The notes beneath the pieces are model-generated. The model had not been told where the DNA came from, made no database searches, and saw nothing but the letters and a program-made list of their open reading frames with translations. A program made the position numbers and the translations under genes. From a bacterium (GTDB lineage: Bacteria > Babelota > Babeliae > Babelales > UBA12409), in NCBI GenBank assembly GCA_021823685.1, contig JAKANL010000003.1:18189-82188 (forward strand): 64,000 nt of DNA. The letters are read 5' to 3'. This document shows, one piece after another, positions 1 to 64,000 of this stretch (the first letter of the stretch is position 1; the number at the start of each line of letters is the position of its first letter).

Positions 1-3000
1 CAAAACGCTGTCCACCAAACTGCGCCTTACCGCCCAACGGCTGCTGCGTAACCAACGAGTACGGACCAACGGAACGAGCGTGTAATTTATCATCAACCAT
101 GTGGTTCAGTTTCATCATGTAAATTGAACCAACCGTTACTGGCTGATCAAAATAATCGCCACTTCGACCGTCTTTAACGTAATACGCACCTGATTCAGAC
201 AAGCCCAATTTTTTCAAAATAGGTCTGACATCTTCCTCAAACTCGGGTCCATCAAACACCGGCGTAACAAAGTGCATGCCCTCTTTGGCAATCGATTGCG
301 CCAGCGCCTTCAAACCGTTTTTACCGTACGATTCCGCATACGTCTCAACGAATTTCTTACCAAACCATTCAGCCAAATAATCTTCGACGACGGTCTGTCC
401 GCTCGTTTCCATTAATTGCTGCAACTGGCGTCCGATTTCAGCACCGGCAAAGCCCAAAATGGTTTCTAAAATTTGTCCAACGTTCATACGCGAAGGAACA
501 CCAATTGGATTCAATACGATATCAATCGTACGCCCATCATCCAAGTGAGGCATGTCTTCACGCGGAACCAAAATCGAGACAACACCCTTGTTACCATGGC
601 GTCCGGCAAGCTTATCGCCCACCTGAACGTGGCGCTTAGAAGCAATATACACTTTAACCATCTTGATAACACCGGATGGTAAAGGATCACCTTTTTTCAA
701 TTCGTTAATGCGTTCTTTTTTGAGATTTTCAAGAACGGCAATCTGTGTTTGATACGATTTAGTCAAACTTTGTAATTTTGCGTTTATTTTTTCATCGTTG
801 GTGCGAACGGCTAAAAGCTTTTCAATCGCCAATTCAGCCAGCGCATCAACATCAAACGTTTTCTTATTTTTCAATAATTTCTGCGCAACTTTTGGTGCTG
901 GTTGTTCTTTTGCCATGAGCCCAATAAGTTTTTGTGCCACCATGCCCGATAAAATAACAACGTGTTTTTCGTGCTCGGCGTTAATTTTATTGGTTTGTGC
1001 AGCAACAACCTCCTTGTATCGCTTATCTTTGCGGATACCGCTACGTGAAAAGACTTTCACGTCAACTACCGTACCATCGACTCCAGGTGGTACGCGCAGC
1101 GAAGTATCACGCACTTCACGCGATTTTTCACCAAAAATGGCGCGTAACAATTTTTCTTCAGGCGAATATTGGATATCACCCTTGAGGGTAACTTTACCGA
1201 CCAAAATATCACCAGGTTTGACGCGTGCCCCAACTTTAACGACACCATCATCGTCCAACGCGCTCAATGCTTTTTCACTGACATTTGGAATATCACGCGT
1301 AATTTCTTCAGGTCCAAGCTTGGTATCACGTGCCTCAACAATGTAATCATCGATATGAACCGATGTTAACGTGCCATCAGCAACCAATCGACGATTAAGC
1401 ACAATAGCGTCTTCAAAGTTGTATCCATGCCATGGCATAAATGCAACCAGCAAATTGGTTCCCAACGCTAATTCGCCCTGAGCAATCGCAGCACCATCAG
1501 TTAACACCTGACCTTTTTCTACGCGCTGACCAGGACGCACGATAGGCCGTTGGTGAATCCACGTGCTGTGGCTCGACAATTCAAAGTTACGCAGATGATA
1601 CGTATCTACGCCCTGCGCAATCCACGAATCTGTAGTATTAAAAACCGTTTCATCGGCACGAATAATAATCGTATCGGCCGAAACGTACTCAACGGTTCCG
1701 TTACGACGAGCCAAAACAATGGCGCACGAAGCTTTACACACCTCGTTTTCCATGCCGGTTCCAACAATGGCAGCCTGACAACGTACGAGTGGTACGGCTT
1801 GGCGTTGCATGTTGGCGCCCATAAGCGCACGGCTTGCATCGTCGTGTTCCAAAAAGGGAATCAGAGCCGCAGCAACGGACACTAATTGTTTTGGCGACAA
1901 ATCGATATATTCAACGGTTTTAATATCGGTATATAAAAAGTTACCTTCGTAACGAGCCAATACTTGGTTATGGGCAATTTTTCTGCCGCTTTCGTCAACC
2001 GCATCGGCTTGCGCAATATAGCGGCCAGATTCTTGGAAGGCGTCTAAAAAGACAACTTCGTCAATAATTTTACCATCTTTAACCGGACGATACGCCGTTT
2101 CAATAAAACCTAAATCGTTAACCATGGCGTACGTAGCAAGCGAAGAAATAAGACCGATGGTTTGACCTTCTGGTGTTTCAATCGGACAAATACGGCCGTA
2201 GTGTGAAGTATGCACGTCACGAACTTCGTACGTCGCACGATCTTTCATAACACCGCCGGGTCCGAGGGCCGATAAACGACGTTTATGCGCCAACTCAGAC
2301 AACGGGTTCGTTTGATCCATAAACTGTGATAACTGTCCCGTTCCGAAAAATTCACGTAACACCGCGCTTAAAGGTTTCACGTTAAGCAGGTCTTGCGGCA
2401 TGAGCGTGCCATGTAAATCTTGTACACGGAAACGTTCGCGAACAATACGCTCTATGCGGGCAAAGCCAACATAAAATTGGTTGCCCAAAAGTTCGCCTAC
2501 CAAACGTACACGGCGATTTCCCAAGTGGTCGATATCATCAAGTTCGCCTTCACCACGTTCACGTAAATTAACCAGATAACGCATCGTTGCCAAAATATCT
2601 TCGCGCGTCAACGCCATAACGTCTTCGGCAATGTCAAGTTCGAGCTTTTTGTTCATGCGAACACGCCCAACACGCGTCAGATCATACATACGCGGCGAGA
2701 AGAAAAGATTTTCAAGGCGCTCTTGCATATCTTTTGCTGAAGCACTATCTCCCGGCCATACTTTATGATACACCTCTTTGATCGCTTGATCCTGCGTATG
2801 GCATGAATCGCTGGCCAACGTCATAGCAATCGTTGGCTGGAAGACATAACCGAATGACATAATCAATTCAAAAGAAAGCCCTTTATGAGCTTTAAATGAT
2901 TCAAAGTGTTCCTCGGTAAATGCCTCACCCTGAACGGCTAAAACTTCACCCGTTGAAGAAGCTACAACGTCTTTGGCAAACACTTTATTAAGCAATTGGG

Positions 3001-4093
3001 CTTGATTTAACTCAAAGCGATCAATTCCCGCGTTTTTTAACTCGTCAAGCATTTCCTGCGTAACGCGTCTTCCCGCAAACCGCGCCTCAGATTTCTTATC
3101 GAGCATGCCGCTTTCAATACGCTGACCGACAATGTGAGGACCCACCGGCTGAAAATAACCGGCCTTATCAACCACAACGCGGTACGGCGTGTAAAACTGC
3201 GACATAATTTGATTGCGTGCAATGCCAAGCGCTTGCAAGAAAGTCGTTGCAAGAACCTTCTTTTTTTTGTCGATACGCACATACAACAAGTCGTTGTTGT
3301 CAAACTCAAGATCAATCCATGAGCCACGCATAGGAATGATGCGCGCCAGATAATATGGACGACCGCGTAAATCGCTGGCCCTTTTACTCTTAGAAAATAC
3401 AACGCCCGGAGAACGGTGCATTTGGCTCACAACAACGCGATCAACCCCATTAATCAAAAATGTTCCTTGGTTGCCCAATTGGTAACGGCCGTCATCTTCA
3501 TACACGTCAGCCATCACCGGAACATCGGCTAAAAATATATCTTGTTCTTTGATGTCACGCACAAAACGTGATCCATCAGCGGTTTTATCCCAACCAACAA
3601 GTTGGACCTTAATGCGTAAAGGAAGTGCAAAAGTTTGTCCGCTTGAGCGGCAAGCAGCAACGGTCATTGGCAATTTTAATTGCACACGCGTCAAACAAAT
3701 GGCACATGTGCGATAACGAGACACGTCTTTTTTCTTGCACTTGGCACATGCAAAATCAGAACTCAAGCGCGAACACTCTTCGTGTCCACACGCGGTGCAT
3801 GTCCAGGTATATCGATTTGCAATACCGGTCAATTTGCCGCAGGTGCACGCCCAATCACCGAGCTGATAACTCACAAATTCCAGCGAGACTTTGTCCTCAT
3901 GATTGATTGGAAAAGTATCTCGCAATACTTTTTCCAATCCAACGGCAAGACGCTCCGATGGAAGATAATCGAGTTGCACAAAATCGTTAAACGATTTAGA
4001 CTGCACCTCAATTAAATTAGGAACAGCTACGGCGTCCTTTAATTTGCCAAACGCTCTACGAACGACCTGCTTGCTTAGCTCCGGATAAGACAT
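1..4093 (-). CDS. rpoB: DNA-directed RNA polymerase subunit beta; C-terminal end cut by window edge
   Basis: Manual minus-strand translation from ATG (4093-4091) gives MSYPELSKQVVRRAFGKLKDAVAVPNLIEVQSKSF...FLINGVDRVVVSQMHRSPGVVF. Near position 1 it reads ...MMKLNHMVDDKLHARSVGPYSLVTQQPLGGKAQFGGQRF. Both are classic RpoB blocks. No stop in the window, so it is absent from the ORF track. It follows rplL as in the conserved rplKAJL-rpoBC order. Confidence 0.95.
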   Translation of the reverse strand, partial: MSYPELSKQVVRRAFGKLKDAVAVPNLIEVQSKSFNDFVQLDYLPSERLAVGLEKVLRDTFPINHEDKVSLEFVSYQLGDWACTCGKLTGIANRYTWTCTACGHEECSRLSSDFACAKCKKKDVSRYRTCAICLTRVQLKLPMTVAACRSSGQTFALPLRIKVQLVGWDKTADGSRFVRDIKEQDIFLADVPVMADVYEDDGRYQLGNQGTFLINGVDRVVVSQMHRSPGVVFSKSKRASDLRGRPYYLARIIPMRGSWIDLEFDNNDLLYVRIDKKKKVLATTFLQALGIARNQIMSQFYTPYRVVVDKAGYFQPVGPHIVGQRIESGMLDKKSEARFAGRRVTQEMLDELKNAGIDRFELNQAQLLNKVFAKDVVASSTGEVLAVQGEAFTEEHFESFKAHKGLSFELIMSFGYVFQPTIAMTLASDSCHTQDQAIKEVYHKVWPGDSASAKDMQERLENLFFSPRMYDLTRVGRVRMNKKLELDIAEDVMALTREDILATMRYLVNLRERGEGELDDIDHLGNRRVRLVGELLGNQFYVGFARIERIVRERFRVQDLHGTLMPQDLLNVKPLSAVLREFFGTGQLSQFMDQTNPLSELAHKRRLSALGPGGVMKDRATYEVRDVHTSHYGRICPIETPEGQTIGLISSLATYAMVNDLGFIETAYRPVKDGKIIDEVVFLDAFQESGRYIAQADAVDESGRKIAHNQVLARYEGNFLYTDIKTVEYIDLSPKQLVSVAAALIPFLEHDDASRALMGANMQRQAVPLVRCQAAIVGTGMENEVCKASCAIVLARRNGTVEYVSADTIIIRADETVFNTTDSWIAQGVDTYHLRNFELSSHSTWIHQRPIVRPGQRVEKGQVLTDGAAIAQGELALGTNLLVAFMPWHGYNFEDAIVLNRRLVADGTLTSVHIDDYIVEARDTKLGPEEITRDIPNVSEKALSALDDDGVVKVGARVKPGDILVGKVTLKGDIQYSPEEKLLRAIFGEKSREVRDTSLRVPPGVDGTVVDVKVFSRSGIRKDKRYKEVVAAQTNKINAEHEKHVVILSGMVAQKLIGLMAKEQPAPKVAQKLLKNKKTFDVDALAELAIEKLLAVRTNDEKINAKLQSLTKSYQTQIAVLENLKKERINELKKGDPLPSGVIKMVKVYIASKRHVQVGDKLAGRHGNKGVVSILVPREDMPHLDDGRTIDIVLNPIGVPSRMNVGQILETILGFAGAEIGRQLQQLMETSGQTVVEDYLAEWFGKKFVETYAESYGKNGLKALAQSIAKEGMHFVTPVFDGPEFEEDVRPILKKLGLSESGAYYVKDGRSGDYFDQPVTVGSIYMMKLNHMVDDKLHARSVGPYSLVTQQPLGGKAQFGGQRF

Positions 4094-4134
4094 CAAGCGG
4101 TACCTCCTAAAACACAAATGGCCCTAAGCCTAAG

Positions 4135-4524
4135 TTAGGCTAATTCTACTTTCGCACCTGCAGCTTCCAACGTCTCCTTCATTTTTTTAGCTTCATCCTT
4201 AGGAGCAGCTTCGGCAATAACCGATGGCGCACCTTCAACCTGATTTTTGGCATCAGTCAAACTCAAACCGTTAACGACTGAGCGCAATGCCTTAATAACT
4301 TTAATTTTATCTGCGCCAGAATCTTTTAAGGTTACTTTGAATTCGGCCTTTTCTTCAACGGCGGCCGCAGGAGCACCCGCAGCTGGCGCAGCCACCGCTG
4401 CCGCGACCGGCATTGCAGCTGAAACACCAAATTCTTCTTCAAGCGCCTTAACCAAGGTAGCAAGATCTTTAACAGACATATCTGCTATTTGCTTAAGAAT
4501 TTCCTCTACACTTTTAGATGCCAT
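4135..4524 (-). CDS. rplL: 50S ribosomal protein L7/L12
   Basis: 129-aa ORF with Ala/Pro hinge and C-terminal ...[16 protein letters not shown]...[12 protein letters not shown]...[16 protein letters not shown], typical L7/L12; conserved position. Confidence 0.95.
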
Positions 4525-4557
4525 ATGAATTCTCCAAAAAATTAAATAATGACCAAC

Positions 4558-5073
4558 TCACGATTCTTTTTGTTTCTTCTCGGCGATTTGCGCCAAAACG
4601 ATTACCAAACGGCTCATCATAATATTTAACATGCCAACACAACGTGATATCGGCGCTTGCATAGTCCCTACCAGCTGGGCAAGCAACACTTCACGCGCAG
4701 GCAACGTTGCGATAAAACGTACCGTTTCCTTGTCGCAAACTTCATGCTCAAAATAACCACCGACTATTTCAAATTTTTCATTTTGTTCGGCAAATTGTTG
4801 CAATGTTTTCGCGATAGCCGTTGGTTCTTGCGCAGCAAATACTACCGCCCGTTGTTCCTTAAAATATGGGTCAAGCTCTTTGGTATCAAGAGCGCGTTTC
4901 AACAAACGCATTTTGACAACTTTAAAGCTACCACCCTTACTTCTCAGATCTTTGCGTAATTTTTGCAAAGCACTTACCGGCAACCCCTTATAGCCAACCA
5001 CATAGGCCGCGCTTGAAGCTCCGAATTGCTGTTTAAGCGTGCCTACCAAATCTTCTTTTTGCTGACGATTCAT
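4558..5073 (-). CDS. rplJ: 50S ribosomal protein L10
   Basis: 171-aa ORF MNRQQKEDLVGTLKQQF...; position between rplA and rplL; L10-like length and N-terminus. Confidence 0.92.
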   Translation of the reverse strand: MNRQQKEDLVGTLKQQFGASSAAYVVGYKGLPVSALQKLRKDLRSKGGSFKVVKMRLLKRALDTKELDPYFKEQRAVVFAAQEPTAIAKTLQQFAEQNEKFEIVGGYFEHEVCDKETVRFIATLPAREVLLAQLVGTMQAPISRCVGMLNIMMSRLVIVLAQIAEKKQKES

Positions 5074-5088
5074 ACTCGTTTCCCTGCC

Positions 5089-5790
5089 TTACACCTTAAA
5101 CGCGTCATCAAGCTCAACGAGCACGCCGGGCCCCATGGTTGAAGACACAATAACCTTTTTAACAAATCGCCCCTTTGCCGTTGCAGGACGAGAGGCAATC
5201 AATGCTTTCATAAACGCAACAAAATTGTCATGCAATTTTTGCTCGTCAAAAGAAACTTTACCAAGAGGCAAATGTACTAAGCCGCCACGATCACTCTTAA
5301 AGAAAGTTCGGCCACCCTTGAGATCTTTGATAATCGCCGTAACGTCAAAAGTCACGGTACCAGTCTTTTTATTAGGCAATAAGCCACGGGGCCCCAAAAT
5401 TTTTGCCAGACGCCCGATAACGCCCATTTGATCTGGCGTAGCAACCGCGCAATCAAAATCAAGCCAACCACCCTCAATTTTTTCGACCATATCTTCAACA
5501 CCGATATAGTCAGCGCCTGCCGCCGCGGCTTCGTCGGCATATTTACCTTTGGCGAAAACTACCACGCGCACTTTCTTGCCAATACCATGCGGATAAAGCA
5601 CTGATCCACGTACCGCCTGTTCACTCTTTTCTGGATCAATACCCAACGTCACGTCAACGCCAACCGTTTCATCAAATTTGGCGTGTGCCACTTTTTTGAC
5701 CAATCCAAGCGCTTGCTTAGAATCAACGGACGCAGGCATGGCTGCCAATTGCTCCATTGCGGCCTGATATTTCTTTCCTCGATCAGCCAT
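5089..5790 (-). CDS. rplA: 50S ribosomal protein L1
   Basis: 233-aa ORF ...KFDETVGVDVTLGIDP...VRGSVLYPHGIGK...PRGLLPNKKTGTVT..., typical L1 blocks. Confidence 0.95.
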   Translation of the reverse strand: MADRGKKYQAAMEQLAAMPASVDSKQALGLVKKVAHAKFDETVGVDVTLGIDPEKSEQAVRGSVLYPHGIGKKVRVVVFAKGKYADEAAAAGADYIGVEDMVEKIEGGWLDFDCAVATPDQMGVIGRLAKILGPRGLLPNKKTGTVTFDVTAIIKDLKGGRTFFKSDRGGLVHLPLGKVSFDEQKLHDNFVAFMKALIASRPATAKGRFVKKVIVSSTMGPGVLVELDDAFKV

Positions 5791-5809
5791 TGTGCATATC
5801 CTTACCAGT

Positions 5810-6235
5810 TTAATCTTTTACTTCGATGCCCATGCTGCGGGCACTTCCGGCGATAATTTTTTTTGCCTGTTCAATGTCGTGCGCGTTTAAGTCGGGCATT
5901 TTAATACGCGCTATTTCTTCCACATCTTTCCATGTGACGCGACCGACATACCCCGTGTGAACCGACGCTCCCTTTTCCACATTCGCCTTTTTTCGAATCA
6001 ATTCGCTGGCCGGCGGTGTTTTGCATACGAAATCAAACGTACGATCTTGATACACGGTAATGATAACCGGCACCGTCTGCCCCTTGCGATCTGCTGTGGC
6101 GGCATTAAACTTTTTGCAAAAATCCATAAGATTGACGCCATGTTGCCCTAACGCAGAGCCAACCGGTGGCGCCGGGTTAGCGCTTCCACCAGCAATCAGC
6201 AATTTTATATTTGCTTTAATCGGTTTTGTTGCCAT
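5810..6235 (-). CDS. rplK: 50S ribosomal protein L11
   Basis: 141-aa ORF ...[35 protein letters not shown]..., typical L11 N-terminal domain. Confidence 0.95.
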
Positions 6236-6250
6236 TTGTTTAACCTAACA

Positions 6251-6769
6251 CTATCGTTTTACCTGATCAAAATTTAATTCTACCGGCGTCATGCGACCAA
6301 AGATGCTCACCATAACCGTCAGACGCTCGTTTTCTTTGTCGACACTTTCTACAATCCCTACAAACCCGCCAAAGGCCCCGCCAACAATATCAACTTCATT
6401 GCCCACGGTGAAATCCGGCGCTTCACTTTTCACAACCACTTCACCTTTTACTGTTGCTCTAATGCGATCGATCTCACGCGCGGAAATTGCTTCAGGACTC
6501 TTACCGCCCAAAAACTTGAGCACACGCGGCGTTTGACTAACGAGCTGGATACTCTCGGGAACCGCGTCCATTTCAACAAGAACGTATCCCGGAAACAGAC
6601 GCTGATCCTTGGCTTCTTGTGTCGAAAATAATTCTTTAACTTGTGCAGACGGAATAAGAACCTCTCCAAACATACTCTCTAACCCGAGCTCTTTGATCCG
6701 CTTGGTTATATCGGCTTTTACGTGATCCTCGTAGCCGGCGTAAACCTGAACTACATACCAACGTTTCAT
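6251..6769 (-). CDS. nusG: transcription termination/antitermination factor NusG
   Basis: 172-aa ORF MKRWYVVQVYAGYEDHV... (NGN domain) with a KOW-like C-terminus ...GNEVDIVGGAFGGFVGIVESVD...; between secE and rplK. Confidence 0.93.
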   Translation of the reverse strand: MKRWYVVQVYAGYEDHVKADITKRIKELGLESMFGEVLIPSAQVKELFSTQEAKDQRLFPGYVLVEMDAVPESIQLVSQTPRVLKFLGGKSPEAISAREIDRIRATVKGEVVVKSEAPDFTVGNEVDIVGGAFGGFVGIVESVDKENERLTVMVSIFGRMTPVELNFDQVKR

Positions 6770-6808
6770 CGTAACAGCCCCCCGAATAAACTCACCACGT
6801 TATCGCAA

Positions 6809-7009
6809 CTATTGTGCATATAAGTATTCGCTTAATACTCGAAAGCCAAAATCAATAACACCCAAATAAACCGCAAAAGCAGCAATGATACAAAGTACTA
6901 CGACGGTTGTCCCAATAAACTCTGGAAAACTCGGCCAGGTAACCCGGCTGAGCTCTTGACGAACTTCTTTGAAAAAAATCACCAAATTTGTCATTGACTT
7001 ACACACCAC
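6809..7009 (-). CDS. secE: preprotein translocase subunit SecE
   Basis: Small ORF with ...FFKEVRQELSRVTWPS...EFIGTTVVVLCIIAAFAVYLGVIDF (single TM), immediately upstream of nusG. The GTG start at 7009 or the ATG at 6994 are both possible. Confidence 0.8.
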   Translation of the reverse strand: MVCKSMTNLVIFFKEVRQELSRVTWPSFPEFIGTTVVVLCIIAAFAVYLGVIDFGFRVLSEYLYAQ

Positions 7010-7107
7010 CGTTATTCAGACCAACAACCAGCCACATCACACATCCCCTTTACCCCATGGTACCCACCGCCGGCAAATTCCGGCCTCGCCGGGTCGCCTT
7101 GCAAGTC

Positions 7108-7183
7108 TGGCAGGCCAGGAGGGACTCGAACCCCCAACCTTCAGATTTGGAGTCTGTCGCTCTACCATTCGAGCTACTGGCCT
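7108..7183 (-). tRNA. tRNA-Trp (anticodon CCA)
   Basis: rc reads AGGCCAGTAGCTCGAATGGTAGAGCGACAGACTCCAAATCTGAAGGTTGGGGGTTCGAGTCCCTCCTGGCCTGCCA. Acceptor AGGCCAG/CTGGCCT pairs, loop is CT-CCA-AA, T-arm is GGTTCGAGTCC, and CCA is encoded. Confidence 0.9.
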
Positions 7184-7332
7184 CACTCGCGCGGCCACGC
7201 GCCGCGTTACTTAAACTGTTCTCCTCCACCGCTCCACTCGAACCCAATAAATTCGTCTCTTTTTCACCCCGCGCGGTCCTTTGCAAATCCCTGAAGATTG
7301 ACCACCCGGCATTTTCGACGAATCCACTGATC

Positions 7333-7408
7333 TGGAGCCCGCGACCGGGATTGAACCGGTGACCTCTCCCTTACCAAGGAAGTGCTCTACCAACTGAGCT
7401 ACGTGGGC
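7333..7408 (-). tRNA. tRNA-Thr (anticodon GGU)
   Basis: rc reads GCCCACGTAGCTCAGTTGGTAGAGCACTTCCTTGGTAAGGGAGAGGTCACCGGTTCAATCCCGGTCGCGGGCTCCA. Anticodon loop is TT-GGT-AA. There is one A-C mismatch in the acceptor stem. Confidence 0.85.
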
Positions 7409-7585
7409 TTCTCTTACCTAACAACCTCACACTTTTTATATATAGGTTAAAGTAAAAAAAGAAAAAAAACAACTCGCATAGTTGCGTTTTTATGCACGGT
7501 TGCCCTACTTTTACCTACCTTCGGCCTTCTAATTACAGTCAATTCCTCGATTTTATCGCCTTTTTTGACTGTCGCCGACACTTTT

Positions 7586-7661
7586 TGGAGCTGGCGATTG
7601 GATTCGAACCAACGACCTGCTGATTACAAATCAGCTGCTCTACCAGCTGAGCTACGCCAGC
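7586..7661 (-). tRNA. tRNA-Thr (anticodon UGU)
   Basis: rc reads GCTGGCGTAGCTCAGCTGGTAGAGCAGCTGATTTGTAATCAGCAGGTCGTTGGTTCGAATCCAATCGCCAGCTCCA. Acceptor pairing is perfect and the loop is TT-TGT-AA. Confidence 0.9.
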
Positions 7662-7676
7662 GCTCTTTGAATATGT

Positions 7677-7752
7677 TGGAGCGGGAAACGGGACTCGAAC
7701 CCGCAACCTGCAGCTTGGAAGGCTGCCGCTCTAGCCATTGAGCTATTCCCGC
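7677..7752 (-). tRNA. tRNA-Gly (anticodon UCC)
   Basis: rc reads GCGGGAATAGCTCAATGGCTAGAGCGGCAGCCTTCCAAGCTGCAGGTTGCGGGTTCGAGTCCCGTTTCCCGCTCCA. Loop is CT-TCC-AA. Confidence 0.9.
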
Positions 7753-7756
7753 AACC

Positions 7757-7841
7757 TGGTGGTGAGGGTAGGATTTGAACCTACGAAGGCAGAGCCAACG
7801 GATTTACAGTCCGTCCCCTTTGACCGCTCGGGAACCTCACC
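7757..7841 (-). tRNA. tRNA-Tyr (anticodon GUA), long variable arm
   Basis: rc reads GGTGAGGTTCCCGAGCGGTCAAAGGGGACGGACTGTAAATCCGTTGGCTCTGCCTTCGTAGGTTCAAATCCTACCCTCACCACCA. Loop is CT-GTA-AA. It has a class II extra arm. Confidence 0.9.
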
Positions 7842-8041
7842 ACGGATATTACTATGATAGAGATTTTTCAGTGTTTTTCAACTGTTTTGGCTCGTGTTAC
7901 CCCATCATTCGATAAGATTCAACACCCATCTCAAGCACCAGTTTTAGGCCCTATTCAATTGACTTTTTTGGCCCTTTTGTTATGCTTTATTTATGTACCG
8001 CTGAAATGGACGGCATCTTCTTTATCCGGTGGAGGTTATCT

Positions 8042-8830
8042 GTGAAAAAGTTTGTTTTTTCTCTCTTACTACTATCGCCAATAGTCGTACGTTCGTGCCC
8101 TGACGATTTGGTCAAATACACCGTCGATAACACGCACTTACCTCTCGTCAAACGTATTGTCGCCCATGGTTCGGCACGGCTCAATGCGCAAGAGCCGCCA
8201 GTCTATGTAACCGACTCCCTTGCCTCAACGGACATACTCAGAAAACCGTCGTGTATTTTTATCAGCGAAAACTTTAACAACGGTTCTTACCCTCTTAAAA
8301 AAATCGCTCTTTTAAGCACGGTCTATAATGGCCGGCAACGTAATGATGAAAAACACAATTTTCATAAAGTATTGCCAGGTTCACGTACTATTGAGCAAGA
8401 AGCGCACACTCAAGCAATTCTTTGCGCCAACTGCCCAGCGTGTGTGCACGATTTTAGCTGCAGTCACATGCACACCAGTGCACGAAATTTAACCGCACAG
8501 GAACTGGCCGATTTGACCAAACAACTTAAAGATGCGCCGCTTTGCCCATATCACCGCGCCATTGTCAACCGATTTACCTATCGCCTGGTCAACTGGATCT
8601 ATTTCTTGGGATCAAAAGTATACCCCAAAAACCGCATAACCGACGAAAACATAAACGCAATGATCAGGAGCAAAAACGAAAAGAGATATATCAAAGCCAT
8701 CTTCGATTGCGTTTGGATGACAGTGACCAGTATTCCTGAAGCCATCAACAAATCATTTTTTGAATACGCCAACCGATGGATCGGCCGTGACGTTGAAGAA
8801 AAAATCGCCAAGGGCGAATTAGAAGTTTAA
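8042..8830 (+). CDS. hypothetical secreted Cys-rich protein, paralog A (HExxH motif absent)
   Basis: ORF track gives 7982-8830. A GTG at 8042 preceded by GGAGG (8031-8035) gives a signal-like VKKFVFSLLLLSPIVVRS. Shares HGS.RL, CP.C.HD, LCPYHR and the C-terminus ANRWIGRDVEEKIAKGELEV with the next gene. Confidence 0.6.
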   Translation: MKKFVFSLLLLSPIVVRSCPDDLVKYTVDNTHLPLVKRIVAHGSARLNAQEPPVYVTDSLASTDILRKPSCIFISENFNNGSYPLKKIALLSTVYNGRQRNDEKHNFHKVLPGSRTIEQEAHTQAILCANCPACVHDFSCSHMHTSARNLTAQELADLTKQLKDAPLCPYHRAIVNRFTYRLVNWIYFLGSKVYPKNRITDENINAMIRSKNEKRYIKAIFDCVWMTVTSIPEAINKSFFEYANRWIGRDVEEKIAKGELEV

Positions 8831-8980
8831 ACCTACCCTCCATGGGGGCGCTTCCCAAGCTTACCGTGTCAAAATAGACAGCGGGTCCCTAAAAAATAAC
8901 AAAAAACTTCTTATGGCTATAATATCTGTAGGATCTTCGATAAATCAAAATATCGTTCGAAAGTTTAGGGAGGTTCAATC

Positions 8981-9811
8981 ATGCGGAAACTACTTTTTCT
9001 TTGTTTGTGTTTACCTGGCCTATGTCACGCCATGTCCACCAGCCAAGAAAGTACCTTCTCAATCGTAGACGCCTATGCAAGCGATACGCGTTTAGTTGAT
9101 CACATCGCTAATCAAGAAAATTCCCCGCTTATTAAGCGTTTAATCACCCATGGTTCACGATTGCTTGCCATCCCAGAACCAACCGTATGTGTTTCAATTT
9201 TTGATGCGCCTTTTTGCGCAGCAACTCGCCAATCAAATCCCCCCGTTATTTTTGTCTATCCTAGCTTTGAAGATCTCCCTTACCCTAAAAAAAAGCTCGT
9301 CCTTTTTCACGAACTTTATCACTGTCTACAAAAACGAACGGTTGGCCTTAACGGGCCCATAAATCCGTCAAAGTACCCCCGCGGGCGCGATCAAGAAGCC
9401 GATTTGCAATCCATTTTAATGGCAAATTGCCCATCATGCGCTCACGACATCGTCGGCTTTTCGCCGGATTCAGAGCAAGAATATGCATCATCGCTAGAAA
9501 TTGCCGCACTAGCCGAAACACTGAAAGACTCGCCACTATGCCCTTACCACCGTATCGTTTCCAACCGGCCAACCTATCGCCTTTCAAGCTTGGTTTACCA
9601 TGTAGCCAAAAAAATATGCCCTGAAAGCTTCCTGACTCACGAACGCATGAACCAAGCAACGCCAGATAGCATCCTGGGATTCCTGCGAGTGGCCGGGCTT
9701 TGGGCTATCAGCATACCTGCTCAAAACAACAAGCTATTTTTCAGCTTCGCCAACCGCTGGATCGGCCGTGACGTTGAAGAAAAAATCGCCAAAGGCGAAT
9801 TAGACGTTTAA
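8981..9811 (+). CDS. hypothetical secreted Cys-rich protein, paralog B, with HExxH (HELYH) motif; possible metallopeptidase
   Basis: 276-aa ORF with signal-like MRKLLFLCLCLPGLCHA. Contains ...KKLVLFHELYHCLQ.... Tandem paralog of 8042-8830. No family recognised. Confidence 0.65.
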   Translation: MRKLLFLCLCLPGLCHAMSTSQESTFSIVDAYASDTRLVDHIANQENSPLIKRLITHGSRLLAIPEPTVCVSIFDAPFCAATRQSNPPVIFVYPSFEDLPYPKKKLVLFHELYHCLQKRTVGLNGPINPSKYPRGRDQEADLQSILMANCPSCAHDIVGFSPDSEQEYASSLEIAALAETLKDSPLCPYHRIVSNRPTYRLSSLVYHVAKKICPESFLTHERMNQATPDSILGFLRVAGLWAISIPAQNNKLFFSFANRWIGRDVEEKIAKGELDV

Positions 9812-10233
9812 CGAACGGTTATTGCTCGTTTGTTCGGATCATTTTTATCCAAATCAAGCGTTACGCGTATCGTATGAGGCGGCAAAATGGGCTCAATAAT
9901 TTCTGGCCATTCAATGCATGCGCATCCTTTTTCTGATTGCAAGTAATCTGCAAATCCCAAATCGTAAAAACTTTCCAGCGTTTTAAGCCGATATAAATCA
10001 AAATGATAAATCGCAGAGCCATCCGCTGCGCGGTATATATTAAGATAATTAAACGTCGGACTCGTAACGGTATCCTTTGAGCCAAGCGCTGCGCATAATG
10101 TTCGTATCAACGTCGTTTTACCCGCGCCTAACCCACCATAAAAAGCAATAATCTTTCGCTCTTTGAGCATGCCAATCAACGCACGTGCTAGCTGCCCAAT
10201 TTCTGATAACGCAAAAATTTTAGATTCCATCAT
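9808..10233 (-). CDS. tsaE: tRNA threonylcarbamoyladenosine biosynthesis protein TsaE (YjeE ATPase)
   Basis: 141 aa with P-loop GGLGAGKTTLIR, then TSPTFNYLNIY and HFDLYRL, the TsaE signature string. Confidence 0.85.
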   Translation of the reverse strand: MMESKIFALSEIGQLARALIGMLKERKIIAFYGGLGAGKTTLIRTLCAALGSKDTVTSPTFNYLNIYRAADGSAIYHFDLYRLKTLESFYDLGFADYLQSEKGCACIEWPEIIEPILPPHTIRVTLDLDKNDPNKRAITVR

Positions 10234-10240
10234 GATCCCC

Positions 10241-10834
10241 TTATTTTAATTTATCGAGCAGCCGCTCACGCTTGCGCTCTTTTTTGGATAACTTTTCGGC
10301 CTGCGGCCGACGCACTACCTGCCCGTCATTGGGCTTATGAGATAGTTGCCGTGTAGATTCTTCCATGAGCGCATCTAATTCGCTGGGAGCATCAGCAGAA
10401 ATTTTAACCAACGGCGTCTGCACATGCCCCGGCTCTGGCTGCTCAGGCTGCTGCACGTAACGTTTATAAAATTCGTAGGCGTTAATCGTTTCTTTACCAA
10501 GGACATGTGCATGAACGCGTAATTCGTGATCAGACGAAACAAGTAAAATTTCGTCATTTTTATGTTCGTCCAAATATTTCTTTATAACGTCGTCGGCTGT
10601 TTGTTTATAGCCGGAAAAAATCACGGTCACGCAACCGCTCGTACTCTTATATGGATATGGCGCCTGCCCACCATCAAAAGCAATCACGCCAATCAAACCG
10701 CGCTTTTTTAAATAACCAGCAATTTTTGCAACAAACGCATCGCGCTGTTCATGCGCGACTTGTTTTTCATCATGTACTTGTTTGATAACATTATATCCAT
10801 CAATAAGAAGTATCATAAGTCCAGCGCCTTGCAT
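10241..10834 (-). CDS. NYN-domain (YacP-like) predicted RNase/RNA-binding protein
   Basis: N-terminus ...MILLIDGYNVIKQ... and ...VIFSGYKQTADDVIKKYL...LLVSSDHEL..., as in the YacP/NYN family. Basic Lys/Arg-rich tail. Confidence 0.75.
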   Translation of the reverse strand: MQGAGLMILLIDGYNVIKQVHDEKQVAHEQRDAFVAKIAGYLKKRGLIGVIAFDGGQAPYPYKSTSGCVTVIFSGYKQTADDVIKKYLDEHKNDEILLVSSDHELRVHAHVLGKETINAYEFYKRYVQQPEQPEPGHVQTPLVKISADAPSELDALMEESTRQLSHKPNDGQVVRRPQAEKLSKKERKRERLLDKLK

Positions 10835-10893
10835 TTATAGTGGTACGTGCATTACAATAAGTATACTACATCTTATCCGCGCAAGGGGAATAC

Positions 10894-11748
10894 ATGGCAC
10901 AACTGATACAGCTCACCCAGCGAATCAGAGCCGTTGATACCATAAAAAAAATAACGCATGCCACTCGGCTGGTAGCAATGTCAGCGCATACGCGCCTGGC
11001 GCATAAAGAACCGCTGCTAACGCACTACCGTACGCAAGTCCAGCGGTTATTAAATCACATGCTTGGCGGCAATCAAAGTGCACAAGAATCACTTTTTTCA
11101 ATCGCGCCTGATTCACCGCGCACCTTAATTTTTTTGGTTGGATCACAAAAGGGCCTGTGCGGAACGTTTAACGTTGGACTTTTTAAATCGTTTGAATACC
11201 ACTTTACACAACTGCAAAAAAATGGCGACGTTATCGTAATCGGTAAAAAAGCGCAGGAATACGTCAATCGCCGAACCATAACGCCCAAAGAAATTTTCAA
11301 TAACTTAACCACCGCAACGTTGCCCACCATCACCGAGCTCGTCACGCAGCTCATTGTTAAAGAAGCGCATCATTATAAAAAAATTGTTTTTTTCAGTAAT
11401 CAACCGCAGACGTTTTTTAGCCAAAAAATTGTACAAACAACCATTTTACCGCTGGAGCTTCTTGCAAAAAACACCAAAAATCAAGAACTGCTCAGCGAAG
11501 AATATATCTGGGAAGAGCCACAGGAAGCGATTTTGCCAACATTGGCTAAACTTTATCTGCAGGTAACGATCCAATCACTTCTTTTCTCGTCACTCGTGGC
11601 AGAACAAGCAGCACGTTTTCAATCAATGGATAGCGCAACACGCAACGCAGAAGATTTATTGGAAACGATGCGACGCGATTATAATAAATTACGCCAAGCA
11701 AAGATCACCAAAGAACTGCTTGAACTGGCAAGCTCAATGGGCCGCTAA
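10894..11748 (+). CDS. atpG: F-type ATP synthase gamma subunit
   Basis: 284 aa. N-terminus MAQLIQLTQRIRAVDTIKKITHATRLVAMS and C-terminus ...YNKLRQAKITKELLELASS match the conserved gamma-subunit terminal helices. Confidence 0.85.
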   Translation: MAQLIQLTQRIRAVDTIKKITHATRLVAMSAHTRLAHKEPLLTHYRTQVQRLLNHMLGGNQSAQESLFSIAPDSPRTLIFLVGSQKGLCGTFNVGLFKSFEYHFTQLQKNGDVIVIGKKAQEYVNRRTITPKEIFNNLTTATLPTITELVTQLIVKEAHHYKKIVFFSNQPQTFFSQKIVQTTILPLELLAKNTKNQELLSEEYIWEEPQEAILPTLAKLYLQVTIQSLLFSSLVAEQAARFQSMDSATRNAEDLLETMRRDYNKLRQAKITKELLELASSMGR

Positions 11749-11894
11749 GGGCTTTTCTGTATAATCACAAAAACTTAAACAAGCATTTGCGTTCTAATTC
11801 AAAAACATTATCCTGTAAGCTAATGTAAAATTACCGTCCGCCGTTTTGAAAATTGCGCATCTGAAGGGCGCAAGAAAGTTTTTGAAGGAAATGC

Positions 11895-12521
11895 GTGAAA
11901 TATTTAGTTTTACTTTGTAGCTTATTTTTTAGTTGCAGTATTCATCCCGAAGGCTTTATTGCCGGCACCCCGGTTGCCACCGAGGGTGGATATGCTTCAA
12001 TCGAAGCACTCCAAGAAGGTGATGAAGTTCTTTCCTACGACCTAAATTGTAAATCTTGCATCAACCCGGTAATCTTTTCAATCAAAAGAAATACACCCTT
12101 GCTCGTAAAAATAACTCTTAATGACAACGAAGTTATTTTTGCTGCGCCCGACCAACCATTCATGTTATGGACGCCTCCAATCATGCCATGGACACCCTCA
12201 ACCCGTTGGGCTGTTGCCGCATCTTTGAAAGAAGGCGACCAACTTAAGGGAACGGGAATTCCAATCGTCAAAAACATTGAACTTATTGAATCTGAAGCAA
12301 AAATATATGCTATTCATGTAGCAAGTACCGGAAATTTTTGTGTATCAAGACACCATATCGTTGCACACACTTCTCGCCCAAATTTTGGAGCGGCGCTAGC
12401 AGCGGAAAGAGGACGTGCCACTATGGAAAATATTGCAACAATAACGGTCCTTGGCGCCACTGCGTTTGGCGGCGCATGGCTCGTCAAGCGAATGCTTACA
12501 AAAAAACATTCCGACGATTAA
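11895..12521 (+). CDS. Hint (Hedgehog/intein-like) domain protein with C-terminal TM segment
   Basis: GTG-start ORF. Signal-like MKYLVLLCSLFFSCS, then GFIAGTPVATEGGYASIEALQEGDEVLSYD ... IYAIHVASTGNFCVSRHHIVAHTS (Hint N- and C-terminal blocks; the first-residue Cys is replaced). Hydrophobic tail ITVLGATAFGGAWLV. Confidence 0.6.
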   Translation: MKYLVLLCSLFFSCSIHPEGFIAGTPVATEGGYASIEALQEGDEVLSYDLNCKSCINPVIFSIKRNTPLLVKITLNDNEVIFAAPDQPFMLWTPPIMPWTPSTRWAVAASLKEGDQLKGTGIPIVKNIELIESEAKIYAIHVASTGNFCVSRHHIVAHTSRPNFGAALAAERGRATMENIATITVLGATAFGGAWLVKRMLTKKHSDD

Positions 12522-12559
12522 CATTTTGGTCGAGCCATAGATAATATAGGAATGATTAC

Positions 12560-13207
12560 ATGCAACTTATTCAAAAAACTATGCACCACGTTAGAGCAAA
12601 ACTAGAAAAAGAGTGCACGGGGCATGACTGGTGGCATGCACATCGTGTCTGGCAAATAGCTAACCACATAGCCGAAAAAGAAGGTGGTGATCGTACTATT
12701 ATCCAACTAGCTGCCCTTTTGCACGATATTTCTGATTGGAAATTTAACCAGGAGAAAAGTGAATCTGCCGGATCACTCATTACCCACGATTGGGTGATTC
12801 GTCTCGGCCTAAGCAGCGACGTTGCAGAAAAAGTAAGCGACATTATACAAAACATGTCTTTTAAAGGAGCGCGCGTTAAGCGTATTCCGCTCACGCTTGA
12901 AGGCCAAATCGTTCAAGATGCCGATCGCCTCGATGCAATAGGTGCCATCGGCATAGCCCGCGCATTTGCATACGGCGGTTTTAAGGGAAGCGAAGTATAT
13001 AATCCGGCAATTAAGCCTTGTCTGCATGAATCTTGCGAAGCCTACAAAAATAATTGTAGCTCTACAATCAACCATTTTTACGAAAAATTATTGTTACTCA
13101 AAGATCAAATGAACACACCAACGGCTCGTCAATTGGCTGAAGAAAAACATGCTTTTATGATCAAATATCTTGACCAATTCTTCAAAGAATGGGGAGCAAA
13201 TTATTAA
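12560..13207 (+). CDS. HD-domain metal-dependent phosphohydrolase
   Basis: 215 aa with ...HDWWHAHRVWQIA... and ...AALLHDISDWKF...DADRLDAIGAIGIARAF..., the HD-superfamily His/Asp pattern. Confidence 0.8.
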   Translation: MQLIQKTMHHVRAKLEKECTGHDWWHAHRVWQIANHIAEKEGGDRTIIQLAALLHDISDWKFNQEKSESAGSLITHDWVIRLGLSSDVAEKVSDIIQNMSFKGARVKRIPLTLEGQIVQDADRLDAIGAIGIARAFAYGGFKGSEVYNPAIKPCLHESCEAYKNNCSSTINHFYEKLLLLKDQMNTPTARQLAEEKHAFMIKYLDQFFKEWGANY

Positions 13208-13375
13208 TAAAAATAAATATACCTGAGCAAAGTCTCCGCTATACAAAATTTGAGATTTTGATATACTGTTAGTGTATTTGAAATCTCGCCGGAACTGGCT
13301 CTGGGTGCAGGCCAATAAAAATTTCATAACTGCAACAAACCGCTCTGGCGATTGGTGTAACACAAAGGTGATTAT

Positions 13376-13855
13376 ATGAAAAAGTACGTATCAATCAGCT
13401 TTTTGATGTTAGCAGCTTTTATGGTTCAATCTTGCCTGCTGGGCATGGAAGAAAATTCTGATAATATCAAACCAGATAATTTACAAACCGTCATTGACTC
13501 AAAGCCACGATCTACCCTGCTCGGCGCCGGGCTCATTACCATCGCAGCGGCCATCGGTCTTGTCAAAATAGCCCCTGCCGTCCCTCCAGTTTTAAAACGC
13601 ATCGGCGGCGCATTATACTACGGAAGCAAACATGGGCTTTTTTATTTATGGCATGGCACATCACTCGAAGAAGATACGCAGCAATTGCAAGAAAAACTAT
13701 GTGCAAACACGGCTGCTACACAGACACTCAGTATTCAAATGAGTCAGTTGTCGGTAAATATTCCCACAACCGGCGTTCCGATTGGTTATCCGCCGGCACC
13801 CGCACCGCTCTATTCTTCATCGGCACCAAGCTCTGACGGTACAAAGTCCAACTGA
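13376..13855 (+). CDS. hypothetical secreted/membrane protein
   Basis: ATG after AAAGGTGA. Signal-like MKKYVSISFLMLAAFMVQSC plus an internal hydrophobic segment. No family recognised. Confidence 0.5.
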   Translation: MKKYVSISFLMLAAFMVQSCLLGMEENSDNIKPDNLQTVIDSKPRSTLLGAGLITIAAAIGLVKIAPAVPPVLKRIGGALYYGSKHGLFYLWHGTSLEEDTQQLQEKLCANTAATQTLSIQMSQLSVNIPTTGVPIGYPPAPAPLYSSSAPSSDGTKSN

Positions 13856-13904
13856 CAGCACCAGAATCTTTGTTTGACACATTTAATCGATTGAAAGAGT
13901 TTTC

Positions 13905-14327
13905 GTGAAAAAAATAAGTATAGTATTGCTCTGCTTGTTCGCCGGACCTTCACCCTTGCGTGGCATGGAATCTGCCGTACCTCAAACGCAGCAACCGCCC
14001 GCTCTCGCATATAACCCATCAACTACCCCTAATCAAGCAACAAACCAACAGGCCATCCAAAAAACATATAAACAACAGTTTTACGATTGGATAAGAGATC
14101 ATCCGTTCGTAACTATCGGCAGCGCTGTAATAATCGTTGCACTGCTCAAAGAACGGATTCAAGGATCACTACGAGGAGCCCTTATCGGATTCGCCGCGCC
14201 AGAAACGATGGACGCGCTCCCCCTTTTCGCTGCATATCTGTTAGAGCTGAAAAAAGGAAAAACCGCACCGGCAGGTCCCTCAACCCCTATTTCAGCAGAC
14301 TCAAGTAAAACACAAAATGGAGTTTAA
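13905..14327 (+). CDS. hypothetical secreted/membrane protein
   Basis: GTG-start ORF with signal-like KKISIVLLCLFAGPSPLRG and one internal TM-like stretch. No family recognised. Confidence 0.45.
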   Translation: MKKISIVLLCLFAGPSPLRGMESAVPQTQQPPALAYNPSTTPNQATNQQAIQKTYKQQFYDWIRDHPFVTIGSAVIIVALLKERIQGSLRGALIGFAAPETMDALPLFAAYLLELKKGKTAPAGPSTPISADSSKTQNGV

Positions 14328-14329
14328 CG

Positions 14330-15307
14330 ATGATTACCATAAAACAATACTCAGTCACCATTCTGAGCGTGCTTTTTCTAAGCTTCGCACGTCCATCTCT
14401 GTGCATGATGCAGAGTATGGGAACCCCCGCCGCGCTCGGGACCCCAAGCGCTCAAACACCGCCGCCGCAAATCATTTATGTTCAAGCACCGCAGCAGGCA
14501 GCGCCCCATGCACCAGGTGCGTTGAACGTCTTGCTTTCAGACGGGCGCTTTCAGGGTCTTGCACTCTGTGTCGTTGGCTTGGGCGTTGTAAAATATAAAT
14601 TCCCCGCCCTATGGGGATGGGGTGGCGACATTCTTGCCACCGTTTTTAATCACGGGCCACTCAAGCGACTCAATGAACAAGTACACACATTAAACGATCG
14701 CGTACGCGCCTTGGGAACAATAGCCAAATGTGAACTACGCATGCTGTGCGGCATACAAACCGAACTGGTAACCCAGAAAGAAACGCTTAATGCAATGCAA
14801 GCCAGTATACATACCATCGGGCAGGCACAAGCGGGACATGCTGAACGATTAGAACGCATGAGCAGTCAAATGGAGGCGCTAACAAAAACAACCGAAGAAT
14901 TGACCCGGACAACGCAGGCAGGCAATCAGGATACGCACGCGCGTCTCGAGGAATTGGCCAACGATGTAACGCAAATCAAAAAACAGGTAGCAGAAATGTA
15001 CCTTGCATATAAAGGCGGGTCTAGTCACCCGCCGGCCGCCATCACCGATGGCGCAGCCCCAGGCTCGCCCGATCGAAGTCCGTCTCCTGCGGGAGGAGCT
15101 TTGCTAACCGATTTTCCGCAACTAACGTTTGTCTCGAGAATCACGCGCACACCAACCGAGGCGGCTCAAAACAAAACGCGGCCGCTCGTAGTAACAGGAT
15201 GGCCAGTGACGGGATCAAACTCGCTACATTTTGGCCAGATACCCTCCCCGTACGGGCGCATCGTTCACAGAGCTATGGAGCTACATTCTTCGACGAGCTC
15301 AGAATGA
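14330..15307 (+). CDS. hypothetical secreted coiled-coil protein
   Basis: 325-aa ORF starting 3 nt after the previous stop. Signal-like N-terminus and a heptad-looking middle (LNEQVHTLNDRVRAL...LERMSSQMEALTKTTEELTR...). The last codons run into the GC-rich repeat at about 15296. Confidence 0.55.
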   Translation: MITIKQYSVTILSVLFLSFARPSLCMMQSMGTPAALGTPSAQTPPPQIIYVQAPQQAAPHAPGALNVLLSDGRFQGLALCVVGLGVVKYKFPALWGWGGDILATVFNHGPLKRLNEQVHTLNDRVRALGTIAKCELRMLCGIQTELVTQKETLNAMQASIHTIGQAQAGHAERLERMSSQMEALTKTTEELTRTTQAGNQDTHARLEELANDVTQIKKQVAEMYLAYKGGSSHPPAAITDGAAPGSPDRSPSPAGGALLTDFPQLTFVSRITRTPTEAAQNKTRPLVVTGWPVTGSNSLHFGQIPSPYGRIVHRAMELHSSTSSE

Positions 15308-15500
15308 GCGGAGTAAAAAGCTACAATCTTCGATAGAGCGCCGACACACGCGGATCCGTCTCCGCCACGTACCCGCCATAGCCCACATGGGCGACGGCCG
15401 GGTTCGCCTGCCTGTTTTTCGAAGCTCAATGAGCGAAGTAAAAAGCTTCGCCGAACGCAGCAGGGTAAGCGGACGCATGGTGAATTTAAAGCGAACAGGA
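15296..15500. repeat. GC-rich palindromic intergenic repeat cluster, copy R1
   Basis: Contains (rc) CGAAGCTTTTTACTTCGCTCATTGAGCTTCGAAAAACAG at 15412-15450, and ACCCGCCATAGCCCACATGGGCGACGGCCGGGTTCG, which matches the rc of 26908-26939. Related units occur at 26790-27025, 27255-27440, 32895-33070 and 58920-59169. Confidence 0.65.
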
Positions 15501-15523
15501 GTAGGGAATTTAGGACAAAAATT

Positions 15524-16846
15524 TTAGTCAGTAATACTCGTGGTTAAACGATCGATGGGGTTCATCACGTGAGCCCCTTTTTCTATGGATACCCGTGCGC
15601 CCAGGGCGGTGAACTTATCCTCGAGCTTATCGTACCCACGACGCCAGTGATTCATTCCCGTCATCACCGTCTTACCTTTGGCAACTAAGCCGGCCAATAC
15701 CAATGCGCATGAAGCGCGAATATCGCTGGCAATAACCGGCATGCCATACAACGCGGTTACCCCTTTAATTTGTACCTTATCGCCGCAGACATATTTGATC
15801 TGTGCACCCATTTTTTGCAGCTCACGGACATGCAAAAATCTGTTTTCAAAAACCGTTTCGCTTATTTCGCAGATACCATTAGCAATACACTGCGCTGCCA
15901 TCATCGGTGCTTGCAAATCAGTTGGGAATCCGGGATATGGGCTCGTTTTAAATGATACCGCTTCTGGCAACGGCGTCGCCGTTACACGCACGCCAATACC
16001 ATTGACGCCAATATCAATGCGATGTCCCATTTCCTGCAGTTTCATTAAAAAAACATCCATATCTTCAGCGCGCGCATTAACCACTTCAACGCTACCGCCA
16101 CTGATCGCCCCGGCAAGCAAAAGCGCGCCGACTTCAAGACGATCGACCATCACATCGTGGGTAAATGGCCGCAACGAAGAAACACCGGTAATGACGATGG
16201 TCGCCGGCGCCTGAATCGCGATATTAGCACCCATAGCGCGTAACACGGTAACCAAATCAAACACTTCTGGCTCGATAGCAGCATTAACAATCGTTGTCAC
16301 GCCCTGGCATAATGTTGCCGCTAGCAAAATATTTTCAGTGGCACCGACGCTTGGATATTCCAACGCAATGCGCGTTGCCTGCAGGCCGGTTGTCTGTGCA
16401 TGCAAAAGATCATCAATTTGTGTAAATTGAACACCTATTTTTTTGAAATTTTTTATGTGAAAATCGATTGGCCGTGCGCCTATGGTGCAGCCGCCTGGCA
16501 AGACCACACGTGCACGCCCAAAACGCGCCAAAAGCGGCCCCATAACCAAAATAGAAGCGCGCATCTTTTTCATTAAATCCGGACTTACTTCAAAACGATT
16601 GACGGTTGTTGTATCAATCGTTAACGTCCGCCTGATAACATCAAAAGCAACATGCGCCCCCATGCTTTCAAGCAATGCAATCATATAGGTAACATCGGCA
16701 GATACGGGCACATTGGTCAGGGTGGAAACCCCTTCGGTCAAAAGCGTTGCCGCCATAGTTACCAGCACGGCATTTTTAGCACCTACAAGGCTGGCCTGAC
16801 CATGAAGCGGCCCAACAGACTCGATAACTATACAATCGTCATTCAC
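15524..16846 (-). CDS. murA: UDP-N-acetylglucosamine 1-carboxyvinyltransferase
   Basis: 440 aa with ...GAKNAVL...LLTEG...LTNVP...DV... and the active-site loop LPGGCTIGARPIDFHI, typical MurA. Confidence 0.93.
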   Translation of the reverse strand: MNDDCIVIESVGPLHGQASLVGAKNAVLVTMAATLLTEGVSTLTNVPVSADVTYMIALLESMGAHVAFDVIRRTLTIDTTTVNRFEVSPDLMKKMRASILVMGPLLARFGRARVVLPGGCTIGARPIDFHIKNFKKIGVQFTQIDDLLHAQTTGLQATRIALEYPSVGATENILLAATLCQGVTTIVNAAIEPEVFDLVTVLRAMGANIAIQAPATIVITGVSSLRPFTHDVMVDRLEVGALLLAGAISGGSVEVVNARAEDMDVFLMKLQEMGHRIDIGVNGIGVRVTATPLPEAVSFKTSPYPGFPTDLQAPMMAAQCIANGICEISETVFENRFLHVRELQKMGAQIKYVCGDKVQIKGVTALYGMPVIASDIRASCALVLAGLVAKGKTVMTGMNHWRRGYDKLEDKFTALGARVSIEKGAHVMNPIDRLTTSITD

Positions 16847-16977
16847 GTAAAAAATCCTTTAAAAATACCCTTACTTCTGCTTTTAAGTATGACATTGCAT
16901 ACCGAGCTGACAAGTCATTTTTTTGGAGTATGCTGAAGATTACGATCTGAAGTATAAAAAGAAATAAGGACGTTACC

Positions 16978-17601
16978 ATGATCAACAAGCGCACAGGAAG
17001 CCTGGAAATCATTTGTGGATCAATGTTTTCCGGCAAAACCGAAGAACTCATTCGCCGAATCAGACGCGCACAATATGCCCAACAATCGGTTATGTCGTTC
17101 AAACACAGTCTCGATCAGCGCCACGAAATAGAACAGGTATCCTCGCATAGCGGCATTCGATTAACAGCAATACCAACCGACAACCCTCAAACTATCGCAA
17201 ATTTTGTCACAACGGGCACGCAAGTCGTGGGTATTGATGAAATCCAATTTTTTTCTAACGACATTGTCGACGTCGTTGTTGATTTGATAGCGCAAGGTAA
17301 AAAAGTAATCGCTGGCGGTCTGGATCTCGATTTTCGTGGGATTCCATTCAGCTGTATGCCAACGCTTATGGCGCTGGCCGATTCCGTTACCAAATTAAAA
17401 GCTATTTGTATGCGCTGCGGGCAAGACGCGCATTTTTCACAACGCCTTATTAACGGCCAGCCAGCACTTTTTGACGATCCGATTATCTTGATCGGCGCAC
17501 AAGAATGTTACGAAGCACGGTGCCGCAGCTGTTTTGTTATCGATAAACAAATGCCTTTTGCGCAAAAAACTGCTCAGGAAAACCAACCAGAAATGATTTA
17601 G
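16978..17601 (+). CDS. tdk: thymidine kinase
   Basis: 207 aa. GSLEIICGSMFSGKTEELIRRIRR (P-loop), VVGIDEIQFF, and C-terminal Cys pairs CMRCG...ARCRSC, typical type II TK. Confidence 0.9.
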   Translation: MINKRTGSLEIICGSMFSGKTEELIRRIRRAQYAQQSVMSFKHSLDQRHEIEQVSSHSGIRLTAIPTDNPQTIANFVTTGTQVVGIDEIQFFSNDIVDVVVDLIAQGKKVIAGGLDLDFRGIPFSCMPTLMALADSVTKLKAICMRCGQDAHFSQRLINGQPALFDDPIILIGAQECYEARCRSCFVIDKQMPFAQKTAQENQPEMI

Positions 17602-17607
17602 TTATTC

Positions 17608-18978
17608 ATGCTACAAAAAGCCAAACAATGTTTTTCATGCACCAACTGCCAACACACCTCGGGAAAGTGGCAAGGCAACTGTCCAGAATGCGGTCAGTGG
17701 AATACGTTCGTTGAAGAATGTGTCACAGCAGCACACACAACGGGCAAAGCAGCGCGAGGTCCGATACTCGAACTCAGGCCGTTAAATCAAATTGCGCAAC
17801 ATGAGCTCAAGCGGATCACGACGCACTGCGGCGAATGGGATCGCGTTTTAGGCGGCGGTCTTATGCCCGGCTCTTTTATCATGCTCACGGGCGACCCCGG
17901 CATTGGCAAATCAACCCTTCTTTTACAAATTGCGCATCAGCTCGCGCACAAGCAAAGCGTTTTTTATTTTTCATCGGAAGAATCACTTGCGCAAGTAAGA
18001 GCGCGAGCACAGCGCATCGGCGCCATGCATGAGCAGCTCCTCTTTTCAGACAGTTCTGATTTAGATGCCATTATCGCCACAGCACTGGCTCAAAAGCCGG
18101 CCATTATTATTGTCGATTCTATTCAAAATTGTTATTTAACGGCGGCGGCTAACACGCTGAGCACCCCGGCACCGGGCAGTATTGGTCAATTACGTGAAGC
18201 CGGCTTTCGGCTCATGCGGCTAGCAAAAGAAGAAAATATTACCATTATTGCCACGGGCCATATTACCAAAGAAGGAGTCATTGCTGGACCAAAAACACTT
18301 GAACATATGGTCGACGCCGTATTTTACCTGCAAGGCGAAGATAAGTGGGATACGCGCATGTTGCGCGCCGTTAAAAACCGATTCGGCTCCATCAATGAGC
18401 TCGGTTTTTTTCATATGGACGAAAATGGCCTGAAAGAAATTCCTGATATCAATGAACATGTATTGCAGGAAGCAAGTTGTTCCCCCGGCGCCGCGCTGAT
18501 CAGCTATACCGAGGGTTCACGCCCCCTTCTTTTGGAGGTACAGGCGCTTACCATTCCGTCAAAATTAGGCATTCCCCAACGGGTTATCACCGGCGCAGAC
18601 CATAAACACGTGGTACTCATTGCCGCCATTTTGGAAAAATATGTACAGGTTAAATTGAGCATGCATGATATTTTTTTCAAAGTGAGCGGCGGCTTCAAAA
18701 TTAAAGAAAGTTCGGCCGATTTGGGTATCGCGCTCGCGTTACTTTCAAGCTACTTTCAACAAGCATTGCCCGCGCGCTGCCTAGCCCTGGGCGAAATCAG
18801 CTTGACGGGCACGATTAAACCGGTTAATCACTTCACGGTCCACATGCACGAAGCACAAAAATTTGGCTTTAAACAGCTCTTTGTGGCAAAAAATCAATCG
18901 CCAACAACGGCGAGCGGTATTGCGCGCGTCTCATTGGGGCATGTGTACGAACTCCTTTCGCTGTTCCAACCTTCGTAA
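17608..18978 (+). CDS. radA: DNA repair protein RadA/Sms
   Basis: 456 aa. N-terminal zinc finger CTNCQHTSGKWQGNCPECGQWNTF, Walker A GDPGIGKSTLLLQ, KNRFG motif, and a Lon-like C-terminal domain. Confidence 0.93.
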   Translation: MLQKAKQCFSCTNCQHTSGKWQGNCPECGQWNTFVEECVTAAHTTGKAARGPILELRPLNQIAQHELKRITTHCGEWDRVLGGGLMPGSFIMLTGDPGIGKSTLLLQIAHQLAHKQSVFYFSSEESLAQVRARAQRIGAMHEQLLFSDSSDLDAIIATALAQKPAIIIVDSIQNCYLTAAANTLSTPAPGSIGQLREAGFRLMRLAKEENITIIATGHITKEGVIAGPKTLEHMVDAVFYLQGEDKWDTRMLRAVKNRFGSINELGFFHMDENGLKEIPDINEHVLQEASCSPGAALISYTEGSRPLLLEVQALTIPSKLGIPQRVITGADHKHVVLIAAILEKYVQVKLSMHDIFFKVSGGFKIKESSADLGIALALLSSYFQQALPARCLALGEISLTGTIKPVNHFTVHMHEAQKFGFKQLFVAKNQSPTTASGIARVSLGHVYELLSLFQPS

Positions 18979-19019
18979 AATACCGCTATGCTAGCCAAAA
19001 TAGATTGAGGCATAAATCA

Positions 19020-19862
19020 ATGAAATTAGTTCTTTTATCACTCCTAATCAGCACATCTCTTGTGGCTATGGATCTTGAAGAATCATACGTCAGTGCACTT
19101 GGTAGCACCTACAAAAAAAGTACGAGCCCTGTATCAGCATCCTCGCTATCACCCTGGCCCGAATCGTTTGGCGAACAATCCTACGCCGAATCACTCTCTA
19201 GCAGCCCCTCAAATTTCGTTTTTGAGGCAGACCGAGAGATCGCAGTATCCTCCCCCGGCCAATCTGCCAACATAGGCCTACCCGTCGGCCTCGAATGGTG
19301 GCCACCGCTCCCCTGCCCAGCATCTCCGCCACCGACCTCCCAGCCAACAGCTAAAGAAGAACTGCTGTACGCTGCGCCCGAAGATTTGAGCAACGTGCAA
19401 GCTGATAAGCAGCCGATCAGGGATACGCGACGCTGGCATTCTTACCGGCTCGGGTATTTTAATCCTTCCCTTGAGACATGGTTCGAGAGCATTATGGGCA
19501 GCGCAAAACGAGCGCATAAACCGATCGAAATACCGCACGCCCCCGGACCAGTACGCAAGCAAACGCCCCCATCGGCTGACGATCTTGCCCGGCGACTTGC
19601 GTTACTTGACGCGCTCAGTTGCATACGAAGAAGCAGTCACGGTATATTAGTAACTTCAACCAAAGACGAAAGAGAAACCCATGACAAAATTTTTTCTCAC
19701 GACGGTACTGCTGATATTAGCCAACACAACAGAAGCAACGCACAAAATCCCGCTCGAGATCCTCTTCGGCAACCCCAAACAGAGGAACCTCAAAATATCT
19801 CCCGGTGGGCATTATATTTCGTATCTTGCCCCATTCAAGGGCGTCCTCAACCTGTGGGTTAA
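19020..19862 (+). CDS. hypothetical secreted Pro/Ser-rich protein
   Basis: ORF track gives 19005-19862. The ATG at 19020 gives signal-like MKLVLLSLLISTSLVA. The last ~180 nt overlap the next gene, so the 3' end is uncertain. Confidence 0.4.
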   Translation: MKLVLLSLLISTSLVAMDLEESYVSALGSTYKKSTSPVSASSLSPWPESFGEQSYAESLSSSPSNFVFEADREIAVSSPGQSANIGLPVGLEWWPPLPCPASPPPTSQPTAKEELLYAAPEDLSNVQADKQPIRDTRRWHSYRLGYFNPSLETWFESIMGSAKRAHKPIEIPHAPGPVRKQTPPSADDLARRLALLDALSCIRRSSHGILVTSTKDERETHDKIFSHDGTADISQHNRSNAQNPARDPLRQPQTEEPQNISRWALYFVSCPIQGRPQPVG

Positions 19863-21558
19863 ATCGGTTCATGACGATGATGCACGCGTGATAACCAACG
19901 ATACCGGCCGCGGCATTCATCAATACGTCTGGACGTTTGACGAAGAAGCGCTGCTCTATCTTTACGATGCAAACGGCCGCGAAAACCATCACCTGCACAA
20001 AGTAAGCTTGAAAACGGGTGCTGATACTGATCTGACCCCATTTGATAATACTGCTGTTCATATCGTTCAATATAGCCGCCGCGTACCCGATCGCATGCTC
20101 ATCGCCATGAATAAAGAACGCAAACATTTATTTGACGTGTACGAGCTTAATCTGAATACGGGCAGTATTATCCCCATCGAACAAAATCCGGGCGATATCA
20201 TGTACTTTATCGCCGACGATCAGCTTGCAATCTGCGGCGCCATGAGGGCGCTCCCCGATGGCGGCCAAACATTACTGATGCGCGATAATAATCAAAGCGC
20301 CTGGCACCCGTATATCACCTGGACGCTTGATGACGAGCATTCCGGCCCGCTCTGTCTACATAACGAGTTTCTCTACATGCTCGATTCATCGCAGGCCAAC
20401 ACCACCCAATTCGTTAAAATTAATATGAAAACCAACGAACGCACCATCCTGGCAAGCGACCCGGAATACGACATTGCCGACGTTGTTTTTCACCCTGAAA
20501 CGCACGAACCCGTTGCCATCGTCACCGTCAAAGAAAAAGAAGAGATACGTTTTGTTGATGCCAGTTTTGCGCAAGACGCACAAATCATCGATGCGGCACT
20601 TAAAGGCCCCTGGATTATTAACAGCGCAACGCTGAAACTGGATATCTGGCTTATTGCGGCGTATAGCGACGTATCAACAGCCAGCTATTATCTTTATGAT
20701 CGCGCAAGCAAAAAGCTCACATTTTTGTGCGCCTCGCGCCCAGAATTGGCGCAATATCAATTGCAACCGATGAAGCCCATAACATTCACCGCACGCGACG
20801 GCCTTACCATTCACGGTTATCTTACGCTACCCAGAAGCGAGCACAATAAACCAGTTCCGCTCATCTTGCTCGTGCATGGCGGCCCATGGTTACGTGACGG
20901 CTGGGATTTCGATCCTGAAGTACAGTTTTTGGCTAATCGCGGCTATGCCGTTTTGCAAGTTAATTTCCGCGGCTCAGATGGCTATGGCAAAGCGTTTCTC
21001 AACGCCGGCAATCACGAGTGGGGACGTAATATGCATAACGATCTTATCGATGCGGTAGCCTGGTCCATAAAAACCGGTGTCGCCGATCCAAAACACATCG
21101 CAATTATGGGCGGCTCGTATGGCGGCTATAGTGCATTGGCCGGTGTTACCTTTACCCCAGATACCTTTTGCTGCGCCGTCGATCTTTTTGGCATATGCAA
21201 TCTGATCACGCTCATCAAAAATTCTCCACCATATTGGCACCTTGCGTTGATCAAATTTGCCAAGCGTGTCGGAGATATTCATACACAAGAAGCACTGCTC
21301 AAAGAACGTTCGCCACTCTTTTACGCGACCAATATTAAAGTACCGGTACTCTACGCACAAGGGCTTAATGATATCCGCTGCACGCCGCTGGAAACTAAAC
21401 AAATGATTGCCGAGCATCAAAAACACCAGATTCCCTACGAATATTACGAATTTGAAAACGAGGGACATGGCTTGGCCAAACCAGAAAATAAGTTCAGGTT
21501 ATACGCAGCCATCGAAACGTTTTTGGCTAAGTATTTAGCCCCACAACCAGCCGCTTAA
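19681..21558 (+). CDS. S9-family serine peptidase (prolyl oligopeptidase / dipeptidyl aminopeptidase-like)
   Basis: 625 aa. Signal-like N-terminus, a beta-propeller-length N-half, and a C-terminal hydrolase with GGSYGGY (GxSxGG nucleophile elbow) and later D/H-containing blocks. Confidence 0.88.
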   Translation: MTKFFLTTVLLILANTTEATHKIPLEILFGNPKQRNLKISPGGHYISYLAPFKGVLNLWVKSVHDDDARVITNDTGRGIHQYVWTFDEEALLYLYDANGRENHHLHKVSLKTGADTDLTPFDNTAVHIVQYSRRVPDRMLIAMNKERKHLFDVYELNLNTGSIIPIEQNPGDIMYFIADDQLAICGAMRALPDGGQTLLMRDNNQSAWHPYITWTLDDEHSGPLCLHNEFLYMLDSSQANTTQFVKINMKTNERTILASDPEYDIADVVFHPETHEPVAIVTVKEKEEIRFVDASFAQDAQIIDAALKGPWIINSATLKLDIWLIAAYSDVSTASYYLYDRASKKLTFLCASRPELAQYQLQPMKPITFTARDGLTIHGYLTLPRSEHNKPVPLILLVHGGPWLRDGWDFDPEVQFLANRGYAVLQVNFRGSDGYGKAFLNAGNHEWGRNMHNDLIDAVAWSIKTGVADPKHIAIMGGSYGGYSALAGVTFTPDTFCCAVDLFGICNLITLIKNSPPYWHLALIKFAKRVGDIHTQEALLKERSPLFYATNIKVPVLYAQGLNDIRCTPLETKQMIAEHQKHQIPYEYYEFENEGHGLAKPENKFRLYAAIETFLAKYLAPQPAA

Positions 21559-21810
21559 AAAATAATTTCCGTTATTTTCCCATGCTAGAAAAATAATCGC
21601 CTTTTCCCACAAATAAGAAAATGCCGGGCCCACCCGACAAAGAAAATAATTTTGCGCAATTTTATCAAAAGTATTGCTTTCTGCAATTTTATTTTGGTAC
21701 CCTGAAGGTAGAAATGAGAGCAGTAGGTGCCTCCAAAAGTTGCGTGCTAAGCCCGGCTTAGTCTTATAAAAATCCCCCTAGGGCGGGTTTAGTACGCGCT
21801 GAATAACGTA

Positions 21811-21846
21811 GGGCCGCGGTTTAACGGCTGCGGCCCTGCCTTTTTC
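21811..21846 (+). terminator. candidate intrinsic terminator
   Basis: GGGCCGCGG-tttaacgg-CTGCGGCCC hairpin (one mismatch) followed by TGCCTTTTTC. Confidence 0.45.
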
Positions 21847-21921
21847 AAAATTCTTGCACATTGGTCTTTCGGCTTGATAGCCTGAAAGGCAAGTTTAAAC
21901 AGGCTTAAAAAGGAGCTTTTT

Positions 21922-22089
21922 ATGAAGAAATATGTGCCATGGATTGTTGTTGTCGGCCTTTTGATTGCCGGCCTTACGGCTTGGTACGTCTACAGTGCGG
22001 GTCATCCAACAATACAAACACCTACGTGCCCTACAGGGTCATCATGTCCTGAGGTTATAAAAGAGGCTAGGGATATGTCCGGAGTATAG
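21922..22089 (+). CDS. mini membrane protein, tandem paralog 1 (55 aa)
   Basis: ATG after AAAGGAG gives MKKYVPWIVVVGLLIAGLTAWYVYSAGHPTIQTPTCPTGSSCPEVIKEARDMSGV. Below the ORF-track size cut-off; translated manually. Confidence 0.5.
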   Translation: MKKYVPWIVVVGLLIAGLTAWYVYSAGHPTIQTPTCPTGSSCPEVIKEARDMSGV

Positions 22090-22131
22090 CCATCTGAAGA
22101 GTCATAGAAAAAATGTTATTAGGAAAATCGT

Positions 22132-22320
22132 ATGAAGAGATATTTACCATGGCTTGTCGCCATCGGCCTCATAATCGCCGGCGCTACGGTTTGGTACGTG
22201 TACAGCGATGCCACGAGCAGTGAAAGCACGCCAACAAAAACAAAACAATGCTCGGGATGCCCCAAAACTGAAACCGAAGATGAAGTTATAAAAGTGACTG
22301 AGGCTATATCCCCAATGTAG
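22132..22320 (+). CDS. mini membrane protein, tandem paralog 2 (62 aa)
   Basis: MKRYLPWLVAIGLIIAGATVWYVYSD...CSGCP...EVIKVTEA. The same leader AGAAAAAATGTTATTAGGAA.ATCGT precedes paralogs 2 and 3. Confidence 0.55.
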   Translation: MKRYLPWLVAIGLIIAGATVWYVYSDATSSESTPTKTKQCSGCPKTETEDEVIKVTEAISPM

Positions 22321-22357
22321 CCGAAGGGTCACAGAAAAAATGTTATTAGGAAGATCG

Positions 22358-22474
22358 TTGAAGAGATATTTACCATGGTTCATCGCGATTGGGCTTATCA
22401 TCGCCGGCGCCACGGTTTGGTTTACGGTCAACAACATAAAAAAATCCGATCATCCAACCGTGCAGACCGGATAA
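22358..22474 (+). CDS. mini membrane protein, tandem paralog 3 (38 aa, TTG start; possibly decaying)
   Basis: LKRYLPWFIAIGLIIAGATVWFTVNNIKKSDHPTVQTG. The start context CGTTGAAG versus CGTATGAAG in paralog 2 suggests a 1-nt loss that destroyed the ATG. Confidence 0.35.
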   Translation: MKRYLPWFIAIGLIIAGATVWFTVNNIKKSDHPTVQTG

Positions 22475-22511
22475 AAAGGTAGCATAAGCTAAAATGTAAA
22501 AACCCCTTTTC

Positions 22512-22598
22512 GGCTGGCTCAAGTTGGTCGAATCTGGCGCGCAAGAAATCACGATCGAAAGCCAGGATGACGAGCACTACACGATAACGGGAAAATGA
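22512..22598 (+). pseudogene. 3' remnant of an EndoU-immunity-family gene
   Basis: GGCTGGCTCAAGTTGGTCGAATCTGGCGCGCAAGAAATCACGATCGAAAGCCAGGATGACGAGCACTACACGATAACGGGAAAATGA is near-identical to the last ~85 nt of 26420-26785 (…WLKLVESGAQEITIESQDDEHYTITGK*). There is no upstream ORF. Confidence 0.75.
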
Positions 22599-22615
22599 AG
22601 CATGGTGCTTGGCTT

Positions 22616-23761
22616 TTAATTCGGCCTGGTCCCCTCGCCCAGGATAGTAAGATATCGCGCATACACAAATCGCCGCCCACGTTTTTTACCGGTAATTTCT
22701 TTCAAGATCCCGATTTTTTCAAATTGATTGATCAGATTTGAAGCCGCTTGATGAGAAAGCTTAAATTCACGCTGTACATCGCTAACACGTATTAACGGCG
22801 TATAAAAAAGCTTATCTAATAACATGATTGCAAGCGGTGATGATATCCTTCTTTTTCCAAGCAGCGCCTGATGTGTTTCGCGTAACTGTAGTATGCGTTT
22901 AATGTTTTCAGTAGCATCTTGGCATGTTTGGATAACGCCAACCAAAAAAAACTCTACCCACTGCTCATAATCGCCTTTTTCGCGTACAAGCGTAAGCCGA
23001 TCATAGTATTCTTGACGATTTTTTTTCAAATAATAACTCAAATACAAAAGAGGCTTTTTAAGAATGCCACGCCAATAAAGATAAAACGTGATAAGTAAGC
23101 GTCCCAACCGTCCGTTGCCGTCCAAAAAGGGGTGGATGGTTTCAAACTGATAGTGAATCAACGCGCAGTTGATCAGTTCCGGCATCACCGATTTTTTATG
23201 CATGTATACTTCAAGATCGCCCATGGCTTTTAACGCCTCAGCTGGCGTTGGCGGAACGTAACGAGCCGTTTTCATGGTACAGCCAGGAGCTCCGATCCAA
23301 TTTTGTATTTTTTTAAATTCGCCGGGTGTCTTTTCTGCGCCGCGTACACCCTTAAGCAAAATCGCATGCAACTCTTTGATAAGCTTCAGGCTCATAGGTA
23401 ATGAATCGAGTCGATCGATACCATAGTGAAGCGCTTTAATATAATTTACAACTTCGACAACATCATTGACGTTTTCAAGCTTGGCACCACTTTCGAATTC
23501 AAAGACGTCTTCAAGCGAGGCTTGCGTACCTTCGATCTGGGCGCTCAATAATGCTTCTTTTTTTACGTACATGGTAATAAAAAGATCGGTGTTGGGCAGG
23601 GCATAAGCCATACCGTCCAAACGTGCAAGATGGAGAGTCGCATCCCACAGAAGTTTTTGCATGTTCTCGTTAATATTAATCGCTGGATGCGGCGGCAAGG
23701 ATGTTGGTACAAAAGCCTTGAACCCAGCCGGTTGATTTACATAAATACCACTTCGATTCAT
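22616..23761 (-). CDS. Fic-family protein (AMPylase-type) with N-terminal inhibitory-helix motif and C-terminal wHTH
   Basis: 381 aa. Fic motif HPFLDGNGRLGRLL (HxFx[D/E]GNGRxxR). N-terminal SAQIEG fits (S/T)xxxE(G/N). The C-terminus looks like a winged helix. Confidence 0.9.
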   Translation of the reverse strand: MNRSGIYVNQPAGFKAFVPTSLPPHPAININENMQKLLWDATLHLARLDGMAYALPNTDLFITMYVKKEALLSAQIEGTQASLEDVFEFESGAKLENVNDVVEVVNYIKALHYGIDRLDSLPMSLKLIKELHAILLKGVRGAEKTPGEFKKIQNWIGAPGCTMKTARYVPPTPAEALKAMGDLEVYMHKKSVMPELINCALIHYQFETIHPFLDGNGRLGRLLITFYLYWRGILKKPLLYLSYYLKKNRQEYYDRLTLVREKGDYEQWVEFFLVGVIQTCQDATENIKRILQLRETHQALLGKRRISSPLAIMLLDKLFYTPLIRVSDVQREFKLSHQAASNLINQFEKIGILKEITGKKRGRRFVYARYLTILGEGTRPN

Positions 23762-23788
23762 CTAACCCTCGTTTTTTACGTATGTTAC

Positions 23789-23893
23789 TTATTCAGAATT
23801 CCCTGAATAATAAGCCCCCCAATATTCTCGTTATTCAAAAATACTTACATAACGCCCCTTATTTTGCAACGTTATTCAAAAATACTTACATAA
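23789..23893. promoter_or_regulatory. inverted and direct repeat array (TGAATAA/TTATTCA half-sites) between Fic and toxin 1
   Basis: TTATTCAG-aattcc-CTGAATAA (23789-23810). A 24-bp direct repeat CGTTATTCAAAAATACTTACATAA occurs at 23829-23852 and 23870-23893. The CCCTGAATAA...CGTTATTCAA arrangement recurs at 57083-57120 upstream of toxin copy 3. Confidence 0.4.
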
Positions 23894-23990
23894 GAACACA
23901 AAGCTACTGCCCGCTCATCGAGTCTGTCGCACTGAGCAACGACACCTCAAAAAAGCAAAGAATATCTTTAGACAATGAGAGGTACGTTCC

Positions 23991-24020
23991 TTGAATAACT
24001 TTGAGACAATGCGCTAAGCT
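23991..24020 (+). promoter_or_regulatory. candidate sigma70-like promoter TTGAAT-18-TAAGCT of toxin 1
   Basis: TTGAAT (23991-23996), 18-nt spacer, TAAGCT (24015-24020), ~36 nt before the GTG start. The same hexamers and spacing occur at 33209-33238. Confidence 0.4.
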
Positions 24021-24056
24021 GCCGAAAATGTTTGGGAGGTCTTTAGGGGAGTTGTA

Positions 24057-26423
24057 GTGAAGCGATTGGGAATATTTTTTGCACTTACCGTGCAAGGGTT
24101 GGGGGCAATAAATAGCGAAGTACAATGGCACGATCTTCAAGATTTTTGTATGGGTTTACGGGAAAGTCCTTCGCCCATAAAAGTCCAGTCGAGAAACGAA
24201 TTTGTTGATGGTGGTTCGGCGCTTATTGATTGGGTTGTTCGGCAACATGATTACGGACCTGTAGATTACGAAAATTTTCAAAGCTCACCGAGCGAACAAA
24301 CTTCTTCGCAGAAAGATACTGCGTCACCAACAGATTCCGTTCAGCCCCTAGGCGGGAGGCCCCGCTTCGCTCAAGCTTCCGCCTTCGCTAAAGCTACTGC
24401 GGACAAGATGGCGGACAGGTCTCCGGGCAGCCAGCGATTGACCCCGAAATCCCCCGCTCACTGTTTGAAAAAACTCTCCACTCACAAAAAACTCTCCGCT
24501 CACACTGAGCTTGTCGAAGTGTGCCCATCTTCTCGCCCAGGGCAACACCCGCAGGGCAAGACCCAAAATTTAAAAAATGTTAAAAAAGCTGCAGTTTTCA
24601 AAAGCATGCTCCAACAAAGTAGTAGTATTTCGCAAGTCAAATTGCTTTATACAAACTACTGTTCGCAACTCGATAACCATTTGCTCAATCCAGCCAACTA
24701 CCAGTTGATCGATAAGCGCGTTCGTGCGCTCAAAGCAACGCTCGATCATCCGGGCCAGATTCAGGAGCGAAACATAAAATTTTCAGCGCAAGAACGAGCC
24801 GAGCTTTTAAAATCTGGCGTATCGGCGGCAGCTCTCGCCTCTCTGCGTGGCAGTGCCGCGCAGCTTGAACTGCACGAAGAATACACGTCCGTCTTTGAGC
24901 AATGGGCACAAAAGAGCCACGAAATCCGACGCTCGCTCGTGCAAGAAAGTATTGCGCAGATAACATTACAGTTTGCTGATCTTGCCGATGAATGTAATCG
25001 TAGCAATAATCTTGCTGGCAGTTACGCCATGGCCGACGTTATGCACGCGGCGTGGCAGAGTGTGCAAGAATTTTTTACGCTGGCCAAAGCGACAGCACAG
25101 GTCGATTACGAAGTTCTGGGCATACTGGGCGCAAGCGCGCTTGACGGAGCTCTCTGTGCCGGCTGTTCAACGGCGCAGGCGATCAGCCATCCGGTTCAAA
25201 CGCTCAAGGCTCTTGGCTCAACAATTGCGCGCGTAGCATATACGGCAGATATTTTGCTCGGTAATGATAAGCAGCGCAGTGCCCAAACGCGCGCTGAACT
25301 TTATGCCATGCTCAAGGCAGCAGCCAACGAATTGTCTGCCAAAGCACAATCCCAACACCCCCTCATGACGTTCAGTGACTGCGTATCCGGCGGCACGCAG
25401 TTTGTTGCCGAAGGCGTATTGGCTTCCAAATGCATGACGCTATCAGCAAACGTTCTGAGCAAAAGCGCACAAGCACTTAACAAACTTCCTGAACTGGCAA
25501 AAACAGCCGGCACCAAAATCCGCTTGCCCCTCACCGGCCCACAACGCGAACTGGCTCTTGCGCACGCCCAGGCAAGTATAGGTGAGGGATTTATTGAGGA
25601 AATGGCCCGCGCACAGACAGGTATTAGCGGAGCCCGGCGTAGCCCGATCGTAGCCACGCCCAGCCGTCGCCAAGGGCTATGGCGGGCACGGGTCGAAGAG
25701 GGGCGAAGACGGGTGCTCAAGCAAGAGCAAGAGGCGGTTCAAAAGATACCGGCTCAACAGGCTACTCCAAACGCTTCTGCCGGTTTACAATCGCAAAAAC
25801 CGTCTGCCCAACCGACGACGCCAGTTTCTCCTTCCGGTTTGCAGCCAGCCGTGCCGGGAAAACCGTCGGTTACCACCGCTTTTCCCGGGCCGTTACCAGC
25901 GCCGGGTACCCAGCAACTGCTCAAAGTGTTTGCCCTGCCAGAGCAGCAACGTGCGGCAATTATTGCGCGATACGGCAAACCCATTCCAGAAATTGGTGGC
26001 GGACAATTTAAAAATCCGCTTCACTTAATTGCGATTGATGTGAGAAAAATTGATCAAAAAACGGGTATTGTCAAAGAGTGGATGGGTTTTCACCATGATT
26101 ACCAGCATGTGTTTGAACGTAACAATGTGATTACCTTAACCGAAAAACAAAATTTGGGCGGAGGATTTTACAAAGCAAAACCAATATATGGCACGCAAAT
26201 TCCGAAGTGGAAATCGTTTTTCCCTGCCGAGTGGCCACCGGAAAAGGTTTTTGAAAAGGTTATCGAAGCACACAATAATATAAAAGATATACTGCCTGCG
26301 AGGGGTGGCAGGAAAGAATTAATTGGTTGGCTTGAGCATGAACAAAAAGCAATATCGATTATCGTTGATGACAACAAAGATATTATTACCGCATATCCGA
26401 ATTTTTCTTACCGAGGAAGATGA
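24057..26423 (+). CDS. Sec-signal polymorphic-toxin-like protein with EndoU-like RNase C-terminal domain (copy 1)
   Basis: GTG start after GGGGAG. Signal-like MKRLGIFFALTVQGLGA. The C-terminal ~170 aa read ...PLHLIAIDVRKIDQKTGIVKEWMGFHHDY...KSFFPAEWPPEKVFEKVIEAHNNI...ISIIVDDNKDIITAYP. This fits my memory of the bacterial EndoU nuclease toxin pattern (HIL.G...G.H...K..FP..W....I......I.VV.....I.TAYP). No Rhs/YD, LXG, PAAR or haemagglutinin repeats recognised. Confidence 0.75.
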   Translation: MKRLGIFFALTVQGLGAINSEVQWHDLQDFCMGLRESPSPIKVQSRNEFVDGGSALIDWVVRQHDYGPVDYENFQSSPSEQTSSQKDTASPTDSVQPLGGRPRFAQASAFAKATADKMADRSPGSQRLTPKSPAHCLKKLSTHKKLSAHTELVEVCPSSRPGQHPQGKTQNLKNVKKAAVFKSMLQQSSSISQVKLLYTNYCSQLDNHLLNPANYQLIDKRVRALKATLDHPGQIQERNIKFSAQERAELLKSGVSAAALASLRGSAAQLELHEEYTSVFEQWAQKSHEIRRSLVQESIAQITLQFADLADECNRSNNLAGSYAMADVMHAAWQSVQEFFTLAKATAQVDYEVLGILGASALDGALCAGCSTAQAISHPVQTLKALGSTIARVAYTADILLGNDKQRSAQTRAELYAMLKAAANELSAKAQSQHPLMTFSDCVSGGTQFVAEGVLASKCMTLSANVLSKSAQALNKLPELAKTAGTKIRLPLTGPQRELALAHAQASIGEGFIEEMARAQTGISGARRSPIVATPSRRQGLWRARVEEGRRRVLKQEQEAVQKIPAQQATPNASAGLQSQKPSAQPTTPVSPSGLQPAVPGKPSVTTAFPGPLPAPGTQQLLKVFALPEQQRAAIIARYGKPIPEIGGGQFKNPLHLIAIDVRKIDQKTGIVKEWMGFHHDYQHVFERNNVITLTEKQNLGGGFYKAKPIYGTQIPKWKSFFPAEWPPEKVFEKVIEAHNNIKDILPARGGRKELIGWLEHEQKAISIIVDDNKDIITAYPNFSYRGR

Positions 26424-26785
26424 TGAAAAAACTGGTATTGGTCGATAGCGAGCATGGCTACTGGAAGACGAAAGAAGATTTTGATGATGATATGGATCTT
26501 TTAAGAGCATTTCTGAATAGCAATCCAGTGCCTGACCTAAAAGAGTTTCTTGACGATCTCAATAAAGATTGGGAATTCGGGGGGGGGGATCTTGTAAATT
26601 TTGAACGTCATGATGGCCAAATAACGTTGGGCTATGATTTTGAGGACGACGGACACAAATTTACGATCAAAGAAAGTGAACTCGAAAAACTTATCATCGA
26701 CTGGCTCAAGTTGGTCGAATCTGGCGCCAAAGAAATCACGATCGAAAGTCAGGATGACGAGCATTATACGATAACGGGAAAATAG
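26420..26785 (+). CDS. candidate cognate immunity protein (copy 1)
   Basis: 121-aa ORF whose ATG overlaps the toxin stop (ATGA). Acidic. Paralogs sit in the same position after toxin copies 2 and 3. No family recognised. Confidence 0.7.
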   Translation: MMKKLVLVDSEHGYWKTKEDFDDDMDLLRAFLNSNPVPDLKEFLDDLNKDWEFGGGDLVNFERHDGQITLGYDFEDDGHKFTIKESELEKLIIDWLKLVESGAKEITIESQDDEHYTITGK

Positions 26786-26789
26786 AGGG

Positions 26790-27025
26790 CGCGTGGGGGC
26801 ACCCTTCGATGAAGCGCATATCGCGCGGAATCTCGTCGCAACCTAGGACCGCACCAACGATCTACCTGCGTAGCCCGAGCGTAGCTTTAGCGTAGACGGG
26901 CGTAGGTGAACCCAGCCGTCGCCCATGTGAGCTATGGCGCCAGCCAGGCGTAGCTTAGCATTTCTTCGAAGAAATACCTGCGTAAGCGAAGACTGGCGCG
27001 CAGGCAGGATGAGCGGAGGAACGTG
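26790..27025. repeat. GC-rich palindromic intergenic repeat cluster, copy R2
   Basis: Starts right after the immunity stop. GCACCCTTCGATGAAGCGCATATCGCGCGGAATCTCGTCG parallels 58967-59015. GAACCCAGCCGTCGCCCATGTGAGCTATGGCG is the rc match of 15371-15406. Ends with GGATGAGCGGAGGA. Confidence 0.65.
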
Positions 27026-27136
27026 CAAAACAAAGCCCCATGTTGTCATGAGGCTCGATTAATTTATTTATTAAATTATTGCAAATTGGATTATATGCAT
27101 GTTAGGCTGAAAGTAAGTTTAAAAGAGGAGAACAAG

Positions 27137-27265
27137 ATGAATAGGTATGTATTACTTAGCCTGTTTGCTGCAATCTTTGTTACGGCTTTAGCAGACAGAA
27201 AATACGTCTGTAAGGTGGTTAGGGACCGCGTTGTATGCGTATACGATCCCAGCGCTTCCAGCTAA
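27137..27265 (+). CDS. small secreted peptide candidate (42 aa)
   Basis: ATG 7 nt after AAGAGGAG gives MNRYVLLSLFAAIFVTALADRKYVCKVVRDRVVCVYDPSASS (signal-like, then a Cys-containing tail). Part of track ORF 27023-27265. Confidence 0.4.
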   Translation: MNRYVLLSLFAAIFVTALADRKYVCKVVRDRVVCVYDPSASS

Positions 27266-27440
27266 GTTTCTCACCCCGCTCGTTGAGCTTCGAAAAACAG
27301 ACAAGTGCGAAGTAGGGGCCTGTTTGCCGCAATCTTTGTTACGGCTTCAGTTAAAGCATTTCTTGTCGACCTGTTCTGCGAAGCTTTTTACTCCGCTCGC
27401 TGAGCTTCGAAAAATAGGCAAAAGCGAAGCAGAAAGATAT
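27255..27440. repeat. GC-rich palindromic intergenic repeat cluster, copy R3
   Basis: Two units of ...CCGCTCG(T/C)TGAGCTTCGAAAAA(C/T)AG... (27275-27300 and 27379-27417). Also a duplicated fragment of the small-peptide gene (GCCTGTTTGCCGCAATCTTTGTTACGGCTTCAG, about 27318-27350). Confidence 0.65.
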
Positions 27441-27539
27441 TGAGGCTAAAGACCAACAACAAGGCACCCCTACGTCGGCTATGGGCGCATCACCTAAGGT
27501 AAAGAGCTGTATTGGCCTTCCGTGGGAATGCTAAAGTCG

Positions 27540-28730
27540 TCAGGGTACAACCACAGCCAGCAGTCGATCCCTCACTGGATTGGGGATGTTAAGAGCTTGA
27601 CGCGTTTGATCTGATGGATGCTGAAATGTCTGTTGAACCCCATTGATGGCCGTATGCGCTGAGTACATGTTAAAAAACAAGGACAGAAGCGTATTTTTAA
27701 ACTTCTTGGCAGCGCAATGTCCTGGAACTATGTTACGAATAGTCAATTCGTCTGTAGCGCCCCATAAGCCAAAAGAAACCGCCAAACGACCTGCGGCATT
27801 GCCGTACTTCCGGGTAACTTCTTCCGCCCGTTCACCGCTCGCAAATGATACGAGCGATGCTATCGCTTCGTTATCCAACATGCAATACCCAACATATGAC
27901 GTCCCGCCTGATACTGCTGCGAGTGCGAGCAATTCTGCCGTATCGGTTAGGCCTGTTCTGTGCTTACGGAACCAATTTTTGATTTTACCGAGGCACGTTT
28001 CGGGAACGATAACGCCGCTTGGCTCTTTGCCCTTGTCTAGCGCAGCTACTGGCTGCTTTAACTTGGCCAATTCTTGGACCGTCAACCCACTTTCTATATC
28101 CAGCTCCATCAGCGGCCCAACAGCTTGGGACTCTCGCTCTTTTTCAGCCGCCTTGGACGCCACTTCTTGCGTCAAAATACCTGTGGCTTGTGTGTCAAGC
28201 GTTTGCTTAGATTTTTCAGTACCCAACCTGCCAGGATACAATTTTTCACAAGGCCCATCTGCCGCAGTCAATAAATCTTTAAGTTGCTCTTTAAGGCTTT
28301 TTGGCGTTGGCGAATCCGAATCTGATGACGAGTTAAGCGGCGATTCATACGGCGGCGAATCTGAATCTGGCGGTGAATCTGAGCCTGATGAAGAGTAAAG
28401 CGACGGTTCGTACGGCGGCGAATCTGAACCTGATGAAGAGTTTAGTGGCGATTCGTATGGCGGCGAATCGGTTGCCAACGAACCAGCGTCTGATGAAGAA
28501 CTTGAATATCTTTGATCTGGCGATTGACTTCGTGGCGTTGATAACCCAGCCTTTTCCAGAGCGTCTCTCAGAGGAAGATTTTTAGTCTCCATTGCATATA
28601 AACAACTATTGATTACTGCTACCCCCACCAAGACTTTCAGCATATCTTTGCATCTGATCATGATACACCTGTACTTTCCGCAATCCCCAGGTTTAATACT
28701 CTTAATTTCCATTGTACTCTTTTTTTTCAT
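27540..28730 (-). CDS. hypothetical secreted protein with Ser/Pro tandem repeats and hydrophobic C-terminal domain (family member 1)
   Basis: 396-aa ORF. Probable start at M30 (28643), giving MLKVLVGVAVINSCLYA. Repeats SDSPPYE(S/P)(P/S)L(N/Y)SSSGSD. The C-terminal hydrophobic region resembles that of the three genes downstream. Confidence 0.6.
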   Translation of the reverse strand: MKKKSTMEIKSIKPGDCGKYRCIMIRCKDMLKVLVGVAVINSCLYAMETKNLPLRDALEKAGLSTPRSQSPDQRYSSSSSDAGSLATDSPPYESPLNSSSGSDSPPYEPSLYSSSGSDSPPDSDSPPYESPLNSSSDSDSPTPKSLKEQLKDLLTAADGPCEKLYPGRLGTEKSKQTLDTQATGILTQEVASKAAEKERESQAVGPLMELDIESGLTVQELAKLKQPVAALDKGKEPSGVIVPETCLGKIKNWFRKHRTGLTDTAELLALAAVSGGTSYVGYCMLDNEAIASLVSFASGERAEEVTRKYGNAAGRLAVSFGLWGATDELTIRNIVPGHCAAKKFKNTLLSLFFNMYSAHTAINGVQQTFQHPSDQTRQALNIPNPVRDRLLAVVVP

Positions 28731-28855
28731 TTTGTCAAGTTTTTTAGAGCATAAAAGCGCTTTTTATCGCTCTTTTTAGGCTCTCTATTTCAAAAATTTG
28801 TTTATATTCCCCGCTCAATTTAAGCCTTCAGAGCTCTATTTACACCACATTGTTT

Positions 28856-29761
28856 TTAAGCCGCATGCTCTTTTGCCTGCGCAATTCTTCGCTCAAGCGC
28901 GGGCAGCAGCTCTTTTACATGAACTGCCGATGAAAGCCTCAGCATACGCTGGGTAATCGACAATCGATTATGCTGATCTTGCGCGCTCAGACGCTCAAAA
29001 TCAGGAAAATAGGTCTGCCAAAGCATGGTCAATGGCGGCATCGTATTCGAATGATCTTTGGCAAGATTAAAGTATTCTGAACACAGCCTAAGAAATGCTT
29101 GCTGCTCAGGCACGGGCCAGCAACTAATCGTATCATAGAGCACGCGCAACTGTGCCCGACGGTAATATTCATTGGCAACGCTCGCGCTCCCCAAACAAAC
29201 CATGTAAAGCCACAAATAGCCCGTATCTGGCAATTGAAAGCCAAGAGCGCGGTAATAGTTAAGCGCTACGTCGACGGGAATCTCAATGGCACAAGCAAGC
29301 ACAACCTTCCACAATGGCCAACGATCACCAGGCCCGAAGGCGGTCGCCGTTCCGGTGGCAATGGAGGCAAGCTGTGGAAACTCGGTGTTACCGCCCCACC
29401 ACACCTCAGTATTGATACCAAAAGTAGCCGTAGCCAGTAACGCCGTCTCCAACGCATTACGCGCTGGCTCACTCAGCCGCCACCATGCGCGGCTAACGCC
29501 TCTTCCGCACGATTGGCAGCCATGCCACAACCCAAGACACCAGCGAACTGGAGCCGCGTGCTGCTGCAGCACAACGGGGCGCTCTTCTTCCATTTGTTCG
29601 ATCGATTGCGCATCAGCAAGTAAATGGCTCGTTAATGCCACTTGACGATCACTCGACATACCAGCGAGCTGATTTATGAGGCCAACACACAAAAACGCGT
29701 ATAATAATTTTTTGCTCAACATGATAAACCTTTCTTCAACGACCGTTTTAACGTCTCGCAT
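28856..29761 (-). CDS. hypothetical secreted membrane protein (family member 2)
   Basis: 301-aa ORF; probable start at 29722 (MLSKKLLYAFLCVGLINQLAG). Central block ...SRAWWRLSEPARNALETALLATATFG...IEIPVDVALNYY... aligns with 31719-32753 (...DSWRGLSQGTRNTLVVSILLATTLA...IEVPVDVTTNWF...). Confidence 0.6.
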   Translation of the reverse strand: MRDVKTVVEERFIMLSKKLLYAFLCVGLINQLAGMSSDRQVALTSHLLADAQSIEQMEEERPVVLQQHAAPVRWCLGLWHGCQSCGRGVSRAWWRLSEPARNALETALLATATFGINTEVWWGGNTEFPQLASIATGTATAFGPGDRWPLWKVVLACAIEIPVDVALNYYRALGFQLPDTGYLWLYMVCLGSASVANEYYRRAQLRVLYDTISCWPVPEQQAFLRLCSEYFNLAKDHSNTMPPLTMLWQTYFPDFERLSAQDQHNRLSITQRMLRLSSAVHVKELLPALERRIAQAKEHAA

Positions 29762-31331
29762 GAACCGATAAATACCCAGGTTCTGGAGAATTTTTCGCTG
29801 TTCCCGATGAGCTCCCTGCCGAGCTCGTAGCGCCTTCAGCAGAAGGCGTAATCACGATTTGTGGCGCATCGGCACTGGTTAATCCACATGACTCTTTTTT
29901 AAGTACAATGTCGGACAAGTCTTGGTTCGCTGCTGCTAAATCAAGGCGTTGATCCACCATGAGCTTAATGCCAGCCTGCACAAGTTCGGCATATCGCACT
30001 CGCTCAACGTCACTCCAATTTTTAAAGTCACCAACAAAAACCAGGCAAATCGCCGACGTCATCGTAAAATCGATTTGACTAAGCGCTGGCACACGCGTCC
30101 CCTTAACAATCTCCAACAGATCTTGCGTGATAGGAGCTTGCTGAGCAAGCGCCTCAAATCCCAACGCACCACGAAACTTTGCGTAATGTGCAAAATCGTC
30201 AGTTGGATCGGAAAACTGTTGAATACGATTCAATAATTCGACGACAATTTTTAAATGATACCTTTGTCCCGTTGCATCTTGGCTTCCAAACGGATCCCAT
30301 ATACGCAAACAAGTATCATACAAAGCGCTGAGCGATTCTTTCCCATCGGTAGCAATAAACTTTTTCATCGATTCAGGAGTAGGGTCGCTTGGTAGCGCAT
30401 CAATAACGGTTTTGAGTTGTTCAAATGTTGTACCACTGTTGTATAGCTGGTCCAAACACCACACAAAAAGCTCGACAAAGTTTACCTGCATTTCCTGCGG
30501 GAAGCGCTGTATTTGAGGATCATTGGAGCAAAAGGCAACAACATCCTGCCAAAGCTCTTCCTGGGTCAATTGGCTATTTTGATGAACGCGTAAATAGGCG
30601 GCAAGCATATCAGCAAAGAGGTCCTTTTCAAAACCAGCATTGTAATAGGCATTGAAGGGAATGCGATAGCCGCGGCGAACACGCAATTCATTGAACATGA
30701 TCGCGACAGCCGTCGAAAGTGCATATAACGAGACTAGACCGGTTTTTCTGTATTCATTTTTAAGAGCATCAATCTGAGAACACATATATACGTCTCCGGC
30801 AATTACCCCGCTGCAAATAAGGAGCTTGAGCCAGAAATTATATCGATCAGTAATATTAGCCGCTGCTTTTCCCATCAAAATCGCGGCACTCATTGAGATA
30901 CCGCTGCGATTGACGGCATGCGCTAAAACGTTAGCACCCACTTGAGCGGTTGTTATCCCCAGCGTTAAAAGAACATCTTTTGCCCATCGCGGCAATTTTT
31001 GCACATATACCGAACAGCACCCGGGCTCTTCTTCGCGTACCCCGCCAGCCTGCCCAGCAACTGGGCTCATTGACGAACTGGCAGCGGCCGGCGCAGATGG
31101 CCCAGCGGGCGAACCAGAATCAGAAGACATCTCGCCCATTTCAACAGCGCAAGGCGCGGCTAAAAGCGATTGTTTGAGTTCTTTCTGACGTGCAATAACT
31201 AATTTTTCTTTGCCATCATCGCGCTCCATACCGATCAAAGGCATAAAGGCCAGACACAACATGGCGTATAAGACATGACGAGAATTCATAGTACCTCCAT
31301 TAAGTACTTCTTTAGCTACCATAATCCCCAT
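29748..31331 (-). CDS. hypothetical secreted membrane protein (family member 3, long C-terminal extension)
   Basis: 527-aa ORF. The N-terminus MGIMVAKEVLNGGTMNSRHVLYAMLCLAFMPLIGMER is near-identical to that of 31719-32753. Hydrophobic middle. No family recognised. Confidence 0.65.
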   Translation of the reverse strand: MGIMVAKEVLNGGTMNSRHVLYAMLCLAFMPLIGMERDDGKEKLVIARQKELKQSLLAAPCAVEMGEMSSDSGSPAGPSAPAAASSSMSPVAGQAGGVREEEPGCCSVYVQKLPRWAKDVLLTLGITTAQVGANVLAHAVNRSGISMSAAILMGKAAANITDRYNFWLKLLICSGVIAGDVYMCSQIDALKNEYRKTGLVSLYALSTAVAIMFNELRVRRGYRIPFNAYYNAGFEKDLFADMLAAYLRVHQNSQLTQEELWQDVVAFCSNDPQIQRFPQEMQVNFVELFVWCLDQLYNSGTTFEQLKTVIDALPSDPTPESMKKFIATDGKESLSALYDTCLRIWDPFGSQDATGQRYHLKIVVELLNRIQQFSDPTDDFAHYAKFRGALGFEALAQQAPITQDLLEIVKGTRVPALSQIDFTMTSAICLVFVGDFKNWSDVERVRYAELVQAGIKLMVDQRLDLAAANQDLSDIVLKKESCGLTSADAPQIVITPSAEGATSSAGSSSGTAKNSPEPGYLSVHARR

Positions 31332-31520
31332 AGTTATATCCTAACAAATATATTCAATTTGTCAACCAATACAACAAAATAATTCAAAATAAGCAAAATA
31401 AGTAATGTATATTTTTATCGCCAAGATTAAGTATGAAAGAGGCTAAAAGATTGTCAACAAGGGGAAAAACGACTGTCATAGCAACGTGATAATGTCATAT
31501 TCACTGCAACAGAAAATATC

Positions 31521-31691
31521 ATGAGAAAATTGATGCTTGAGCATGGATTGCCTGTTGGCTTTTATACCAATCGAGGGTCTGTCTTCAAGGTTTACCCTTT
31601 GGCTCCAAAGTGGCGCTTACAGTCTCAAAATGAGCTAAGGACGCCTAAAAATGATTTTCTCATAAAAAAGCCGCGGTTTGCCGGAGCTTAA
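31521..31691 (+). pseudogene. possible DDE integrase/transposase core fragment
   Basis: A 56-aa ORF MRKLMLEHGLPVGFYTNRGSVFKV... The G.P..FYT(D/N)RGS.F string resembles the rve integrase-core block. It is an isolated fragment. Confidence 0.3.
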
Positions 31692-31718
31692 CAGCTTGTA
31701 AAGACTTTAAAAAACGCA

Positions 31719-32753
31719 TTAAACCGCTTGCGCAGATTGCGCTTTAACTAATTTTGCTTTCAATACTTCTTGAAGCTTTGGTATCGCACCTAGATCCCTC
31801 CACGCAATGACCTTTTCTACTTGAAGACTCGCGCGATCAAGATCACGGACTTCCCAGCCAAAAGCGCGCGCATCTTCTTGATAGAGTGAACGAATAGCGG
31901 CCACTCGTTGCGTAAGGGTTGCGGGTGTACGATCATCACGCTCAATCTTTTGGAGCGCATCAATTACTTTAGGCGCCACGCTTAAGGCCAAGGCCAATTC
32001 GCGCAATGTCCATCTGCGTGCTTCGCTCACCGCTTCGCGTTTATTTTTTTCAACCATTATGCTTGAAAGGCCAGTAAGTCCCATCGCCACAGCAAGAAAA
32101 CCAGTGTGCGGACAATGCATCTGCCCAGCGCGCGCTAAAAACCAATTAGTTGTCACGTCAACAGGCACTTCAATGCCAACCGCTAAGGCTTTGCCCCAAA
32201 AGGCATATTTTGCCAGTGGGCCATAACCCATAGCAACGCCCGTTGCGGCATGAATAAGCGCGGGCACCAACTCATTGCCCCCAAATGCATCCTCTGCCGA
32301 CGCTGCTAATGTGGTAGCTAAAAGTATTGAGACAACGAGGGTGTTTCGCGTTCCCTGCGATAAGCCGCGCCAGGAATCGGTGATATGGTTCCCGCACGAA
32401 TGCATACTTTCTCTGACACGCTGCCAGCAGCTTGGGCTTGGCCGAGCGGCATCACGATGCACCACGACAATCGGCGTTTTGGTCGGAGAAGATTCAACAA
32501 CGCTCGTATTAGGCATAGCTAAAGCGGCAGATGGTGCAGCAGCACCAGAACCCATGTCGCTCATTTCAACAGCAGGCGCTGCTAAAAGAGGCCTTCTAAA
32601 TTCGCTCGCCCAACCGGACTTTTTGCCCTTGCTATCGAAACGCTCCATGCCGATTAATGGCACAAAAGCCAGACAGAGCATGGCGTATAAGACGTGACGA
32701 GAATTCATCGAGCCTCCATTTATGAATACTTCTTTAGTTCCAATAATTCCCAT
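31719..32753 (-). CDS. hypothetical secreted membrane protein (family member 4)
   Basis: 344-aa ORF with N-terminus MGIIGTKEVFINGGSMNSRHVLYAMLCLAFVPLIGMER. Paralog of 28856-29761 and 29748-31331. The upstream ~130 nt are also duplicated. Confidence 0.65.
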   Translation of the reverse strand: MGIIGTKEVFINGGSMNSRHVLYAMLCLAFVPLIGMERFDSKGKKSGWASEFRRPLLAAPAVEMSDMGSGAAAPSAALAMPNTSVVESSPTKTPIVVVHRDAARPSPSCWQRVRESMHSCGNHITDSWRGLSQGTRNTLVVSILLATTLAASAEDAFGGNELVPALIHAATGVAMGYGPLAKYAFWGKALAVGIEVPVDVTTNWFLARAGQMHCPHTGFLAVAMGLTGLSSIMVEKNKREAVSEARRWTLRELALALSVAPKVIDALQKIERDDRTPATLTQRVAAIRSLYQEDARAFGWEVRDLDRASLQVEKVIAWRDLGAIPKLQEVLKAKLVKAQSAQAV

Positions 32754-32894
32754 AGATACATCCTAATAAAATATTCAATTTGTCGGTTTAGAATCGGATT
32801 TAATTTAAAATAAGCAAAATAAATAATGCGTTTTTTGCTCCAACGTTAAGTATGAAAGAGGCTAAAATATTGTCAATAACTGGCCAAACGACCA

Positions 32895-33070
32895 GAATTT
32901 GCGAAAGCCACCCAAGCCGGACATTCTTCGCCATACTACGGCGGGCAGGCTTGGCCAAAGCGCATGTATAATGGGCGGCTGCGAAGTGCCAACAGGCCTG
33001 CCCGGTGAAGCTTTTACTCCGCTCGTCGAGCTTCGAAAAACAAGCAAGCGAAGTCGGGCGCGAATGCCAA
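32895..33070. repeat. GC-rich palindromic intergenic repeat cluster, copy R4
   Basis: Contains TGAAGCTTTTACTCCGCTCGTCGAGCTTCGAAAAACAAG (33007-33044), the same unit as 27379-27417 and rc 15412-15450. Confidence 0.65.
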
Positions 33071-33208
33071 ATTTCATAAAAAATTAACCCTTCAGCATGC
33101 TCCACAAATCCTGATTCTTACGTGCGCCCATTTTTACACAAGAGTGGCGATTGGCTCCATGGCAATATTGGGTTTTTTGTTGTTAAACCAAATTGCCGTT
33201 ACTGTGCT

Positions 33209-33238
33209 TGAATAATTTTTTGGCTATGTGTTAAGCTG
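33209..33238 (+). promoter_or_regulatory. candidate promoter TTGAAT-18-TAAGCT of the Hint/E3 toxin gene
   Basis: TTGAAT 33209-33214, 18-nt spacer, TAAGCT 33233-33238. The surrounding ATAATTTTTTGGCTATGTGTTAAGCTGCC closely matches 57156-57182 (ATATTTTTTGGCAATGAGCTAAGCTGTC). Confidence 0.4.
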
Positions 33239-33277
33239 CCGTGGGTTTTTATCACAGCATCTTTTTTTTGGAGAATT

Positions 33278-34435
33278 GTGGTGAAGTGGGCAGTAGTATT
33301 TGCGGCCTTAAGTACCGCCAAGTGTTTGTTGGGAGATGGATTTTGCGCAGGGACGCATGTTAAAACGCCTGGTGGTTATGCCGCGATTGAACAGATTAAA
33401 CAAAAAGATCTCATTATTGGTTTTGATGCACGGCTCGGCGTATGCGCACCTTGCATCGTAAATGCGATTAACAAAAAACGTGTGAATCAAGTTATTAGGC
33501 TGACCACTGGGGGGCAAGAGCTCTATGTTGGATGCCAGCAGCGATTTTTGTGCCTGAACCAAAGAAGAAATGATCTGAAGCGCTGGTTGATTTGGACAAA
33601 GGTGCGTGATCTTAAACGGGGTATGCGGCTATTGAGCGCGAATAAAATCAGCGTTTGTGTTGATACCGTTCAGCGTATGGCCAGGCCGATAGATGTATAT
33701 GAGTTAAGTGTAGCTGGGGCGCATACGTATATTGTAACTGAACATGATCTTGTTGCGCACAATGTCGCTCCCATTGTAATTCCCTTTGTTTATACCGTCG
33801 GAGAGGGCGTAACAATTGCCTGGGGAGCTGCGGCGGCGTTGCTTGGATATGCGACGATCCATCACGCTGTAGGAAACCGCTGTGATACGTCAGGATTATG
33901 CGGACCACACACGGTTGATGAAATACAAAATCATCAGGACAATTGGAGTCGCTTAGTCCGCGAGCGAACGATCAGCGCTGATCGTTCTAAACTGCACTTG
34001 TGCTATGGTGGCAGTAATGGAGGGCCAGATCGCAATAATAAGTCGCCATGTAATCCCAATAAGGGAAAAAATAAAAATCCTCAGCAGCCATCGGATCCGA
34101 ATAATGCGCGTAATAAAAATCAAAGGCAAGGGCCGAAAAATGTAAACTCAAGACAAGTTGCTGCCAAAGAACGTAAATTTAATACGATGGAAAGGGCGGA
34201 GGTTTTTCGGAAAGGTAAATTTAAGCAAGACTATAAAACGTGCAAAAACGGCCGTTATGTAAAAAAAACCGGTGTCGAAGGATTTGGGAAAAGAGCGCAA
34301 TATTTAGAGTGGGATAATTTTCATAAAGATATGGAAATGTATGATAAATTTGGCCGGCATCAAGGATGTATAGAGCCGATTACTGAAAAAATATATAAAC
34401 CAGCCGTACCTGGCCGAACGATTAATGTAAGGTAA
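33278..34435 (+). CDS. Hint-domain polymorphic toxin with colicin-E3-like 16S rRNase C-terminal domain
   Basis: 385 aa. Signal-like N-terminus, then Hint blocks GFCAGTHVKTPGGYAAIEQIKQKDLIIGFD ... YELSVAGAHTYIVTEHDLVAHN, then a hydrophobic segment and an Asn/Lys/Pro-rich linker. The C-terminus ...KRAQYLEWDNFHKDMEMYDKFGRHQGCIEPITEKIYKPAVPGRTINV aligns with the colicin E3 end ...KIYEWDSQHGELEGYRASDGQHLGSFDPKTGNQLKGPDPKRNIKKYL recalled from memory. The D, H and E of the catalytic WD..H...E string are retained. Confidence 0.8.
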   Translation: MVKWAVVFAALSTAKCLLGDGFCAGTHVKTPGGYAAIEQIKQKDLIIGFDARLGVCAPCIVNAINKKRVNQVIRLTTGGQELYVGCQQRFLCLNQRRNDLKRWLIWTKVRDLKRGMRLLSANKISVCVDTVQRMARPIDVYELSVAGAHTYIVTEHDLVAHNVAPIVIPFVYTVGEGVTIAWGAAAALLGYATIHHAVGNRCDTSGLCGPHTVDEIQNHQDNWSRLVRERTISADRSKLHLCYGGSNGGPDRNNKSPCNPNKGKNKNPQQPSDPNNARNKNQRQGPKNVNSRQVAAKERKFNTMERAEVFRKGKFKQDYKTCKNGRYVKKTGVEGFGKRAQYLEWDNFHKDMEMYDKFGRHQGCIEPITEKIYKPAVPGRTINVR

Positions 34436-34438
34436 TGT

Positions 34439-35647
34439 ATGAAGAAAATCGACATTCTGGATAAATTGTACAAAAAAATGATCACGCAGAGAGAGGCTGA
34501 GGCCATTTATGTAGACGTTTTTGATAAATTCAATCGAGGGATATTAAAAACTGATCCGGTAAAACTTTTATGTTTATCCCATAAAGAGAAAATTGCGATT
34601 CGGCTGCATGATATATCGCTTAAAGTCTTGGCAAAATGGCGGTATGAGGGTTGGCCAAAAACCTGCGCCATTTGCGATAAACCTGTGGCGATAGGAAAAG
34701 TTGATTGGTGCGTCTTTGAGCGAAAGAAAATTGGCGGTAAAATGCGCAGCGAGGTGGTTATGCATGGGGATTGTTACTCAGCAATGCCCACCCCGAAAAA
34801 GGCATCGCAAGATCTCTACGAGATTTTTGATCGAGCGTGTGCGAAGGCCTCTGATGAACGATTGATGCGCCTTTTAGCGCGATTTAAAAAAATGGATTAC
34901 CTTGCAGCTCCCATCATTTTTGATCTCATTTGTGCAAAAAGAATCAGAGTTCTTAAATTATTGCATGAGCAACACGTACCATTTTCTTATTTGGCTTCTT
35001 CTGGTGGTAACGCACTTCACGCCGCCTGTGGCATTTCAGGCAGCCTTGAGGCGGTAAAATTTTTAATCAAAAATAATATTCTTACGGATATTAATGCCGA
35101 ATGCGATGATGGAGAAACGCCATTTCTTTTGGCTGTGATGTACAATCACATGGATATTGTTGAGTATTTTTTTGAACATTTTACTCCGAATGTAACCATT
35201 TCCACACTTCATGGTGATACACCGCTTTCACTTGCCAAAAAAAATGGCAACACACTATTATACGCTCTTATCACAGCGCATTTGCCAGAAACAAGTACGC
35301 CGATTTTAAAATTAAGTAGAAATGAGCTCAAACACGCTTTCGAAGGTGTATTGGCCATATTAATCGACGACGACATAAAGGAAATTGAATTTCCGGACAG
35401 AGCAATCTATTTTTGTCGGATCTTGAACAAAAAAGATGAAAATGACGGCTCGCCCGAATCAAACATTGTTGGATCATTAAGCGAAGATATGGCATCGCTT
35501 AAAGAAAGTATACATGGTAAAAAAGGATGGTTTGAATTAGACATCGAACGCTTTGGAGCGATACTTCTTGCACTTGGTGCACGAGTAAAAAGTACATATC
35601 CCAAACGCAGAGCACGGGTGTCTGGGCGTAAGATTGACGTGAGATAA
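34439..35647 (+). CDS. ankyrin-repeat protein; candidate immunity partner of the E3-like toxin
   Basis: 402-aa ORF starting 3 nt after the toxin stop. Middle ANK repeats (GGNALHAACGISGSLEAVKFLIKNN...DGETPFLLAVMYNHMDIVEYFF...HGDTPLSLAKKNGNTLL). The N-terminal ~130 aa are unassigned and carry C..C/H..C pairs. Confidence 0.75.
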   Translation: MKKIDILDKLYKKMITQREAEAIYVDVFDKFNRGILKTDPVKLLCLSHKEKIAIRLHDISLKVLAKWRYEGWPKTCAICDKPVAIGKVDWCVFERKKIGGKMRSEVVMHGDCYSAMPTPKKASQDLYEIFDRACAKASDERLMRLLARFKKMDYLAAPIIFDLICAKRIRVLKLLHEQHVPFSYLASSGGNALHAACGISGSLEAVKFLIKNNILTDINAECDDGETPFLLAVMYNHMDIVEYFFEHFTPNVTISTLHGDTPLSLAKKNGNTLLYALITAHLPETSTPILKLSRNELKHAFEGVLAILIDDDIKEIEFPDRAIYFCRILNKKDENDGSPESNIVGSLSEDMASLKESIHGKKGWFELDIERFGAILLALGARVKSTYPKRRARVSGRKIDVR

Positions 35648-35799
35648 CGCGTGTTTTTTTGCGATAGGTTTGCCTTTTAACAAGTGTCGCCGCTTTAAAA
35701 TAATTTTTTGGCAAAACGTGATTTGATTAGAAATGATGGAATAAGTGATATTCCAAGAAAATTTGGTTCTGAAATGGGTTTATGTAAGGCGGGATAAGA

Positions 35800-36006
35800 A
35801 TGAAACATTTGACAGAAGTTCAAGCTTTCAATGCAATGATAAAATTTTTAGAACTTTATTATGAGAGAACATTGTCTGATGATATAGGCTCCTTGTTGGG
35901 TGATCTGCAATTTTTGAAAGATGGCAAAACAGCTGATCCAGCGGCTTGGCAAGATTGGAGCAATTGTATTTGCGAAGTTTTAGAAAAAAGCAAAAAACAG
36001 GCGTGA
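35800..36006 (+). CDS. small conserved-looking hypothetical protein (68 aa)
   Basis: MKHLTEVQAFNAMIKFLELYYERTLSDDIGSLLGDLQFLKDGKTADPAAWQDWSNCI... The LG.L....DG...DPA.W.DW pattern recalls a widespread small helical family of unknown function. Confidence 0.5.
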   Translation: MKHLTEVQAFNAMIKFLELYYERTLSDDIGSLLGDLQFLKDGKTADPAAWQDWSNCICEVLEKSKKQA

Positions 36007-36138
36007 TTTGTCTGATTGCTGCCATTAACAAATTTTACAAAAGAGTAATTACGTCCCATGGTGTCATGAGGTTCTTTTGCTATACTTAAATAGGGGTTTA
36101 AAGAACTGTGAAAACATGTTTTTAGGCATGGAGTTCCC

Positions 36139-37236
36139 ATGAATTTTCGTATTTTCTTTTTAGCGGCCGGCTTGTTTTTTGCTCCGGCGATGGGCATGTT
36201 TAAGTGTTGCATGTCCAGAAAACGTGCGGCCGATTATCACTCATTTGATTCGGCGACGCCATTAAGGGCCGAGCGTGCTGAACAGCCTCAGGCGAATATT
36301 ATTGTATCTACTCATGTCAAGCCTGATTTTACAAAAATGTTAGCCATTGTGAGAGCATTGTTCCCAAGAGCAGATACCCCTACAGCACTTAATTATGTAA
36401 AAATTCTAGCCTCGGGGCGGACTCAGCCTGTGCCAGTGTTTACTAAAGCGTTGATACCCTGCGAGCTCATATTTGGCAAATCGATTGCTGTTCGTTCTTC
36501 CGTTACTCACAACTATGGCAGCCCGGCGGTAAGCGCTGCGGCGTTGACCGCTGAGCAATGGAGAAAAATTGATATTGCTCTTGTGGAAGAGGGGAGAGAT
36601 GCCGCGTTGGCAATCATTATGAGTACCGGTGTCGATGTTGATGAAGCTGATCGCATACTTGTACAAATTGGCAAACAGCCACTCCGCGCACGATCAACCC
36701 CCCCACAAGCACATGCTGAAAGAAATTCTGACATAGAAAAATTAAATCAGCTTTATTCGGAAGGTTCGGCCGCTAAACCAGAAACGCGGGCATCCACTGC
36801 AAGGCGTGCGCCGTTGACTGCGGAGCAGTTGGCAAAAATTGAGGCTGCCCTCGCGAAAAATAACGCGGATGATGCGCTAGCCATTATTATGAGTGCTGGT
36901 ATCGGATTTGAGGAAGCTGACCGCATGCTTGCGCAAATAGGCAAAGAGCCAACTCGCACACCATCAATGCCGCTACGAGCACACGCTGGGGGAAGTTCAG
37001 GCATAGAAAGTGATCAGCTTTCTCGAGAAAGTTCGGCTGGCGGGTCCGAAACGCGGGCATCCACTGCAAGGCGTGCGCCACTGACTGCCGAGCAGCTAAC
37101 AAAAATTGAAGCGGCTCTCACTGAAAGTAGCGTAGACGCTGCATTGGCCGGCATTATGAACGCTGGCATCGAATTTGAAGAAGCTAACCGTATGCTTGTG
37201 CAAATGGGCAAAAAGTCGGTTCAGCCATTGTCATAG
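36139..37236 (+). CDS. hypothetical secreted protein with three ~75-aa tandem repeats
   Basis: 365 aa with signal-like MNFRIFFLAAGLFFAPAMG. Repeats LTAEQ(W/L).KI(D/E)-AL...DAALAIIMS.G...EEADR(I/M)L.QIGK occur three times (about 36535-36700, 36805-36950, 37085-37215). Confidence 0.6.
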   Translation: MNFRIFFLAAGLFFAPAMGMFKCCMSRKRAADYHSFDSATPLRAERAEQPQANIIVSTHVKPDFTKMLAIVRALFPRADTPTALNYVKILASGRTQPVPVFTKALIPCELIFGKSIAVRSSVTHNYGSPAVSAAALTAEQWRKIDIALVEEGRDAALAIIMSTGVDVDEADRILVQIGKQPLRARSTPPQAHAERNSDIEKLNQLYSEGSAAKPETRASTARRAPLTAEQLAKIEAALAKNNADDALAIIMSAGIGFEEADRMLAQIGKEPTRTPSMPLRAHAGGSSGIESDQLSRESSAGGSETRASTARRAPLTAEQLTKIEAALTESSVDAALAGIMNAGIEFEEANRMLVQMGKKSVQPLS

Positions 37237-37356
37237 CAAACGAGTTAAAGCGTTTGATAAAAATGATTTCGCATACGCTGGGAAGCTTCAGCAAATTTTC
37301 CGGCGGTACGGGCTTGTGGCGTGTTTAAACCAACCGATTATTTTTTGTCCATCGGT

Positions 37357-37776
37357 TCAAGAAGCACTATTGGCGCTAAGAATACGCGTTATTTCTGCGT
37401 CATTATGTATCGCATAAACGCGGTAATCATCACCATCTTGCGTAATAAGTATTTTTGGCGGTTGTTGCGCGTAAACGGTTTTCCATTGCTCAAGAAGAGA
37501 AATGAATGACTGAACTGGAATTGAATATTCTTCATTCTCAGTTTCAGACCATTCATATGAGAGTTTAACTACCTTTCCATCCATTTCGTAGCACATGTCA
37601 TAAACCTGAACAAAACTTTCTTGTGGATTGCGTGCCCACGCAATAAAATCGTCGGCATCATATCTGACAATACCCCTCAAAAAATGCGCAGCAGCACAAA
37701 GCGATAACGAGGTTGCCTCGTTATCTTCAATGGTATAGCTTATGATTTCTGATTTTTTCAAAATAATGTAACTCAT
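37357..37776 (-). CDS. candidate immunity protein of the orphan EndoU module
   Basis: 139-aa ORF whose ATG abuts the stop of the orphan toxin module. The C-terminus ...SFISLLEQWKTVYAQQPPKILITQDGDDYRVYA distantly parallels ...LEKLIIDWLKLVESGAKEITIESQDDEHYTI of immunity copies 1-3. Confidence 0.55.
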   Translation of the reverse strand: MSYIILKKSEIISYTIEDNEATSLSLCAAAHFLRGIVRYDADDFIAWARNPQESFVQVYDMCYEMDGKVVKLSYEWSETENEEYSIPVQSFISLLEQWKTVYAQQPPKILITQDGDDYRVYAIHNDAEITRILSANSAS

Positions 37777-38229
37777 TTATACGACTGCCTTAAAATTTTC
37801 TTCCCAGGGATAAACCGTAATAACTTTACCGTTTCTAATGCATGTTACAATAACCATCCCATCATTTGTCTTCCCCATAAAAATTCCCGTCTTGCTCTCA
37901 TAGGAAATCTCATTATTCCATGATTCAACAATTTTTTTGGCGAGTCCATCCATGGTCCACTGCGACGGAAAAAGCGTAGCCTTTGGTTTTATAACATCGC
38001 CTATTTTTAATTTACATAAAACAGCTCCACTTGAGTGTACTTTTGGTTCGATCAGTTGAACTTTACCAGCTTTTTGCAATGCGCCATTCTGATCCCAGTG
38101 AAATCCAAAAATTTTAGTTTTGCGTTTGGCCGGATTATAGCGTACATCGGCAGCGAGGATGTGCCACAGATCAATGGATGCTATCTTAACGGGTAACTGA
38201 GGCTGCTGTGCAACAGTTATAACATGTGC
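37777..38229 (-). pseudogene. orphan EndoU-like toxin C-terminal module without a canonical start
   Basis: The frame is open from the TGA at 38232-38230 down to 37777 and reads AHVITVAQQPQLPVKIASIDLWHILAADVRYNPAKRKTKIFGFHWDQNGALQKAGKV...KATLFPSQWTMDGLAKKIVESW...GMVIVTCIRNGKVITVYPW. That is a complete divergent EndoU-type pattern. The only start-like codon is a TTG at 38079, inside the domain. Confidence 0.6.
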
Positions 38230-38241
38230 TCAAGTTAACCG

Positions 38242-38610
38242 CTATTTTCCCGTTATCGCGTAGTGCTCGTCATCCTGACTCTCGATGGTAATCTCTTTTG
38301 CGCCCGATGCGACGAGCTTGAGCCAGCCGATCAAAATCTTTTCAAGCTCACTTTCTTTGATGGTGAATGAGGGCCCATCTTCTTCGAATTCGTAACTTAG
38401 CTTTATATAACCATCATGGCGTTCAAGAGTAATAAGATTTCCTCCAGCAGAATCCCAATCTTTATTTTTTTGTAAGAACTCGAGGCTGTATTCGAGAAAA
38501 TCGGGGCAATCACCAACTAAAAATAGCATTAAAAATCCAAAGCCCGCTTCAGGCTCTTCTTTGGGTTTCCAATAGCCCGACTTACTTTCAAATAGAACCA
38601 TTTTTTTCAT
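38242..38610 (-). CDS. candidate cognate immunity protein (copy 2)
   Basis: 122-aa ORF with ATGA overlap with toxin copy 2. Its C-terminal half is near-identical to copies 1 and 3; its N-terminal half is diverged. Confidence 0.7.
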   Translation of the reverse strand: MKKMVLFESKSGYWKPKEEPEAGFGFLMLFLVGDCPDFLEYSLEFLQKNKDWDSAGGNLITLERHDGYIKLSYEFEEDGPSFTIKESELEKILIGWLKLVASGAKEITIESQDDEHYAITGK

Positions 38611-41042
38611 TTTTTTACTTTCTTCAATAAATCCGGATACGCCGTAATGATATTCTTACTCTTATCGATAATAATTTTTATTGCTTTTTGTTCAGTTTCG
38701 AGCCACCCAACCAGTACCTGTCTACCCGCTTCTGCTGGATAAATTTCCTTTATATTTCCATATGCCTCAAGAACTTTCTCAAAGACTTTTTCTGGCGGCC
38801 AGTCTGCTGGGAAAAATGATTTGGGAGTCGGTTTTTGCATTCCATATTTTGCCTCTTTAACAAAATAAAAACCACCACCATAATCAAGCTTGTTAGGCAA
38901 ACTAATCACATTATTTCGCTCAAGCACACATCGGTAATCATGGTGAAATCCCATCCATTTTTCAACAAGGCCACTTTTTTGATCAATTTTTCTGACGTCA
39001 AGCGCAATCAAATGGAGCGGTTGTGTAAAACATGCACCACCAATTTCCGGAATCGGTTTGCCATATCGCGCAATAATCGCTGCACGTTGTTGCTCCGGCA
39101 GGGCAAACACTTTGAGCAATTGCTGGGTACCCGGCGCGGGTAACGGCCCGGGAAAAGCGGTGGTAACGGTTGGTTTCTCAGGTACGGCTGGTTGCAAACC
39201 GGAAGAAACTGGCTTCGTCGGCTGAGCAAGCGGATTCTGCGGCTGTGACCCTGAAGAAGCTCCTGCTGGCTGGGTGGGTATTTTTTGAGCCGCCTGTTGC
39301 TCTTGCTTGAGCAGATTGCTGGCAAGCGATTTTTTCGGCGCATGGGCAAGCTCTTCGGCAAAGCCCTCGCCGATACTGGCTTGTGCATGAGCAAGGGCGA
39401 ATTCGCGCTGTGAGCCGGCAAGCGGCAAGCGGATTTTGGTGCCCGAGGCCCTGTCCGCCATCTTGTCCGCCATAGTCTTGACGACGGCGGAAGTCTTGAC
39501 GGCGGCGGAGGCTTTTGCCAGCGCGGGAAGTTTGTTAAGTGCTTGTGCGCTTTTGTTCAGAACGTTTGCCGATAGCGTTAAACATTTGGAAGCCAATACG
39601 CCTTCGGCAACAAACTGCGTACCGCCGGATACGCAATCACTGAACGTCATGAGAGGGTGTTGGGACTTAGCTTTGGCACACAATTCGTTGGCTGCTGCCT
39701 TGAGCATGGCATAAAGTTCAGCGCGCGTTTGGGCACTGCGTTGCTCATCATCGCCGAGCAAAATATCTGCCGTATATGCCACGCGTGCAATTGTTGCACC
39801 GAGAGTTTTCAGCGAGGCGAAAAGATTTTCGGCTGTTTGAAGGGGATGAACAACCATCTGCGCTGTTGAGCAGCCGGCACAGAGAGCTCCGTCAAGCGCG
39901 CTTGTGCCCAGTATGCCCAGAACTTCGTAATCGACCTGTGCTGTCGCTTTGGCCAGCGTAAAAAATTCTTGCACACTCTGCCACGCCGCATGCATAACGT
40001 CGGCCATAGCGTAACCGCCAGCAAGATTATTGCCGCGGTTAAACGCATCGGCACATTCGGCAAATTGCAGCGCAATATGCGCAATATGTTCTTGAACGAG
40101 CGAGCGTCGGATTTCGTGACTCTTTTGCGCCCATTGTTCAAAGACGGACCTGTATTCTTCGTGCAGTTCTACCTGCGCAGCGTTACCACGCAGGGGAAGA
40201 AGTGCAGCCGCTGGCATACCAGCTTTTGTAAGCTCAGTCCGTTCCTGCGCTGAAAGTTTTATGTTGCGCTCGTGCAATTGCCCCGGGTGATCAAGGGTTG
40301 CTTTGAGCGCACGAACGCGTTTATCGATTATTTGGTAACTGGTTGGATTAAGCGAACGGTTATCGAGCTGTGAACAGTAGTTTGTGTAGAGTTGTTTGGC
40401 CTGCCCTGCGGAGCCTTGGCAAAGCGGGGTTTGAGCAATACTGCTGTTTTGTTGGAGCATGTTTTTTGCCGCGATAGTTGTCTTAAAATGATTTTGAGCC
40501 TTTGCGCTCACTGTTGTGGTCTGAGCCGAATGCTCGAACTTCTCGTTCGGGGTCGACAGGCGAGCGGCCACCTTGGGAGCGCAGGGTTTCCAAAGGGGTT
40601 TACCCCCTTTGGCGTGGGGATTGGAAAGGGCCGAACGAGGGGTCCTTTCCGGCCTCCCGCGTAGGGGCAAAACTGAATTTGATATGGTAACGTTCTGCGT
40701 AGAATGGTACTCACAATGTCTCTGCGCGTTCTCGTACTCTTGGCAAGCCTGTATCCATCGTTGTTCGCGCATCTGCTCAATAATTTCAAAGTTTTCTGGC
40801 ATACTCTGATGGTCGGTTCGATATGATACGTCTATCTGTACAGGATTGTGGTACGTTAATGCGTCACTTGATCGAGGCAAACACATTCGTATAGTAGCCG
40901 ATTCTGGCCATTGAACGTGCAAAGCTTGCTCTTTGTGTTGTCTTAACAAAGCCGTCTGGGCAGCCAGCTTAATATCACGTGCTGGCAAATTACTTTGACA
41001 AGCAATACTTGTCAGAAAAATAACTACTCTCAATCGTTTCAC
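38607..41042 (-). CDS. Sec-signal polymorphic-toxin-like protein with EndoU-like RNase C-terminal domain (copy 2)
   Basis: 811 aa. GTG start after AGGGG. Signal-like MKRLRVVIFLTSIACQS. Central region near-identical to copy 1. C-terminus ...HLIALDVRKIDQKSGLVEKWMGFHHDY...KSFFPADWPPEKVFEKVLEAY...IKIIIDKSKNIITAYP. Confidence 0.75.
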   Translation of the reverse strand: MKRLRVVIFLTSIACQSNLPARDIKLAAQTALLRQHKEQALHVQWPESATIRMCLPRSSDALTYHNPVQIDVSYRTDHQSMPENFEIIEQMREQRWIQACQEYENAQRHCEYHSTQNVTISNSVLPLRGRPERTPRSALSNPHAKGGKPLWKPCAPKVAARLSTPNEKFEHSAQTTTVSAKAQNHFKTTIAAKNMLQQNSSIAQTPLCQGSAGQAKQLYTNYCSQLDNRSLNPTSYQIIDKRVRALKATLDHPGQLHERNIKLSAQERTELTKAGMPAAALLPLRGNAAQVELHEEYRSVFEQWAQKSHEIRRSLVQEHIAHIALQFAECADAFNRGNNLAGGYAMADVMHAAWQSVQEFFTLAKATAQVDYEVLGILGTSALDGALCAGCSTAQMVVHPLQTAENLFASLKTLGATIARVAYTADILLGDDEQRSAQTRAELYAMLKAAANELCAKAKSQHPLMTFSDCVSGGTQFVAEGVLASKCLTLSANVLNKSAQALNKLPALAKASAAVKTSAVVKTMADKMADRASGTKIRLPLAGSQREFALAHAQASIGEGFAEELAHAPKKSLASNLLKQEQQAAQKIPTQPAGASSGSQPQNPLAQPTKPVSSGLQPAVPEKPTVTTAFPGPLPAPGTQQLLKVFALPEQQRAAIIARYGKPIPEIGGACFTQPLHLIALDVRKIDQKSGLVEKWMGFHHDYRCVLERNNVISLPNKLDYGGGFYFVKEAKYGMQKPTPKSFFPADWPPEKVFEKVLEAYGNIKEIYPAEAGRQVLVGWLETEQKAIKIIIDKSKNIITAYPDLLKKVKK

Positions 41043-41132
41043 TACAACCCCTTTTTCTTTCGAGAATCATGCAACGCAGAATGCAGAGTCAACAAAAACG
41101 ATTGGGAAACGGCCCAAAAAAATTTGAAAAAA

Positions 41133-41420
41133 CTAACGCGCTTCAGGTACCAGTTTTTGAAATTGCTGCGCAAGGCGATAAGAACGCGCTTTATTTGATG
41201 GATTTGCAATAATCAAAAAACCGTCAGTTACCCACTGGCTACAAAGATGCGCACTCGTGCGTGGCTTGAAACCAAAAAGCTCACCAACTTGGCGCGCCGT
41301 AACCGTTTCGGCATGCTCAAAGAGTTCCAACGCACGCTGCTGTTTATGATCGAGGTGGCGTATCAAAAAGGAATATGCGTAAAATGCATACTTCTTCTTG
41401 CTTATGTACACTTTGCCCAC
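41133..41420 (-). CDS. small winged-helix (wHTH) DNA-binding-like protein
   Basis: 95 aa. ...QQRALELFEHAETVTARQVGELFGFKPRTSAHLCSQWVTDGFLIIANPSNKARSYRL resembles the wHTH tail found at the C-terminus of Fic-family proteins. Lies 91 nt upstream of toxin copy 2 on the same strand. Confidence 0.5.
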   Translation of the reverse strand: MGKVYISKKKYAFYAYSFLIRHLDHKQQRALELFEHAETVTARQVGELFGFKPRTSAHLCSQWVTDGFLIIANPSNKARSYRLAQQFQKLVPEAR

Positions 41421-41461
41421 GTTTGGTATCCTTTGTGTAGTACAAAACTTGGGGAATTTTT

Positions 41462-41737
41462 ATGAGACATATTGTTTTATTAATACTGAGCGCATCGGCA
41501 TTATCAAACACCTTTTCTGCACCGGTAATACCCATCTCACCAAAATCACCAACGTCAGCAACTGGATTTATCCTGCCTGTCAGAAACTATTCAACATCAG
41601 TGTTAAACCGCGAAAGCGCCAAAGGCAATATGCCAACGGTAAGGTCGGCGGCAGCAATACGCGTAGATCGCCAAAACAGCGCACGCGACCTCTTCCCCCA
41701 TGGCGAATTTCCGTTGCGCAATCAAACACCTCATTAA
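41462..41737 (+). CDS. hypothetical small secreted protein
   Basis: 91-aa ORF with signal-like MRHIVLLILSASALSNTFSAP. Overlaps an alternative-frame ORF (41398-41781). Weak call. Confidence 0.35.
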   Translation: MRHIVLLILSASALSNTFSAPVIPISPKSPTSATGFILPVRNYSTSVLNRESAKGNMPTVRSAAAIRVDRQNSARDLFPHGEFPLRNQTPH

Positions 41738-41786
41738 ATCGATATATTGAAGGCCGTATCGCTAAGCAAATGAGGCAATAATCTCT

Positions 41787-43154
41787 ATGGAAAAAGGAAC
41801 ATTTGTGGCATTGAAAGCATTCTTAAAAATAACACTTATCACAGGCGTGTTTTGTTGTTTTTTTTCAAAACACATACACGCCCGAGCAAAAGCGTATTTA
41901 CACTCGTCAAAGAGGCCCTATCTTAAACCAACCACTCCTGACCCAAAACTCAAAGTTGGCGGCTATTTACGGCTTGATACCTTCTTTGATACGCGACAAA
42001 CAGGAGGTTCGCACGATGGATCGGGTGTTTTTTTACCCCTACCACCGCGGTACGATTCCAACCACTGCGATATCTACACCCGCGGCCGCTTTGGCATGAC
42101 GCCATCGGTTTCTAGTCTTAATCTCACCCTGCTCCCCATGGATGCCGGTAACGCCAAAATTGATGGTTATGGTGAAATCGATTTTGTGGGCAATTACGAT
42201 TTAACCATCGGCATGCCCAAACTTCGCTTGGCTATGATCCAGGCGCAATGGCCGAAGGTAAGCGTTTTGGCCGGATTATATTATCATCCATTAACCCCTG
42301 AAGGCTGCCAGCCAAGCACGGTTGGTTATCATGGTGGCGTTCCGCCAGCGTCCTACGGCCGCGTCCCACAAATTACTACAACATGGCTCAGTGACCATAT
42401 CAGCATCGCCGGAACCATACACTCACAATATTTGCCCTTAACCAGCGATGGCCCACTCGGCCCCGACGAATCATATACGCACAACAGCATGACGCCAGCA
42501 GTAAGCGTAAGTCTTGAATGGCGAAACAAGCAGTCCATGTCATGTAATGTTTTGTTCGGCATGGGCGTTGATATGACACGATTGCTCCCCGCCCTTGCCG
42601 TCACCACCACGGCAACTGTTTCACCAAAAATGTCTGCAACCAATGCGGAAATTATGAGTTTTATCGGCACGCTCTATTCAACGCTTAATATAGGCGATTA
42701 CACCATCATGAGTCAGGTAATGTTTGGGCAAAACGGCAACTACCCACTCTTAAACCTGGGTGGATATGCGGTGCGCTGCCTTAATCCAGAAACGGGACTC
42801 CGAACATACACCAATACCAACTGCCTTTCAGCGTGGGTTGATTTTGAGTGGCACAAAGATAAAAAGATGATGCCCGGATTTTACATGGGCATTGGTAAAA
42901 CAACCGGCTCGCAACACCCTCTCTACCTTAATCCTACAACTGGCAACCCTATCTTTTATGGGGTCAGCCGCGAAGCAGATAAAGCATTTCGATTGTGCCC
43001 ACGCATCATCAGCGTGTTTGGACATATGGCCCTTGGCTTTGAAATGGACTATCTCAAAGTGTGGTACGGCACCATGGACCGCTGCGGCAGACATCCCGGC
43101 GCGTGCCCGGTAAGCAATCTGCGATTTCTGGTCGTTACGCAATATAATTTCTAG
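41787..43154 (+). CDS. putative outer-membrane beta-barrel (porin-like) protein
   Basis: 455 aa. Signal/TM-like N-terminus, alternating-hydrophobicity Gly/Tyr-rich sequence, and a C-terminal ...VVTQYNF ending in Phe as in OMP barrel signals. Confidence 0.6.
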   Translation: MEKGTFVALKAFLKITLITGVFCCFFSKHIHARAKAYLHSSKRPYLKPTTPDPKLKVGGYLRLDTFFDTRQTGGSHDGSGVFLPLPPRYDSNHCDIYTRGRFGMTPSVSSLNLTLLPMDAGNAKIDGYGEIDFVGNYDLTIGMPKLRLAMIQAQWPKVSVLAGLYYHPLTPEGCQPSTVGYHGGVPPASYGRVPQITTTWLSDHISIAGTIHSQYLPLTSDGPLGPDESYTHNSMTPAVSVSLEWRNKQSMSCNVLFGMGVDMTRLLPALAVTTTATVSPKMSATNAEIMSFIGTLYSTLNIGDYTIMSQVMFGQNGNYPLLNLGGYAVRCLNPETGLRTYTNTNCLSAWVDFEWHKDKKMMPGFYMGIGKTTGSQHPLYLNPTTGNPIFYGVSREADKAFRLCPRIISVFGHMALGFEMDYLKVWYGTMDRCGRHPGACPVSNLRFLVVTQYNF

Positions 43155-43253
43155 CGGTATTACAAACTTTGCATCAACGGCAGACCCTGTTGCGCTTGTG
43201 TAAAGATCGGGTACACTTGCGTGGGGATTATAATTGCATAAGCAAAGGAATGT

Positions 43254-43883
43254 ATGTTTGCCGATCGCGCAGATGCCGCTGGCCAATTGACAGCGCTTAT
43301 AATCGAACAGGTCAAAACTAAAAATGCCGTTGTGCTCGCCGTCCCCCGAGGCGGATTGCCCATCGGTGCTGCAGTAGCAACCGCTCTCAAAGCTCCCCTT
43401 GACGTCATACTCACTAAAAAAATTGGTGCACCAGGCAACCCCGAGTTTGCCATCGGCGCCGTAACTGAGCACGGATATTTTGTTGATCCGGCATACGATA
43501 CGCAGGAACTCGGCAGCTATTTACGCACCGAAATTGAACGTATCCAAAAACTGCTGGCAAAACGCGCACACCTCTATCGTCAGGACCGCCAGACTCCAAC
43601 TTTACGCGATAAAGTGGTCATTATCGTTGATGATGGCGTCGCAACCGGACGTACACTCATCGCAGCCCTTAATGATATTGCGCAGCAGCAGCCGGATCAT
43701 GTTATTATCGCAACACCAGTTATTACTCCCGATGCCCGCGAATTATTACACGATCATGGTGCGCGCGTTATCAGTGTCCTAACACCAGAACACTTACAAG
43801 CTATCGGACAATTTTACTACGATTTCTCCCAGGTAAGCGACGAAGAAGCCATGCGTATTCTTCACGCATACCAACAAAGGTAA
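43254..43883 (+). CDS. type I phosphoribosyltransferase-domain protein
   Basis: 209 aa. ...VLAVPRGGLPIGAAVA... and the PRPP-binding loop VVIIVDDGVATGRT. Confidence 0.8.
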   Translation: MFADRADAAGQLTALIIEQVKTKNAVVLAVPRGGLPIGAAVATALKAPLDVILTKKIGAPGNPEFAIGAVTEHGYFVDPAYDTQELGSYLRTEIERIQKLLAKRAHLYRQDRQTPTLRDKVVIIVDDGVATGRTLIAALNDIAQQQPDHVIIATPVITPDARELLHDHGARVISVLTPEHLQAIGQFYYDFSQVSDEEAMRILHAYQQR

Positions 43884-43893
43884 GGAGCAATCG

Positions 43894-44742
43894 ATGAACA
43901 TCACTTTTTGTACATGCGCAACGCAACACTTGTTGCCTTTTATTAAAACGCCGCAGGGCGCCTATCGCCTGGTTACGTTTAATGACGGCGAATTGTATCT
44001 CAGACTTGATTCTGACGTAAACCAACAGCCGGTTACCGTTGTGGCTGCAACGCCAGCGCCAGCAACACATCTGCTCGAACTCTGGTTTTTGCTTGATACC
44101 CTTAACCAATCGAACGCACGCATTCACCTATTCTTTACTTACTTTGGATATGCACGCCAAGATCACCCCAAACCACTCGTTGCACGTTCAGCGCGCATTA
44201 TAAGCACCATATTGAAACAGTTCGCCATCGAACGCATGACGATCCTGCATCCGCACAACGAACACCTGCATGAACACCTTACATTCACCCCGTTTATCCC
44301 CTATGAACTCTACACCCCAATCGCTCAAGAGCTGGGTATAGAGGTCGTGCTCGCACCGGATCGCGGCGCGCTTGCTATCTGCCAAACCCTTGCCAAACGT
44401 ATCAAGTGCAACTGGGGACACGTTAATAAGGTACGCCCGACGCTCGATGCAGCCAAGGCCCTAACGTTAAAAGCAGACGTTAAACATAAAAAAGTGCTTA
44501 TTTTTGATGATATTATCAGCACGGGCAATACGATCATCCAAGCGGCCCAACTCGCCCAAGAACACGGCGCCCGAGAAATATATGCGCTCGTTACCCACAA
44601 CGTGGCAAACGAGGCAACGCTCAATCTGCTTGCGCAAAGCCCCATTAAACACCTGTGGGTAACTAATAGCCTTGCGCCGCGAGCACGTACCGATCAGATG
44701 AGCGTTATCAATATTGCACCAACACTGACCACGCCCAAATAA
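43894..44742 (+). CDS. prs: ribose-phosphate pyrophosphokinase (divergent, short)
   Basis: 282 aa. FNDGELYLRL, YFGYARQD and VLIFDDIISTGNT blocks are characteristic of PRPP synthetase. Confidence 0.78.
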   Translation: MNITFCTCATQHLLPFIKTPQGAYRLVTFNDGELYLRLDSDVNQQPVTVVAATPAPATHLLELWFLLDTLNQSNARIHLFFTYFGYARQDHPKPLVARSARIISTILKQFAIERMTILHPHNEHLHEHLTFTPFIPYELYTPIAQELGIEVVLAPDRGALAICQTLAKRIKCNWGHVNKVRPTLDAAKALTLKADVKHKKVLIFDDIISTGNTIIQAAQLAQEHGAREIYALVTHNVANEATLNLLAQSPIKHLWVTNSLAPRARTDQMSVINIAPTLTTPK

Positions 44743-44898
44743 AAAGGTTTCAAATAGAATTTGGCCAATGCCCGGCGGCTGGCTCTTTAGTGGACAAAAA
44801 TCGTGATTTTGGTATACTTTTAAGTGTCATACGATATTGAAACCGGCCTTTAACAAGACCGGATTGTACGTCAACTTATAGTGGAAATGGAGGTTTTC

Positions 44899-45387
44899 AT
44901 GAAAAAGTCACTTTATATACTTATCTTGTTATTCACTGCGACGGCAAACCAAACCGTATCAGCGTGGCCGTTTGGCAAAAGCGAGCCCATTGTGGACACG
45001 GTGGAACAGCACATAAAAGATGTCGCCATACAACACATCCCTGCCCTCAAAGGGGTTAATCTTGTTCCGGCCGCCATCGCTGTTGGCGCCCTATTCAGCT
45101 TTGCCCACGCCGGCGGCAACGATTGGCGAACATGGTCAAGAAATTGGTATAAGCTCCATACGCTTGGGCTTCTTTCCAGCGGCGCGTTTGCATGGCACAC
45201 CAAAAGCTGGCCGGTTTTACTCAGTTATCTCGCAGGTGCAGCTGCCGTAACGGTTTTTCGCCTCGGGCATGGCCTTTGCCAGCAAGCGGTTGAATACGTG
45301 CACGGTTGCTTTAGCGTCCAAGCCGCGCCAAACGCCCGTGAAGCGGCACCGCAGGCCCCTCACGTAAACGTTAACATCCAACAATAA
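44899..45387 (+). CDS. hypothetical membrane protein
   Basis: Track ORF is 44881-45387. The ATG at 44899 gives MKKSLYILILLFTATANQTVSA. Several Gly/Ala-rich hydrophobic stretches. Confidence 0.45.
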   Translation: MKKSLYILILLFTATANQTVSAWPFGKSEPIVDTVEQHIKDVAIQHIPALKGVNLVPAAIAVGALFSFAHAGGNDWRTWSRNWYKLHTLGLLSSGAFAWHTKSWPVLLSYLAGAAAVTVFRLGHGLCQQAVEYVHGCFSVQAAPNAREAAPQAPHVNVNIQQ

Positions 45388-45449
45388 ATTTGACCCCCAA
45401 CAGGGCGAATTTTATACTGGTACTCGGTTAAAAATAAACAGGATCTTTT

Positions 45450-46040
45450 ATGCGTCGGATTATCGGTTTTTTTATGCTCGCATTCTGTTGTCCGGCCAAG
45501 AGCATGGTCTGCCTTGAAAAATTTCTGCGCAACACACAGATAACCACCGAAGATGGGTATAATCCAGTCGCCATGGCCACGATAGGCACCAGTTTTCTGA
45601 CCAGCGGCATACTTAATGCAACCAGCGATGAATGGGGCATGCCAACCCTGATTGGCGGAGCCCTGGGAACAGGGACGGGCTACATCGGTGGCGCGCCCAG
45701 TGTACGTGAAGTAGCCAAACAAAAAGCAGAAACATTTGTACTTGAAACCGTTGGCACACTTTTCAATGCACAATTTACCCGCAAACTCAGTACTGAATCG
45801 CAAAAACTCGCCCCCGGATTTACGTGGTCGGCTAATATCGAACAAGCAAGTATAGGCGCCCTCGCCGGCATGGTTATTGGCAAAAGTGCCCGTTACAGCT
45901 GGAAGGGATTCGTTTTTTGCTTAAATAGGCTCATAAAATGGGCAAAAGAATCTTATACCGGAAAAATATCTCATGACCCTAAACAGCCAACAACTATTTT
46001 ACCCGGCCAAGCACTCTCCACAGCTGGCATACCGCAATGA
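45450..46040 (+). CDS. hypothetical membrane protein
   Basis: 196-aa ORF with signal-like N-terminus and Gly-rich hydrophobic segments (TLIGGALGTGTGYIGGAP). Its stop overlaps the acpS start. Confidence 0.45.
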   Translation: MRRIIGFFMLAFCCPAKSMVCLEKFLRNTQITTEDGYNPVAMATIGTSFLTSGILNATSDEWGMPTLIGGALGTGTGYIGGAPSVREVAKQKAETFVLETVGTLFNAQFTRKLSTESQKLAPGFTWSANIEQASIGALAGMVIGKSARYSWKGFVFCLNRLIKWAKESYTGKISHDPKQPTTILPGQALSTAGIPQ

Positions 46041-46396
46041 CAACGTGTATACGAGTCGGGTGCGATCTTGTCTTTCTCCCGCGCTTTGAACAAACGATAA
46101 AGAGCGGGGGCCAAGAATTACTCCAACGACTATTCACCGAACATGAACTTGCATATGCCGACCGGCTTGAACGCCTGGCCGGCATTTTTGCAATCAAAGA
46201 AAGTATGATCAAAGCACTTGGAAAAGCACCGCAAACATGGCATGACATGGAAATCTACCATGAACATGGAAAACCGTTTGTGCGATGCACCATGCAGGCC
46301 AGCATTATGCATAGCGATGTATCGGTAACCCACGACGGCGACTATGCATTTGCATGTGTAGTGCTTGTGTTACCAAAAGATAATTGCATAGAATAA
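46037..46396 (+). CDS. acpS: holo-[acyl-carrier-protein] synthase
   Basis: 119 aa. GCDLVFLPRF..., FTEHELAY, FAIKESMIKALG and HDGDYA blocks are typical of AcpS-type PPTases. Confidence 0.85.
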   Translation: MTTCIRVGCDLVFLPRFEQTIKSGGQELLQRLFTEHELAYADRLERLAGIFAIKESMIKALGKAPQTWHDMEIYHEHGKPFVRCTMQASIMHSDVSVTHDGDYAFACVVLVLPKDNCIE

Positions 46397-46432
46397 GACC
46401 GACTGTACGGCTTAACCTTTGAAAGTATCAGT

Positions 46433-48904
46433 ATGACCTTAGTCGATATATTACATAACAGCGCACAACAACAGCCAAACGGTGCCGCCGTCACTATGAA
46501 GCGCGGCTACCGCACCGTTACCCTAACCTATTCTGAATTATACACGCTGGCGAAACGTGTTGCCGTTCTTCTCACTGATAACGGCATTCAACCAGGCGAA
46601 AATATCGTCATGCTTGCGCCCAATTCACCCTATTGGGTTGCCGTATTTTTTGGCATTATCATGCGCGGCTGCCATACCGTCCCGCTTAATACCCAAAGCA
46701 CGCAAGAATTTGTTAATCGTACGCTTGAACACACACAATCGAAAATCTTCTTCAAGCACGTTTTTTTCAAAGAAACCACCCCACAACACGTAACCGTTTT
46801 TGATATTGATTTTATTGATGAACTCGTAGCCGATTGCCCCGCTGAACGGTATGAGCCGGTTACCACACACGATAATGATTTAGTCCAAATTTTATACACC
46901 TCAGGAACCACCGGAGACCCCAAGGGCTCTATGCTTACGCACCACAATTTGGTCTCAAACGTCGTTGCCGTTGGCGAACTCATTCACCCTGTTTCGGGCA
47001 AAGATCGCATTCTTTCCGTTTTGCCGCTCAGCCACATTTTGGAACAAACCGTTGGCATGCTCTTGCCCATCTATAAGGGGGTAGAAATTATTTACGCACA
47101 CTCACCAGCCGCTATCGCGCCACTGATGAAAAAGTATCACATCACCAAAATGGTTGGGGTGCCAGAATTTTTGCAAATCATTCGATCACGCGTTATGGCG
47201 CAAATACAGCAGTATAAACTTGAACGCGTCATGCAATGGGCGATAAAAATAGCGCAAAAAATCAATCATCCACGCTTTTCGCGGATACTGTTTTACCCCA
47301 TTTTAAGACCTTTTGGCGGTACATTGGATACGCTAGCCAGCGGCGGTGCCCCACTGAGCCCTGATCTGGAAGCCTGGTGGAATAACCTCGGGGTGCGCAT
47401 CTTACAGGGATACGGGTTAACGGAAACGTCACCGATCGTAACCACCAACACCTACGAGCAACACCGTTTTGCCTCGGTTGGCAAAGTGTTGCCCGGCGTG
47501 CACGTGCAGATCGCCGCTGATGGCGAAATCTGGGTCAAGGGTCCCAACGTCTTTCACGGCTATTATCGTAGCCCGGAACTTACTGAAAAAACATTTACCG
47601 ATGACGGTTGGTTTAAAACGGGCGATATGGGCGCTTTTGATACCGATGGATTTCTGTTTTTACGCGGCCGTAAAAAATACATGATTCTCGGACCGGGCGG
47701 ACAAAACGTATTCCCCGAAGATATTGAAGAAGTATTAAACCGTATTGCCGGCGTTAAAGACAGCACCGTTATCGGCATCGAACGCGATCACGAAGGCGTT
47801 GAGATTCACGCATCGCTGCTTTTAGTTGATCCATCAATAAACGCAGAGATTATTATCAATCAGGCCAACGAAAAACTTGCTTCGTACCAACAAATCACAG
47901 GATGGAGCGTTTGGCCAGAAGAAGATTTTCCACGGTCAGCAACCCGTAAAGTGAAAAAAGAAGTCGTACGAACGTATATTTTGGGCAAACGTGAACCAAT
48001 ACAAAAAACAACCGCGACTCTCAGCCCGCTCGTGCGTATTTTAAGCCAAATTTCGGGCATAGAAGCCTCAAAAATTAATCCAACGATGCGGCTGACCAGT
48101 GACTTACAATTCGATTCGTTACGCCGTGTGGAACTCGTTGCTCGTATCGAGCAAGATCTTCATGTAACTATCGATGAAACCGCACTCACGCCAACGTTTA
48201 CGGTAGAACAATTACAAGAAACGATCCGCACCAAAGCGCCAACCAAGCCGTTACCAGAACTTTCACGTTGGCCACGCTGGCTCGTAATACGCGTTATACG
48301 CTTTGTTCTTCAAGAACTCTTTTTCTTACTTTCACGTATTTTTATGCGCATTCAGGTGCACGGCAAAGAAAACGTAGATACCGCACACGGTCCATTAGTT
48401 ATTATGCCTAATCACGCCAGCTATTGGGACGCCATTGCCGTTGCACGCGCACTTCCCTTGCGCATGCGCTGGCATATGTCATTTGCCGCAGCGCAAGACG
48501 TTGTTTATGGCGAATATAAATATTTCGCCTGGCTTACTGAACTTACGTTTAATTGTTTTCCGCTACCACGCCAAGAGGGAGAAAATATCAAGATTGGCTT
48601 AGAAAATAGCGGCCGCATGCTCGATGCGGGGTATCACGTCGTTATTTTCCCGGAGGGAAAAATGAGCGTAGACGGATCGCTCTTACCATTTAAAGATGGC
48701 GCCGGGCTCTTTGCAACACAGATGAACACACCGGTTGTTATGATCAAAATCTCCGGCATTCAAAAAATATTCCCGTACGACGTGTTCTTGCCACGTTCAC
48801 GCGCAACCATTCAGGTAATTATTGGCAAACCAACGAAATTTTCGCGAAGGGCGCCGTACTTGCAGGCAACACAACAATTGCACGACGCTCTAAAAAAGCT
48901 CTAG
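46433..48904 (+). CDS. tri-domain fusion: AMP-forming acyl ligase + carrier-protein domain + PlsC-type acyltransferase (Aas-like)
   Basis: 823 aa. Adenylation motifs YTSGTTGDPKG, GYGLTETS and TGDMG...GRKKYMI. Carrier motif LQFDSLRRVELV (DSL serine). Acyltransferase motifs PNHASYWD (HX4D) and FPEGKMS. Confidence 0.85.
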   Translation: MTLVDILHNSAQQQPNGAAVTMKRGYRTVTLTYSELYTLAKRVAVLLTDNGIQPGENIVMLAPNSPYWVAVFFGIIMRGCHTVPLNTQSTQEFVNRTLEHTQSKIFFKHVFFKETTPQHVTVFDIDFIDELVADCPAERYEPVTTHDNDLVQILYTSGTTGDPKGSMLTHHNLVSNVVAVGELIHPVSGKDRILSVLPLSHILEQTVGMLLPIYKGVEIIYAHSPAAIAPLMKKYHITKMVGVPEFLQIIRSRVMAQIQQYKLERVMQWAIKIAQKINHPRFSRILFYPILRPFGGTLDTLASGGAPLSPDLEAWWNNLGVRILQGYGLTETSPIVTTNTYEQHRFASVGKVLPGVHVQIAADGEIWVKGPNVFHGYYRSPELTEKTFTDDGWFKTGDMGAFDTDGFLFLRGRKKYMILGPGGQNVFPEDIEEVLNRIAGVKDSTVIGIERDHEGVEIHASLLLVDPSINAEIIINQANEKLASYQQITGWSVWPEEDFPRSATRKVKKEVVRTYILGKREPIQKTTATLSPLVRILSQISGIEASKINPTMRLTSDLQFDSLRRVELVARIEQDLHVTIDETALTPTFTVEQLQETIRTKAPTKPLPELSRWPRWLVIRVIRFVLQELFFLLSRIFMRIQVHGKENVDTAHGPLVIMPNHASYWDAIAVARALPLRMRWHMSFAAAQDVVYGEYKYFAWLTELTFNCFPLPRQEGENIKIGLENSGRMLDAGYHVVIFPEGKMSVDGSLLPFKDGAGLFATQMNTPVVMIKISGIQKIFPYDVFLPRSRATIQVIIGKPTKFSRRAPYLQATQQLHDALKKL

Positions 48905-49366
48905 TTATTTAGATTTCCACGGAGCCGGCGTTCCAGGACGCACACAACATTTTTTGGAAGCTCTCCTGCCATCAGAGCCATCCCCGTCACGCAAACGTTT
49001 AACACCAACGCCGCACGCCGACGTGACCCCACCATTTATGTGTTCATCAGCAAGAGGTGCAGAAGGTGCCGCGTCTTCTTGCTGCATGCGCTCAAGCGCC
49101 ATGGAGGTGCGCGATAAATCCGGCGTTAGGCAGGTAAGAGAAGAATTGACTGAAGAAATGGCATGTTGCTGCGAAGTTTCACGGGAACCTTCGCTTGGAG
49201 ATTCCGTTAAATTTCTAACCGCCAAACTTAAGTGTATCAACTCACCTTCCACGTCACTCAAAAAATCCTCTGGGGCCCCATCCCCATCTGTAATCGGAGA
49301 TGCCAAAACAGCACCCATAATACAAAAAGGGGCAATCCAGCCTAATTGATATTTCACAATAAGCAC
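48905..49366 (-). CDS. hypothetical secreted protein
   Basis: 153-aa ORF with a hydrophobic N-terminus. The opposite-strand ORF 48954-49349 competes. Weak call. Confidence 0.35.
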   Translation of the reverse strand: MLIVKYQLGWIAPFCIMGAVLASPITDGDGAPEDFLSDVEGELIHLSLAVRNLTESPSEGSRETSQQHAISSVNSSLTCLTPDLSRTSMALERMQQEDAAPSAPLADEHINGGVTSACGVGVKRLRDGDGSDGRRASKKCCVRPGTPAPWKSK

Positions 49367-49427
49367 TTTCGGTAAAAATGGTTAATAAACACGGTCAGTG
49401 TAGCATTTTTACCGAAAAAGAAAAAAT

Positions 49428-49898
49428 TTACTTTCTGCTTTTTTTACTTTCCGGACCATCCATAAAGCATATCGATGAAAAGCTTGTCGCATCTATCGCC
49501 GGCGATGGCAGTTGCAACGGCGACAAAAAAACCAAAAATCGACGATCTTTGCCCGTAATCGATTTACGATGCACAACTACCGGATGCCCGGCCACGTGCG
49601 CAGGACTTGTAATGGGCGACGAACACGCCACGTCGGCAGTTTTATCCGGCATAATGAGCGGCCTGAGCCCGAGCGCGTCTGGCGTTTTTGTTGCACCTGA
49701 TATGTACGCTGCAGGGCTGGAACCGCAACAGGCAAATTCCTGCGCCCCCAATTCCAACCGCTCAAGATCCTCGGATATACTTTGCGATCGCTTAAGCAAT
49801 CGCGCTTCATCCGGAGAATTTGGTTGCGCTTCACGATCCATACAAAAAAGGTTCATCGTACAAACAAGCATCATCACCACCCAGCGCGTTTCTTTCAT
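49428..49898 (-). CDS. hypothetical secreted protein
   Basis: 156-aa ORF with signal-like MKETRWVVMMLVCTMNLFC. The plus-strand ORF 49378-49971 competes. Strand chosen on the signal peptide only. Confidence 0.35.
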   Translation of the reverse strand: MKETRWVVMMLVCTMNLFCMDREAQPNSPDEARLLKRSQSISEDLERLELGAQEFACCGSSPAAYISGATKTPDALGLRPLIMPDKTADVACSSPITSPAHVAGHPVVVHRKSITGKDRRFLVFLSPLQLPSPAIDATSFSSICFMDGPESKKSRK

Positions 49899-49967
49899 GC
49901 ATTTCTCTCCAAAAAATCCCTTACATGCCTTATACTATAGCCGATCATGGCAGAAAGGGAACTTTTT

Positions 49968-50426
49968 ATGAAACATGTGTGGCTCATCGTAGCCATTATC
50001 CCCCTCTTTTTTGGGTGCCAACATAAGCCAACAAAAAAAGCGGTTATTGTCCCCAAACCCGCACAAAAAGTCACACCGCCAACCGTTGTAAAATCAGCCA
50101 TTATCCGGCGTGGGGACAAGTCAGCGCAAAAACCGCGCGCAGGCAACACCGTTGCTATCCACTATACGTGTTGGTTGGCCGATGAACATAATAAACGAAC
50201 GCGTCGAATCAGGAGCAGCTTAGACAGCGGCAAACCGCTTACTTTTATCGTTGGTGTCAACCAGGTTATCAGGGGAATTGACAGCGGCATTCGCATGATG
50301 CACATCGGCGAGCAACGGAGCTTCATTATTCCACCCGATCTGGCCTATGGCGCCATTGGACACGGCACTATTATTCCTCCGCAAGCAACACTTATTTTCG
50401 ATATTCAACTCCTTGCCGTTATATAA
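49968..50426 (+). CDS. FKBP-type peptidyl-prolyl cis-trans isomerase, lipoprotein-like (Mip-like)
   Basis: Track ORF is 49947-50426. The ATG at 49968 after AAAGGGA gives MKHVWLIVAIIPLFFGC (lipobox-like). C-terminal FKBP blocks VAIHYTCWL...FIVGVNQVIRGIDSGIRMMHIGEQRSFIIPPDLAYG...IPPQATLIFDIQLL. Confidence 0.85.
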   Translation: MKHVWLIVAIIPLFFGCQHKPTKKAVIVPKPAQKVTPPTVVKSAIIRRGDKSAQKPRAGNTVAIHYTCWLADEHNKRTRRIRSSLDSGKPLTFIVGVNQVIRGIDSGIRMMHIGEQRSFIIPPDLAYGAIGHGTIIPPQATLIFDIQLLAVI

Positions 50427-50515
50427 AAAATACACTGAATAAACGCAAAAGAACATCATCGTTGATTGCACACACAAGATCGTTATATGATAACTACGCT
50501 GCGCTTGAAAGGAGA

Positions 50516-51985
50516 ATGGTGAAGAAGATTCTTTATGGAATCATTGTTGTATGTTTAATCCTGACCGCACTGGTGTTCTGGCACCGTTCTCGTTTTTATG
50601 CCATTGGATTTTTCATGCCTATTGATCAGGAAAACCAGAAAACAAATACGCTCATTTACCGCGGGTTATACGAAACCCTGCAGTTGGGACTGGCTGATGC
50701 CAAGTCACTGAAAAATGTTGCGGTATCTCAAATCATCATTCCCCCCGATTTTAACGAATCAATCCCGACACTCAAAAAAAGTATCTTTCAGTTCCTTACC
50801 GATCACCGGCGCTGGTGGTGGGACGACAAAAAACTGCTCATCATCGCTGGTGTAAGCAGCGGGCAACTACAGGCAGCCAAGGAAACGGTCCGGGCAATGC
50901 ACAGATCAGTCATGTGCGTAAGCCCAGGATCGACCACACCTCGAGCCGCCGAGTGGCCAAATGTCTTACAAATGGTTCACAATGACGAATTTGCCGCACA
51001 GGCAATCGGCATGTTCATACGCCGCAAACAATTCGATAAGGCCGCCATCATATACATTCACAATGATTCCTACAGCCATGAATACACCACCGTTTTAGTG
51101 AAGGTACTTGCCCAGCAAGAAGTACCATACAAAACTTTTACGCTTGATAGGCGTTCAATGTTAACCGTTGCCGCAAAAGAGATAAATACGTTTTTGCGCG
51201 CATCAGAAAAACCTGTGCTCATCTACACCGGATTTTCACCTGAAATTATCGCCATCGAAAAAGTGCTCGACCCCCACATAGCCCTCATTTGCACCGACAC
51301 CTGTAATGATCTAGGTGACGCCTTCGGGCCCAACCGCCAGGCAACAGTTGTAATCCCTGCAATTATGGATTACACGATGACCACACGGTCGGTATATGAA
51401 CGGATTTTCAATATATTTGAGAAAAGCAACCACACGTTCAACTATAACCTCTCCTTTGCCGTTCCTTTTCTCTATGATTTTGCGTACCAAACCGGCAATT
51501 TAATCGCTCAGCATTTTGACTTAACCTGGAAATCATACGCCATCAAAGCACAGGCTGCCGTGCCAAGCGCGGCACTTGAATCGACATGGTATACCCCAAA
51601 AAGAAATGGCCCGGCGCACGGCGGCTATTGGTTTATCTACACGCATGATCCAAAAACGTCCGACCTAATCGCATACCGCAAGCAACTATTTGGCAATACC
51701 GACACGCTGCCGCAAAGCGCCGCCGTTGCGTATCAAATAGGCCATTACGCATGGGCAGGATTATCTGGCTGGAATATGTATCAAAATACGTGGGAAAATT
51801 ATTATTTACACGGAAAATCGCTGGGCACAAAATTGTCGTACAGCAACTATCAGGCCACCGATGGCATAATCAATTGGGCACCTTTTCATGTAAAAAAATA
51901 CCGCGACGCTCGTGGCAAATGGTGGTTTGCAAGCAATATACTCGACAGCTACCCGCTTGAAGAAAAACGATACGATCTTGAATGA
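50516..51985 (+). CDS. hypothetical membrane-anchored protein
   Basis: Track ORF is 50462-51985. The ATG at 50516 after AAAGGAG gives MVKKILYGIIVVCLILTALVFW. Large extracytoplasmic part; no family recognised. Confidence 0.5.
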   Translation: MVKKILYGIIVVCLILTALVFWHRSRFYAIGFFMPIDQENQKTNTLIYRGLYETLQLGLADAKSLKNVAVSQIIIPPDFNESIPTLKKSIFQFLTDHRRWWWDDKKLLIIAGVSSGQLQAAKETVRAMHRSVMCVSPGSTTPRAAEWPNVLQMVHNDEFAAQAIGMFIRRKQFDKAAIIYIHNDSYSHEYTTVLVKVLAQQEVPYKTFTLDRRSMLTVAAKEINTFLRASEKPVLIYTGFSPEIIAIEKVLDPHIALICTDTCNDLGDAFGPNRQATVVIPAIMDYTMTTRSVYERIFNIFEKSNHTFNYNLSFAVPFLYDFAYQTGNLIAQHFDLTWKSYAIKAQAAVPSAALESTWYTPKRNGPAHGGYWFIYTHDPKTSDLIAYRKQLFGNTDTLPQSAAVAYQIGHYAWAGLSGWNMYQNTWENYYLHGKSLGTKLSYSNYQATDGIINWAPFHVKKYRDARGKWWFASNILDSYPLEEKRYDLE

Positions 51986-51988
51986 AAG

Positions 51989-52384
51989 CTACTTTACCGC
52001 CTCAGCCGTCACGTATGATGCAGCGCCGAGAGGACTTAGCGTGTATTCGCCGTTGGCGCTTCTGACCTGTGATTTATCTAAAACGGTACGGATACTCAGT
52101 GAGACATACCCATTTTCGTCAATAAAGCCCAGCTCGCGCGCCTCGTCCAAAACGCGCCCCTCTAATTTATATGAAGAATCGTAGCAAGCATAAAAAAATT
52201 TAGATCGATCCGTTTCGCTCAACACGGCATGCAGCTGCGCCAAACGATGCGCAACAAGAGCTACAAATGGTTTTGACAATGCCAAGCCGTCACAGCCTTT
52301 ACCATACTGACAATCCGGTTGCATCGCATTGCCAGTATTGGCCACTAAAACAGTTGCAAGCATCGCACACAATTTTGCTTTCAT
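51989..52384 (-). CDS. hypothetical secreted protein
   Basis: Track ORF is 51989-52441. The internal ATG at 52384 after AAGGAG gives MKAKLCAMLATVLVANTGNA. Confidence 0.4.
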   Translation of the reverse strand: MKAKLCAMLATVLVANTGNAMQPDCQYGKGCDGLALSKPFVALVAHRLAQLHAVLSETDRSKFFYACYDSSYKLEGRVLDEARELGFIDENGYVSLSIRTVLDKSQVRSANGEYTLSPLGAASYVTAEAVK

Positions 52385-52466
52385 CGCGGACTCCTTAAAA
52401 AAATAAAATCTACTCGTAGTATACCGTGGCCGCAGACGCATTCAAGTAAAAAAATTTGAAGAATTT

Positions 52467-52826
52467 TTAGAGGCACGATGCGAGATATTTACCAACAAAT
52501 ACCGCAAGCAAGCATAATGCAACATTTGCCAAAATATTGCCGGCAGCAGCACCATATCGCTCGGTCTGCCACAGCGCAACCGTTTCCAGCGCAAAGGCAG
52601 ACATCGTGGTATAAGCACCGCAAAAGCCAACGATCAGCCAGTTGCGCGTCTGAGGCGTAATATAGCCAGAAGAAACACCACCAATAACCATACCGGCAAT
52701 AAAGCAACCCGTCACATTAACGACCAGAGTTGCTAGGGGAAATGCTGTAGCTACAAACCACCGTAAAACGGCATATCTGGCGCATATACCACACAACCCA
52801 GCGATGATAACATTCAAAACGTTCAT
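52467..52826 (-). CDS. crcB: fluoride ion channel CrcB/FluC
   Basis: 119 aa, four hydrophobic segments. ...PLATLVVNVTGCFIAG... and ...GFCGAYTTMSAFALE... are typical CrcB motifs. Confidence 0.85.
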   Translation of the reverse strand: MNVLNVIIAGLCGICARYAVLRWFVATAFPLATLVVNVTGCFIAGMVIGGVSSGYITPQTRNWLIVGFCGAYTTMSAFALETVALWQTERYGAAAGNILANVALCLLAVFVGKYLASCL

Positions 52827-53431
52827 ACCATCTCCTGTTTAAGTGCACGTAATGCCTGGGGTAAGAAATCGCTCAGCTCATGAGTATTAACAATCAAAAA
52901 ACGATCGGGCGCGCGACGGCACGTTTCGCAGGTAGAATCGGCATTTTCGCACAAAGGGTTATATGCCTTTGCCCCCATAGCAAGCGCATACATTGCCAAG
53001 CGACCGTTACCATCTTGTATGGCGCGCTTCAAAACAACATCGCGCGTACCGGGCAAGCCAGTAATTTCTGCGAGATATTCGGGATCAGCCTGTTTAGACA
53101 ATCGAGCAAGATCCTGACAGCGACAACCGCCTTTGTGAACCATCAGCTTCATAAAAACATATGCGTTAACATAGGGGCGTAACCATTCTGGGCACTGAGC
53201 GCAAAAGTGAAGCAAACGCGCGCATTGCCGAGGCAAATAACGCGCATGAGATCGAAATAATACAATACAATGCTCTGCCGCCTCTTGAGCAACAGTGTGA
53301 ACTTCATGTTCACGAGGGTCCCGGCGCAGTGAACGCATCTGCGCAAATAGCGTTTTTTCAGCCGAACCTTTGTCCATGCCATAACTTAAAGTAAAGAACC
53401 CCAGCACTAAAGGCCCAATCATTTTATTCAT
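52823..53431 (-). CDS. hypothetical secreted protein
   Basis: 202-aa ORF with signal-like MNKMIGPLVLGFFTLSYG. Its stop overlaps the crcB start (ATGA). Cys-rich. No family recognised. Confidence 0.45.
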   Translation of the reverse strand: MNKMIGPLVLGFFTLSYGMDKGSAEKTLFAQMRSLRRDPREHEVHTVAQEAAEHCIVLFRSHARYLPRQCARLLHFCAQCPEWLRPYVNAYVFMKLMVHKGGCRCQDLARLSKQADPEYLAEITGLPGTRDVVLKRAIQDGNGRLAMYALAMGAKAYNPLCENADSTCETCRRAPDRFLIVNTHELSDFLPQALRALKQEMV

Positions 53432-53472
53432 AAAAAATCCCTCTATTCAAATCCCTTATCAATACGTGTCTA

Positions 53473-53853
53473 TCAAAAATCATCAGCAAATATCACCGGT
53501 ACAGCATTTTGCTTTTCTTCATCAGATTTGATTGGTTTTTTACCACAATAATGTGCATATAACATACTAACCGCATGCCCGACCAAGATCCCCAACCCAG
53601 TTCCGCGCATAAGCGCCGGTATCCCGGTAAAATGTAACACAACGTTGTCAGAAGCATACCCAACGCAATAAAGCGTTAACCCAATCCATGGCGATGGATC
53701 TTGAATGGCGCTTGCGCACACACCACATGCAATCCCAACACCGCACGGCTCGCTTATTGAATAACCATAAACATCAACACTCAATAGAACAAAAGAAATC
53801 AACCACAATTTTATCACTTCGCTTCCCATGCTCATGTCAAACGCACTCACCAT
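53473..53853 (-). CDS. hypothetical integral membrane protein
   Basis: 126-aa ORF with 3-4 hydrophobic segments. Confidence 0.45.
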   Translation of the reverse strand: MVSAFDMSMGSEVIKLWLISFVLLSVDVYGYSISEPCGVGIACGVCASAIQDPSPWIGLTLYCVGYASDNVVLHFTGIPALMRGTGLGILVGHAVSMLYAHYCGKKPIKSDEEKQNAVPVIFADDF

Positions 53854-54033
53854 GCCACATTAAAAAGGTACACAATCCCGTAATCGCTTCAACTTTTTAG
53901 TTTTGCACGCGCGCACGGGAAATTTCTACGTTTTTATTATTTTATCGGTAAATATTGCGTCCCGAATCTTCTATTGCTTATCCATCATGCGATGGTGTAA
54001 AATCACCCATGAAATGGTGTCGACACCGGACTA

Positions 54034-54273
54034 ATGACATTTTTACGCGGTATGTCGATCAAAAGCCACGCTCCTTACGCGCAGGTAGGCGCGCTCCTTG
54101 AAAATTTTGTTGTAGCCGAATTGACCAAACAAATCACGTGGAGCCAGCCGCGCGTCAAATTATTCCACGCGCGTACAACGGCAGGAATTGAAGTTGATTG
54201 TCTTTTGGAAGATGCGGCAGGACGTATTGTGGGCATCGAGATTAAAAACGCCCAATATGCTTCTCTTCGGTAA
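54034..54273 (+). pseudogene. C-terminal fragment of an AAA-ATPase-associated DUF4143-like domain
   Basis: 79 aa. ...GALLENFVVAELTKQITWSQPRVKLFHARTTAGIEVDCLLEDAAGRIVGIEIKNA resembles the restriction-endonuclease-like tail of ATPase (DUF4143) proteins. The ATPase part is missing. Confidence 0.5.
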
Positions 54274-54391
54274 GTTGAGCTAATTTTTTTCCTATAACAA
54301 GTATCGCCGCGGCCGGCAGCTTTTGAAGATCTTTTTGAGTGCTTTTTGTCAAAACAACCGAATAACCCTTGAGAACGTTGATGAAAGTCAT
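54242..54391 (-). pseudogene. truncated RelE/ParE-like toxin fragment
   Basis: Manual translation gives MTFINVLKGYSVVLTKSTQKDLQKLPAAAILVIGKKLAQLTEEKHIGRF*. The (Y).I.....A.KDL.KLP pattern is that of RelE/ParE N-termini. It is cut short where it collides with the ATPase fragment. Confidence 0.35.
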
Positions 54392-54501
54392 TTTTTCATT
54401 AGCGCCAACGTTTCTTGAACGGCTTTTTCGAAGGGAATAAATTTTTCTTTTTTACCGCTTCTTGCACGAATTAATTGATAATCTTGGTAATCCTCAAGCA
54501 T
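54388..54501 (-). CDS. possible short antitoxin-like ORF (37 aa)
   Basis: MLEDYQDYQLIRARSGKKEKFIPFEKAVQETLALMKK. Its stop overlaps the RelE-like ATG (ATGA). Too short for a confident call. Confidence 0.3.
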   Translation of the reverse strand: MLEDYQDYQLIRARSGKKEKFIPFEKAVQETLALMKK

Positions 54502-54514
54502 AGTAATGCATTTT

Positions 54515-55252
54515 TCAAAATCCTTGATGATTAAGGAGCATTTTTGCCACGGTTTTATCCCCATTTTTTATGGCATAGCAAAGCGCTGTTAGATAGTGGC
54601 CTCCGTAGGTAAAAGGCTCATCTATCCTGATGTTTGGTTGATCTAAAAGTATTCGCATAATCGTCACGTTTCCGTTTACTACAGCCCAAGTAAGCGCGGT
54701 TGCGCGGTTTCGATTATGTGCGTTTACATTAACACCATGAGCTAAACATGCCAATAATTTTTTTGGATCGTTGTTCCGTGCAGCCTTTACAAGCTGTTCG
54801 GCATTAAAAATGGAAGTGCAGAGGGCAGGTGCTGGCGCATGGCCGGCCGGGGCGACCGGATCTTCTGCAAGGGCAGCTTGCACCAGAGAAGGCAGTTTGC
54901 GTAAGCCTTTTCGGCAAAACGGGCATGTTATTGGTAAACCTTCTTTCTTACAACGTTCTATCCAACGAGCCATGCAGGCGTCGTGGTAGCGATAGTTGGG
55001 ATGGTGGCAAACAAACGGCAATCCTTCACTGTCGGCCACTTCACCGCCAGAAGATAGTGAATCAGAACAAATAGGGCAATCTGCATCAGTTGAACTGACT
55101 GCAGCGCTGTGATCTACGGTTTGTGCCACAGCGCATAGGGCTTTTTTCTTTTCATCTCCTGAGCCGCCTGCAGTGTCGTGATTCATGGCATGCATGTTTC
55201 GGCTGCTCAAGAGTACAGCGCTGCACAATACCATTTTATGTATATTTTTCAT
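54515..55252 (-). CDS. secreted RING-H2-like zinc finger + ankyrin-repeat protein (eukaryote-like E3 ligase effector candidate)
   Basis: 245 aa. Signal-like MKNIHKMVLCSAVLLSS. CPICSDSL-x-VCHHPNYRYHDACMARWIERCKKEGLPITCPFCRK follows C-x2-C...C-x-H...H-x2-C...W...C-x2-C. C-terminal ANK repeats (NRNRATALTWAVVNGNVTIMRILL..., LTALCYAIKNGDKTVAKMLL). Confidence 0.7.
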   Translation of the reverse strand: MKNIHKMVLCSAVLLSSRNMHAMNHDTAGGSGDEKKKALCAVAQTVDHSAAVSSTDADCPICSDSLSSGGEVADSEGLPFVCHHPNYRYHDACMARWIERCKKEGLPITCPFCRKGLRKLPSLVQAALAEDPVAPAGHAPAPALCTSIFNAEQLVKAARNNDPKKLLACLAHGVNVNAHNRNRATALTWAVVNGNVTIMRILLDQPNIRIDEPFTYGGHYLTALCYAIKNGDKTVAKMLLNHQGF

Positions 55253-55289
55253 GGGGACATTACTCCTAAACGATTTTGATTTTACTTAT

Positions 55290-56170
55290 CGATATGATAG
55301 CACCGTAAAAAAGCCACGATAAATAACATTTTTTAAGCGGTGCTATCATGAGAAAAGAGTATATCAATGAATTTGCTTGGAACAAAATTTTTAAATTTTT
55401 GCGATCTCAAAAAGGTTTGTACGTAAAAACAGAAGCCTCAGCCAAAAATTTTGCTGAAGGAGTCTTCTGGATGGCGCGAACCGGAGCTCAATGGCGAGAG
55501 TTGCCGGAGAATTATGGAAAGTGGAACAGTGTGTTCAAAAGATTTAACGAATGGTCACAAAAAGAAGTTTGGAGCAAACTTCTTGAATTTTGCGTCGAAG
55601 ATCCCGATCTTGAATATATAAGTATTGATGCAACTATAGTACGTACGCATGTGCTGCTGGATATGGGAATCAGGCCGCTGAGGGGCTTGGTCGAAGTCGG
55701 GGTGGTTTTACCAGTAAAATTCATGCAAAAGCTGATGCACTTGGAAATTCATTGAAAATGTTGATTACCCCTGGTCAAACAAGTGACTTTGTAAGCGCCC
55801 CAGAGTTACTTACAAACATTGAAGGAACAATCTATGTGTTAGGAGACAGGGGATATGATTCAGCACAGATCAGAGAACGAATAAGAGGCCAAAAAAGTGC
55901 GCCAGTTATACCGTCCAAATCAAACAGCAAATCGCCTGCTGATTATGACAAATATATTTATAAAGAACGCCATGTTGTTGAATGCTTCTTTTTAAAATTA
56001 AAGTATTTCAGGCGGATTTTTTCTCGTTTTGATAAATCAATGCGAAATTTGCTTCGTTTCTATCGTTTGTTGGAGCTTGCATATGGTTGCGATGAAAACT
56101 CAACAGAACCTAATCATCATTGCATAAATTATCACAGTAACTCTTCAAAACGATAGACTTGATCAAGTCG
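55290..56170 (+). mobile_element. IS5-family (IS427/IS1031-like group) insertion sequence, ends not defined, transposase disrupted
   Basis: Transposase blocks ...WMARTGAQWRELPENYGKWNSVFKRFNEWS..., ...GRSRGGFTSKIHAKADALGNSLKMLITPGQ... (seen in a shifted frame), ...VLGDRGYDS..., ...YKERHVVECFFLKLKYFRRIFSRFDK.... I could not identify terminal inverted repeats. Confidence 0.7.
55348..56095 (+). pseudogene. IS5-family DDE transposase with two frame disruptions
   Basis: Track ORFs 55348-55755 and 55752-56156. Homology continues in the -1 frame from about 55650 (ACAAGYGNQAAEGLGRSRGGF...) with no slippery heptamer. The canonical end FASFLSFVGACIWLR* (stop 56093-56095) is in a different frame from FDKSMRN. 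Confidence 0.7.
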
Positions 56171-56231
56171 TGACTTCTTAATTTTAACTTTATGAGCCTA
56201 TTTCCCTAAAAAAATGATTTATAGGAAAAAA

Positions 56232-57050
56232 CTAAAAACCACCCATTTTATTGTAGATCCAATCGGGAGTTATGTTTAGAAGAAGCCCGATGAGCAGCCA
56301 GCGTTTAGGAACATAGGCAACCTTTTTTTTAGCCTCAATGGCAGCAACAATATCTTTTGCCGCGACCGTTGATGGCACAACCCAATACCCATAATTTTGA
56401 TTTTCTTTATCGATTATCACTTCTTCGGTCGTTTGAATCCAACCGGGACGTATTTCGGTTACATCAATCGGTATATTGAGCTGAATAAAACGGTTCCGCA
56501 TACCCTCCAAAAGCGTCGCCATAAACGATTTAGAGGCGCAATATGACGGATTTAAAGAATTGCCGCGCAACGCGTCAGTCGAAGATATCCCGACAATGTG
56601 CCCGTGATTTTGTTTCAAGAAATAATTTAAAGCGAAGTTAAAAACTGCCGTACAGCCCATCACGTTTACGGTAATGGTATCGCGCTGCCAACTAAAGGGA
56701 ATTTGCTTATCTTTGGGCATCATCCCTTGCTGACTTTCTGGCCAAATCCCTGAATTAACAACAACCAAATCAAGCCCGCCTAATTCCGTTACTAACTCCT
56801 GGAGCACGCCCTGAATCTTATCCGTCTCCATAAGATCTAACGATCGTACACAGGTTTTGGTTGGCAGCTCTTGCTTAAGCGTATTAAGTAACTCAATCTT
56901 TCTGCTACAGATACCCAGTTCATAGCCCTTGCCGACAAGCACTTTGGCAATTTCGCGCCCAATCCCCGTCGATGCGCCAACCACGATAGCCTTTTTAGCT
57001 ACCGGATATGTAAAAAAAACAGTACCGAAAAAATAACCCGAAAAAAACAC
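56232..57050 (-). CDS. short-chain dehydrogenase/reductase (SDR)
   Basis: 272 aa. KKAIVVGASTGIGREIA (TGxxxGxG), NSG, and YCASKSF (YxxxK). Confidence 0.85.
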   Translation of the reverse strand: MFFSGYFFGTVFFTYPVAKKAIVVGASTGIGREIAKVLVGKGYELGICSRKIELLNTLKQELPTKTCVRSLDLMETDKIQGVLQELVTELGGLDLVVVNSGIWPESQQGMMPKDKQIPFSWQRDTITVNVMGCTAVFNFALNYFLKQNHGHIVGISSTDALRGNSLNPSYCASKSFMATLLEGMRNRFIQLNIPIDVTEIRPGWIQTTEEVIIDKENQNYGYWVVPSTVAAKDIVAAIEAKKKVAYVPKRWLLIGLLLNITPDWIYNKMGGF

Positions 57051-57149
57051 TACTCTTCATGCGCTCCCTCTAAAAAACCCTACCCTGAATAACACGTAGC
57101 ATAATAAACGTTATTCAAGCAATGCTTTTGCCCGCTATAAGCCCCACTC

Positions 57150-57179
57150 TAGAAATATTTTTTGGCAATGAGCTAAGCT
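57150..57179 (+). promoter_or_regulatory. candidate promoter (TAGAAA-18-TAAGCT) of toxin copy 3
   Basis: TAAGCT at 57174-57179 lies within a ~27-nt block shared with 33215-33241. The -35 is weaker than in the other two copies. Confidence 0.3.
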
Positions 57180-57208
57180 GTCACTTTGTCTTTTTTAGGA
57201 GGGTTGGC

Positions 57209-58554
57209 GTGAGACAGTTGTGGATCGTTTTTTTACTTGCCGCGCAAAGCATAATAGCAGTCGATTGGATGGTGCCGCCGCGCATTTTACGCCAGCAAGA
57301 AACAGCAATCGCAGTGGCGTTTTTGCCACAAAAAACGCCACTGCAAGTTCAGTCACAAAACGAGTTTGTCGATGGCGGTTCTGCGCTTATGGATTGGGTC
57401 ATCCGGCAGCGTGATTACATGCCTGCATATCACGAAAGCATTCCAACCCCAGAAAATACTGTGTCGCCAACAAACCAAAATAATAATCAGCCTAAAAAAG
57501 TCGTGCTCGCGCATGCTTCCGCCGTCGCTAAAGCTAAGGCGGACAGGTCTTCGGGCAACTGGCGATCGACCAAAAAAACAACTGGTCAAGCCAACGCGGC
57601 TGCTGCGGCCGTCTTGCGGAAGCAACAGATAAAACAACTCTACACAAACTTCTGTTCACAACTCGATAATAAAACAATTGATACCAAGAATTACCAAATA
57701 ATCGATAAACGCGTTCGCGCACTCAAAGCAACTCTCGACCATCCTGGTCAGATTCAGGAACGAAGCATAAAATTTTCAGCGCAAGAACAAGCCGAGCTTT
57801 TAAAATCTGGCGTGCCAGCAGCGGCGCTTACTTCGCTACGCGGCAACGCTGCGCAAGCCGAACTACACGAAGAATACGGGTCAGTTTTTGAACAGTGGGC
57901 ACAAAAGAACAGCAGACTGCCCAACAAATATCCACCCAGCAAGCAACACCGATTTCTTCTCCCGGCCTACAACCAGCTGTTTCTGAAAAACCAATCGTTA
58001 CCGCCGCTTTTTCTGGGCCATTACCAGCGCCTGGCACCCAACAGTTGCTCAAAGTGTTTGCGCTGCCCGAACAGCAACGGAAGGCAATTATTGCCCGATA
58101 CGGCAAACCAATTTCTGAAACAGATGGCCTTTGTTTTAAGAATCCACTCCATTTGATAACAATTGATGTGAGAAAAATTGATCAAAAAACTGGTATCGTC
58201 AAAGAGTGGATGGGATTCCATCATGATCATTTAAATACACTTGAGCGGAACAATGTTGTCAAAATAACCAGCAGGAATGATTTTGGTGATAGTTTTTATG
58301 AAGCAATCGTAGCGTATGGAACGCAAGTGCCAAAGAAAAAATCTTTTTTCCCAGCCGAATGGCCGCCGGAAAAAGTCTTTGAAAAAGTTCTTGAGGCCTA
58401 TGAAAACATTATCGAAACAACTTCAACAAACTCAGGTGGACAAAAAATAATTGGTTGGCTTGAAAAGGAGCAAAAAACAATCGAGATTATAATGGACAAA
58501 AACAGGAATATTATTACAGCATACCCAAAACTGCTATACGAGGGGTCCAAATGA
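57209..58554 (+). pseudogene. EndoU-like toxin copy 3, internally deleted (~0.8 kb) and frameshifted
   Basis: GTG 57209 after AGGAGG gives VRQLWIVFLLAAQSIIA. Homology to copy 1 runs to ...FEQWAQK (about 57900), then jumps to ...EQQTAQQISTQQATP... in another frame (track ORFs 57122-58156 and 57895-58554). The C-terminal EndoU-like domain is intact (GFHHDH...KKSFFPAEWPPEKVFEKVLEAY...IITAYP). Confidence 0.7.
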
Positions 58555-58919
58555 AAAAATTATTTCTATATAAAAGTGCATGCGGCTATTGGAAACCAAA
58601 AGAGAGCCTCGATTCAAACATGGAGCTTCTCTGGTCTTTTTTCGCTGACGATTCAATCAAATTTCTCGAATATAGTCTGGAATTTTTACAAAAAAACAAA
58701 GATTGGGAATCCGCGGGGGGCGATGCTATCGATCTTAGACGCCATGATGGCCAAATAACTTTAAGTTACGAATTCGAAGAAGATGGACCATCGTTTACGA
58801 TCAAAGAAAGTGAGCTGGAAAAGATTCTTGTCGGATGGCTTAAATTGGTCAAATCGGGCGCAAAGGAAATCATGATCGAAAGCCAAGATGATGAGCATTA
58901 TACGATAACGGGAAAATAG
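58551..58919 (+). CDS. candidate cognate immunity protein (copy 3)
   Basis: 122-aa intact ORF with ATGA overlap with the toxin remnant. Closest to copy 2 (…FLEYSLEFLQKNKDW.SAGG…). Confidence 0.7.
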   Translation: MKKLFLYKSACGYWKPKESLDSNMELLWSFFADDSIKFLEYSLEFLQKNKDWESAGGDAIDLRRHDGQITLSYEFEEDGPSFTIKESELEKILVGWLKLVKSGAKEIMIESQDDEHYTITGK

Positions 58920-59169
58920 CGGACACGTGGTAACATCCTTCGATAAACTCAGGATGAGCGGGGTGTGATGTGTGAAGTTACCCTTCGATGGAGCGCGTCG
59001 ATGCGCACAGAATCTCGCCGTGCCCGTTCATAGCTGTAAGCGTAGACAGGCATAGCCCGCGCGTAGCCACAAGCGAAGACGGGCGACGACGGATAAGCGA
59101 GCACGTGGAAACATCCTTCGACATACTCAGGATGATTGGGTGTGAGTTCGGAATGAGCGGGGTGTGAAA
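58920..59169. repeat. GC-rich palindromic intergenic repeat cluster, copy R5
   Basis: Direct repeats CACGTGG(T/A)AACATCCTTCGA(T/C)A(A/T)ACTCAGGATGA at 58924 and 59102. The middle section parallels R2 (ACCCTTCGATGGAGCGCG...GAATCTCGCCG; GTAAGCGTAGACAGGC...). Confidence 0.65.
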
Positions 59170-60057
59170 TCAGGATTGGCGCGGCTTGAAATACTGATAA
59201 GCAGGGGCGGTGGTCGGAATGAGCGAATGTACGAGCCCTCGGACCGGGGCTGGTTGCATTTGGCGATCCAAGAGCGCAATTGATTCATCATCCAATTCAA
59301 AATTTTTCACTTTTTCATCCAAATACCCATATCGCAACCCAATAAATTTACAACCACGTTGTTTGGCGATTTTTGCGGCGGAGCGCAAATGCGACTCTTT
59401 GTCGTCGATAAATACGATCATGCGCGGATTAAAACCAAGGCGATCTAACAATTGGGAAACCGCTACGCCTTTATCATTGCCCCAACAAAAAAGAATACCG
59501 TGTTCAAACCGCATACGAGAAGATCCATCGTTAAGCGCAATCGTTTGTCCGGCAAGCACGCTAGAATCAAACATGATGCCAACACCATGTAATTGGCGCA
59601 TCGTCAACGCCGCTAACGATAATTGACGCGCAGTAACGGCAATAACCGGAACCCGTGCGCTTATCAGCTCACGCACCAATTGAGCACCCTGCGCTTCAAC
59701 GGGTTGCATGATCACCCGATACAACAACCGTATCCATAATGGCCTCACATGCTCAATGGCTTCCTGAAACGCGAGCCCTTTGGCTTGGCAATACCGCACA
59801 CAGGCATCAAACCACTGGTCGCTGGCAATATCTGTTGTCGGTTCAATTAACGTGTTATCGATATCGAATAAAATAAGAACGTCGGTGACCGATCCGCGGT
59901 TGAGCGCGTCAGAAAATATAATATCGCGCACCTGCGCCATTGAAGAAACGTTGATAATGCGGCTGCTTGGCCGACGCCACGCAACAACACACCCAACCGC
60001 CATGATCCCCAACAAACCGAGAACTAGTATTACTTTTTTTATCGTCACCTTGAACAT
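59170..60057 (-). CDS. HAD-superfamily hydrolase-like protein with N-terminal membrane anchor
   Basis: Track ORF is 59170-60183. The ATG at 60057 gives MFKVTIKKVILVLGLLGIMAVGCVVAW and removes the overlap with the NUDIX gene. LILFDIDNTLIE carries the HAD DxDxT motif. Confidence 0.65.
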   Translation of the reverse strand: MFKVTIKKVILVLGLLGIMAVGCVVAWRRPSSRIINVSSMAQVRDIIFSDALNRGSVTDVLILFDIDNTLIEPTTDIASDQWFDACVRYCQAKGLAFQEAIEHVRPLWIRLLYRVIMQPVEAQGAQLVRELISARVPVIAVTARQLSLAALTMRQLHGVGIMFDSSVLAGQTIALNDGSSRMRFEHGILFCWGNDKGVAVSQLLDRLGFNPRMIVFIDDKESHLRSAAKIAKQRGCKFIGLRYGYLDEKVKNFELDDESIALLDRQMQPAPVRGLVHSLIPTTAPAYQYFKPRQS

Positions 60058-60130
60058 GTTTCCCCTATAAAACAAATCACCTGGCACGAAAACTATCGTT
60101 TTGGCAAAACGTTCAAAAAATCTCTCACCC

Positions 60131-60679
60131 CTATGAAGATAACGAAATCCACTTATCAAACATAGCAATAACCGATGGCTCATTGGTAGGTAATTGTGTG
60201 CGATCTTGAGTTATCCAGCGTAATTCTTTCGATTCGGAATTGCCGACGGTGGTTTCAGATCCGATTACCTGCAGTAAAAAACGCACATCGTAATGCAAAT
60301 GATCCGGATGAGATTTACTCGCCGGAAGAAAGTGAATGTCGATATCAAAGATATCTTTATGCACGCACGATATCTCCTGAATACCTGATTCTTCTTGCGC
60401 CTCTTTAACCGCAACGGCAAGCACGTCGGGATTGCCATCACAATGTCCGCCCAGCTGCAGCCATTTATCAAGTTTGGTATGGTGCATTAAGAGTGCTCTT
60501 GAGTGATCGTTATTCAAGAGCCACGCCGAAGCCGTAACATGTCCTATAGAAAGCGAACGCTCAAAACAATCAGAATGCGCTTGCACAAACGCCAGAATTT
60601 TTTGTTTACACAGTTGCTCTCTCTGAGCAATGGGTTCGTAGGCTCGGAGCAAATCGATCAACGGCTTACGTATAGGCAT
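60131..60679 (-). CDS. NUDIX hydrolase
   Basis: 182 aa. Nudix box GGHCDGNPDVLAVAVKEAQEESGI (Gx5Ex7REUxEExGU-like). Confidence 0.85.
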   Translation of the reverse strand: MPIRKPLIDLLRAYEPIAQREQLCKQKILAFVQAHSDCFERSLSIGHVTASAWLLNNDHSRALLMHHTKLDKWLQLGGHCDGNPDVLAVAVKEAQEESGIQEISCVHKDIFDIDIHFLPASKSHPDHLHYDVRFLLQVIGSETTVGNSESKELRWITQDRTQLPTNEPSVIAMFDKWISLSS

Positions 60680-60739
60680 AGTTAATCCACGATTACCAAC
60701 ACTAAACCAACATTACGCACAAAAAAACTTTGCGGATAT

Positions 60740-60773
60740 AAAAAAAGGGCGCTTGTCATACAACAAACGCCCC
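60740..60773 (-). terminator. intrinsic terminator after 5S rRNA
   Basis: rc reads GGGCGTTTG-ttgtatga-CAAGCGCCC (one mismatch) followed by TTTTTTT, located ~10 nt downstream of the 5S 3' end. Confidence 0.6.
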
Positions 60774-60782
60774 AAATTAAAA

Positions 60783-60896
60783 CCTGGCAGTACCTACTTT
60801 CCCAGGCCGTCGCCAGCCAAGTATAATCGGCGCTGTGGACTTCACTGCCGTATTCGGAATGGGAACGGGTGTTACCCCACAGCTATTGCCACCAGG
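60783..60896 (-). rRNA. rrf: 5S ribosomal RNA
   Basis: rc reads CCTGGTGGCAATAGCTGTGGGGTAACACCCGTTCCCATTCCGAATACGGCAGTGAAGTCCACAGCGCCGATTATACTTGGC...GGGAAAGTAGGTACTGCCAGG. Canonical 5S helices and the CCGAAC/CCGAAT loop region are present. Confidence 0.92.
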
Positions 60897-60989
60897 AAAC
60901 TTTTAAAAATTTCAATTCTTGTGAACATGTTTGTAATTCGAGCCTACCGTTAACAACGATTGCTCAATGAGTAGTTTCTAGAATTTATA

Positions 60990-64000
<3,011 letters not shown>

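Follow-up and report, generated by a model that had tools for sequence, protein, structure and literature searches.

The window, by which we mean the whole 64,000-nucleotide stretch analysed here, carries a family of four minus-strand genes (A to D) whose products share a helical domain found in very few other proteins. The preferred explanation, held as a whole with about even confidence, is that the family is rare, lineage-restricted and carried here by an uncultured Dependentiae (TM6) bacterium, and that A to D would be modular proteins exported by the Sec pathway, possibly secreted by the type II system, and active in the envelope or on a host. The source genome is placed in Dependentiae by its MurA sequence, which is 58-63% identical to those of Dependentiae/Babeliales MAGs versus at most 44% for other named taxa. 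Members of this phylum are widespread and parasitise protists. To our knowledge, little more has been described of the machinery with which they manipulate hosts than the numbers of their ankyrin proteins and signal-peptide ORFans.

All four minus-strand ORFs described in a first-pass annotation were recovered at the same coordinates in the ORF listing, and the likely start of each gene probably lies inside the maximal ORF. The features identified were:

31719..32753, minus strand: gene D, maximal ORF of 344 aa with a likely start at 32708 (MNSRH, 329 aa); protein P0001
32649..32708, minus strand: signal-peptide-like N-terminus of D, MNSRHVLYAMLCLAFVPLIG, read from the sequence; predicted cleavage gives a new N-terminus Met-Glu
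32559..32573, minus strand: linker motif AVEMS of D (relaxed form of D[IVL]E[MSA][GQ]), from the sequence
31983..32435, minus strand: conserved four-helix domain of D, 151 aa (hmmsearch envelope; translation checked; all-helical by AF2)
29748..31331, minus strand: gene C, maximal ORF of 527 aa (P0003) with a likely start at 31289 (513 aa)
31134..31148, minus strand: linker motif AVEMG of C, from the sequence; the L004 orthologue has the strict DVEMG
30579..31049, minus strand: conserved four-helix domain of C, 157 aa (profile match; translation checked)
29751..30578, minus strand: C-specific C-terminal region, 276 aa, with no PDB-sequence or Pfam match
28856..29722, minus strand: gene B in its 288 aa form, probable start at 29722; gene callers agree on 288 aa
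29060..29533, minus strand: conserved four-helix domain of B, 158 aa (profile match; translation checked)
27540..28661, minus strand: gene A, the divergent member, 373 aa in the NCBI gene call (P0004); alternative start at 28643
28711..28738, minus strand: promoter-like TTGACA-16-TACAAT upstream of A, 11/12 positions, a consensus match only
28309..28477, minus strand: acidic Ser/Pro-rich tandem repeats of A, SPPYESPLNSSSGSD-like, with a 45-nt period
28086..28100, minus strand: strict motif DIESG of A, ~30 aa upstream of the domain
27555..28001, minus strand: conserved domain of A, 149 aa, forming the protein C-terminus; hmmsearch covers profile positions 10-150
32528..32892, minus strand: 5' cassette of D, made up of ~140 nt of upstream sequence and the initial ~230 nt of the ORF
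31103..31473, minus strand: 5' cassette of C, paralogous to that of D (repeat search)

The sequence GGAGG lies four nt upstream of the ATG at 32708 in D and four nt upstream of the MNSRH ATG at 31289 in C. The start of B was located 25 nt past the stop codon of C, which suggests that C and B form one operon. For gene A the probable start is 28661 or 28643; the copy in a relative is called from MLKALVG, and the promoter-like site of A falls within the 5' extension of the maximal ORF. The 5' cassettes of C and D are duplicated with 76-86% nucleotide identity (repeat families D3, D7, D8, D9 and D12) and have in common TTGACA-16-CATACT, a site no more numerous than in shuffles. The near-identical N-termini earlier reported for two members, MNSRHVLYAMLCLAF[MV]PLIG, were present in C and D.

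On profile evidence A to D are true paralogues, the divergent A included. Pairwise BLASTP linked B to D (E=1e-21) and B to C (E=2e-7), gave 65% identity between C and D over the first ~70 aa, and returned no link from A to B, C or D. Profile A7, a canonical-only profile built from foreign family members with zero window sequences, gave E-values of 2.8e-10 for C, 9.6e-10 for A, 4.1e-7 for D and 1.3e-4 for B, and matched no other of the 988 six-frame ORFs from the window and the fetched loci; the four-member family that had been proposed is thus statistically real. With profile A4 (hmmsearch) the E-values were 5.5e-45 for D, 1e-49 for C, 1.3e-53 for B and 2.1e-9 for A.

An exhaustive profile search recovered eight proteins at E ≤ 1e-3 among 1.84 billion (1.84e9) cluster representatives. 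The family was absent from nearly all other genomes, which for protein B covered 185,579 species representatives, and is therefore not a housekeeping one. None of A to D matched Pfam or NCBIfam at E ≤ 0.1, 16 domain sequences gave no consistent Pfam match at E ≤ 1, and PHROGs, PDB sequences and searchable fold libraries contained no match to the family, in agreement with the earlier remark that no known family was recognised. By these searches the shared all-helical domain is previously undescribed and very rare. Tandem paralogue pairs were found on three other contigs (L019, L022 and L025), a weaker partial copy lies directly upstream of the member at L024, and P0006 is a single protein with three domain copies.

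The genes are real and under purifying selection. Values of dN/dS were 0.10 for B and 0.24 for C, and were lowest in the core domain (0.06 in B and 0.15 in C, where the domain is the most constrained part of the protein). The C-terminal region of C, with no detectable homologue except the orthologue P0002, is the fastest-evolving part, its last 147 aa reaching 0.42. The common plan ascribed to the four proteins held for their Sec-like N-termini, variable linkers, Cys junction and conserved block but not for a C-terminal domain in every member: A has no C-terminal region beyond the conserved domain, and B, C and D each add a variable tail.

The family genes sit between two EndoU toxin-immunity modules and adjoin a PT-HINT toxin (colicin-E3-like), an arrangement which could mean that A to D are accessory, export or immunity proteins of these polymorphic toxins. 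We consider this highly improbable, and the context largely refutes it. The toxins are nucleases, and the position typical of an immunity gene is occupied in each case by a small downstream ORF or an ankyrin gene; the HINT toxin gene and the family genes point away from each other in transcription. No toxin domain was matched at the loci with family genes elsewhere (L016-L027; at least five other contig types), and at L016, in a distant relative whose Prs is 48.5% identical, only 2.5 kb, with zero toxins in between, separate the family from the same PRT-Prs pair. The linkage to toxins is not conserved, and the connection with toxin export or self-protection that had been suggested is unsupported. 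Since the other loci gave no toxin domain match, the toxin/ankyrin block appears to have been inserted next to the family without being related to it, and the shared PRT-Prs neighbour suggests old, vertically inherited genes.

The domain comprises ~150 aa and is made of four long helices that have few charges and are rich in Gly/Ala/Ser/Thr. The helices contain GxxxG-like motifs and a single invariant Gly, with conserved Lys, Asp, Glu and His within or beside them; Cys residues adjoin the first helix, and the Lys/Arg-rich N-flank has a net charge of +2.9. AF2 models were all-helical at moderate confidence (pLDDT 57 and 66.6), the model of B residues 58-288 having a mean pLDDT of 66.6, a pTM of 0.55 and a core of 70-87. 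An even number of low-charge helices, together with a triple-domain protein in which the grouping by four is kept, would equally be compatible with an integral membrane protein.

Hydrophobicity was assessed by the Kyte-Doolittle scale and by a re-implemented ΔG predictor checked by internal sanity tests and controls. The strings quoted in the first-pass annotation were found in B (ALETALLATATFG / IEIPVDVALNYY) and in D (TLVVSILLATTLA / IEVPVDVTTNWF), and the segments there called hydrophobic proved to be four low-charge helices of only modest hydrophobicity by both measures. Mean Kyte-Doolittle values of the four helices were 1.0, 0.46, 0.98 and 1.09. Their ΔGapp in the window members was +1.0 to +2.9 kcal/mol, compared with 1.3-2.9 for soluble controls in the window (MurA, Fic, peptidase) and -1.8 to -2.7 for true anchors. 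In published ΔGapp data, soluble proteins fall at 2 to 4 and single-span TM proteins at -2 to -5, while T3SS TMD effectors peak at -1 (PMC6110835). The lowest value per window member, 1.0-2.0, is at the upper edge of the intermediate range of secreted TMD effectors, about -3 to +2 with a peak at -1, and overlaps the soluble controls. The helices of the window members are not transmembrane-grade. Several foreign members (P0010, P0007, P0009) have one helix at -0.1 to +0.9, in the intermediate range of secreted TM effectors, which leaves room for conditional membrane insertion. As a corrective point, low-charge helix blocks beside signal peptides are not automatically Inc-like TM hairpins.

An exported, all-alpha, weakly hydrophobic domain in a toxin-rich island might also be that of a membrane-damaging alpha-helical toxin or a bacteriocin-like protein, exported in soluble form with its hairpins inserting later into target membranes. 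Foldseek returned only non-significant matches, among them the AhlC and MakA alpha-pore-forming toxins (E>4, TM<0.2), and neither structure nor sequence gave a significant match. The strongly hydrophobic central hairpin of colicin or ClyA-type toxins is missing, no small membrane protein resembling an immunity protein is adjacent, and four paralogues with differing tails are a better fit to adaptors; this alternative is very improbable.

Proteins of the bacterial envelope or inner membrane, with an N-terminal signal or anchor, the four-helix module integral or peripheral and the variable parts in the periplasm, are an unlikely alternative that nevertheless carries some weight. Strong purifying selection on the core, the apparent vertical inheritance beside PRT-Prs and the low-charge helix pattern with its GxxxG-like motifs and invariant Gly agree with it. 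The window members are, however, too weakly hydrophobic for stop-transfer, conserved charged residues and His lie in or beside the helices, and a cleaved signal peptide would leave the Lys/Arg flanks in the periplasm, contrary to the positive-inside rule. The near absence of the family from other genomes also argues against a housekeeping envelope protein.

The preferred reading, Sec export of modular proteins, draws on the N-termini. These have a basic n-region, an h-region of ~15 aa and small residues at -3/-1, and the predicted cleavage site reads [GA]|M in 10 of 12 family members, including all of A to D. N-terminal ΔGapp was about 0 to 1.4 over 18-19 aa (-0.0 for aa 6-24 of D). By a heuristic call combining sequence reading with the ΔG calculation, the N-termini of A to D are Sec-like, predicted to be cleavable signal peptides with Met at the predicted new N-terminus. 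They are followed by a variable, fast-changing, disordered linker, acidic or Ser/Pro-rich and repeat-bearing in A, and then by a Lys/Arg- and Cys-rich amphipathic segment which leads into the domain. The linker motif D[IVL]E[MSA][GQ] occurred nine times in 12 proteins, versus an expectation of 0.05 by shuffling, where the highest count in 2000 rounds was 2. Within the window its relaxed form was confined to A, C and D among 44 ORFs (14,266 aa); A has the strict form, C and D relaxed ones, and B a degenerate SIEQM.

As far as the description of the Dependentiae core gene set goes, it lists components of type II secretion, gspD being present twice, and reports no T3SS (PMC4776705). Under the preferred reading Sec would move A to D whole across the inner membrane, the helices being too weakly hydrophobic for stop-transfer anchoring, and the proteins would have their site of action beyond the cytoplasm: in the envelope or, if released by type II secretion or in vesicles, on the host. 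The conserved helical module would then be the shared part, a scaffold or a unit that associates with membranes, with specificity supplied by the variable linkers and tails. A to D are thereby plausible exported host- or envelope-interaction proteins, and since the lineage is of an obligate intracellular type, the term effector candidate is still reasonable.

The secretome of the Dependentiae isolate Chromulinavorax destructans is comparable: 44% of its CDS have signal peptides, with enrichment in ORFans, and those signal-peptide proteins without homologues were read as candidates for host manipulation (PMC6561590). No such family was defined in that study, whereas a domain, a motif and a tandem/multi-domain organisation are defined here. 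Family A to D offers a concrete, testable unit for the Dependentiae 'dark' secretome, namely a domain predicted to be exported, a conserved linear motif, tandem and multi-domain arrangements and measurable constraint. Should the module associate with host membranes, anchored placement on host structures by Sec and type II secretion alone would be shown; should it be an envelope component, the family would mark a lineage-specific envelope feature.

Chlamydial Inc proteins, to which the family had been likened, occur in Chlamydiota, are secreted by the T3SS and have a bilobed domain of 40-60 aa that is strongly hydrophobic. Both groups are paralogous, often clustered and from an intracellular bacterium, and both have paired low-charge helices, variable flanks possibly facing one compartment and no enzymatic domain. 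A to D differ in coming from Dependentiae, in their Sec-type N-termini, in having four helices at soluble-range ΔGapp and in matching no Pfam Inc family. The helix ΔGapp values, the n-h-c N-termini and the best MurA matches, which are in Dependentiae, speak against membership of the chlamydial Inc type.

As a functional class, Inc-like effectors, delivered to the host with their helical hairpins embedded in a host membrane, be it that of the bacterium-containing compartment or another, and with linkers and tails facing the host cytosol, are an improbable reading of A to D. The intracellular lifestyle of the lineage (PMC6561590), tandem paralogues with variable tails and varying repeat number, and Cys residues next to the first helix are compatible with it, as are four low-charge helices, an even number that would bring both Lys/Arg-rich flanks to the same side, and the overlap of some foreign helices with secreted TMD effectors. 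Against it, the window helices are indistinguishable from those of soluble enzymes, the N-termini are not of the T3SS type, and the T3SS goes unreported in the core gene set as described; the Inc-type analogy is weak and not supported. Moreover, we know of no route which places Sec/T2SS substrates in host membranes as multi-pass proteins.

TMD effectors of other systems (SseF, SteD, Tir and those of Legionella) resemble the few foreign members with one helix at about 0 to 0.9, their hydrophobicity being below the threshold of inner-membrane retention (PMC6110835). T3SS effectors peak at about -1 kcal/mol and T4BSS effectors range from -3 to +2, and both are delivered by dedicated injection machines (PMC6110835), while the window proteins score +1.0 to +2.9 and have Sec-type signals. 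It is improbable that A to D represent a new host-directed class of their own, in which Sec and type II export in a phylum without injection systems would deliver a four-helix module able to enter membranes under some conditions and functionally analogous to Inc/TMD effectors. In such a class the conserved D[IVL]E[MSA][GQ], placed in disordered linkers and between domain copies, would mark the proteins for processing or for targeting to the host, with a logic like that of PEXEL/RxLR motifs.

The acidic Ser/Pro-rich repeats of A, variable in number between strains, recall the acidic Ser-rich tandem-repeat proteins secreted by other intracellular bacteria, such as the Ehrlichia TRPs and Anaplasma vacuole-membrane proteins. 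Repeat proteins of the Anaplasmataceae are secreted via T1SS or T4SS and, compared by description, differ from A to D in lacking the helical domain; a relationship in sequence is not expected. The repeat copy number of A differs in a related strain, and at L004 an A-like N-terminus with fewer repeats was observed.

Four consecutive genes on the minus strand, named A to D here, had been proposed in the first-pass annotation and were confirmed by ORF listing. Their maximal ORFs are as follows:

27540-28730, minus strand, gene A
28856-29761, minus strand, gene B
29748-31331, minus strand, gene C
31719-32753, minus strand, gene D

The paralogy of B, C and D was evident by BLASTP (B-D, E=1e-21, 36% identity over 122 aa; B-C, E=2e-7), while no link was obtained for A against B, C or D. 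The first ~70 residues of C and D are 65% identical, with a single substitution between the two signal-like segments, which agrees with the near-identical N-termini noticed earlier in two members. At the DNA level, C and D have in common a ~370-nt 5' cassette (76-86% nucleotide identity) comprising ~140 nt of upstream sequence, the signal peptide and the early linker, outside which they have diverged (~20% protein identity). The true starts of all four genes are likely to lie inside the maximal ORFs. In both C and D a perfect GGAGG is found 4 nt 5' of the ATG of MNSRH, and one database entry for D (P0001, 329 aa) is called from this codon. B is called as a protein of 288 aa starting at 29722, 25 nt past the stop codon of C. 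The 5' ORF extension of A contains a promoter-like TTGACA-16-TACAAT; the NCBI call for this gene is 373 aa, and the related-strain copy is called from MLKALVG.

The window carries nusG-rplA-rplJ, atpG, murA and radA. Its MurA is 58-63% identical to those of Dependentiae (TM6)/Babeliales MAGs and of a complete 'Candidatus Dependentiae' genome, compared with 44% or less for other named taxa. The same sequence as the window occurs in assembly GCA_027347085.1 and in two read sets/assemblies, and C-, B- and A-like genes occur in unchanged order in a related strain (locus L004). Relative to this strain, dS was 0.3-0.6 and dN/dS was 0.10 for B and 0.24 for C, the lowest values being in the core domain (0.06 and 0.15, respectively) and the highest at the end of C (0.42). 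The family genes are functional as genes.

The MurA sequence of a MAG labelled 'uncultured Pseudomonadota bacterium' (L006, CAYTCH010000002.1) is 59% identical to that of the window and resembles Dependentiae MAGs, far above other Proteobacteria (44%); judged by this protein, the taxon label is probably wrong. A tRNA cluster, Tyr-Gly-Thr(TGT)-Thr(GGT)-Trp, is located at 7108-7841 on the minus strand, upstream of nusG-rplA-rplJ. In many bacteria tuf sits at the tRNA-Thr(GGT)/tRNA-Trp position; here the gap between these two tRNA genes is only ~150 nt, and therefore no tuf lies between them.

The signal-like N-termini, the variable region and the Cys-containing junction of the first-pass annotation were all recovered. 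As read from the sequence, every member opens with a basic n-region that leads into ~15 hydrophobic residues, positions -3/-1 being small, and Met directly follows the predicted cleavage site in 10 of 12 members (e.g., PLIG/ME, QLAG/MS and CLYA/ME, the slash marking the site). A lipoprotein signal was ruled out, since the N-terminal Cys residues have no preceding lipobox. The linker that follows is variable among members, and in A contains acidic, Ser/Pro-rich 15-aa repeats whose copy number varies between strains. Linkers carry a short motif, D[IVL]E[MSA][GQ], with nine occurrences in 12 proteins against an expectation of 0.05 and a maximum of 2 in 2000 shuffles; among the 44 ORFs of the window the relaxed motif is found only in A, C and D. 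In two foreign members it is positioned between domain copies (P0006) or, as relaxed DIEMA, after the single domain (P0009). Its distance from the domain varies from ~10 to 80 aa, which is the behaviour of a linear motif in a disordered linker. N-myristoylation of the 'MG' of the motif was discarded, positions 3-6 being at odds with the N-myristoylation consensus.

Between the linker and a conserved domain of ~150 aa lies a segment rich in Lys/Arg, of net charge +2.9 and usually containing 1 to 4 Cys. The consensus of the first part of the domain is W..L.R..KD..E..GL.G...Y....GN...P.L..YA.G..AA..T.R..YY.K.L and that of the second, after a variable stretch, is M..VH..F.EY...GR.N.F..DFR.LP..LQ; a single Gly position is invariant. 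Beyond the domain, B, C and D continue into unrelated helical regions of 67, 276 and 87 aa, respectively. The variable helical C-terminal region once ascribed to all four proteins thus holds for these three; in A, the domain is itself the C-terminus. AF2 predicted long helices throughout the D domain (pLDDT 57) and in residues 58-288 of B (pLDDT 66.6 and 70-87 over the core, pTM 0.55). Foldseek comparison with PDB and BFVD gave no match (best E 1.2 and 0.24; TM scores <=0.28).

As the first reading of the sequence had also found, the proteins belong to no recognised family: A, B, C and D gave no match to Pfam, NCBIfam or PHROGs, and 16 domain sequences scanned against the same libraries gave no consistent match. 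Word-indexed protein searches returned only self or orthologue matches. Searched exhaustively by HMMER with a profile of the B/C/D core, 1.84 billion cluster representatives yielded only eight proteins at E<=1e-3, three of them self or orthologue and five new (P0006 and P0007 to P0010). P0006, of 661 aa, has three tandem domain copies (E=5.5e-19). Among the contigs of these five proteins, three (L019, L022 and L025) carry tandem pairs of family genes in immediately adjacent copies, and on another (L024) a weaker partial copy (E=0.0016) lies just upstream of the contig's own member. A profile built from foreign, canonical members only, A7, matched C (2.8e-10), A (9.6e-10), D (4.1e-7) and B (1.3e-4), and none of the remaining ORFs in the set of 988 six-frame ORFs, which establishes A as a true if divergent member. 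No relative of protein B turned up among 185,579 species-representative genomes, and PDB sequences queried with the family profile or the C-terminal region of C yielded nothing above noise (E>0.1). A degenerate DNA pattern encoding the most conserved peptide, GR[KR]NxF[ST]EDF[RK]xxP, detected only the P0006 contig and one chance match (L028) in JGI metagenome contigs, and nothing in a viral contig collection. The family is very rare.

Based on the domain columns, four low-charge segments of 14-20 residues were identified, corresponding to the paired hydrophobic segments described earlier; their hydrophobicity is modest, with mean Kyte-Doolittle values of only 1.0, 0.46, 0.98 and 1.09 and Gly/Ala/Ser/Thr making up 31-50% of residues. 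Simple summing of the biological hydrophobicity scale over 19-mers gave +3.1 to +5.5 for the window members, equal to MurA (2.9-5.1), versus -2.4 to +1.4 for real anchors in the window. A position-dependent predictor of membrane-insertion energy (ΔGapp, kcal/mol), re-implemented for this analysis (sanity checks: 19 Leu, -7.5; 3 Leu/16 Ala, -0.1), agreed, giving +1.2/2.0/2.9 for D, +2.7/2.0/1.6 for B, +1.0/1.7 for C and +2.0 for A, versus 1.3-2.9 for soluble controls and -1.8 to -2.7 for true anchors. In a few foreign members one helix reached -0.1 to 0.9. Published ΔG values are 2 to 4 for soluble proteins, -3 to +2 for T4BSS effectors and -2 to -5 for single-span proteins, with T3SS transmembrane effectors peaking at -1 (Krampen et al., PMC6110835), so that the window proteins fall among soluble proteins or right at the limit of their range. 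The domain of these proteins is not TM-grade in hydrophobicity. Between a TM bundle and a soluble bundle, neither conservation versus hydrophobicity nor helical moments gave a significant correlation. An integral role in the bacterial envelope is judged unlikely, and a pore-forming toxin very unlikely indeed.

The Inc-type effector reading of the first-pass annotation was not supported by these comparisons. The family resembles Inc proteins in general logic only; of the features that define Inc proteins, all those accessible to testing (phylum, secretion signal, a bilobed TM-grade domain and sequence family) differ. True insertion into a host membrane in the manner of Inc proteins is rather improbable. 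The family belongs with a known phenomenon, the lineage-specific signal-peptide ORFans of Dependentiae.

The helices should not stop transfer, and the proteins therefore probably cross the inner membrane whole via Sec. Type II secretion components, with gspD in two copies, are reported as part of the conserved core of Dependentiae (PMC4776705). In C. destructans, a Dependentiae isolate, 44% of CDS have signal peptides, which are enriched in ORFans regarded as candidates for host manipulation (PMC6561590). Taken with the Sec argument, these reports lead us to favour, with moderate confidence, exported modular proteins whose end site would be the periplasm/envelope or the host. The conserved helical unit might be the shared element, acting as scaffold or in membrane association, with specificity supplied by the variable linkers and tails. 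The architecture established here combines an N-terminus of Sec type with a linear motif and a domain, predicted by AF2 to be all-alpha, both of which are new; no description of the defined domain, the motif or the tandem/multi-domain organisation was met in the libraries and literature searched. With its function putative, the family is a useful handle on the unexplored Dependentiae secretome.

The genes lie in a toxin island, with these features:

22616-23761, Fic/DOC-family protein with a Fic_N domain and C-terminal HTH-like region, at the island's edge
24057-26785, plus strand, EndoU-nuclease polymorphic toxin (788 aa) and small ORF in the immunity-gene position
33278-34435, PT-HINT and colicin-E3-like 'Cytotoxic' toxin, the Hint domain directly behind a signal-like N-terminus, a long delivery region being absent
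38239-41042, minus strand, inverted EndoU paralogue (gene 38607-41042, 811 aa) with small ORF in the immunity-gene position

Compared piecewise, the two EndoU modules share 75-92% nucleotide identity (77-90% in the long arms); between them lie ~11.5 kb containing the four-gene family, the PT-HINT toxin and an ankyrin gene. This position had suggested a link to toxin export or self-protection, which was not borne out: no toxin domain match was found at the other family loci, and on this context toxin linkage was rejected; a toxin-accessory role is very unlikely. The family, found in this Dependentiae genome, is real, constrained and very rare, and elsewhere it is not linked to toxins. The only synteny found between the window and other family loci is an overlapping phosphoribosyltransferase-Prs pair (window 43254-44742; P0006 contig 1960-3542; 42% and 48.5% identity), which on the P0006 contig lies 2.5 kb from the family gene in the same divergent orientation. 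It suggests that the family position may be of long standing, with the toxin/ankyrin block (33-41 kb) arriving next to it by insertion; as a single comparison, of the window with the P0006 contig, it is only suggestive.

Several smaller features were recorded in the region. A 402-aa ankyrin-repeat protein starts 4 nt past the PT-HINT toxin stop (toxin and ankyrin genes, 33278-35647), and is thus a candidate ankyrin-type immunity protein. An orphan 99-nt fragment adjoining the Fic gene (22498-22596) is 89% identical to the 3'-terminal part (26685-26783) of the small ORF that follows the EndoU toxin, and shows 86% complementarity to 38244-38330; from these matches it looks like the remnant of a third toxin-associated module. 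A 365-aa ORF at 36139-37236 matches no family; a ~203-nt unit occurs in it three times (61-77% identity) at intervals of ~267-270 nt, and it therefore encodes an internally repeated protein. Three tandem small ORFs of 55, 62 and 44 aa at 21922-22474 (DNA repeats 86-92% identical) encode single hydrophobic-helix peptides with the common N-terminus MK(K/R)Y(V/L)PW...IAG.T.W. Just downstream of A, duplicated segments of 33 nt (94%) and 55 nt (80%) at 27023-27450 take in a small ORF whose start is signal-like (MNRYVLLSLFAAIFVTALA...), and a third copy of the 55-nt unit (65%) is located upstream of D at 33004-33058.

What the first reader, a model, noticed from the sequence alone, without database searches (positions are those of the whole stretch)
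33209..33238. Promoter-like block TTGAAT-18-TAAGCT shared by otherwise unrelated toxin genes
The Hint/E3 toxin gene and EndoU toxin copy 1 are unrelated in coding sequence. Both are preceded by TTGAAT, an 18-nt spacer and TAAGCT (33209-33238 and 23991-24020), about 35-40 nt before their GTG starts. EndoU copy 3 keeps the -10 side in a ~27-nt block almost identical to the Hint/E3 one (57156-57182 ATATTTTTTGGCAATGAGCTAAGCTGTC versus 33215-33241 ATAATTTTTTGGCTATGTGTTAAGCTGCC). In copy 1 and the Hint/E3 gene the -35 hexamer is embedded in TGAATAA, the half-site of the inverted repeats described in the next finding. This suggests one regulon or common control for the toxin arsenal, or a shared 5' cassette that moves between toxin genes. 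Copy 2 lacks the block and instead sits 91 nt behind a small wHTH gene.
Basis: seen in the sequence. Interest (0 to 1): 0.6.

Follow-up and report, generated by a model that had tools for sequence, protein, structure and literature searches.

The report
Shared promoter block before toxin genes
Three toxin genes of an uncultured bacterium, two related and one unrelated, are each preceded by the same 36-base stretch that looks like a weak promoter, so they are probably switched on together, which is a sensible but fairly ordinary arrangement.

Summary
TTGAAT-18-TAAGCT occurs exactly twice in the window (23991-24020 and 33208-33237; 0.01 expected). EndoU copy 3 has TAGAAA-18-TAAGCT at 57150-57179. 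These belong to one ungapped 36-nt block (23989-24024, 33206-33241, 57148-57183) with pairwise identity 25-28/36. In leave-one-out weight-matrix scans each copy scores 29-36 bits; the best other site scores 16 or less.

Each block faces its toxin gene in a divergent intergenic region, 30-43 nt before a GTG start, where a promoter is needed and no better sigma-70 match lies on that strand. It is more conserved than synonymous sites of the EndoU paralogues (0.69-0.78 against about 0.50). It has no indels, although the leader downstream varies by 13 nt. Similarity stops at its 5' edge.

My best reading is a weak sigma-70-family core promoter shared by descent or recombination and kept for common control. 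No transcription start is mapped. The source genome is absent from the searchable DNA collections, so the genome-wide test could not be run. Distant Hint/E3 relatives lack the block. This is a new member of a known kind, of modest interest.

The parts
33206..33241 (+). Block copy upstream of the Hint/E3 toxin gene: GCTTGAATAATTTTTTGGCTATGTGTTAAGCTGCCG. The -35-like TTGAAT is at 33208-33213, the spacer is 18 nt, and the -10-like TAAGCT is at 33232-33237. TGT precedes the -10 (TGn extended -10).
   Evidence: The weight-matrix score is 50.3 bits and the leave-one-out score is 36.3 bits, rank 3 of 127,930 positions.
23989..24024 (+). Block copy upstream of EndoU toxin copy 1: CCTTGAATAACTTTGAGACAATGCGCTAAGCTGCCG. 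The -35-like hexamer is at 23991-23996 and the -10-like hexamer at 24015-24020.
   Evidence: It shares 28/36 positions with the Hint/E3 copy and has a leave-one-out score of 31.9 bits.
57148..57183 (+). Block copy upstream of EndoU copy 3: TCTAGAAATATTTTTTGGCAATGAGCTAAGCTGTCA. The degenerate -35 TAGAAA is at 57150-57155 and the -10-like TAAGCT at 57174-57179.
   Evidence: It shares 27/36 positions with the Hint/E3 copy and 25/36 with EndoU1, with a leave-one-out score of 29.4 bits.
33270..33284 (+). Shine-Dalgarno and start region of Hint/E3: GGAGAATTGTGGTGA. The GTG start used by the public gene call is at 33281.
   Evidence: The pattern GGRGNNTTGNNGTGA matches only the three block-bearing genes in the window.
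24046..24060 (+). Shine-Dalgarno and GTG start region of EndoU1: GGGGAGTTGTAGTGA.
57198..57212 (+). Shine-Dalgarno and GTG start region of EndoU3: GGAGGGTTGGCGTGA.
33281..34435 (+). Hint/E3 toxin gene: a 21-aa leader, a PT-HINT domain and a colicin-E3-type Cytotoxic domain.
34439..35647 (+). 402-aa ankyrin-repeat gene directly after Hint/E3. The same pairing occurs in relative L007, so it is a candidate immunity partner (inferred).
24057..26785 (+). EndoU toxin copy 1 (24057-26423) plus the overlapping 121-aa putative immunity gene (26420-26785).
57209..58919 (+). EndoU copy 3, split into an N-terminal fragment (57209-58156) and an EndoU fragment (57895-58554, other frame), followed by an intact 122-aa putative immunity gene (58551-58919).
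38607..41420 (-). EndoU copy 2 (41042-38607) behind a 95-aa ORF (41420-41133). It has no block. Similarity to EndoU1 starts only about 12 nt before the GTG.
23788..23999 (.). Cluster of five YTGAATAA / GTTATTCAR sites between the Fic gene and EndoU1 (23789, 23803, 23831, 23872, 23991). The last one is the -35 of the block.
57085..57119 (.). Inverted pair CTGAATAAC-N17-GTTATTCAAG, about 30 nt upstream of the EndoU3 block.

Best explanation
The 36-nt block is the core promoter of three toxin-immunity transcription units: EndoU1, Hint/E3-Ank and the decayed EndoU3 with its intact immunity gene.

Proposed anatomy (inferred):
- The -35 is TTGAAT (TAGAAA in EndoU3).
- The spacer is a fixed 18 nt.
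- The -10 is TAAGCT, with the key A at position 2 and T at position 6, and an invariant G at -14.
- Transcription would start about 7 nt downstream, giving 5' leaders of roughly 22-36 nt that run into a T-rich tract, a GGRG Shine-Dalgarno and a GTG start.

The -10 matches only 3 of 6 consensus positions and the spacer is one base longer than optimal. The promoter is therefore probably weak on its own. It would then depend on, or be tuned by, a factor that reads the conserved spacer and the TTGAATAA that overlaps the -35, or on a stationary-phase-type sigma factor (CTAAGCT resembles the sigma-S-type CTAnnCT).

The block is shared because the 5' regulatory cassette has one origin. EndoU1 and EndoU3 share it by duplication. 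Hint/E3, whose coding region is unrelated, shares it by recombination or promoter capture. It has since been kept by selection, with co-regulation of the toxin genes as the consequence.

Shown: the block's existence, specificity, position, orientation, lack of indels and above-neutral conservation. Inferred: promoter activity, the transcription start, and any regulator.
For: 1. Specificity.
- There are two exact TTGAAT-18-TAAGCT matches against 0.01 expected, and three TWGAAW-18-TAAGCT matches against 0.05 expected.
- In leave-one-out weight-matrix scans each copy ranks directly after the two training copies among 127,930 positions. Scores are 29-36 bits against 16 or less for anything else.
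- Local alignment z-scores are 7.9 (Hint/E3 vs EndoU1) and 7.5 (Hint/E3 vs EndoU3).
- Among 1,596 real 160-nt windows, the best non-self matches to the Hint/E3 upstream region are the EndoU1 and EndoU3 upstream regions.

2. Position.
- All three copies are on the coding strand, 29-43 nt before the GTG.
- Each sits in an intergenic region whose other neighbour is transcribed divergently (Fic 22616-23761(-); 31719-32753(-); SDR 56232-57050(-)). Each toxin gene therefore needs its own promoter there.
- The simple sigma-70 scan finds no 9/12 or better site on the + strand in the Hint/E3 or EndoU3 intergenic regions. In EndoU1 it finds only a non-conserved one that overlaps the block.

3. The organism uses -35/-10 promoters of this type. 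TTGAAA-16-TATCAT lies 13 nt before tRNA-Tyr.

4. Constraint.
- Block identity is 25/36, 27/36 and 28/36.
- Four-fold degenerate sites of EndoU1 vs EndoU3 are only 0.46-0.54 identical. Binomial P at p = 0.5 is 0.014, 0.002 and 0.0006.
- There are no indels in the 36 nt, and the 18-nt spacing is exact in all three, while the distance from the block to the start codon varies by 13 nt.
- Similarity ends at the 5' edge of the block (upstream z 0.3-2.8).

5. The 7-nt run TAAGCTG and the G at -14 are invariant.

6. By analogy, distant Hint/E3 homologues L008 and L009 carry their own conserved TTTGCA-17-TAYATT at about the same distance from the start.

7. No RNA family matches. Leader folds have z-scores from -1.1 to +1.2. 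No small ORF is common to the three blocks.
Against: - No transcription start or expression data exist for this uncultured organism.
- TAAGCT matches only 3/6 of TATAAT, and the whole element scores 7/12, below the 9/12 cut-off of the consensus scan.
- There are only three copies. Two of them head paralogous genes, so part of the similarity is simple inheritance.
- The neutral benchmark comes from coding synonymous sites of two of the three genes. It assumes the Hint/E3 copy is at least as old. A more recent gene-conversion tract would give the same identity without any selection.
- EndoU3 is a broken gene, so its copy may be decaying; its private changes cluster in the -35.
- The rest of the genome could not be scanned, so a wider, non-toxin distribution is not excluded.
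- Homologues in other organisms do not carry the block, so there is no cross-species footprint.
Confidence: 0.6

Rival explanations
1. The block is a neutral relic or a gene-conversion tract. It is left over from duplication, or was copied between toxin loci by a short recombination event, and has no function of its own. The real promoters lie elsewhere in the intergenic regions.
For: - EndoU1, EndoU2 and EndoU3 are mosaic paralogues with 70-84% identical segments, so recombination among toxin loci clearly happens.
- Other paralogue pairs in the window also share upstream sequence (31412-31473 and 32831-32892).
- Only three copies exist.
- EndoU3 is a broken gene.
Against: - Block identity exceeds four-fold-site identity of the same paralogues.
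- The Hint/E3 copy is not close to either EndoU copy in particular. It has 2 private changes against 4 and 5, a star-like pattern (from the sequences). A recent conversion from one of them is therefore unlikely.
- The 18-nt spacing is exact while the leader next to it has indels.
- No alternative conserved promoter exists in the three regions.
Confidence: 0.15
2. The block is mainly an operator or an alternative-sigma promoter. A lineage-specific DNA-binding protein, or a stress or stationary-phase sigma factor, recognises it, and this defines a dedicated toxin regulon. The TTGAATAA / GTTATTCAA sites are the regulator's half-sites.
For: - 10 of the 18 spacer positions are invariant, which is unusual for a plain promoter.
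- YTGAATAA occurs 15 times against 7.3 expected, and 8 of the 15 lie in the three toxin upstream regions, about 1.5% of the window.
- One such site forms the -35 in two copies.
- The -10 region CTAAGCT, with C at -13 in two of three copies, resembles sigma-S-type -10 elements (own knowledge).
- The poor -10 and the 18-nt spacer suggest a need for activation.
Against: - The block has no consistent dyad or direct-repeat symmetry (inspection of the sequences).
- EndoU3 lacks TTGAATAA at its -35.
- Spacer conservation can equally be explained by shared descent.
- No regulator is identified. The Fic C-terminal wHTH hits are below the Pfam cut-offs, and the 95-aa ORF has no family hit and no usable model.
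- GTTATTCAR with one mismatch is not enriched window-wide (42 against 34.5 expected).
Confidence: 0.15
3. The block is transcribed and acts in the leader RNA. One possibility is the conserved two-codon mini-ORF AUG-NGN-UAA (ATGTGTTAA, ATGCGCTAA, ATGAGCTAA). Another is an RNA structure that controls translation of the toxin.
For: - ATG and TAA are invariant and in frame in all three copies, with only the middle codon varying.
- An alternative TTCAAG-16-TATAAG just upstream of the EndoU3 block (read) could start transcription at the edge of the block.
Against: - No Shine-Dalgarno precedes the ATG.
- No upstream promoter is conserved in the other two loci.
- Folding energies do not differ from shuffles (z -1.1 to +1.2), and the predicted structures differ between copies.
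- There is no Rfam match.
- TAA is simply the first half of the -10-like hexamer.
Confidence: 0.05
4. The block is a recombination site or the end of a mobile toxin cassette, for example an integrase target or the terminal repeat of a small mobile element.
For: - Similarity begins abruptly at the same 5' edge in all three loci.
- The toxin loci are scattered among housekeeping genes.
- An orphan immunity-gene fragment at 22498-22596 shows that cassettes have been rearranged.
Against: - There is no second copy, direct or inverted, at the far end of any module. The weight-matrix scan of both strands finds only the three copies.
- The block has no internal dyad.
- No integrase or transposase was noticed next to any copy.
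- No matches in viral contigs go beyond an unrelated repeat.
Confidence: 0.05

Closest known systems
Sigma-70-family bacterial promoters (-35 TTGACA / 17 nt / -10 TATAAT), in particular weak, activator-dependent or sigma-S-type promoters with non-consensus -10 elements
   Same: - Two hexamers at promoter spacing, with the key -10 positions (A2, T6) and TTGA of the -35 present.
- G at -14, as in an extended -10.
- The right strand and the right distance from the start codon.
- The same genome shows TTGAAA-16-TATCAT in front of a tRNA operon.
   Different: - Only 3/6 matches in the -10 and an 18-nt spacer.
- More than half of the spacer is also conserved between copies, which ordinary independent promoters do not show.
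- No start site has been mapped.
Conserved regulatory regions of colicin and other bacteriocin operons, where toxins with different killing domains share near-identical promoter-operator regions with LexA boxes (own knowledge, not tested against a paper here)
   Same: - Toxin genes with unrelated cytotoxic domains, one of them of colicin E3 type, carry the same promoter-proximal block.
- The block is followed by toxin and then immunity genes, which implies common control.
   Different: - No LexA-type box (CTGT-N8-ACAG) is present in the block.
- The loci are chromosomal, not plasmid-borne.
- There are no lysis genes.
- The organism and its regulators are unknown.
Effector regulons of Legionella and Coxiella, where unrelated effector genes share a short element at a fixed distance from the -10. 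Examples are the PmrA tandem repeat (own knowledge) and the local regulators with elements next to the -10 described in PMC6989116 and PMC12239595.
   Same: - A short cis element overlaps or abuts the core promoter and recurs in front of unrelated secreted-protein genes.
- The window encodes ankyrin, Fic and DUF2608 proteins, typical of host-associated bacteria.
   Different: - The PmrA-type tandem TTAA repeat is absent.
- Only three copies are known.
- Here the entire promoter, not a separate upstream element, is the conserved unit.
- The taxonomy of the organism is unresolved (ribosomal protein L1 scores higher against Bacillus and Thermus than against E. coli).
Polymorphic toxin loci (CDI, Rhs, MafB and similar), in which a constant 5' part is combined with variable toxin-immunity cassettes by recombination (own knowledge)
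   Same: - There are several toxin-immunity modules, an orphan immunity fragment, mosaic paralogues and a PT-HINT pretoxin domain.
- A constant 5' piece sits in front of different toxins.
   Different: - The constant piece is non-coding (promoter, leader and start), not a long N-terminal delivery domain.
- The Hint/E3 coding region, including its short leader peptide, belongs to its own family (L007, L008 and L009 homologues).

Membership tests
Sigma-70-type promoter | A -35-like and a -10-like hexamer separated by 16-18 nt, with A at position 2 and T at position 6 of the -10 | tested here: met
   TTGAAT (4/6) or TAGAAA (4/6), an 18-nt spacer, and TAAGCT (3/6, with A2 and T6 present) in all three copies. 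The total of 7/12 is below the 9/12 cut-off of the simple scan.
Sigma-70-type promoter | Located upstream of, and oriented towards, a gene that needs its own promoter, with a plausible leader length | tested here: met
   All three copies lie on the coding strand in divergent intergenic regions, 29-43 nt before the GTG starts.
Sigma-70-type promoter | Transcription starts 5-9 nt downstream of the -10 | not testable with these tools
   No transcript data are available for this uncultured organism.
Sigma-54 promoter | GG at -24 and GC at -12 at a fixed spacing (TGGCAC-N5-TTGC) | tested here: not met
   TTGGC(A/T)ATGNGNTAAGC places GG and GC one base too far apart. EndoU1 has GAGAC with no GG (sequences).
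MerR-type promoter | A 19-20-nt spacer that contains a dyad-symmetric operator | tested here: not met
   The spacer is 18 nt. No dyad is shared by the three spacers (sequences).
SOS (LexA)-controlled bacteriocin promoter | One or two LexA boxes (CTGT-N8-ACAG in the gammaproteobacterial type) overlapping the promoter | tested here: not met
   No such box lies in or next to any of the three blocks. LexA motifs of other phyla were not searched systematically.
PmrA-type effector regulon element | Tandem repeat cTTAATatT-N2-cTTAATatT (TTAA-N7-TTAA) at a fixed distance upstream of the -10 | tested here: not met
   There is a single TTAA in the Hint/E3 copy only, and none in the EndoU1 or EndoU3 blocks (sequences). 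The consensus was recalled from memory.
Known cis-regulatory RNA (Rfam) | A match to a covariance model at the gathering score | tested here: not met
   Only rRNA and tRNA matches were found in the window. The leaders fold no better than shuffles.
Dispersed repeat or mobile-element terminus (REP, MITE, IS end) | Many copies in both orientations, or paired inverted copies flanking a unit | tested here: not met
   There are three copies, all oriented towards a toxin gene, with no partner copies. This could be tested only in the window and the fetched loci, not in the whole genome.

The most novel reading that the evidence does not exclude
The block, together with the TTGAATAA / GTTATTCAA sites clustered around the toxin genes, would be the operator-promoter of a lineage-specific regulon. 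That regulon would switch on a whole arsenal of otherwise unrelated secreted toxins. The promoter unit itself would be portable: recombination would place it in front of newly acquired toxin-immunity modules, which would explain how an unrelated Hint/E3-ankyrin module came to carry it.
Probability: 0.2. Interest if true: 0.5.

Novelty: new member of a known kind. Interest (0 to 1): 0.27.

Why it matters
If the block is the promoter, three toxin-immunity units of an uncultured, probably host-associated bacterium would be under one control. Two belong to an orphan EndoU toxin family with no relatives among 5.8 billion proteins, and one is a HINT-colicin-E3 toxin.

The block would also show that a non-coding 5' cassette, not only a coding N-terminal domain, can be the constant part shared between different toxins. 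It gives a concrete 36-nt probe for finding further toxin or effector genes in this genome and for fishing out the regulator.

The mechanism itself, a shared promoter giving co-regulation, is conventional.

Tried and rejected
- **Cross-species footprinting failed.** The EndoU N-terminal region has no homologues beyond the window's own copies 1 and 2. Hint/E3 has only three distant relatives or groups: L007 at 40% identity, and L008 and L009 at 27-29%. None carries the block.
- **The genome-wide motif search failed.**
  - The pattern GAANNNNTTTNNGNCNATGNGNTAAGCTG gave 3 matches in unrelated genomes among the GTDB representatives. The one I inspected lies inside a gene, and all three score 24 bits or less against the weight matrix.
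  - The same pattern gave 0 matches in JGI metagenome contigs.
  - A looser pattern in viral contigs hit only an unrelated repeat.
  - The window's own copies were not returned, so the source genome is not in those collections.
- **Organism identity was not resolved.** Public records are GCA_027347085.1, ENA ERZ27237563 and Logan SRR13300764. Cluster look-up gave no names, and no paper mentions the accessions.
- **wHTH check of the 95-aa ORF gave nothing usable.** It has no family hit and no similarity to the Fic C-terminus. The AlphaFold model has pLDDT 49.8, so no fold search was run.
- **The RNA-element idea was rejected**.
- **A small ORF across the block was rejected**.
- **Sigma-54, MerR, LexA and PmrA readings were rejected** on spacing or sequence.
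- **Reading the opposite strand was rejected.** GTGACA-16-AAAAAT at 57184..57157 overlaps the EndoU3 block, but it is not conserved in the other two copies.
- **Literature searches on shared toxin promoters gave nothing directly relevant**.
Full report
**1. What is in the sequence**

TTGAAT, 18 nt, TAAGCT occurs exactly at 23991-24020 and at 33208-33237 on the + strand. The second coordinate is one base lower than reported. Dinucleotide shuffles of the window give 0.01 exact matches on average, and none of 100 shuffles reached two.

A degenerate -35 (TAGAAA) also sits at the same 18-nt distance, at 57150-57179. The relaxed pattern TWGAAW-N18-TAAGCT finds exactly these three sites against 0.05 expected.

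The hexamers are part of one ungapped 36-nt block:

| Gene | Coordinates | Sequence |
|---|---|---|
| EndoU1 | 23989-24024 | CCTTGAATAACTTTGAGACAATGCGCTAAGCTGCCG |
| Hint/E3 | 33206-33241 | GCTTGAATAATTTTTTGGCTATGTGTTAAGCTGCCG |
| EndoU3 | 57148-57183 | TCTAGAAATATTTTTTGGCAATGAGCTAAGCTGTCA |

Pairwise identities are 28/36 (EndoU1 vs Hint/E3), 25/36 (EndoU1 vs EndoU3) and 27/36 (Hint/E3 vs EndoU3). The invariant positions are .CT.GAA..A.TTT..G.C.ATG.G.TAAGCTG.C..

**2. Is it more than chance?**

Four tests say yes.
- A weight matrix built from any two copies ranks the third directly behind its two training copies among all 127,930 positions on both strands. Scores are 29-36 bits, against 16 or less for the best unrelated site.
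- Local alignment of the 160 nt around the start codons gives z = 7.9 (Hint/E3 vs EndoU1) and 7.5 (Hint/E3 vs EndoU3) against shuffles.
- Against 1,596 real 160-nt windows of the same sequence, the two best non-self matches to the Hint/E3 upstream region are the EndoU1 and EndoU3 upstream regions.
- No fourth copy exists in the window. Copy 2 lacks the block, and its similarity to EndoU1 begins only about 12 nt before the GTG.

**3. The genes behind the block**

Pfam confirms the toxin calls.
- EndoU_bacteria is at the C-termini of 24057-26423, of 38607-41042(-) and of 57895-58554.
- PT-HINT plus the colicin-E3-type Cytotoxic domain is in 33281-34435.
- A 402-aa ankyrin-repeat protein follows Hint/E3.
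- Small ORFs of about 121 aa follow the EndoU genes.

EndoU3 is broken. About 880 nt of the middle are missing relative to EndoU1, and the EndoU part is in another frame. Public gene calls also split it, into 315 aa and 128 aa. Its downstream putative immunity gene is intact.

The EndoU N-terminal region is an orphan. Among 5.8 billion proteins only the window's own copies 1 and 2 are found.

Hint/E3 has three distant relatives or groups.
- P0004 is 40% identical and again followed by a 402-aa ankyrin protein (locus L007).
- Two soil-metagenome loci, L008 and L009, are 27-29% identical.
- None of them has the block: the weight-matrix best score is 7.8 bits or less.

The window itself matches a metagenome-assembled genome (GCA_027347085.1) and ENA and Logan contigs at 100% identity. 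I could not name the organism.

**4. Why a promoter is the best reading**

- In all three loci the upstream neighbour is transcribed away from the toxin gene: Fic 22616-23761(-), the 344-aa gene 31719-32753(-), and an SDR oxidoreductase 56232-57050(-). Each toxin gene therefore needs its own promoter in a 158-527-nt intergenic region.
- The block is on the coding strand. Its TAAGCT ends 36, 43 and 29 nt before the GTG. A start about 7 nt downstream would give ordinary leaders of about 22-36 nt.
- The consensus scan finds no 9/12 or better promoter on the + strand in the Hint/E3 and EndoU3 regions. In EndoU1 it finds only a non-conserved one that overlaps the block.
- The organism uses classical -35/-10 promoters. 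TTGAAA-16-TATCAT sits 13 nt before the first tRNA of a tRNA cluster.
- The distant Hint/E3 homologues L008 and L009 share their own TTTGCA-17-TAYATT about 45 nt before the start, which is the same layout with a different sequence.

There are caveats. TAAGCT matches TATAAT at only three positions, although these include the critical A2 and T6. With TTGAAT it reaches 7/12, and the spacer is 18 nt. This would be a weak promoter. A G at -14 is invariant, and the Hint/E3 copy has the full TGn extended -10.

**5. Evidence for constraint**

- Four-fold degenerate sites of EndoU1 vs EndoU3 are 0.46-0.54 identical. The block is 0.69 identical between these two genes and 0.75-0.78 identical to the Hint/E3 copy. 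Binomial P values are 0.014, 0.002 and 0.0006 at p = 0.5.
- The 36 nt contain no indel and the 18-nt spacing is exact, while the leader just downstream differs in length by up to 13 nt.
- Upstream of the block the three regions are unalignable (z 0.3-2.8).
- Downstream, the Hint/E3 leader shows only weak similarity to EndoU1 (z 3.7). It consists of a T-rich run, GGRG and TTGNNGTGA.
- A three-way comparison of the sequences is star-like. Hint/E3 has 2 private changes. EndoU1 has 4, clustered in the spacer. EndoU3 has 5, clustered in the -35 and just after the -10.

The Hint/E3 copy is therefore not a fresh copy of either EndoU block. The broken gene has the most degraded -35.

**6. How it most likely works**

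Inference: a weak sigma-70-family promoter heads each toxin-immunity unit. Its non-consensus -10 and long spacer keep basal expression low, which is sensible for toxins that also use GTG starts. A factor would be needed to raise or gate it.

Two candidate inputs can be read from the sequence.
- A protein may bind TTGAATAA / GTTATTCAA. YTGAATAA occurs 15 times against 7.3 expected. Eight of the 15 lie in the three toxin upstream regions, and one forms the -35 in two copies.
- A sigma-S-like holoenzyme may be involved, because CTAAGCT resembles CTAnnCT (own knowledge).

Neither was tested. The Fic protein has only sub-threshold wHTH hits. The 95-aa ORF has no family hit, no similarity to Fic, and an unusable structure model.

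**7. Origin**

The identity extends through the spacer, which argues for one origin rather than convergence. EndoU1 and EndoU3 share the block by duplication. The Hint/E3-ankyrin module is a separate, older family (L007 has it without the block). The module therefore probably acquired the promoter by recombination within this lineage.

The window shows that such processes are active.
- The EndoU paralogues are mosaic.
- An orphan immunity-gene fragment lies at 22498-22596.
- Another paralogue pair, 29748-31331(-) and 31719-32753(-), shares its upstream TTGACA-16-CATACT.

Their relative weight is open.

**8. Rivals**

- **Neutral relic or conversion tract (0.15).** This is possible, but it fits poorly with the above-neutral identity, the absence of indels and the star-like pattern.
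- **Mainly an operator or an alternative-sigma promoter (0.15).** This is compatible with the conserved spacer. The block has no symmetry and no regulator is identified.
- **Transcribed leader element (0.05).** All three copies contain an in-frame ATG-NGN-TAA. However, there is no Shine-Dalgarno before it, no conserved upstream promoter, no RNA family match and no significant fold.
- **Recombination site or mobile-element end (0.05).** There is no partner copy and no recombinase nearby.

**9. Comparison with known systems**

The block works like an ordinary bacterial core promoter. The sharing resembles three known situations:
- the conserved promoter-operator regions of colicin operons (own knowledge);
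- the short elements that tie unrelated Legionella effector genes into regulons (PMC6989116 and PMC12239595 for local regulators; the PmrA element from memory);
- the constant 5' parts of polymorphic toxin loci.

It fails the defining features of sigma-54, MerR-type, LexA-box and PmrA-type promoters, and it matches no Rfam family. It is best filed as a new member of a known kind.

**10. Limits**

- Only three copies are known, from one uncultured organism, with no expression data.
- The rest of the genome could not be scanned. The pattern search of GTDB representatives returned three matches in unrelated genomes, and the JGI contigs returned none.
- The statement that the block is toxin-specific therefore holds for this 64-kb window only.

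Noticed in passing
window 57209-58554: EndoU copy 3 is split. The N-terminal fragment (57209-58156) and the EndoU-domain fragment (57895-58554) are in different frames, and about 880 nt present in EndoU1 are missing. The immunity-like gene 58551-58919 is intact. Public gene calls on a Logan contig also split it into 315 aa and 128 aa.
   Followed up: yes
window 22498-22596: An orphan 99-nt piece is 89% identical to the 3' end of the EndoU1 immunity-like gene (26685-26783). It lies just downstream of the Fic gene and looks like a remnant of a displaced toxin-immunity module.
   Followed up: partly
window 21923-22470: Three tandem small ORFs (period 210-226 nt) each begin with a conserved 63-nt segment encoding MK(K/R)Y(V/L)PW...IAG..VW, a predicted membrane helix. 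Their function is unknown.
   Followed up: no
window 31412-31473 and 32831-32892 (genes 29748-31331 and 31719-32753, - strand): Two orphan paralogous genes share their 5' coding region and an upstream block containing TTGACA-16-CATACT. This is a second case of promoter sharing in the window, here by plain duplication.
   Followed up: partly
window 27261-27315, 27378-27432, 33004-33058; also 15268-15312, 58918-58962, 59096-59140: Two families of short dispersed intergenic repeats (55 nt and 45 nt; the latter contains CTTCGA..CTCAGGATGAGCGG). They look like REP-type elements. One copy lies 150 nt upstream of the Hint/E3 block.
   Followed up: no
window 23788-23999 and 57085-57119: YTGAATAA / GTTATTCAR sites are concentrated around the toxin genes: 8 of the 15 in the window. 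They include a perfect TTATTCAG-N6-CTGAATAA palindrome at 23789-23810 before the Fic gene, and a 24-nt direct repeat CGTTATTCAAAAATACTTACATAA at 23829 and 23870.
   Followed up: partly
window 24057, 33281, 41042(-), 57209; L007 59 and 733: All four toxin genes in the window start with GTG followed by AAR or AGA. Both HINT genes of relative L007 also start with GTG followed by AAA. This may be a family habit that keeps translation initiation low.
   Followed up: no
window 33341-33346 (protein residues 21-26); L007: The window's Hint/E3 protein has the HINT N-terminal Cys (GFCAGT) right after a 21-aa leader. The L007 homologues have GFVADT and GFIAGT with no Cys, so autoprocessing may differ between relatives.
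   Followed up: no
window 24009-24017, 33226-33234, 57168-57176: An invariant in-frame ATG-NGN-TAA (ATGCGCTAA, ATGTGTTAA, ATGAGCTAA) lies inside the block, and its TAA is the first half of the -10-like hexamer. It is probably incidental, but it would be a two-codon mini-ORF if the block were transcribed.
   Followed up: partly
window 41102-41117 (- strand): A terminator-like hairpin followed by a T run (TTGGGCCGTTTCCCAA TCGTTTTTGT) lies between the 95-aa ORF and EndoU copy 2. It is followed by TTGACT-15-CATGAT, so copy 2 may have its own, different promoter.
   Followed up: no
window 36476-37215: Three tandem copies of about 270 nt (61-77% identical) lie inside the orphan 365-aa ORF 36139-37236, downstream of the Hint/E3-ankyrin pair.
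   Followed up: no
L008 2640-2710 and L009 315-385: Distant Hint/E3 homologues from soil metagenomes share their own promoter-like TTTGCA-17-TAYATT about 45 nt before the start. They are followed by a 98-aa ORF rather than an ankyrin protein. In the contig of the related protein P0005, the equivalent 92-aa downstream product carries DUF6980.
   Followed up: partly

Follow-up and report, generated by a model that had tools for sequence, protein, structure and literature searches.

Polymorphic toxins in which a trafficking module, a HINT domain and a colicin-E3-type tip (Tox-ColE3) are followed by an immunity gene were described by Zhang et al. in 2012 (PMC3482391). In that survey, Sec ('T2SS') is listed among the delivery modes and recombination of cassettes diversifies the toxins. 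The survey also describes polyimmunity proteins and Imm-Ank, in which ankyrin repeats occupy the immunity position and are fused to immunity-type domains. [quoted passage not shown] The third is colicin E3 itself, together with cloacin DF13 (PF09000; 1E44, 1JCH, 2B5U, 4V5K).

The locus analysed here resembles each of these systems in the features just named. It consists of a toxin gene and an ankyrin-repeat gene within a window of 64,000 nucleotides of bacterial DNA (Table 1), from a genome whose RadA shares 59–63% identity with those of Dependentiae metagenome-assembled genomes. On the steps set out below, the whole module is probably a compact, Sec-dependent polymorphic toxin–immunity pair in a Dependentiae (TM6) genome.

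Table 1. Coordinates of the toxin locus and of related features in the window (TM, transmembrane; SP, signal peptide).
Feature	Coordinates	Strand	Basis or remark
SP-Hint-TM gene without a tip (208 aa; His-Thr at the Hint end)	11895..12521	+	Hint HMM E=1.7e-33; PT-HINT 33.3 bits
GGAG ribosome-binding site	33270..33273	+	Sequence reading; 4 nt 5′ of GTG 33278, 7 nt 5′ of GTG 33281
Toxin ORF (385 aa, GTG start)	33278..34435	+	Program-called coordinates
Signal-peptide-like N-terminus (aa 1–20), directly abutting the Hint domain	33278..33337	+	Sequence
PT-HINT / bacterial-intein-like domain (aa 21–162)	33338..33763	+	Pfam PT-HINT, 2LWY
Conserved Gly-rich hydrophobic segment (aa 163–~199), straight after the predicted cleavage site	33764..33874	+	Family motif, hydropathy
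Asn/Lys/Pro-rich low-complexity linker (aa 200–295)	33875..34162	+	Sequence; holds cassette breakpoint near 34022 (aa ~249, ...GGPDRNN...)
Colicin-E3-type cytotoxic rRNase tip (aa 296–385 + stop codon)	34163..34435	+	PF09000, family profile
Catalytic codons of the tip	D346 34313-15, H349 34322-24, E353 34334-36, H361 34358-60, R380 34415-17	+	
Ankyrin ORF (402 aa), in frame with the toxin ORF after a 3-nt gap	34439..35647	+	
Ankyrin-protein N-domain (aa 1–115): helical bundle + CxxC...HxxC β-hairpin	34439..34783	+	Family comparison, AF2
Ankyrin-repeat module (aa ~136–284)	34844..35290	+	Ank_2
Ankyrin-protein C-terminal domain (aa 285–402 + stop codon)	35291..35647	+	Stand-alone homologue L003 5259-5822
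Terminator-like hairpin overlapping the ankyrin stop codon	35637..35652	+	Consensus match only; L003-shared cassette ends after it, at 35653
68-aa ORF	35800..36006	+	Homologues in L077, L061, L095
EndoU polymorphic-toxin locus: a toxin with its immunity gene, followed by an orphan tip plus immunity gene	37357..41042	-	EndoU_bacteria, ORF layout

Architecture of the toxin

Public annotation lists the product of the upstream gene as a 'hypothetical protein'. A second GTG at 33281 gives a 384-aa form, and the public protein P0001 (384 aa) begins there. The N-terminus (MVKWAVVFAALSTAKCLLGD) is signal-peptide-like by sequence, and all of the toxin relatives carry a short K-rich n-region and an h-region that ends 0–6 residues ahead of Hint position 1; in many of them the −1 and −3 residues are small. 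Such an N-terminus would direct the 385-aa preprotein to the Sec pathway. A lipoprotein reading of 'STAKC' was discarded, because on inspection the −1 residue is Lys, which a lipobox does not allow.

The region that follows scores 33.6 bits against Pfam PT-HINT (cut-off 27.7), and its best match among solved structures is the BIL domain 2LWY (E=4e-5). A preliminary description of this DNA had proposed a signal-like N-terminus, a Hint/intein-type domain ending in ...VAHN, a hydrophobic segment and an Asn/Lys/Pro-rich linker, and had suggested a profile search of the Hint region; that search passes the curated cut-off, and all four assignments are borne out. Its claim that the nucleophile Cys is retained (GFCAGT) was wrong. 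Alignment to 2LWY and 30 relatives places the canonical position 1 at Gly21, and the relatives have Gly (16), Ser (8) or Ala (6) there and Cys in no case. Cys23 lies at position 3, where the closest homologues have V or I. The block-B His (T-x-x-H) is replaced by Gln88, as it is by Gln in 27 of the 30 relatives. The domain terminates in His161-Asn162, with Val163 as the +1 residue; all 30 relatives, whose sequences had been anchored on HN, share this terminal HN, and none of the 40 relatives listed has C, S or T at +1. Intein splicing was discarded, given that the toxin Hint has neither Cys1 nor a +1 nucleophile. Because the relatives have no C, S or T at +1, the expected outcome is cleavage rather than splicing, and because Cys1 and the block-B His are lost while the C-terminal His-Asn is kept, Asn162 cyclisation is the sole chemistry left. 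Judged by these residues, the toxin Hint would be capable at most of C-terminal, Asn-dependent cleavage. A-type BILs (2LWY) likewise have the C-terminal His-Asn and no +1 nucleophile, but they carry Cys1 and a T-x-x-H block B. By analogy with intein and BIL chemistry, cyclisation would cut the Asn162–Val163 bond and free a fragment of ~223 aa that comprises the hydrophobic segment, the flexible linker and the E3-type RNase. The domain is a stripped-down Hint that appears to retain only the C-terminal cleavage chemistry, the lost N-terminal reaction having plausibly been taken over by signal peptidase.

The hydrophobic segment follows a family motif (HN, then F-x-P-...-G-x-S-x-x-F-G-x-G...) and would most likely drive membrane insertion or translocation into the target, which is the weakest step of the mechanism that we propose. 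Its maximum Kyte–Doolittle value over 19 residues is 1.62, against 1.4–2.4 in relatives, most of which have a basic (K/R) flank C-terminal to the segment that is absent from the window protein. A transmembrane-grade segment with such a flank speaks against simple export: as a Sec stop-transfer sequence, it would leave the toxin in the cytoplasm of the producer. An improbable reading builds on this point. The segment would be a stop-transfer anchor, with the Hint domain in the periplasm and the linker and RNase inside the producer, checked by the ankyrin protein; the toxin would then act as a toxin–antitoxin, addiction or suicide module, unless vesicles or lysis of the cell alone set it free. 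The producer would then strictly require an antidote inside the cell, and a tip-less paralogue in the same window is cleanly type-I in layout (signal peptide, Hint, TM helix, KRMLTKK). However, a periplasmic autoprotease that sheds only itself would have no obvious role, the window segment is borderline and without the basic flank, the tip family is found elsewhere on Rhs, LXG-like and other delivery scaffolds, and the cassette exchange and orphan modules described below suit competitive toxins better. The segment may serve as an anchor in the producer or for entry into the target membrane; our preferred mechanism takes the latter.

At the C-terminus, the tip matches PF09000 at 29.2 bits (gathering cut-off 22) over aa 336–382. 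The alignment covers profile positions 33–79 of 80, that is, the C-terminal half of the E3 domain only, a domain that in full comprises ~80–96 residues and has an all-β fold; the N-terminal half of the tip (aa ~296–335) is conserved solely inside its own clade and is left unaligned by the Pfam model. The best PDB match of the tip alone is 1E44_B, and a 32-sequence tip profile matches colicin E3 only in the PDB (E=1.7e-7). D346, H349, E353, H361 and R380 align with E3 D510, H513, E517, H526 and R545 and are invariant or nearly so in the 32 relatives. The signature W-D-x-x-H-x-x-x-E ... H-x-G ... R, invariant in the family alignment, agrees with that published for Tox-ColE3 (PMC3482391). The profile search thus confirms the colicin E3 resemblance that the preliminary description had noted at the C-terminus, for the last ~90 aa of which it had suggested such a search, and the Asp/His/Glu spacing that it gave is correct. 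Profile and comparative evidence together support the reading of the 385-aa protein as a signal peptide, a Hint domain and a colicin-E3-like rRNase. Enzymes of the E3 type cut 16S rRNA between A1493 and G1494. Given its homology and catalytic residues, the tip would act like colicin E3 and inactivate ribosomes by a cut in the decoding centre of the small-subunit rRNA.

An exhaustive HMMER search with the tip alone as query recovered 534 tip relatives. A search of this kind was needed to bring out the family: a word-indexed search of 5.8 billion proteins returned a single non-self homologue for the toxin and a single one for the ankyrin protein, and no relative emerged when the toxin alignment was run against GTDB representative genomes. 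The full layout (signal peptide, Cys1-less Hint ending in HN, Gly-rich hydrophobic segment, linker and E3 tip) recurs in ~35 of the best 150 tip clusters. Dependentiae proteins are among them, and one cluster contains NCBI 'Candidatus Dependentiae bacterium' records. The architecture is therefore not unique, and the N-terminal position of the Hint domain, previously called unusual, is so relative to classical Rhs/CdiA toxins but is the rule in this sizeable family. Among the loci gathered via the E3 tip, the SP-Hint scaffolds other than those that are E3-tipped are tip-less or frameshifted/degenerate only.

The ankyrin protein in the immunity position

The repeats that had been noticed in the downstream protein were confirmed by an Ank_2 match of 77.7 bits, and the protein has no signal peptide. 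Its N-domain, previously an unassigned Cys/His-containing region, can now be placed in an unnamed family that occupies the slot behind E3-type tips. It matches stand-alone downstream proteins in 12 loci (phmmer E 1e-22 to 3e-8), four of four further members found by profile likewise lie behind an E3 tip, and in all 16 loci the family member lies directly behind a tip of the E3 type. In many loci, from soil, gut and freshwater metagenomes, the family stands in the immunity slot behind Rhs-type or other non-SP-Hint toxins. The N-domain is modelled by AF2 with a pLDDT of 91. The family has no match in Pfam, PDB or Foldseek searches, and no ImmE3 chain was found among PDB matches of the N-domain. 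Searches for Imm45/DUF6980 gave no match for the 402-aa protein or for 15 N-domain family members at E≤1. Membership in DUF6980 was discarded (hhalign probability 11%, through the CxxC knuckle only), as was membership in ImmE3 (profile comparison with a presumed ImmE3 sequence, probability 0.5%). DUF6980 follows 55 of 73 E3-like tips, and it is DUF6980, rather than the N-domain family, that usually partners the SP-Hint members.

The other two modules were compared in the same way. Stand-alone ankyrin homologues of ~168 aa directly follow E3-like tips in two loci, L077 (E 1e-52) and L040 (E 1e-43). The C-terminal domain has no Pfam match and a pLDDT of 30–45 in the full-length AF2 model. These comparisons suggest that the ankyrin protein is most likely the cognate antidote of the toxin, an unnamed immunity domain fused to ankyrin repeats. 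Probably co-transcribed with the toxin and cytoplasmic, it would be a 'polyimmunity' fusion of an unnamed ColE3-immunity domain, an Imm-Ank-type module and a third domain. Of the two roles floated earlier, a novel immunity type is thus supported by slot occupancy of the N-domain family (all 16 loci) and of the ankyrin module (2 loci), which is evidence of association and not of binding. By contrast, a co-delivered, host-directed factor is unsupported, as the protein has no signal peptide and the N-domain family lies behind non-SP-Hint toxins.

It is also conceivable, though rather unlikely, that the ankyrin repeats and not the N-domain neutralise the tip in the manner of Imm-Ank, the N- and C-domains being spares against the E3 toxins of other strains or unrelated toxins. 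Homologues very similar to aa 132–280 are the sole immunity-slot gene in L040 and L077, a second, toxin-less copy of the N-domain plus ankyrin module is present in the genome L003, and polyimmunity proteins have been proposed to cover several toxins (PMC3482391). However, E3 tips are much more commonly partnered by the N-domain family alone (16 loci versus 2), and all three modules are equally conserved. This reading is a sub-variant of the main explanation and does not contradict it.

A recombination cassette moves between paralogous scaffolds

The exact cassette is known from one other genome, L003. Nucleotide homology between the window and L003 extends from 34022 to 35653 only, at 82% identity, and this cassette comprises the linker end, the tip and the ankyrin gene. 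Amino-acid identity is 82% for the tip and 83% for the ankyrin protein; for the Hint domain it is 30%. The ankyrin protein is thus conserved in step with the tip, in keeping with a role in immunity. In L003, the cassette is inserted in a different Hint scaffold, the old 3′ tail of which is displaced downstream. The tip-less gene of the window and the L003 toxin gene are orthologous scaffolds, the former without the cassette: L003 733-1010 matches window 11895-12175, and L003 3036-3081 matches 12475-12520 at 89%. GC content falls from 0.47 to 0.38–0.40 across the tip and ankyrin gene, and the drop (to 0.375) starts a little beyond the breakpoint at 34022, where a segment boundary lies at 34161. 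Promoter and terminator scans gave counts not above those of shuffled controls. The linker end, tip and immunity gene behave as a single unit of recombination, a cassette exchanged among paralogous scaffold genes of the SP-Hint-TM type. The comparison is a clean natural case in which a cassette has been inserted and the 3′ stub displaced, and it informs how toxin tips move.

In this single comparison, from which the synteny also derives, dN/dS is 0.15 for the tip, 0.19 for the N-domain, 0.11 for the ankyrin module and 0.13 for the C-terminal domain. These values argue against a decaying remnant, a non-functional toxin gene retained by chance, as do the intact toxin ORF with its ribosome-binding site and the complete set of catalytic residues in the Hint C-terminus and in the RNase. 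Even with a tip-less, Asn-less paralogue in the same genome, a frameshifted toxin relative in L013 and the 'hypothetical' label in public annotation on its side, decay is highly improbable.

Two further features lie downstream. The 68-aa ORF has no Pfam match; its homologues lie after the stand-alone ankyrin gene in L077 and after DUF6980 in L061, and another is found in L095. It is a recurrent passenger of toxin–immunity islands and possibly an orphan immunity gene. The EndoU locus (EndoU_bacteria, 28.1 and 30.4 bits, cut-off 25.3) is convergent to the E3 locus and forms a toxin island with it.

The identity of the producer invites the idea that the pair is aimed at the host. A secreted toxin would cut host cytosolic or mitochondrial small-subunit rRNA, and the ankyrin protein would either do no more than guard the producer until export or itself be co-delivered as a host-targeting factor. 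Dependentiae are obligate intracellular parasites of protists, their ankyrin proteins are regarded as effectors, and the decoding-centre site that E3 attacks is conserved universally. Moreover, endosymbionts turn polymorphic-toxin domains on their hosts (Zhang et al., PMC3482391). In the same survey, however, such host-directed toxins typically have no adjacent immunity genes, whereas here an immunity-type gene is tightly coupled to the toxin and co-inherited with it. The ankyrin protein is also without a signal peptide, although 78% of Chromulinavorax ankyrin proteins have one, and the N-domain family partners E3 tips of Rhs-type systems in loci not assigned to Dependentiae. Cassette swaps, displaced stubs and the orphan EndoU modules nearby are hallmarks of inter-bacterial conflict. 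We therefore regard host targeting as a poor candidate and favour the toxin–immunity pair.

A broader joint reading, which we hold to be doubtful, treats the SP-Hint(no Cys1)-Gly-rich-TM scaffold as a delivery device that is complete in itself and typical of Dependentiae. The N-terminal cut would fall to signal peptidase, and the Hint domain would act as a chaperone and then release a hydrophobic 'warhead carrier'. The carrier would enter a foreign membrane, and the rRNase would cross without a dedicated secretion machine, to reach co-infecting bacteria or host or mitochondrial ribosomes in the protist. On this reading, ColE3 would also have two new structural classes of inhibitor, namely the N-domain family and DUF6980.

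Dependentiae, obligate intracellular parasites of which the majority are uncultured, carry immunity-paired, recombining polymorphic toxin loci, which prompts the question of what opponents they meet within a protist. In the literature library searched, no paper linked 'Dependentiae' and 'polymorphic toxin', and none dealt with 'DUF6980'. The analysis offers a testable function for two unannotated families, the N-domain family and Pfam DUF6980; both are candidate new inhibitor classes, unrelated to the classical ImmE3, for an enzyme that cuts ribosomes.

Comparison with described systems

The C-terminal ~45 residues of the toxin align with colicin E3 505–548, and W-D-x-x-H-x-x-x-E, the second His and the Arg are shared. 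The same activity, a cut of small-subunit rRNA in the decoding centre, is accordingly to be expected of the tip by homology. Unlike colicin E3, the locus has no colicin translocation or receptor domains, plasmid or lysis gene; neither protein has a Pfam match to those domains or to Cloacin_immun at E≤1, and ImmE3 is unrelated to the ankyrin immunity candidate. In MafB, the constant domain is DUF1020 and the junction carries motifs such as VSGDF, whereas the constant region of the window toxin is the Hint-TM scaffold, and no Pfam match to DUF1020 was found in it.

Relative to the systems of PMC3482391, the window toxin is without Rhs, FilH, MafB-N or LXG stalks, and its HINT domain directly follows the signal peptide. 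Unlike the HINT of those Tox-ColE3 toxins, this domain is without Cys1 and the block-B His. It is separated from the tip by the Gly-rich hydrophobic segment and a long linker, whereas in the published systems HINT lies 'just prior to the toxin'. The immunity candidate is neither Imm-Cloacin nor Imm45, unlike those of the published ColE3 systems. Imm-Ank was tied to Tox-AHH rather than to Tox-ColE3, and here the ankyrin repeats are partnered by a family that has no Pfam model, plus a third domain. Dependentiae are not among the phyla listed in that survey. All of these findings leave the existing polymorphic-toxin framework intact: the locus is a variant of the known Sec/HINT polymorphic toxins, not a new kind of system.

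The gene pair and its colicin E3-type tip

The preliminary description placed two genes in this part of the window, one for a protein with a signal peptide, a Hint domain and a colicin E3-like RNase and the other for an ankyrin-repeat protein, and the ORF calls agree exactly with both positions (see the table). Its domain readings were borne out by Pfam. The C-terminus of the toxin matches 'Cytotoxic' (PF09000), the colicin E3 rRNase domain, at amino acids 336-382 with 29.2 bits against a curated cut-off of 22; amino acids 28-154 match PT-HINT with 33.6 bits (curated cut-off, 27.7); and the downstream protein contains ankyrin repeats (Ank_2, 77.7 bits, amino acids ~170-270). The public-database entry for the toxin has 384 aa and starts at the second GTG, 33281. 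The window carries 23S and 5S rRNA genes and five tRNA genes and is bacterial chromosome; its RadA is 59-63% identical to that of Candidatus Dependentiae/Babeliales MAGs, which places the organism in Dependentiae.

Features of the toxin loci and their surroundings (positions in the window)
Feature	Position	Strand	Description
Tip-less SP-Hint-TM gene	11895..12521	+	208 aa; Hint ends His-Thr instead of His-Asn
Fic/DOC family protein	22616-23761	-	Fic_N + Fic
Two paralogous proteins	29748-31331, 31719-32753	-	527 and 344 aa; no Pfam family
GGAG	33270-33273	+	upstream of toxin gene start
Toxin gene	33278..34435	+	385 aa, GTG start
Ankyrin gene	34439..35647	+	402 aa; same frame as toxin gene, 3 nt apart
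68-aa ORF (MKHLTEVQAFNAMIKFLELYYERTLSDDIGSLLGDL...)	35800-36006	+	no Pfam family
Signal-peptide protein	36139-37236	+	365 aa; three internal ~70-residue repeats; no Pfam family
Candidate immunity gene	37357-37776	-	139 aa; abuts orphan EndoU tip; homologous to 122-aa gene
Orphan EndoU tip	37777-38079	-	100 aa
Candidate EndoU immunity gene	38242-38610	-	122 aa; 4-nt overlap with EndoU toxin gene
EndoU toxin	38607-41042	-	811 aa; signal peptide, C-terminal EndoU_bacteria nuclease

An exhaustive HMMER search of 1.84 billion representatives with the tip (amino acids 296-385) returned 534 relatives. In an alignment of 32 of these, W-D-x-x-H-x-x-x-E and H-x-G are invariant and an Arg is nearly so. 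The PDB matches of the resulting 32-sequence profile are colicin E3 chains only (1E44_B, E = 1.7e-7; also 2B5U/1JCH, residues 505-548), and 1E44_B is the best PDB match even for the single tip sequence. Residues D346, H349, E353, H361 and R380 correspond to D510, H513, E517, H526 and R545 of colicin E3, consistent with the signature given for Tox-ColE3 ('R, Dxx+[HK], E, H') and the extra conserved His reported by Zhang et al. (PMC3482391). Because the catalytic residues map in this way and the signature agrees, the alignment to colicin E3 in the preliminary description was right. Of the Pfam model, the C-terminal half alone aligns; the N-terminal half of the tip (KERKFNTMERAEVFRKGKFKQDYK...) is kept only inside its own clade.

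The Hint domain and its scaffold

The architecture of the toxin is a family, not a single case: among the 150 best tip clusters, ~35 consist of proteins of 300-400 aa that share its domain order, from a signal peptide through a Hint without Cys1, the 'HN' and a conserved Gly-rich hydrophobic motif (HN followed by F-x-P-...-G-x-S-x-x-F-G-x-G...) to a low-complexity linker and, last, the E3 tip. One scaffold cluster includes NCBI entries named 'hypothetical protein [Candidatus Dependentiae bacterium]'. The classical, Rhs-type members P0116, P0118 and P0144 have no hydrophobic segment, and Cys1 is present in P0144, the sole classical member with a visible Hint N-terminus.

[quoted passage not shown] Alignment with 2LWY and with 30 relatives shows that the canonical nucleophile position falls on Gly21 and not on Cys23; it is occupied by Gly in 16, Ser in 8, Ala in 6 and Cys in none of the relatives. 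Therefore, the earlier statement that the nucleophile Cys is retained is wrong. The block-B His is replaced by Gln in 27/30 relatives (Gln88 in the window toxin). His-Asn ends the domain in all 30, which had been anchored on HN for the alignment, and +1 is never Cys, Ser or Thr in the relatives compared. Established intein/BIL chemistry rules out thioester formation or splicing, and the domain could at most cleave the Asn162-Val163 bond by Asn cyclisation. The signal peptides of the relatives stop 0-6 residues ahead of Hint position 1, frequently with small residues at -1/-3. Signal peptidase plausibly stands in for the lost N-terminal Hint cleavage.

The hydrophobic segment is of transmembrane grade (maximum Kyte-Doolittle value over 19 residues, 1.62 in the window toxin and 1.4-2.4 in relatives), and a K/R cluster follows it in most relatives. 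A segment acting as a Sec stop-transfer signal would, by the positive-inside rule, leave the Hint domain in the periplasm and the toxin in the cytoplasm and thus make a membrane-tethered, toxin-antitoxin-like module, a reading that we consider improbable.

An exchangeable cassette

L003, a metagenome locus (Logan SRR22387874), is the only other assembly found with close homologues. Its amino acid identity to the window is 30% over the signal peptide and Hint domain, 29% over the hydrophobic segment and early linker, 82% over the tip and 83% over the ankyrin protein. Nucleotide homology (82%) begins abruptly at 34022, inside the linker (...GGPDRNN...), and stops at 35653, six bases beyond the ankyrin stop codon and just past a terminator-like hairpin. 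The GC content is 0.46-0.475 over 33278-34160 (signal peptide to linker) and falls to 0.375-0.41 over 34161-35647, where the tip begins; the fall lies ~140 nt past the point at which nucleotide homology starts. Within 33767-36138, the tip, the ankyrin gene and the region of the 68-aa ORF have values of 0.35-0.41, against a genome average of 0.463 that is near that of the Hint scaffold and early linker. This step suggests a lower-GC relative as the source of the cassette.

The L003 Hint scaffold is related to the tip-less gene of the window rather than to the window toxin. Behind the L003 ankyrin gene, 46 nt match the 3′ end of the tip-less gene (89%), preceded by a degenerate repeat of the sequence coding for G-A-W-L-V-K, the end of the TM helix. 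By this comparison, the tip-less gene is the scaffold orthologous to that of the toxin gene in L003, displaying the locus without its toxin/immunity cassette. The end of the linker, the tip and the immunity gene thus make up an insertion/deletion unit within SP-Hint-TM genes. Such insertion, with the old 3′ end displaced downstream, is the classical diversification mode of polymorphic toxins. In one comparison, with L003, dN/dS values show purifying selection on the tip (0.15), N-domain (0.19), ankyrin repeats (0.11) and C-domain (0.13), and all parts of the cassette appear functional.

L003 also encodes another SP-Hint protein with no recognisable tip (59-736), whose gene lies immediately ahead of the toxin gene and overlaps it. 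The region downstream (3133-5822) codes for two paralogous unknown proteins (292 and 192 aa) and for the ankyrin protein a second time, now split: the N-domain and ankyrin repeats (217 aa) come first, and the C-domain follows as a separate 187-aa gene.

In the window, another polymorphic-toxin locus, that of EndoU (37357-41042, minus strand), converges on the E3 locus, and this neighbourhood agrees with a recombining toxin locus. The 68-aa ORF may be an orphan immunity gene. Its homologues occupy the same relative position in L077, behind a stand-alone ankyrin gene, and L061, behind DUF6980; in L095 a homologue is duplicated in tandem within a gene array. The 527- and 344-aa paralogues are almost identical at the N-terminus (M..GGxMNSRHVLYAMLCLAF.PLIGMER); they may represent a family of secreted or membrane proteins specific to this lineage. 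The repeats of the 365-aa protein follow the pattern …RRAPLTAEQL.KIEAAL…A.AIIMSAGI.FEEADRMLAQIGK…. The Fic/DOC protein could be an AMPylating effector or a toxin, and L092 likewise has a Fic gene close to its E3/N-domain cassette.

Probable immunity, proposed mechanism and relation to known systems

Eighty metagenome loci were gathered by tip pattern and the gene right behind each tip was extracted; 73 have an adjacent downstream ORF. In 55 of the 73 this gene is DUF6980 (Pfam; ~100 aa, 'CC...CPWCG'), with a median gap of 16 nt from the tip. Homologues of amino acids 1-105 of the ankyrin protein, within its N-domain, are found in 12 (98-157 aa; phmmer E, 1e-22 to 3e-8), stand-alone ~168-aa ankyrin proteins in two (L077 and L040, matching window amino acids 132-280 with E = 1e-52 and 1e-43) and genes of other or unclear kinds in four. 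For ColE3-type polymorphic toxins, DUF6980 is probably the principal immunity family, as yet unannotated; a literature search found no paper that mentions it. Examples among loci ranging from L012 to L091 are L012 (1336-1632) and L023 (4732-5022), with the pattern 'CC...REY.I...CPWCG'. In L013 (500-1467), an SP-Hint-E3 gene is apparently frameshifted, with Hint and tip in different frames, yet an intact DUF6980 gene follows, which fits immunity genes outliving toxins.

A profile of the N-domain family identified 11 further stand-alone members (66-146 aa, none named). All four whose context was examined directly follow an E3-tip protein, one of them in a Rhs-type (YD-shell) cassette, so that the family lies right behind an E3 tip in 16/16 loci (12 gathered through the tip, four through the profile). 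Its signature is W-R-Y-x-G-W-P-x-x-C-x-x-C ... G-W ... H-I-x-C, and the AlphaFold model (pLDDT 91) has five helices and a β-hairpin. Searches gave no Pfam family, PDB sequence match or Foldseek match, and no relationship was detected to DUF6980 or to ImmE3. For the C-domain (amino acids 285-402), no family was assigned and no reliable structure model was obtained; a stand-alone homologue is encoded in L003 (5259-5822). The ankyrin protein matches the 'polyimmunity protein' concept of Zhang et al. (PMC3482391), in which Imm-Ank is among the domains fused most often to other immunity domains.

In one cultured Dependentiae, 78% of the ankyrin proteins carry a signal peptide; the ankyrin protein of the window does not. 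Dependentiae are a phylum of obligate intracellular parasites of protists, and the toxin might be directed against protist or mitochondrial ribosomes; the tightly coupled immunity protein without a signal peptide and the recombination hallmarks of the locus both speak against such use, which we regard as unlikely.

The analysis shows what the domains are and that catalytic residues are conserved, and it establishes family membership, the linkage of the genes, the structure of the cassette and purifying selection. Beyond this, we propose that the toxin would be exported by Sec and cut by signal peptidase next to Hint residue 1, and that Asn162 would then release a Val163-Arg385 fragment. The Gly-rich segment may insert into or translocate across a membrane, and the tip would cut small-subunit rRNA in the decoding centre. 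In the producer, the 402-aa protein would neutralise the toxin, most probably through its N-domain. Delivery is the weakest step of this mechanism.

Every element of the system has precedent. Tox-ColE3 polymorphic toxins are a precedent for such tips with HINT and Sec delivery, and Imm-Ank and polyimmunity proteins are described with them (PMC3482391); MafB toxins are a precedent for signal-peptide dependence, optional BIL domains and orphan cassettes (PMC4287609). The window toxin was tested for the defining features of colicins and of MafB toxins and has neither set; it is therefore neither. A literature search found no paper linking Dependentiae with polymorphic toxins. What is new is a Hint that lacks Cys1, sits right behind the signal peptide and precedes a conserved hydrophobic segment; a family without a name in the immunity slot, joined here with ankyrin repeats and a third domain; the association of DUF6980 with E3 tips; and recombining, immunity-paired toxin loci in Dependentiae.
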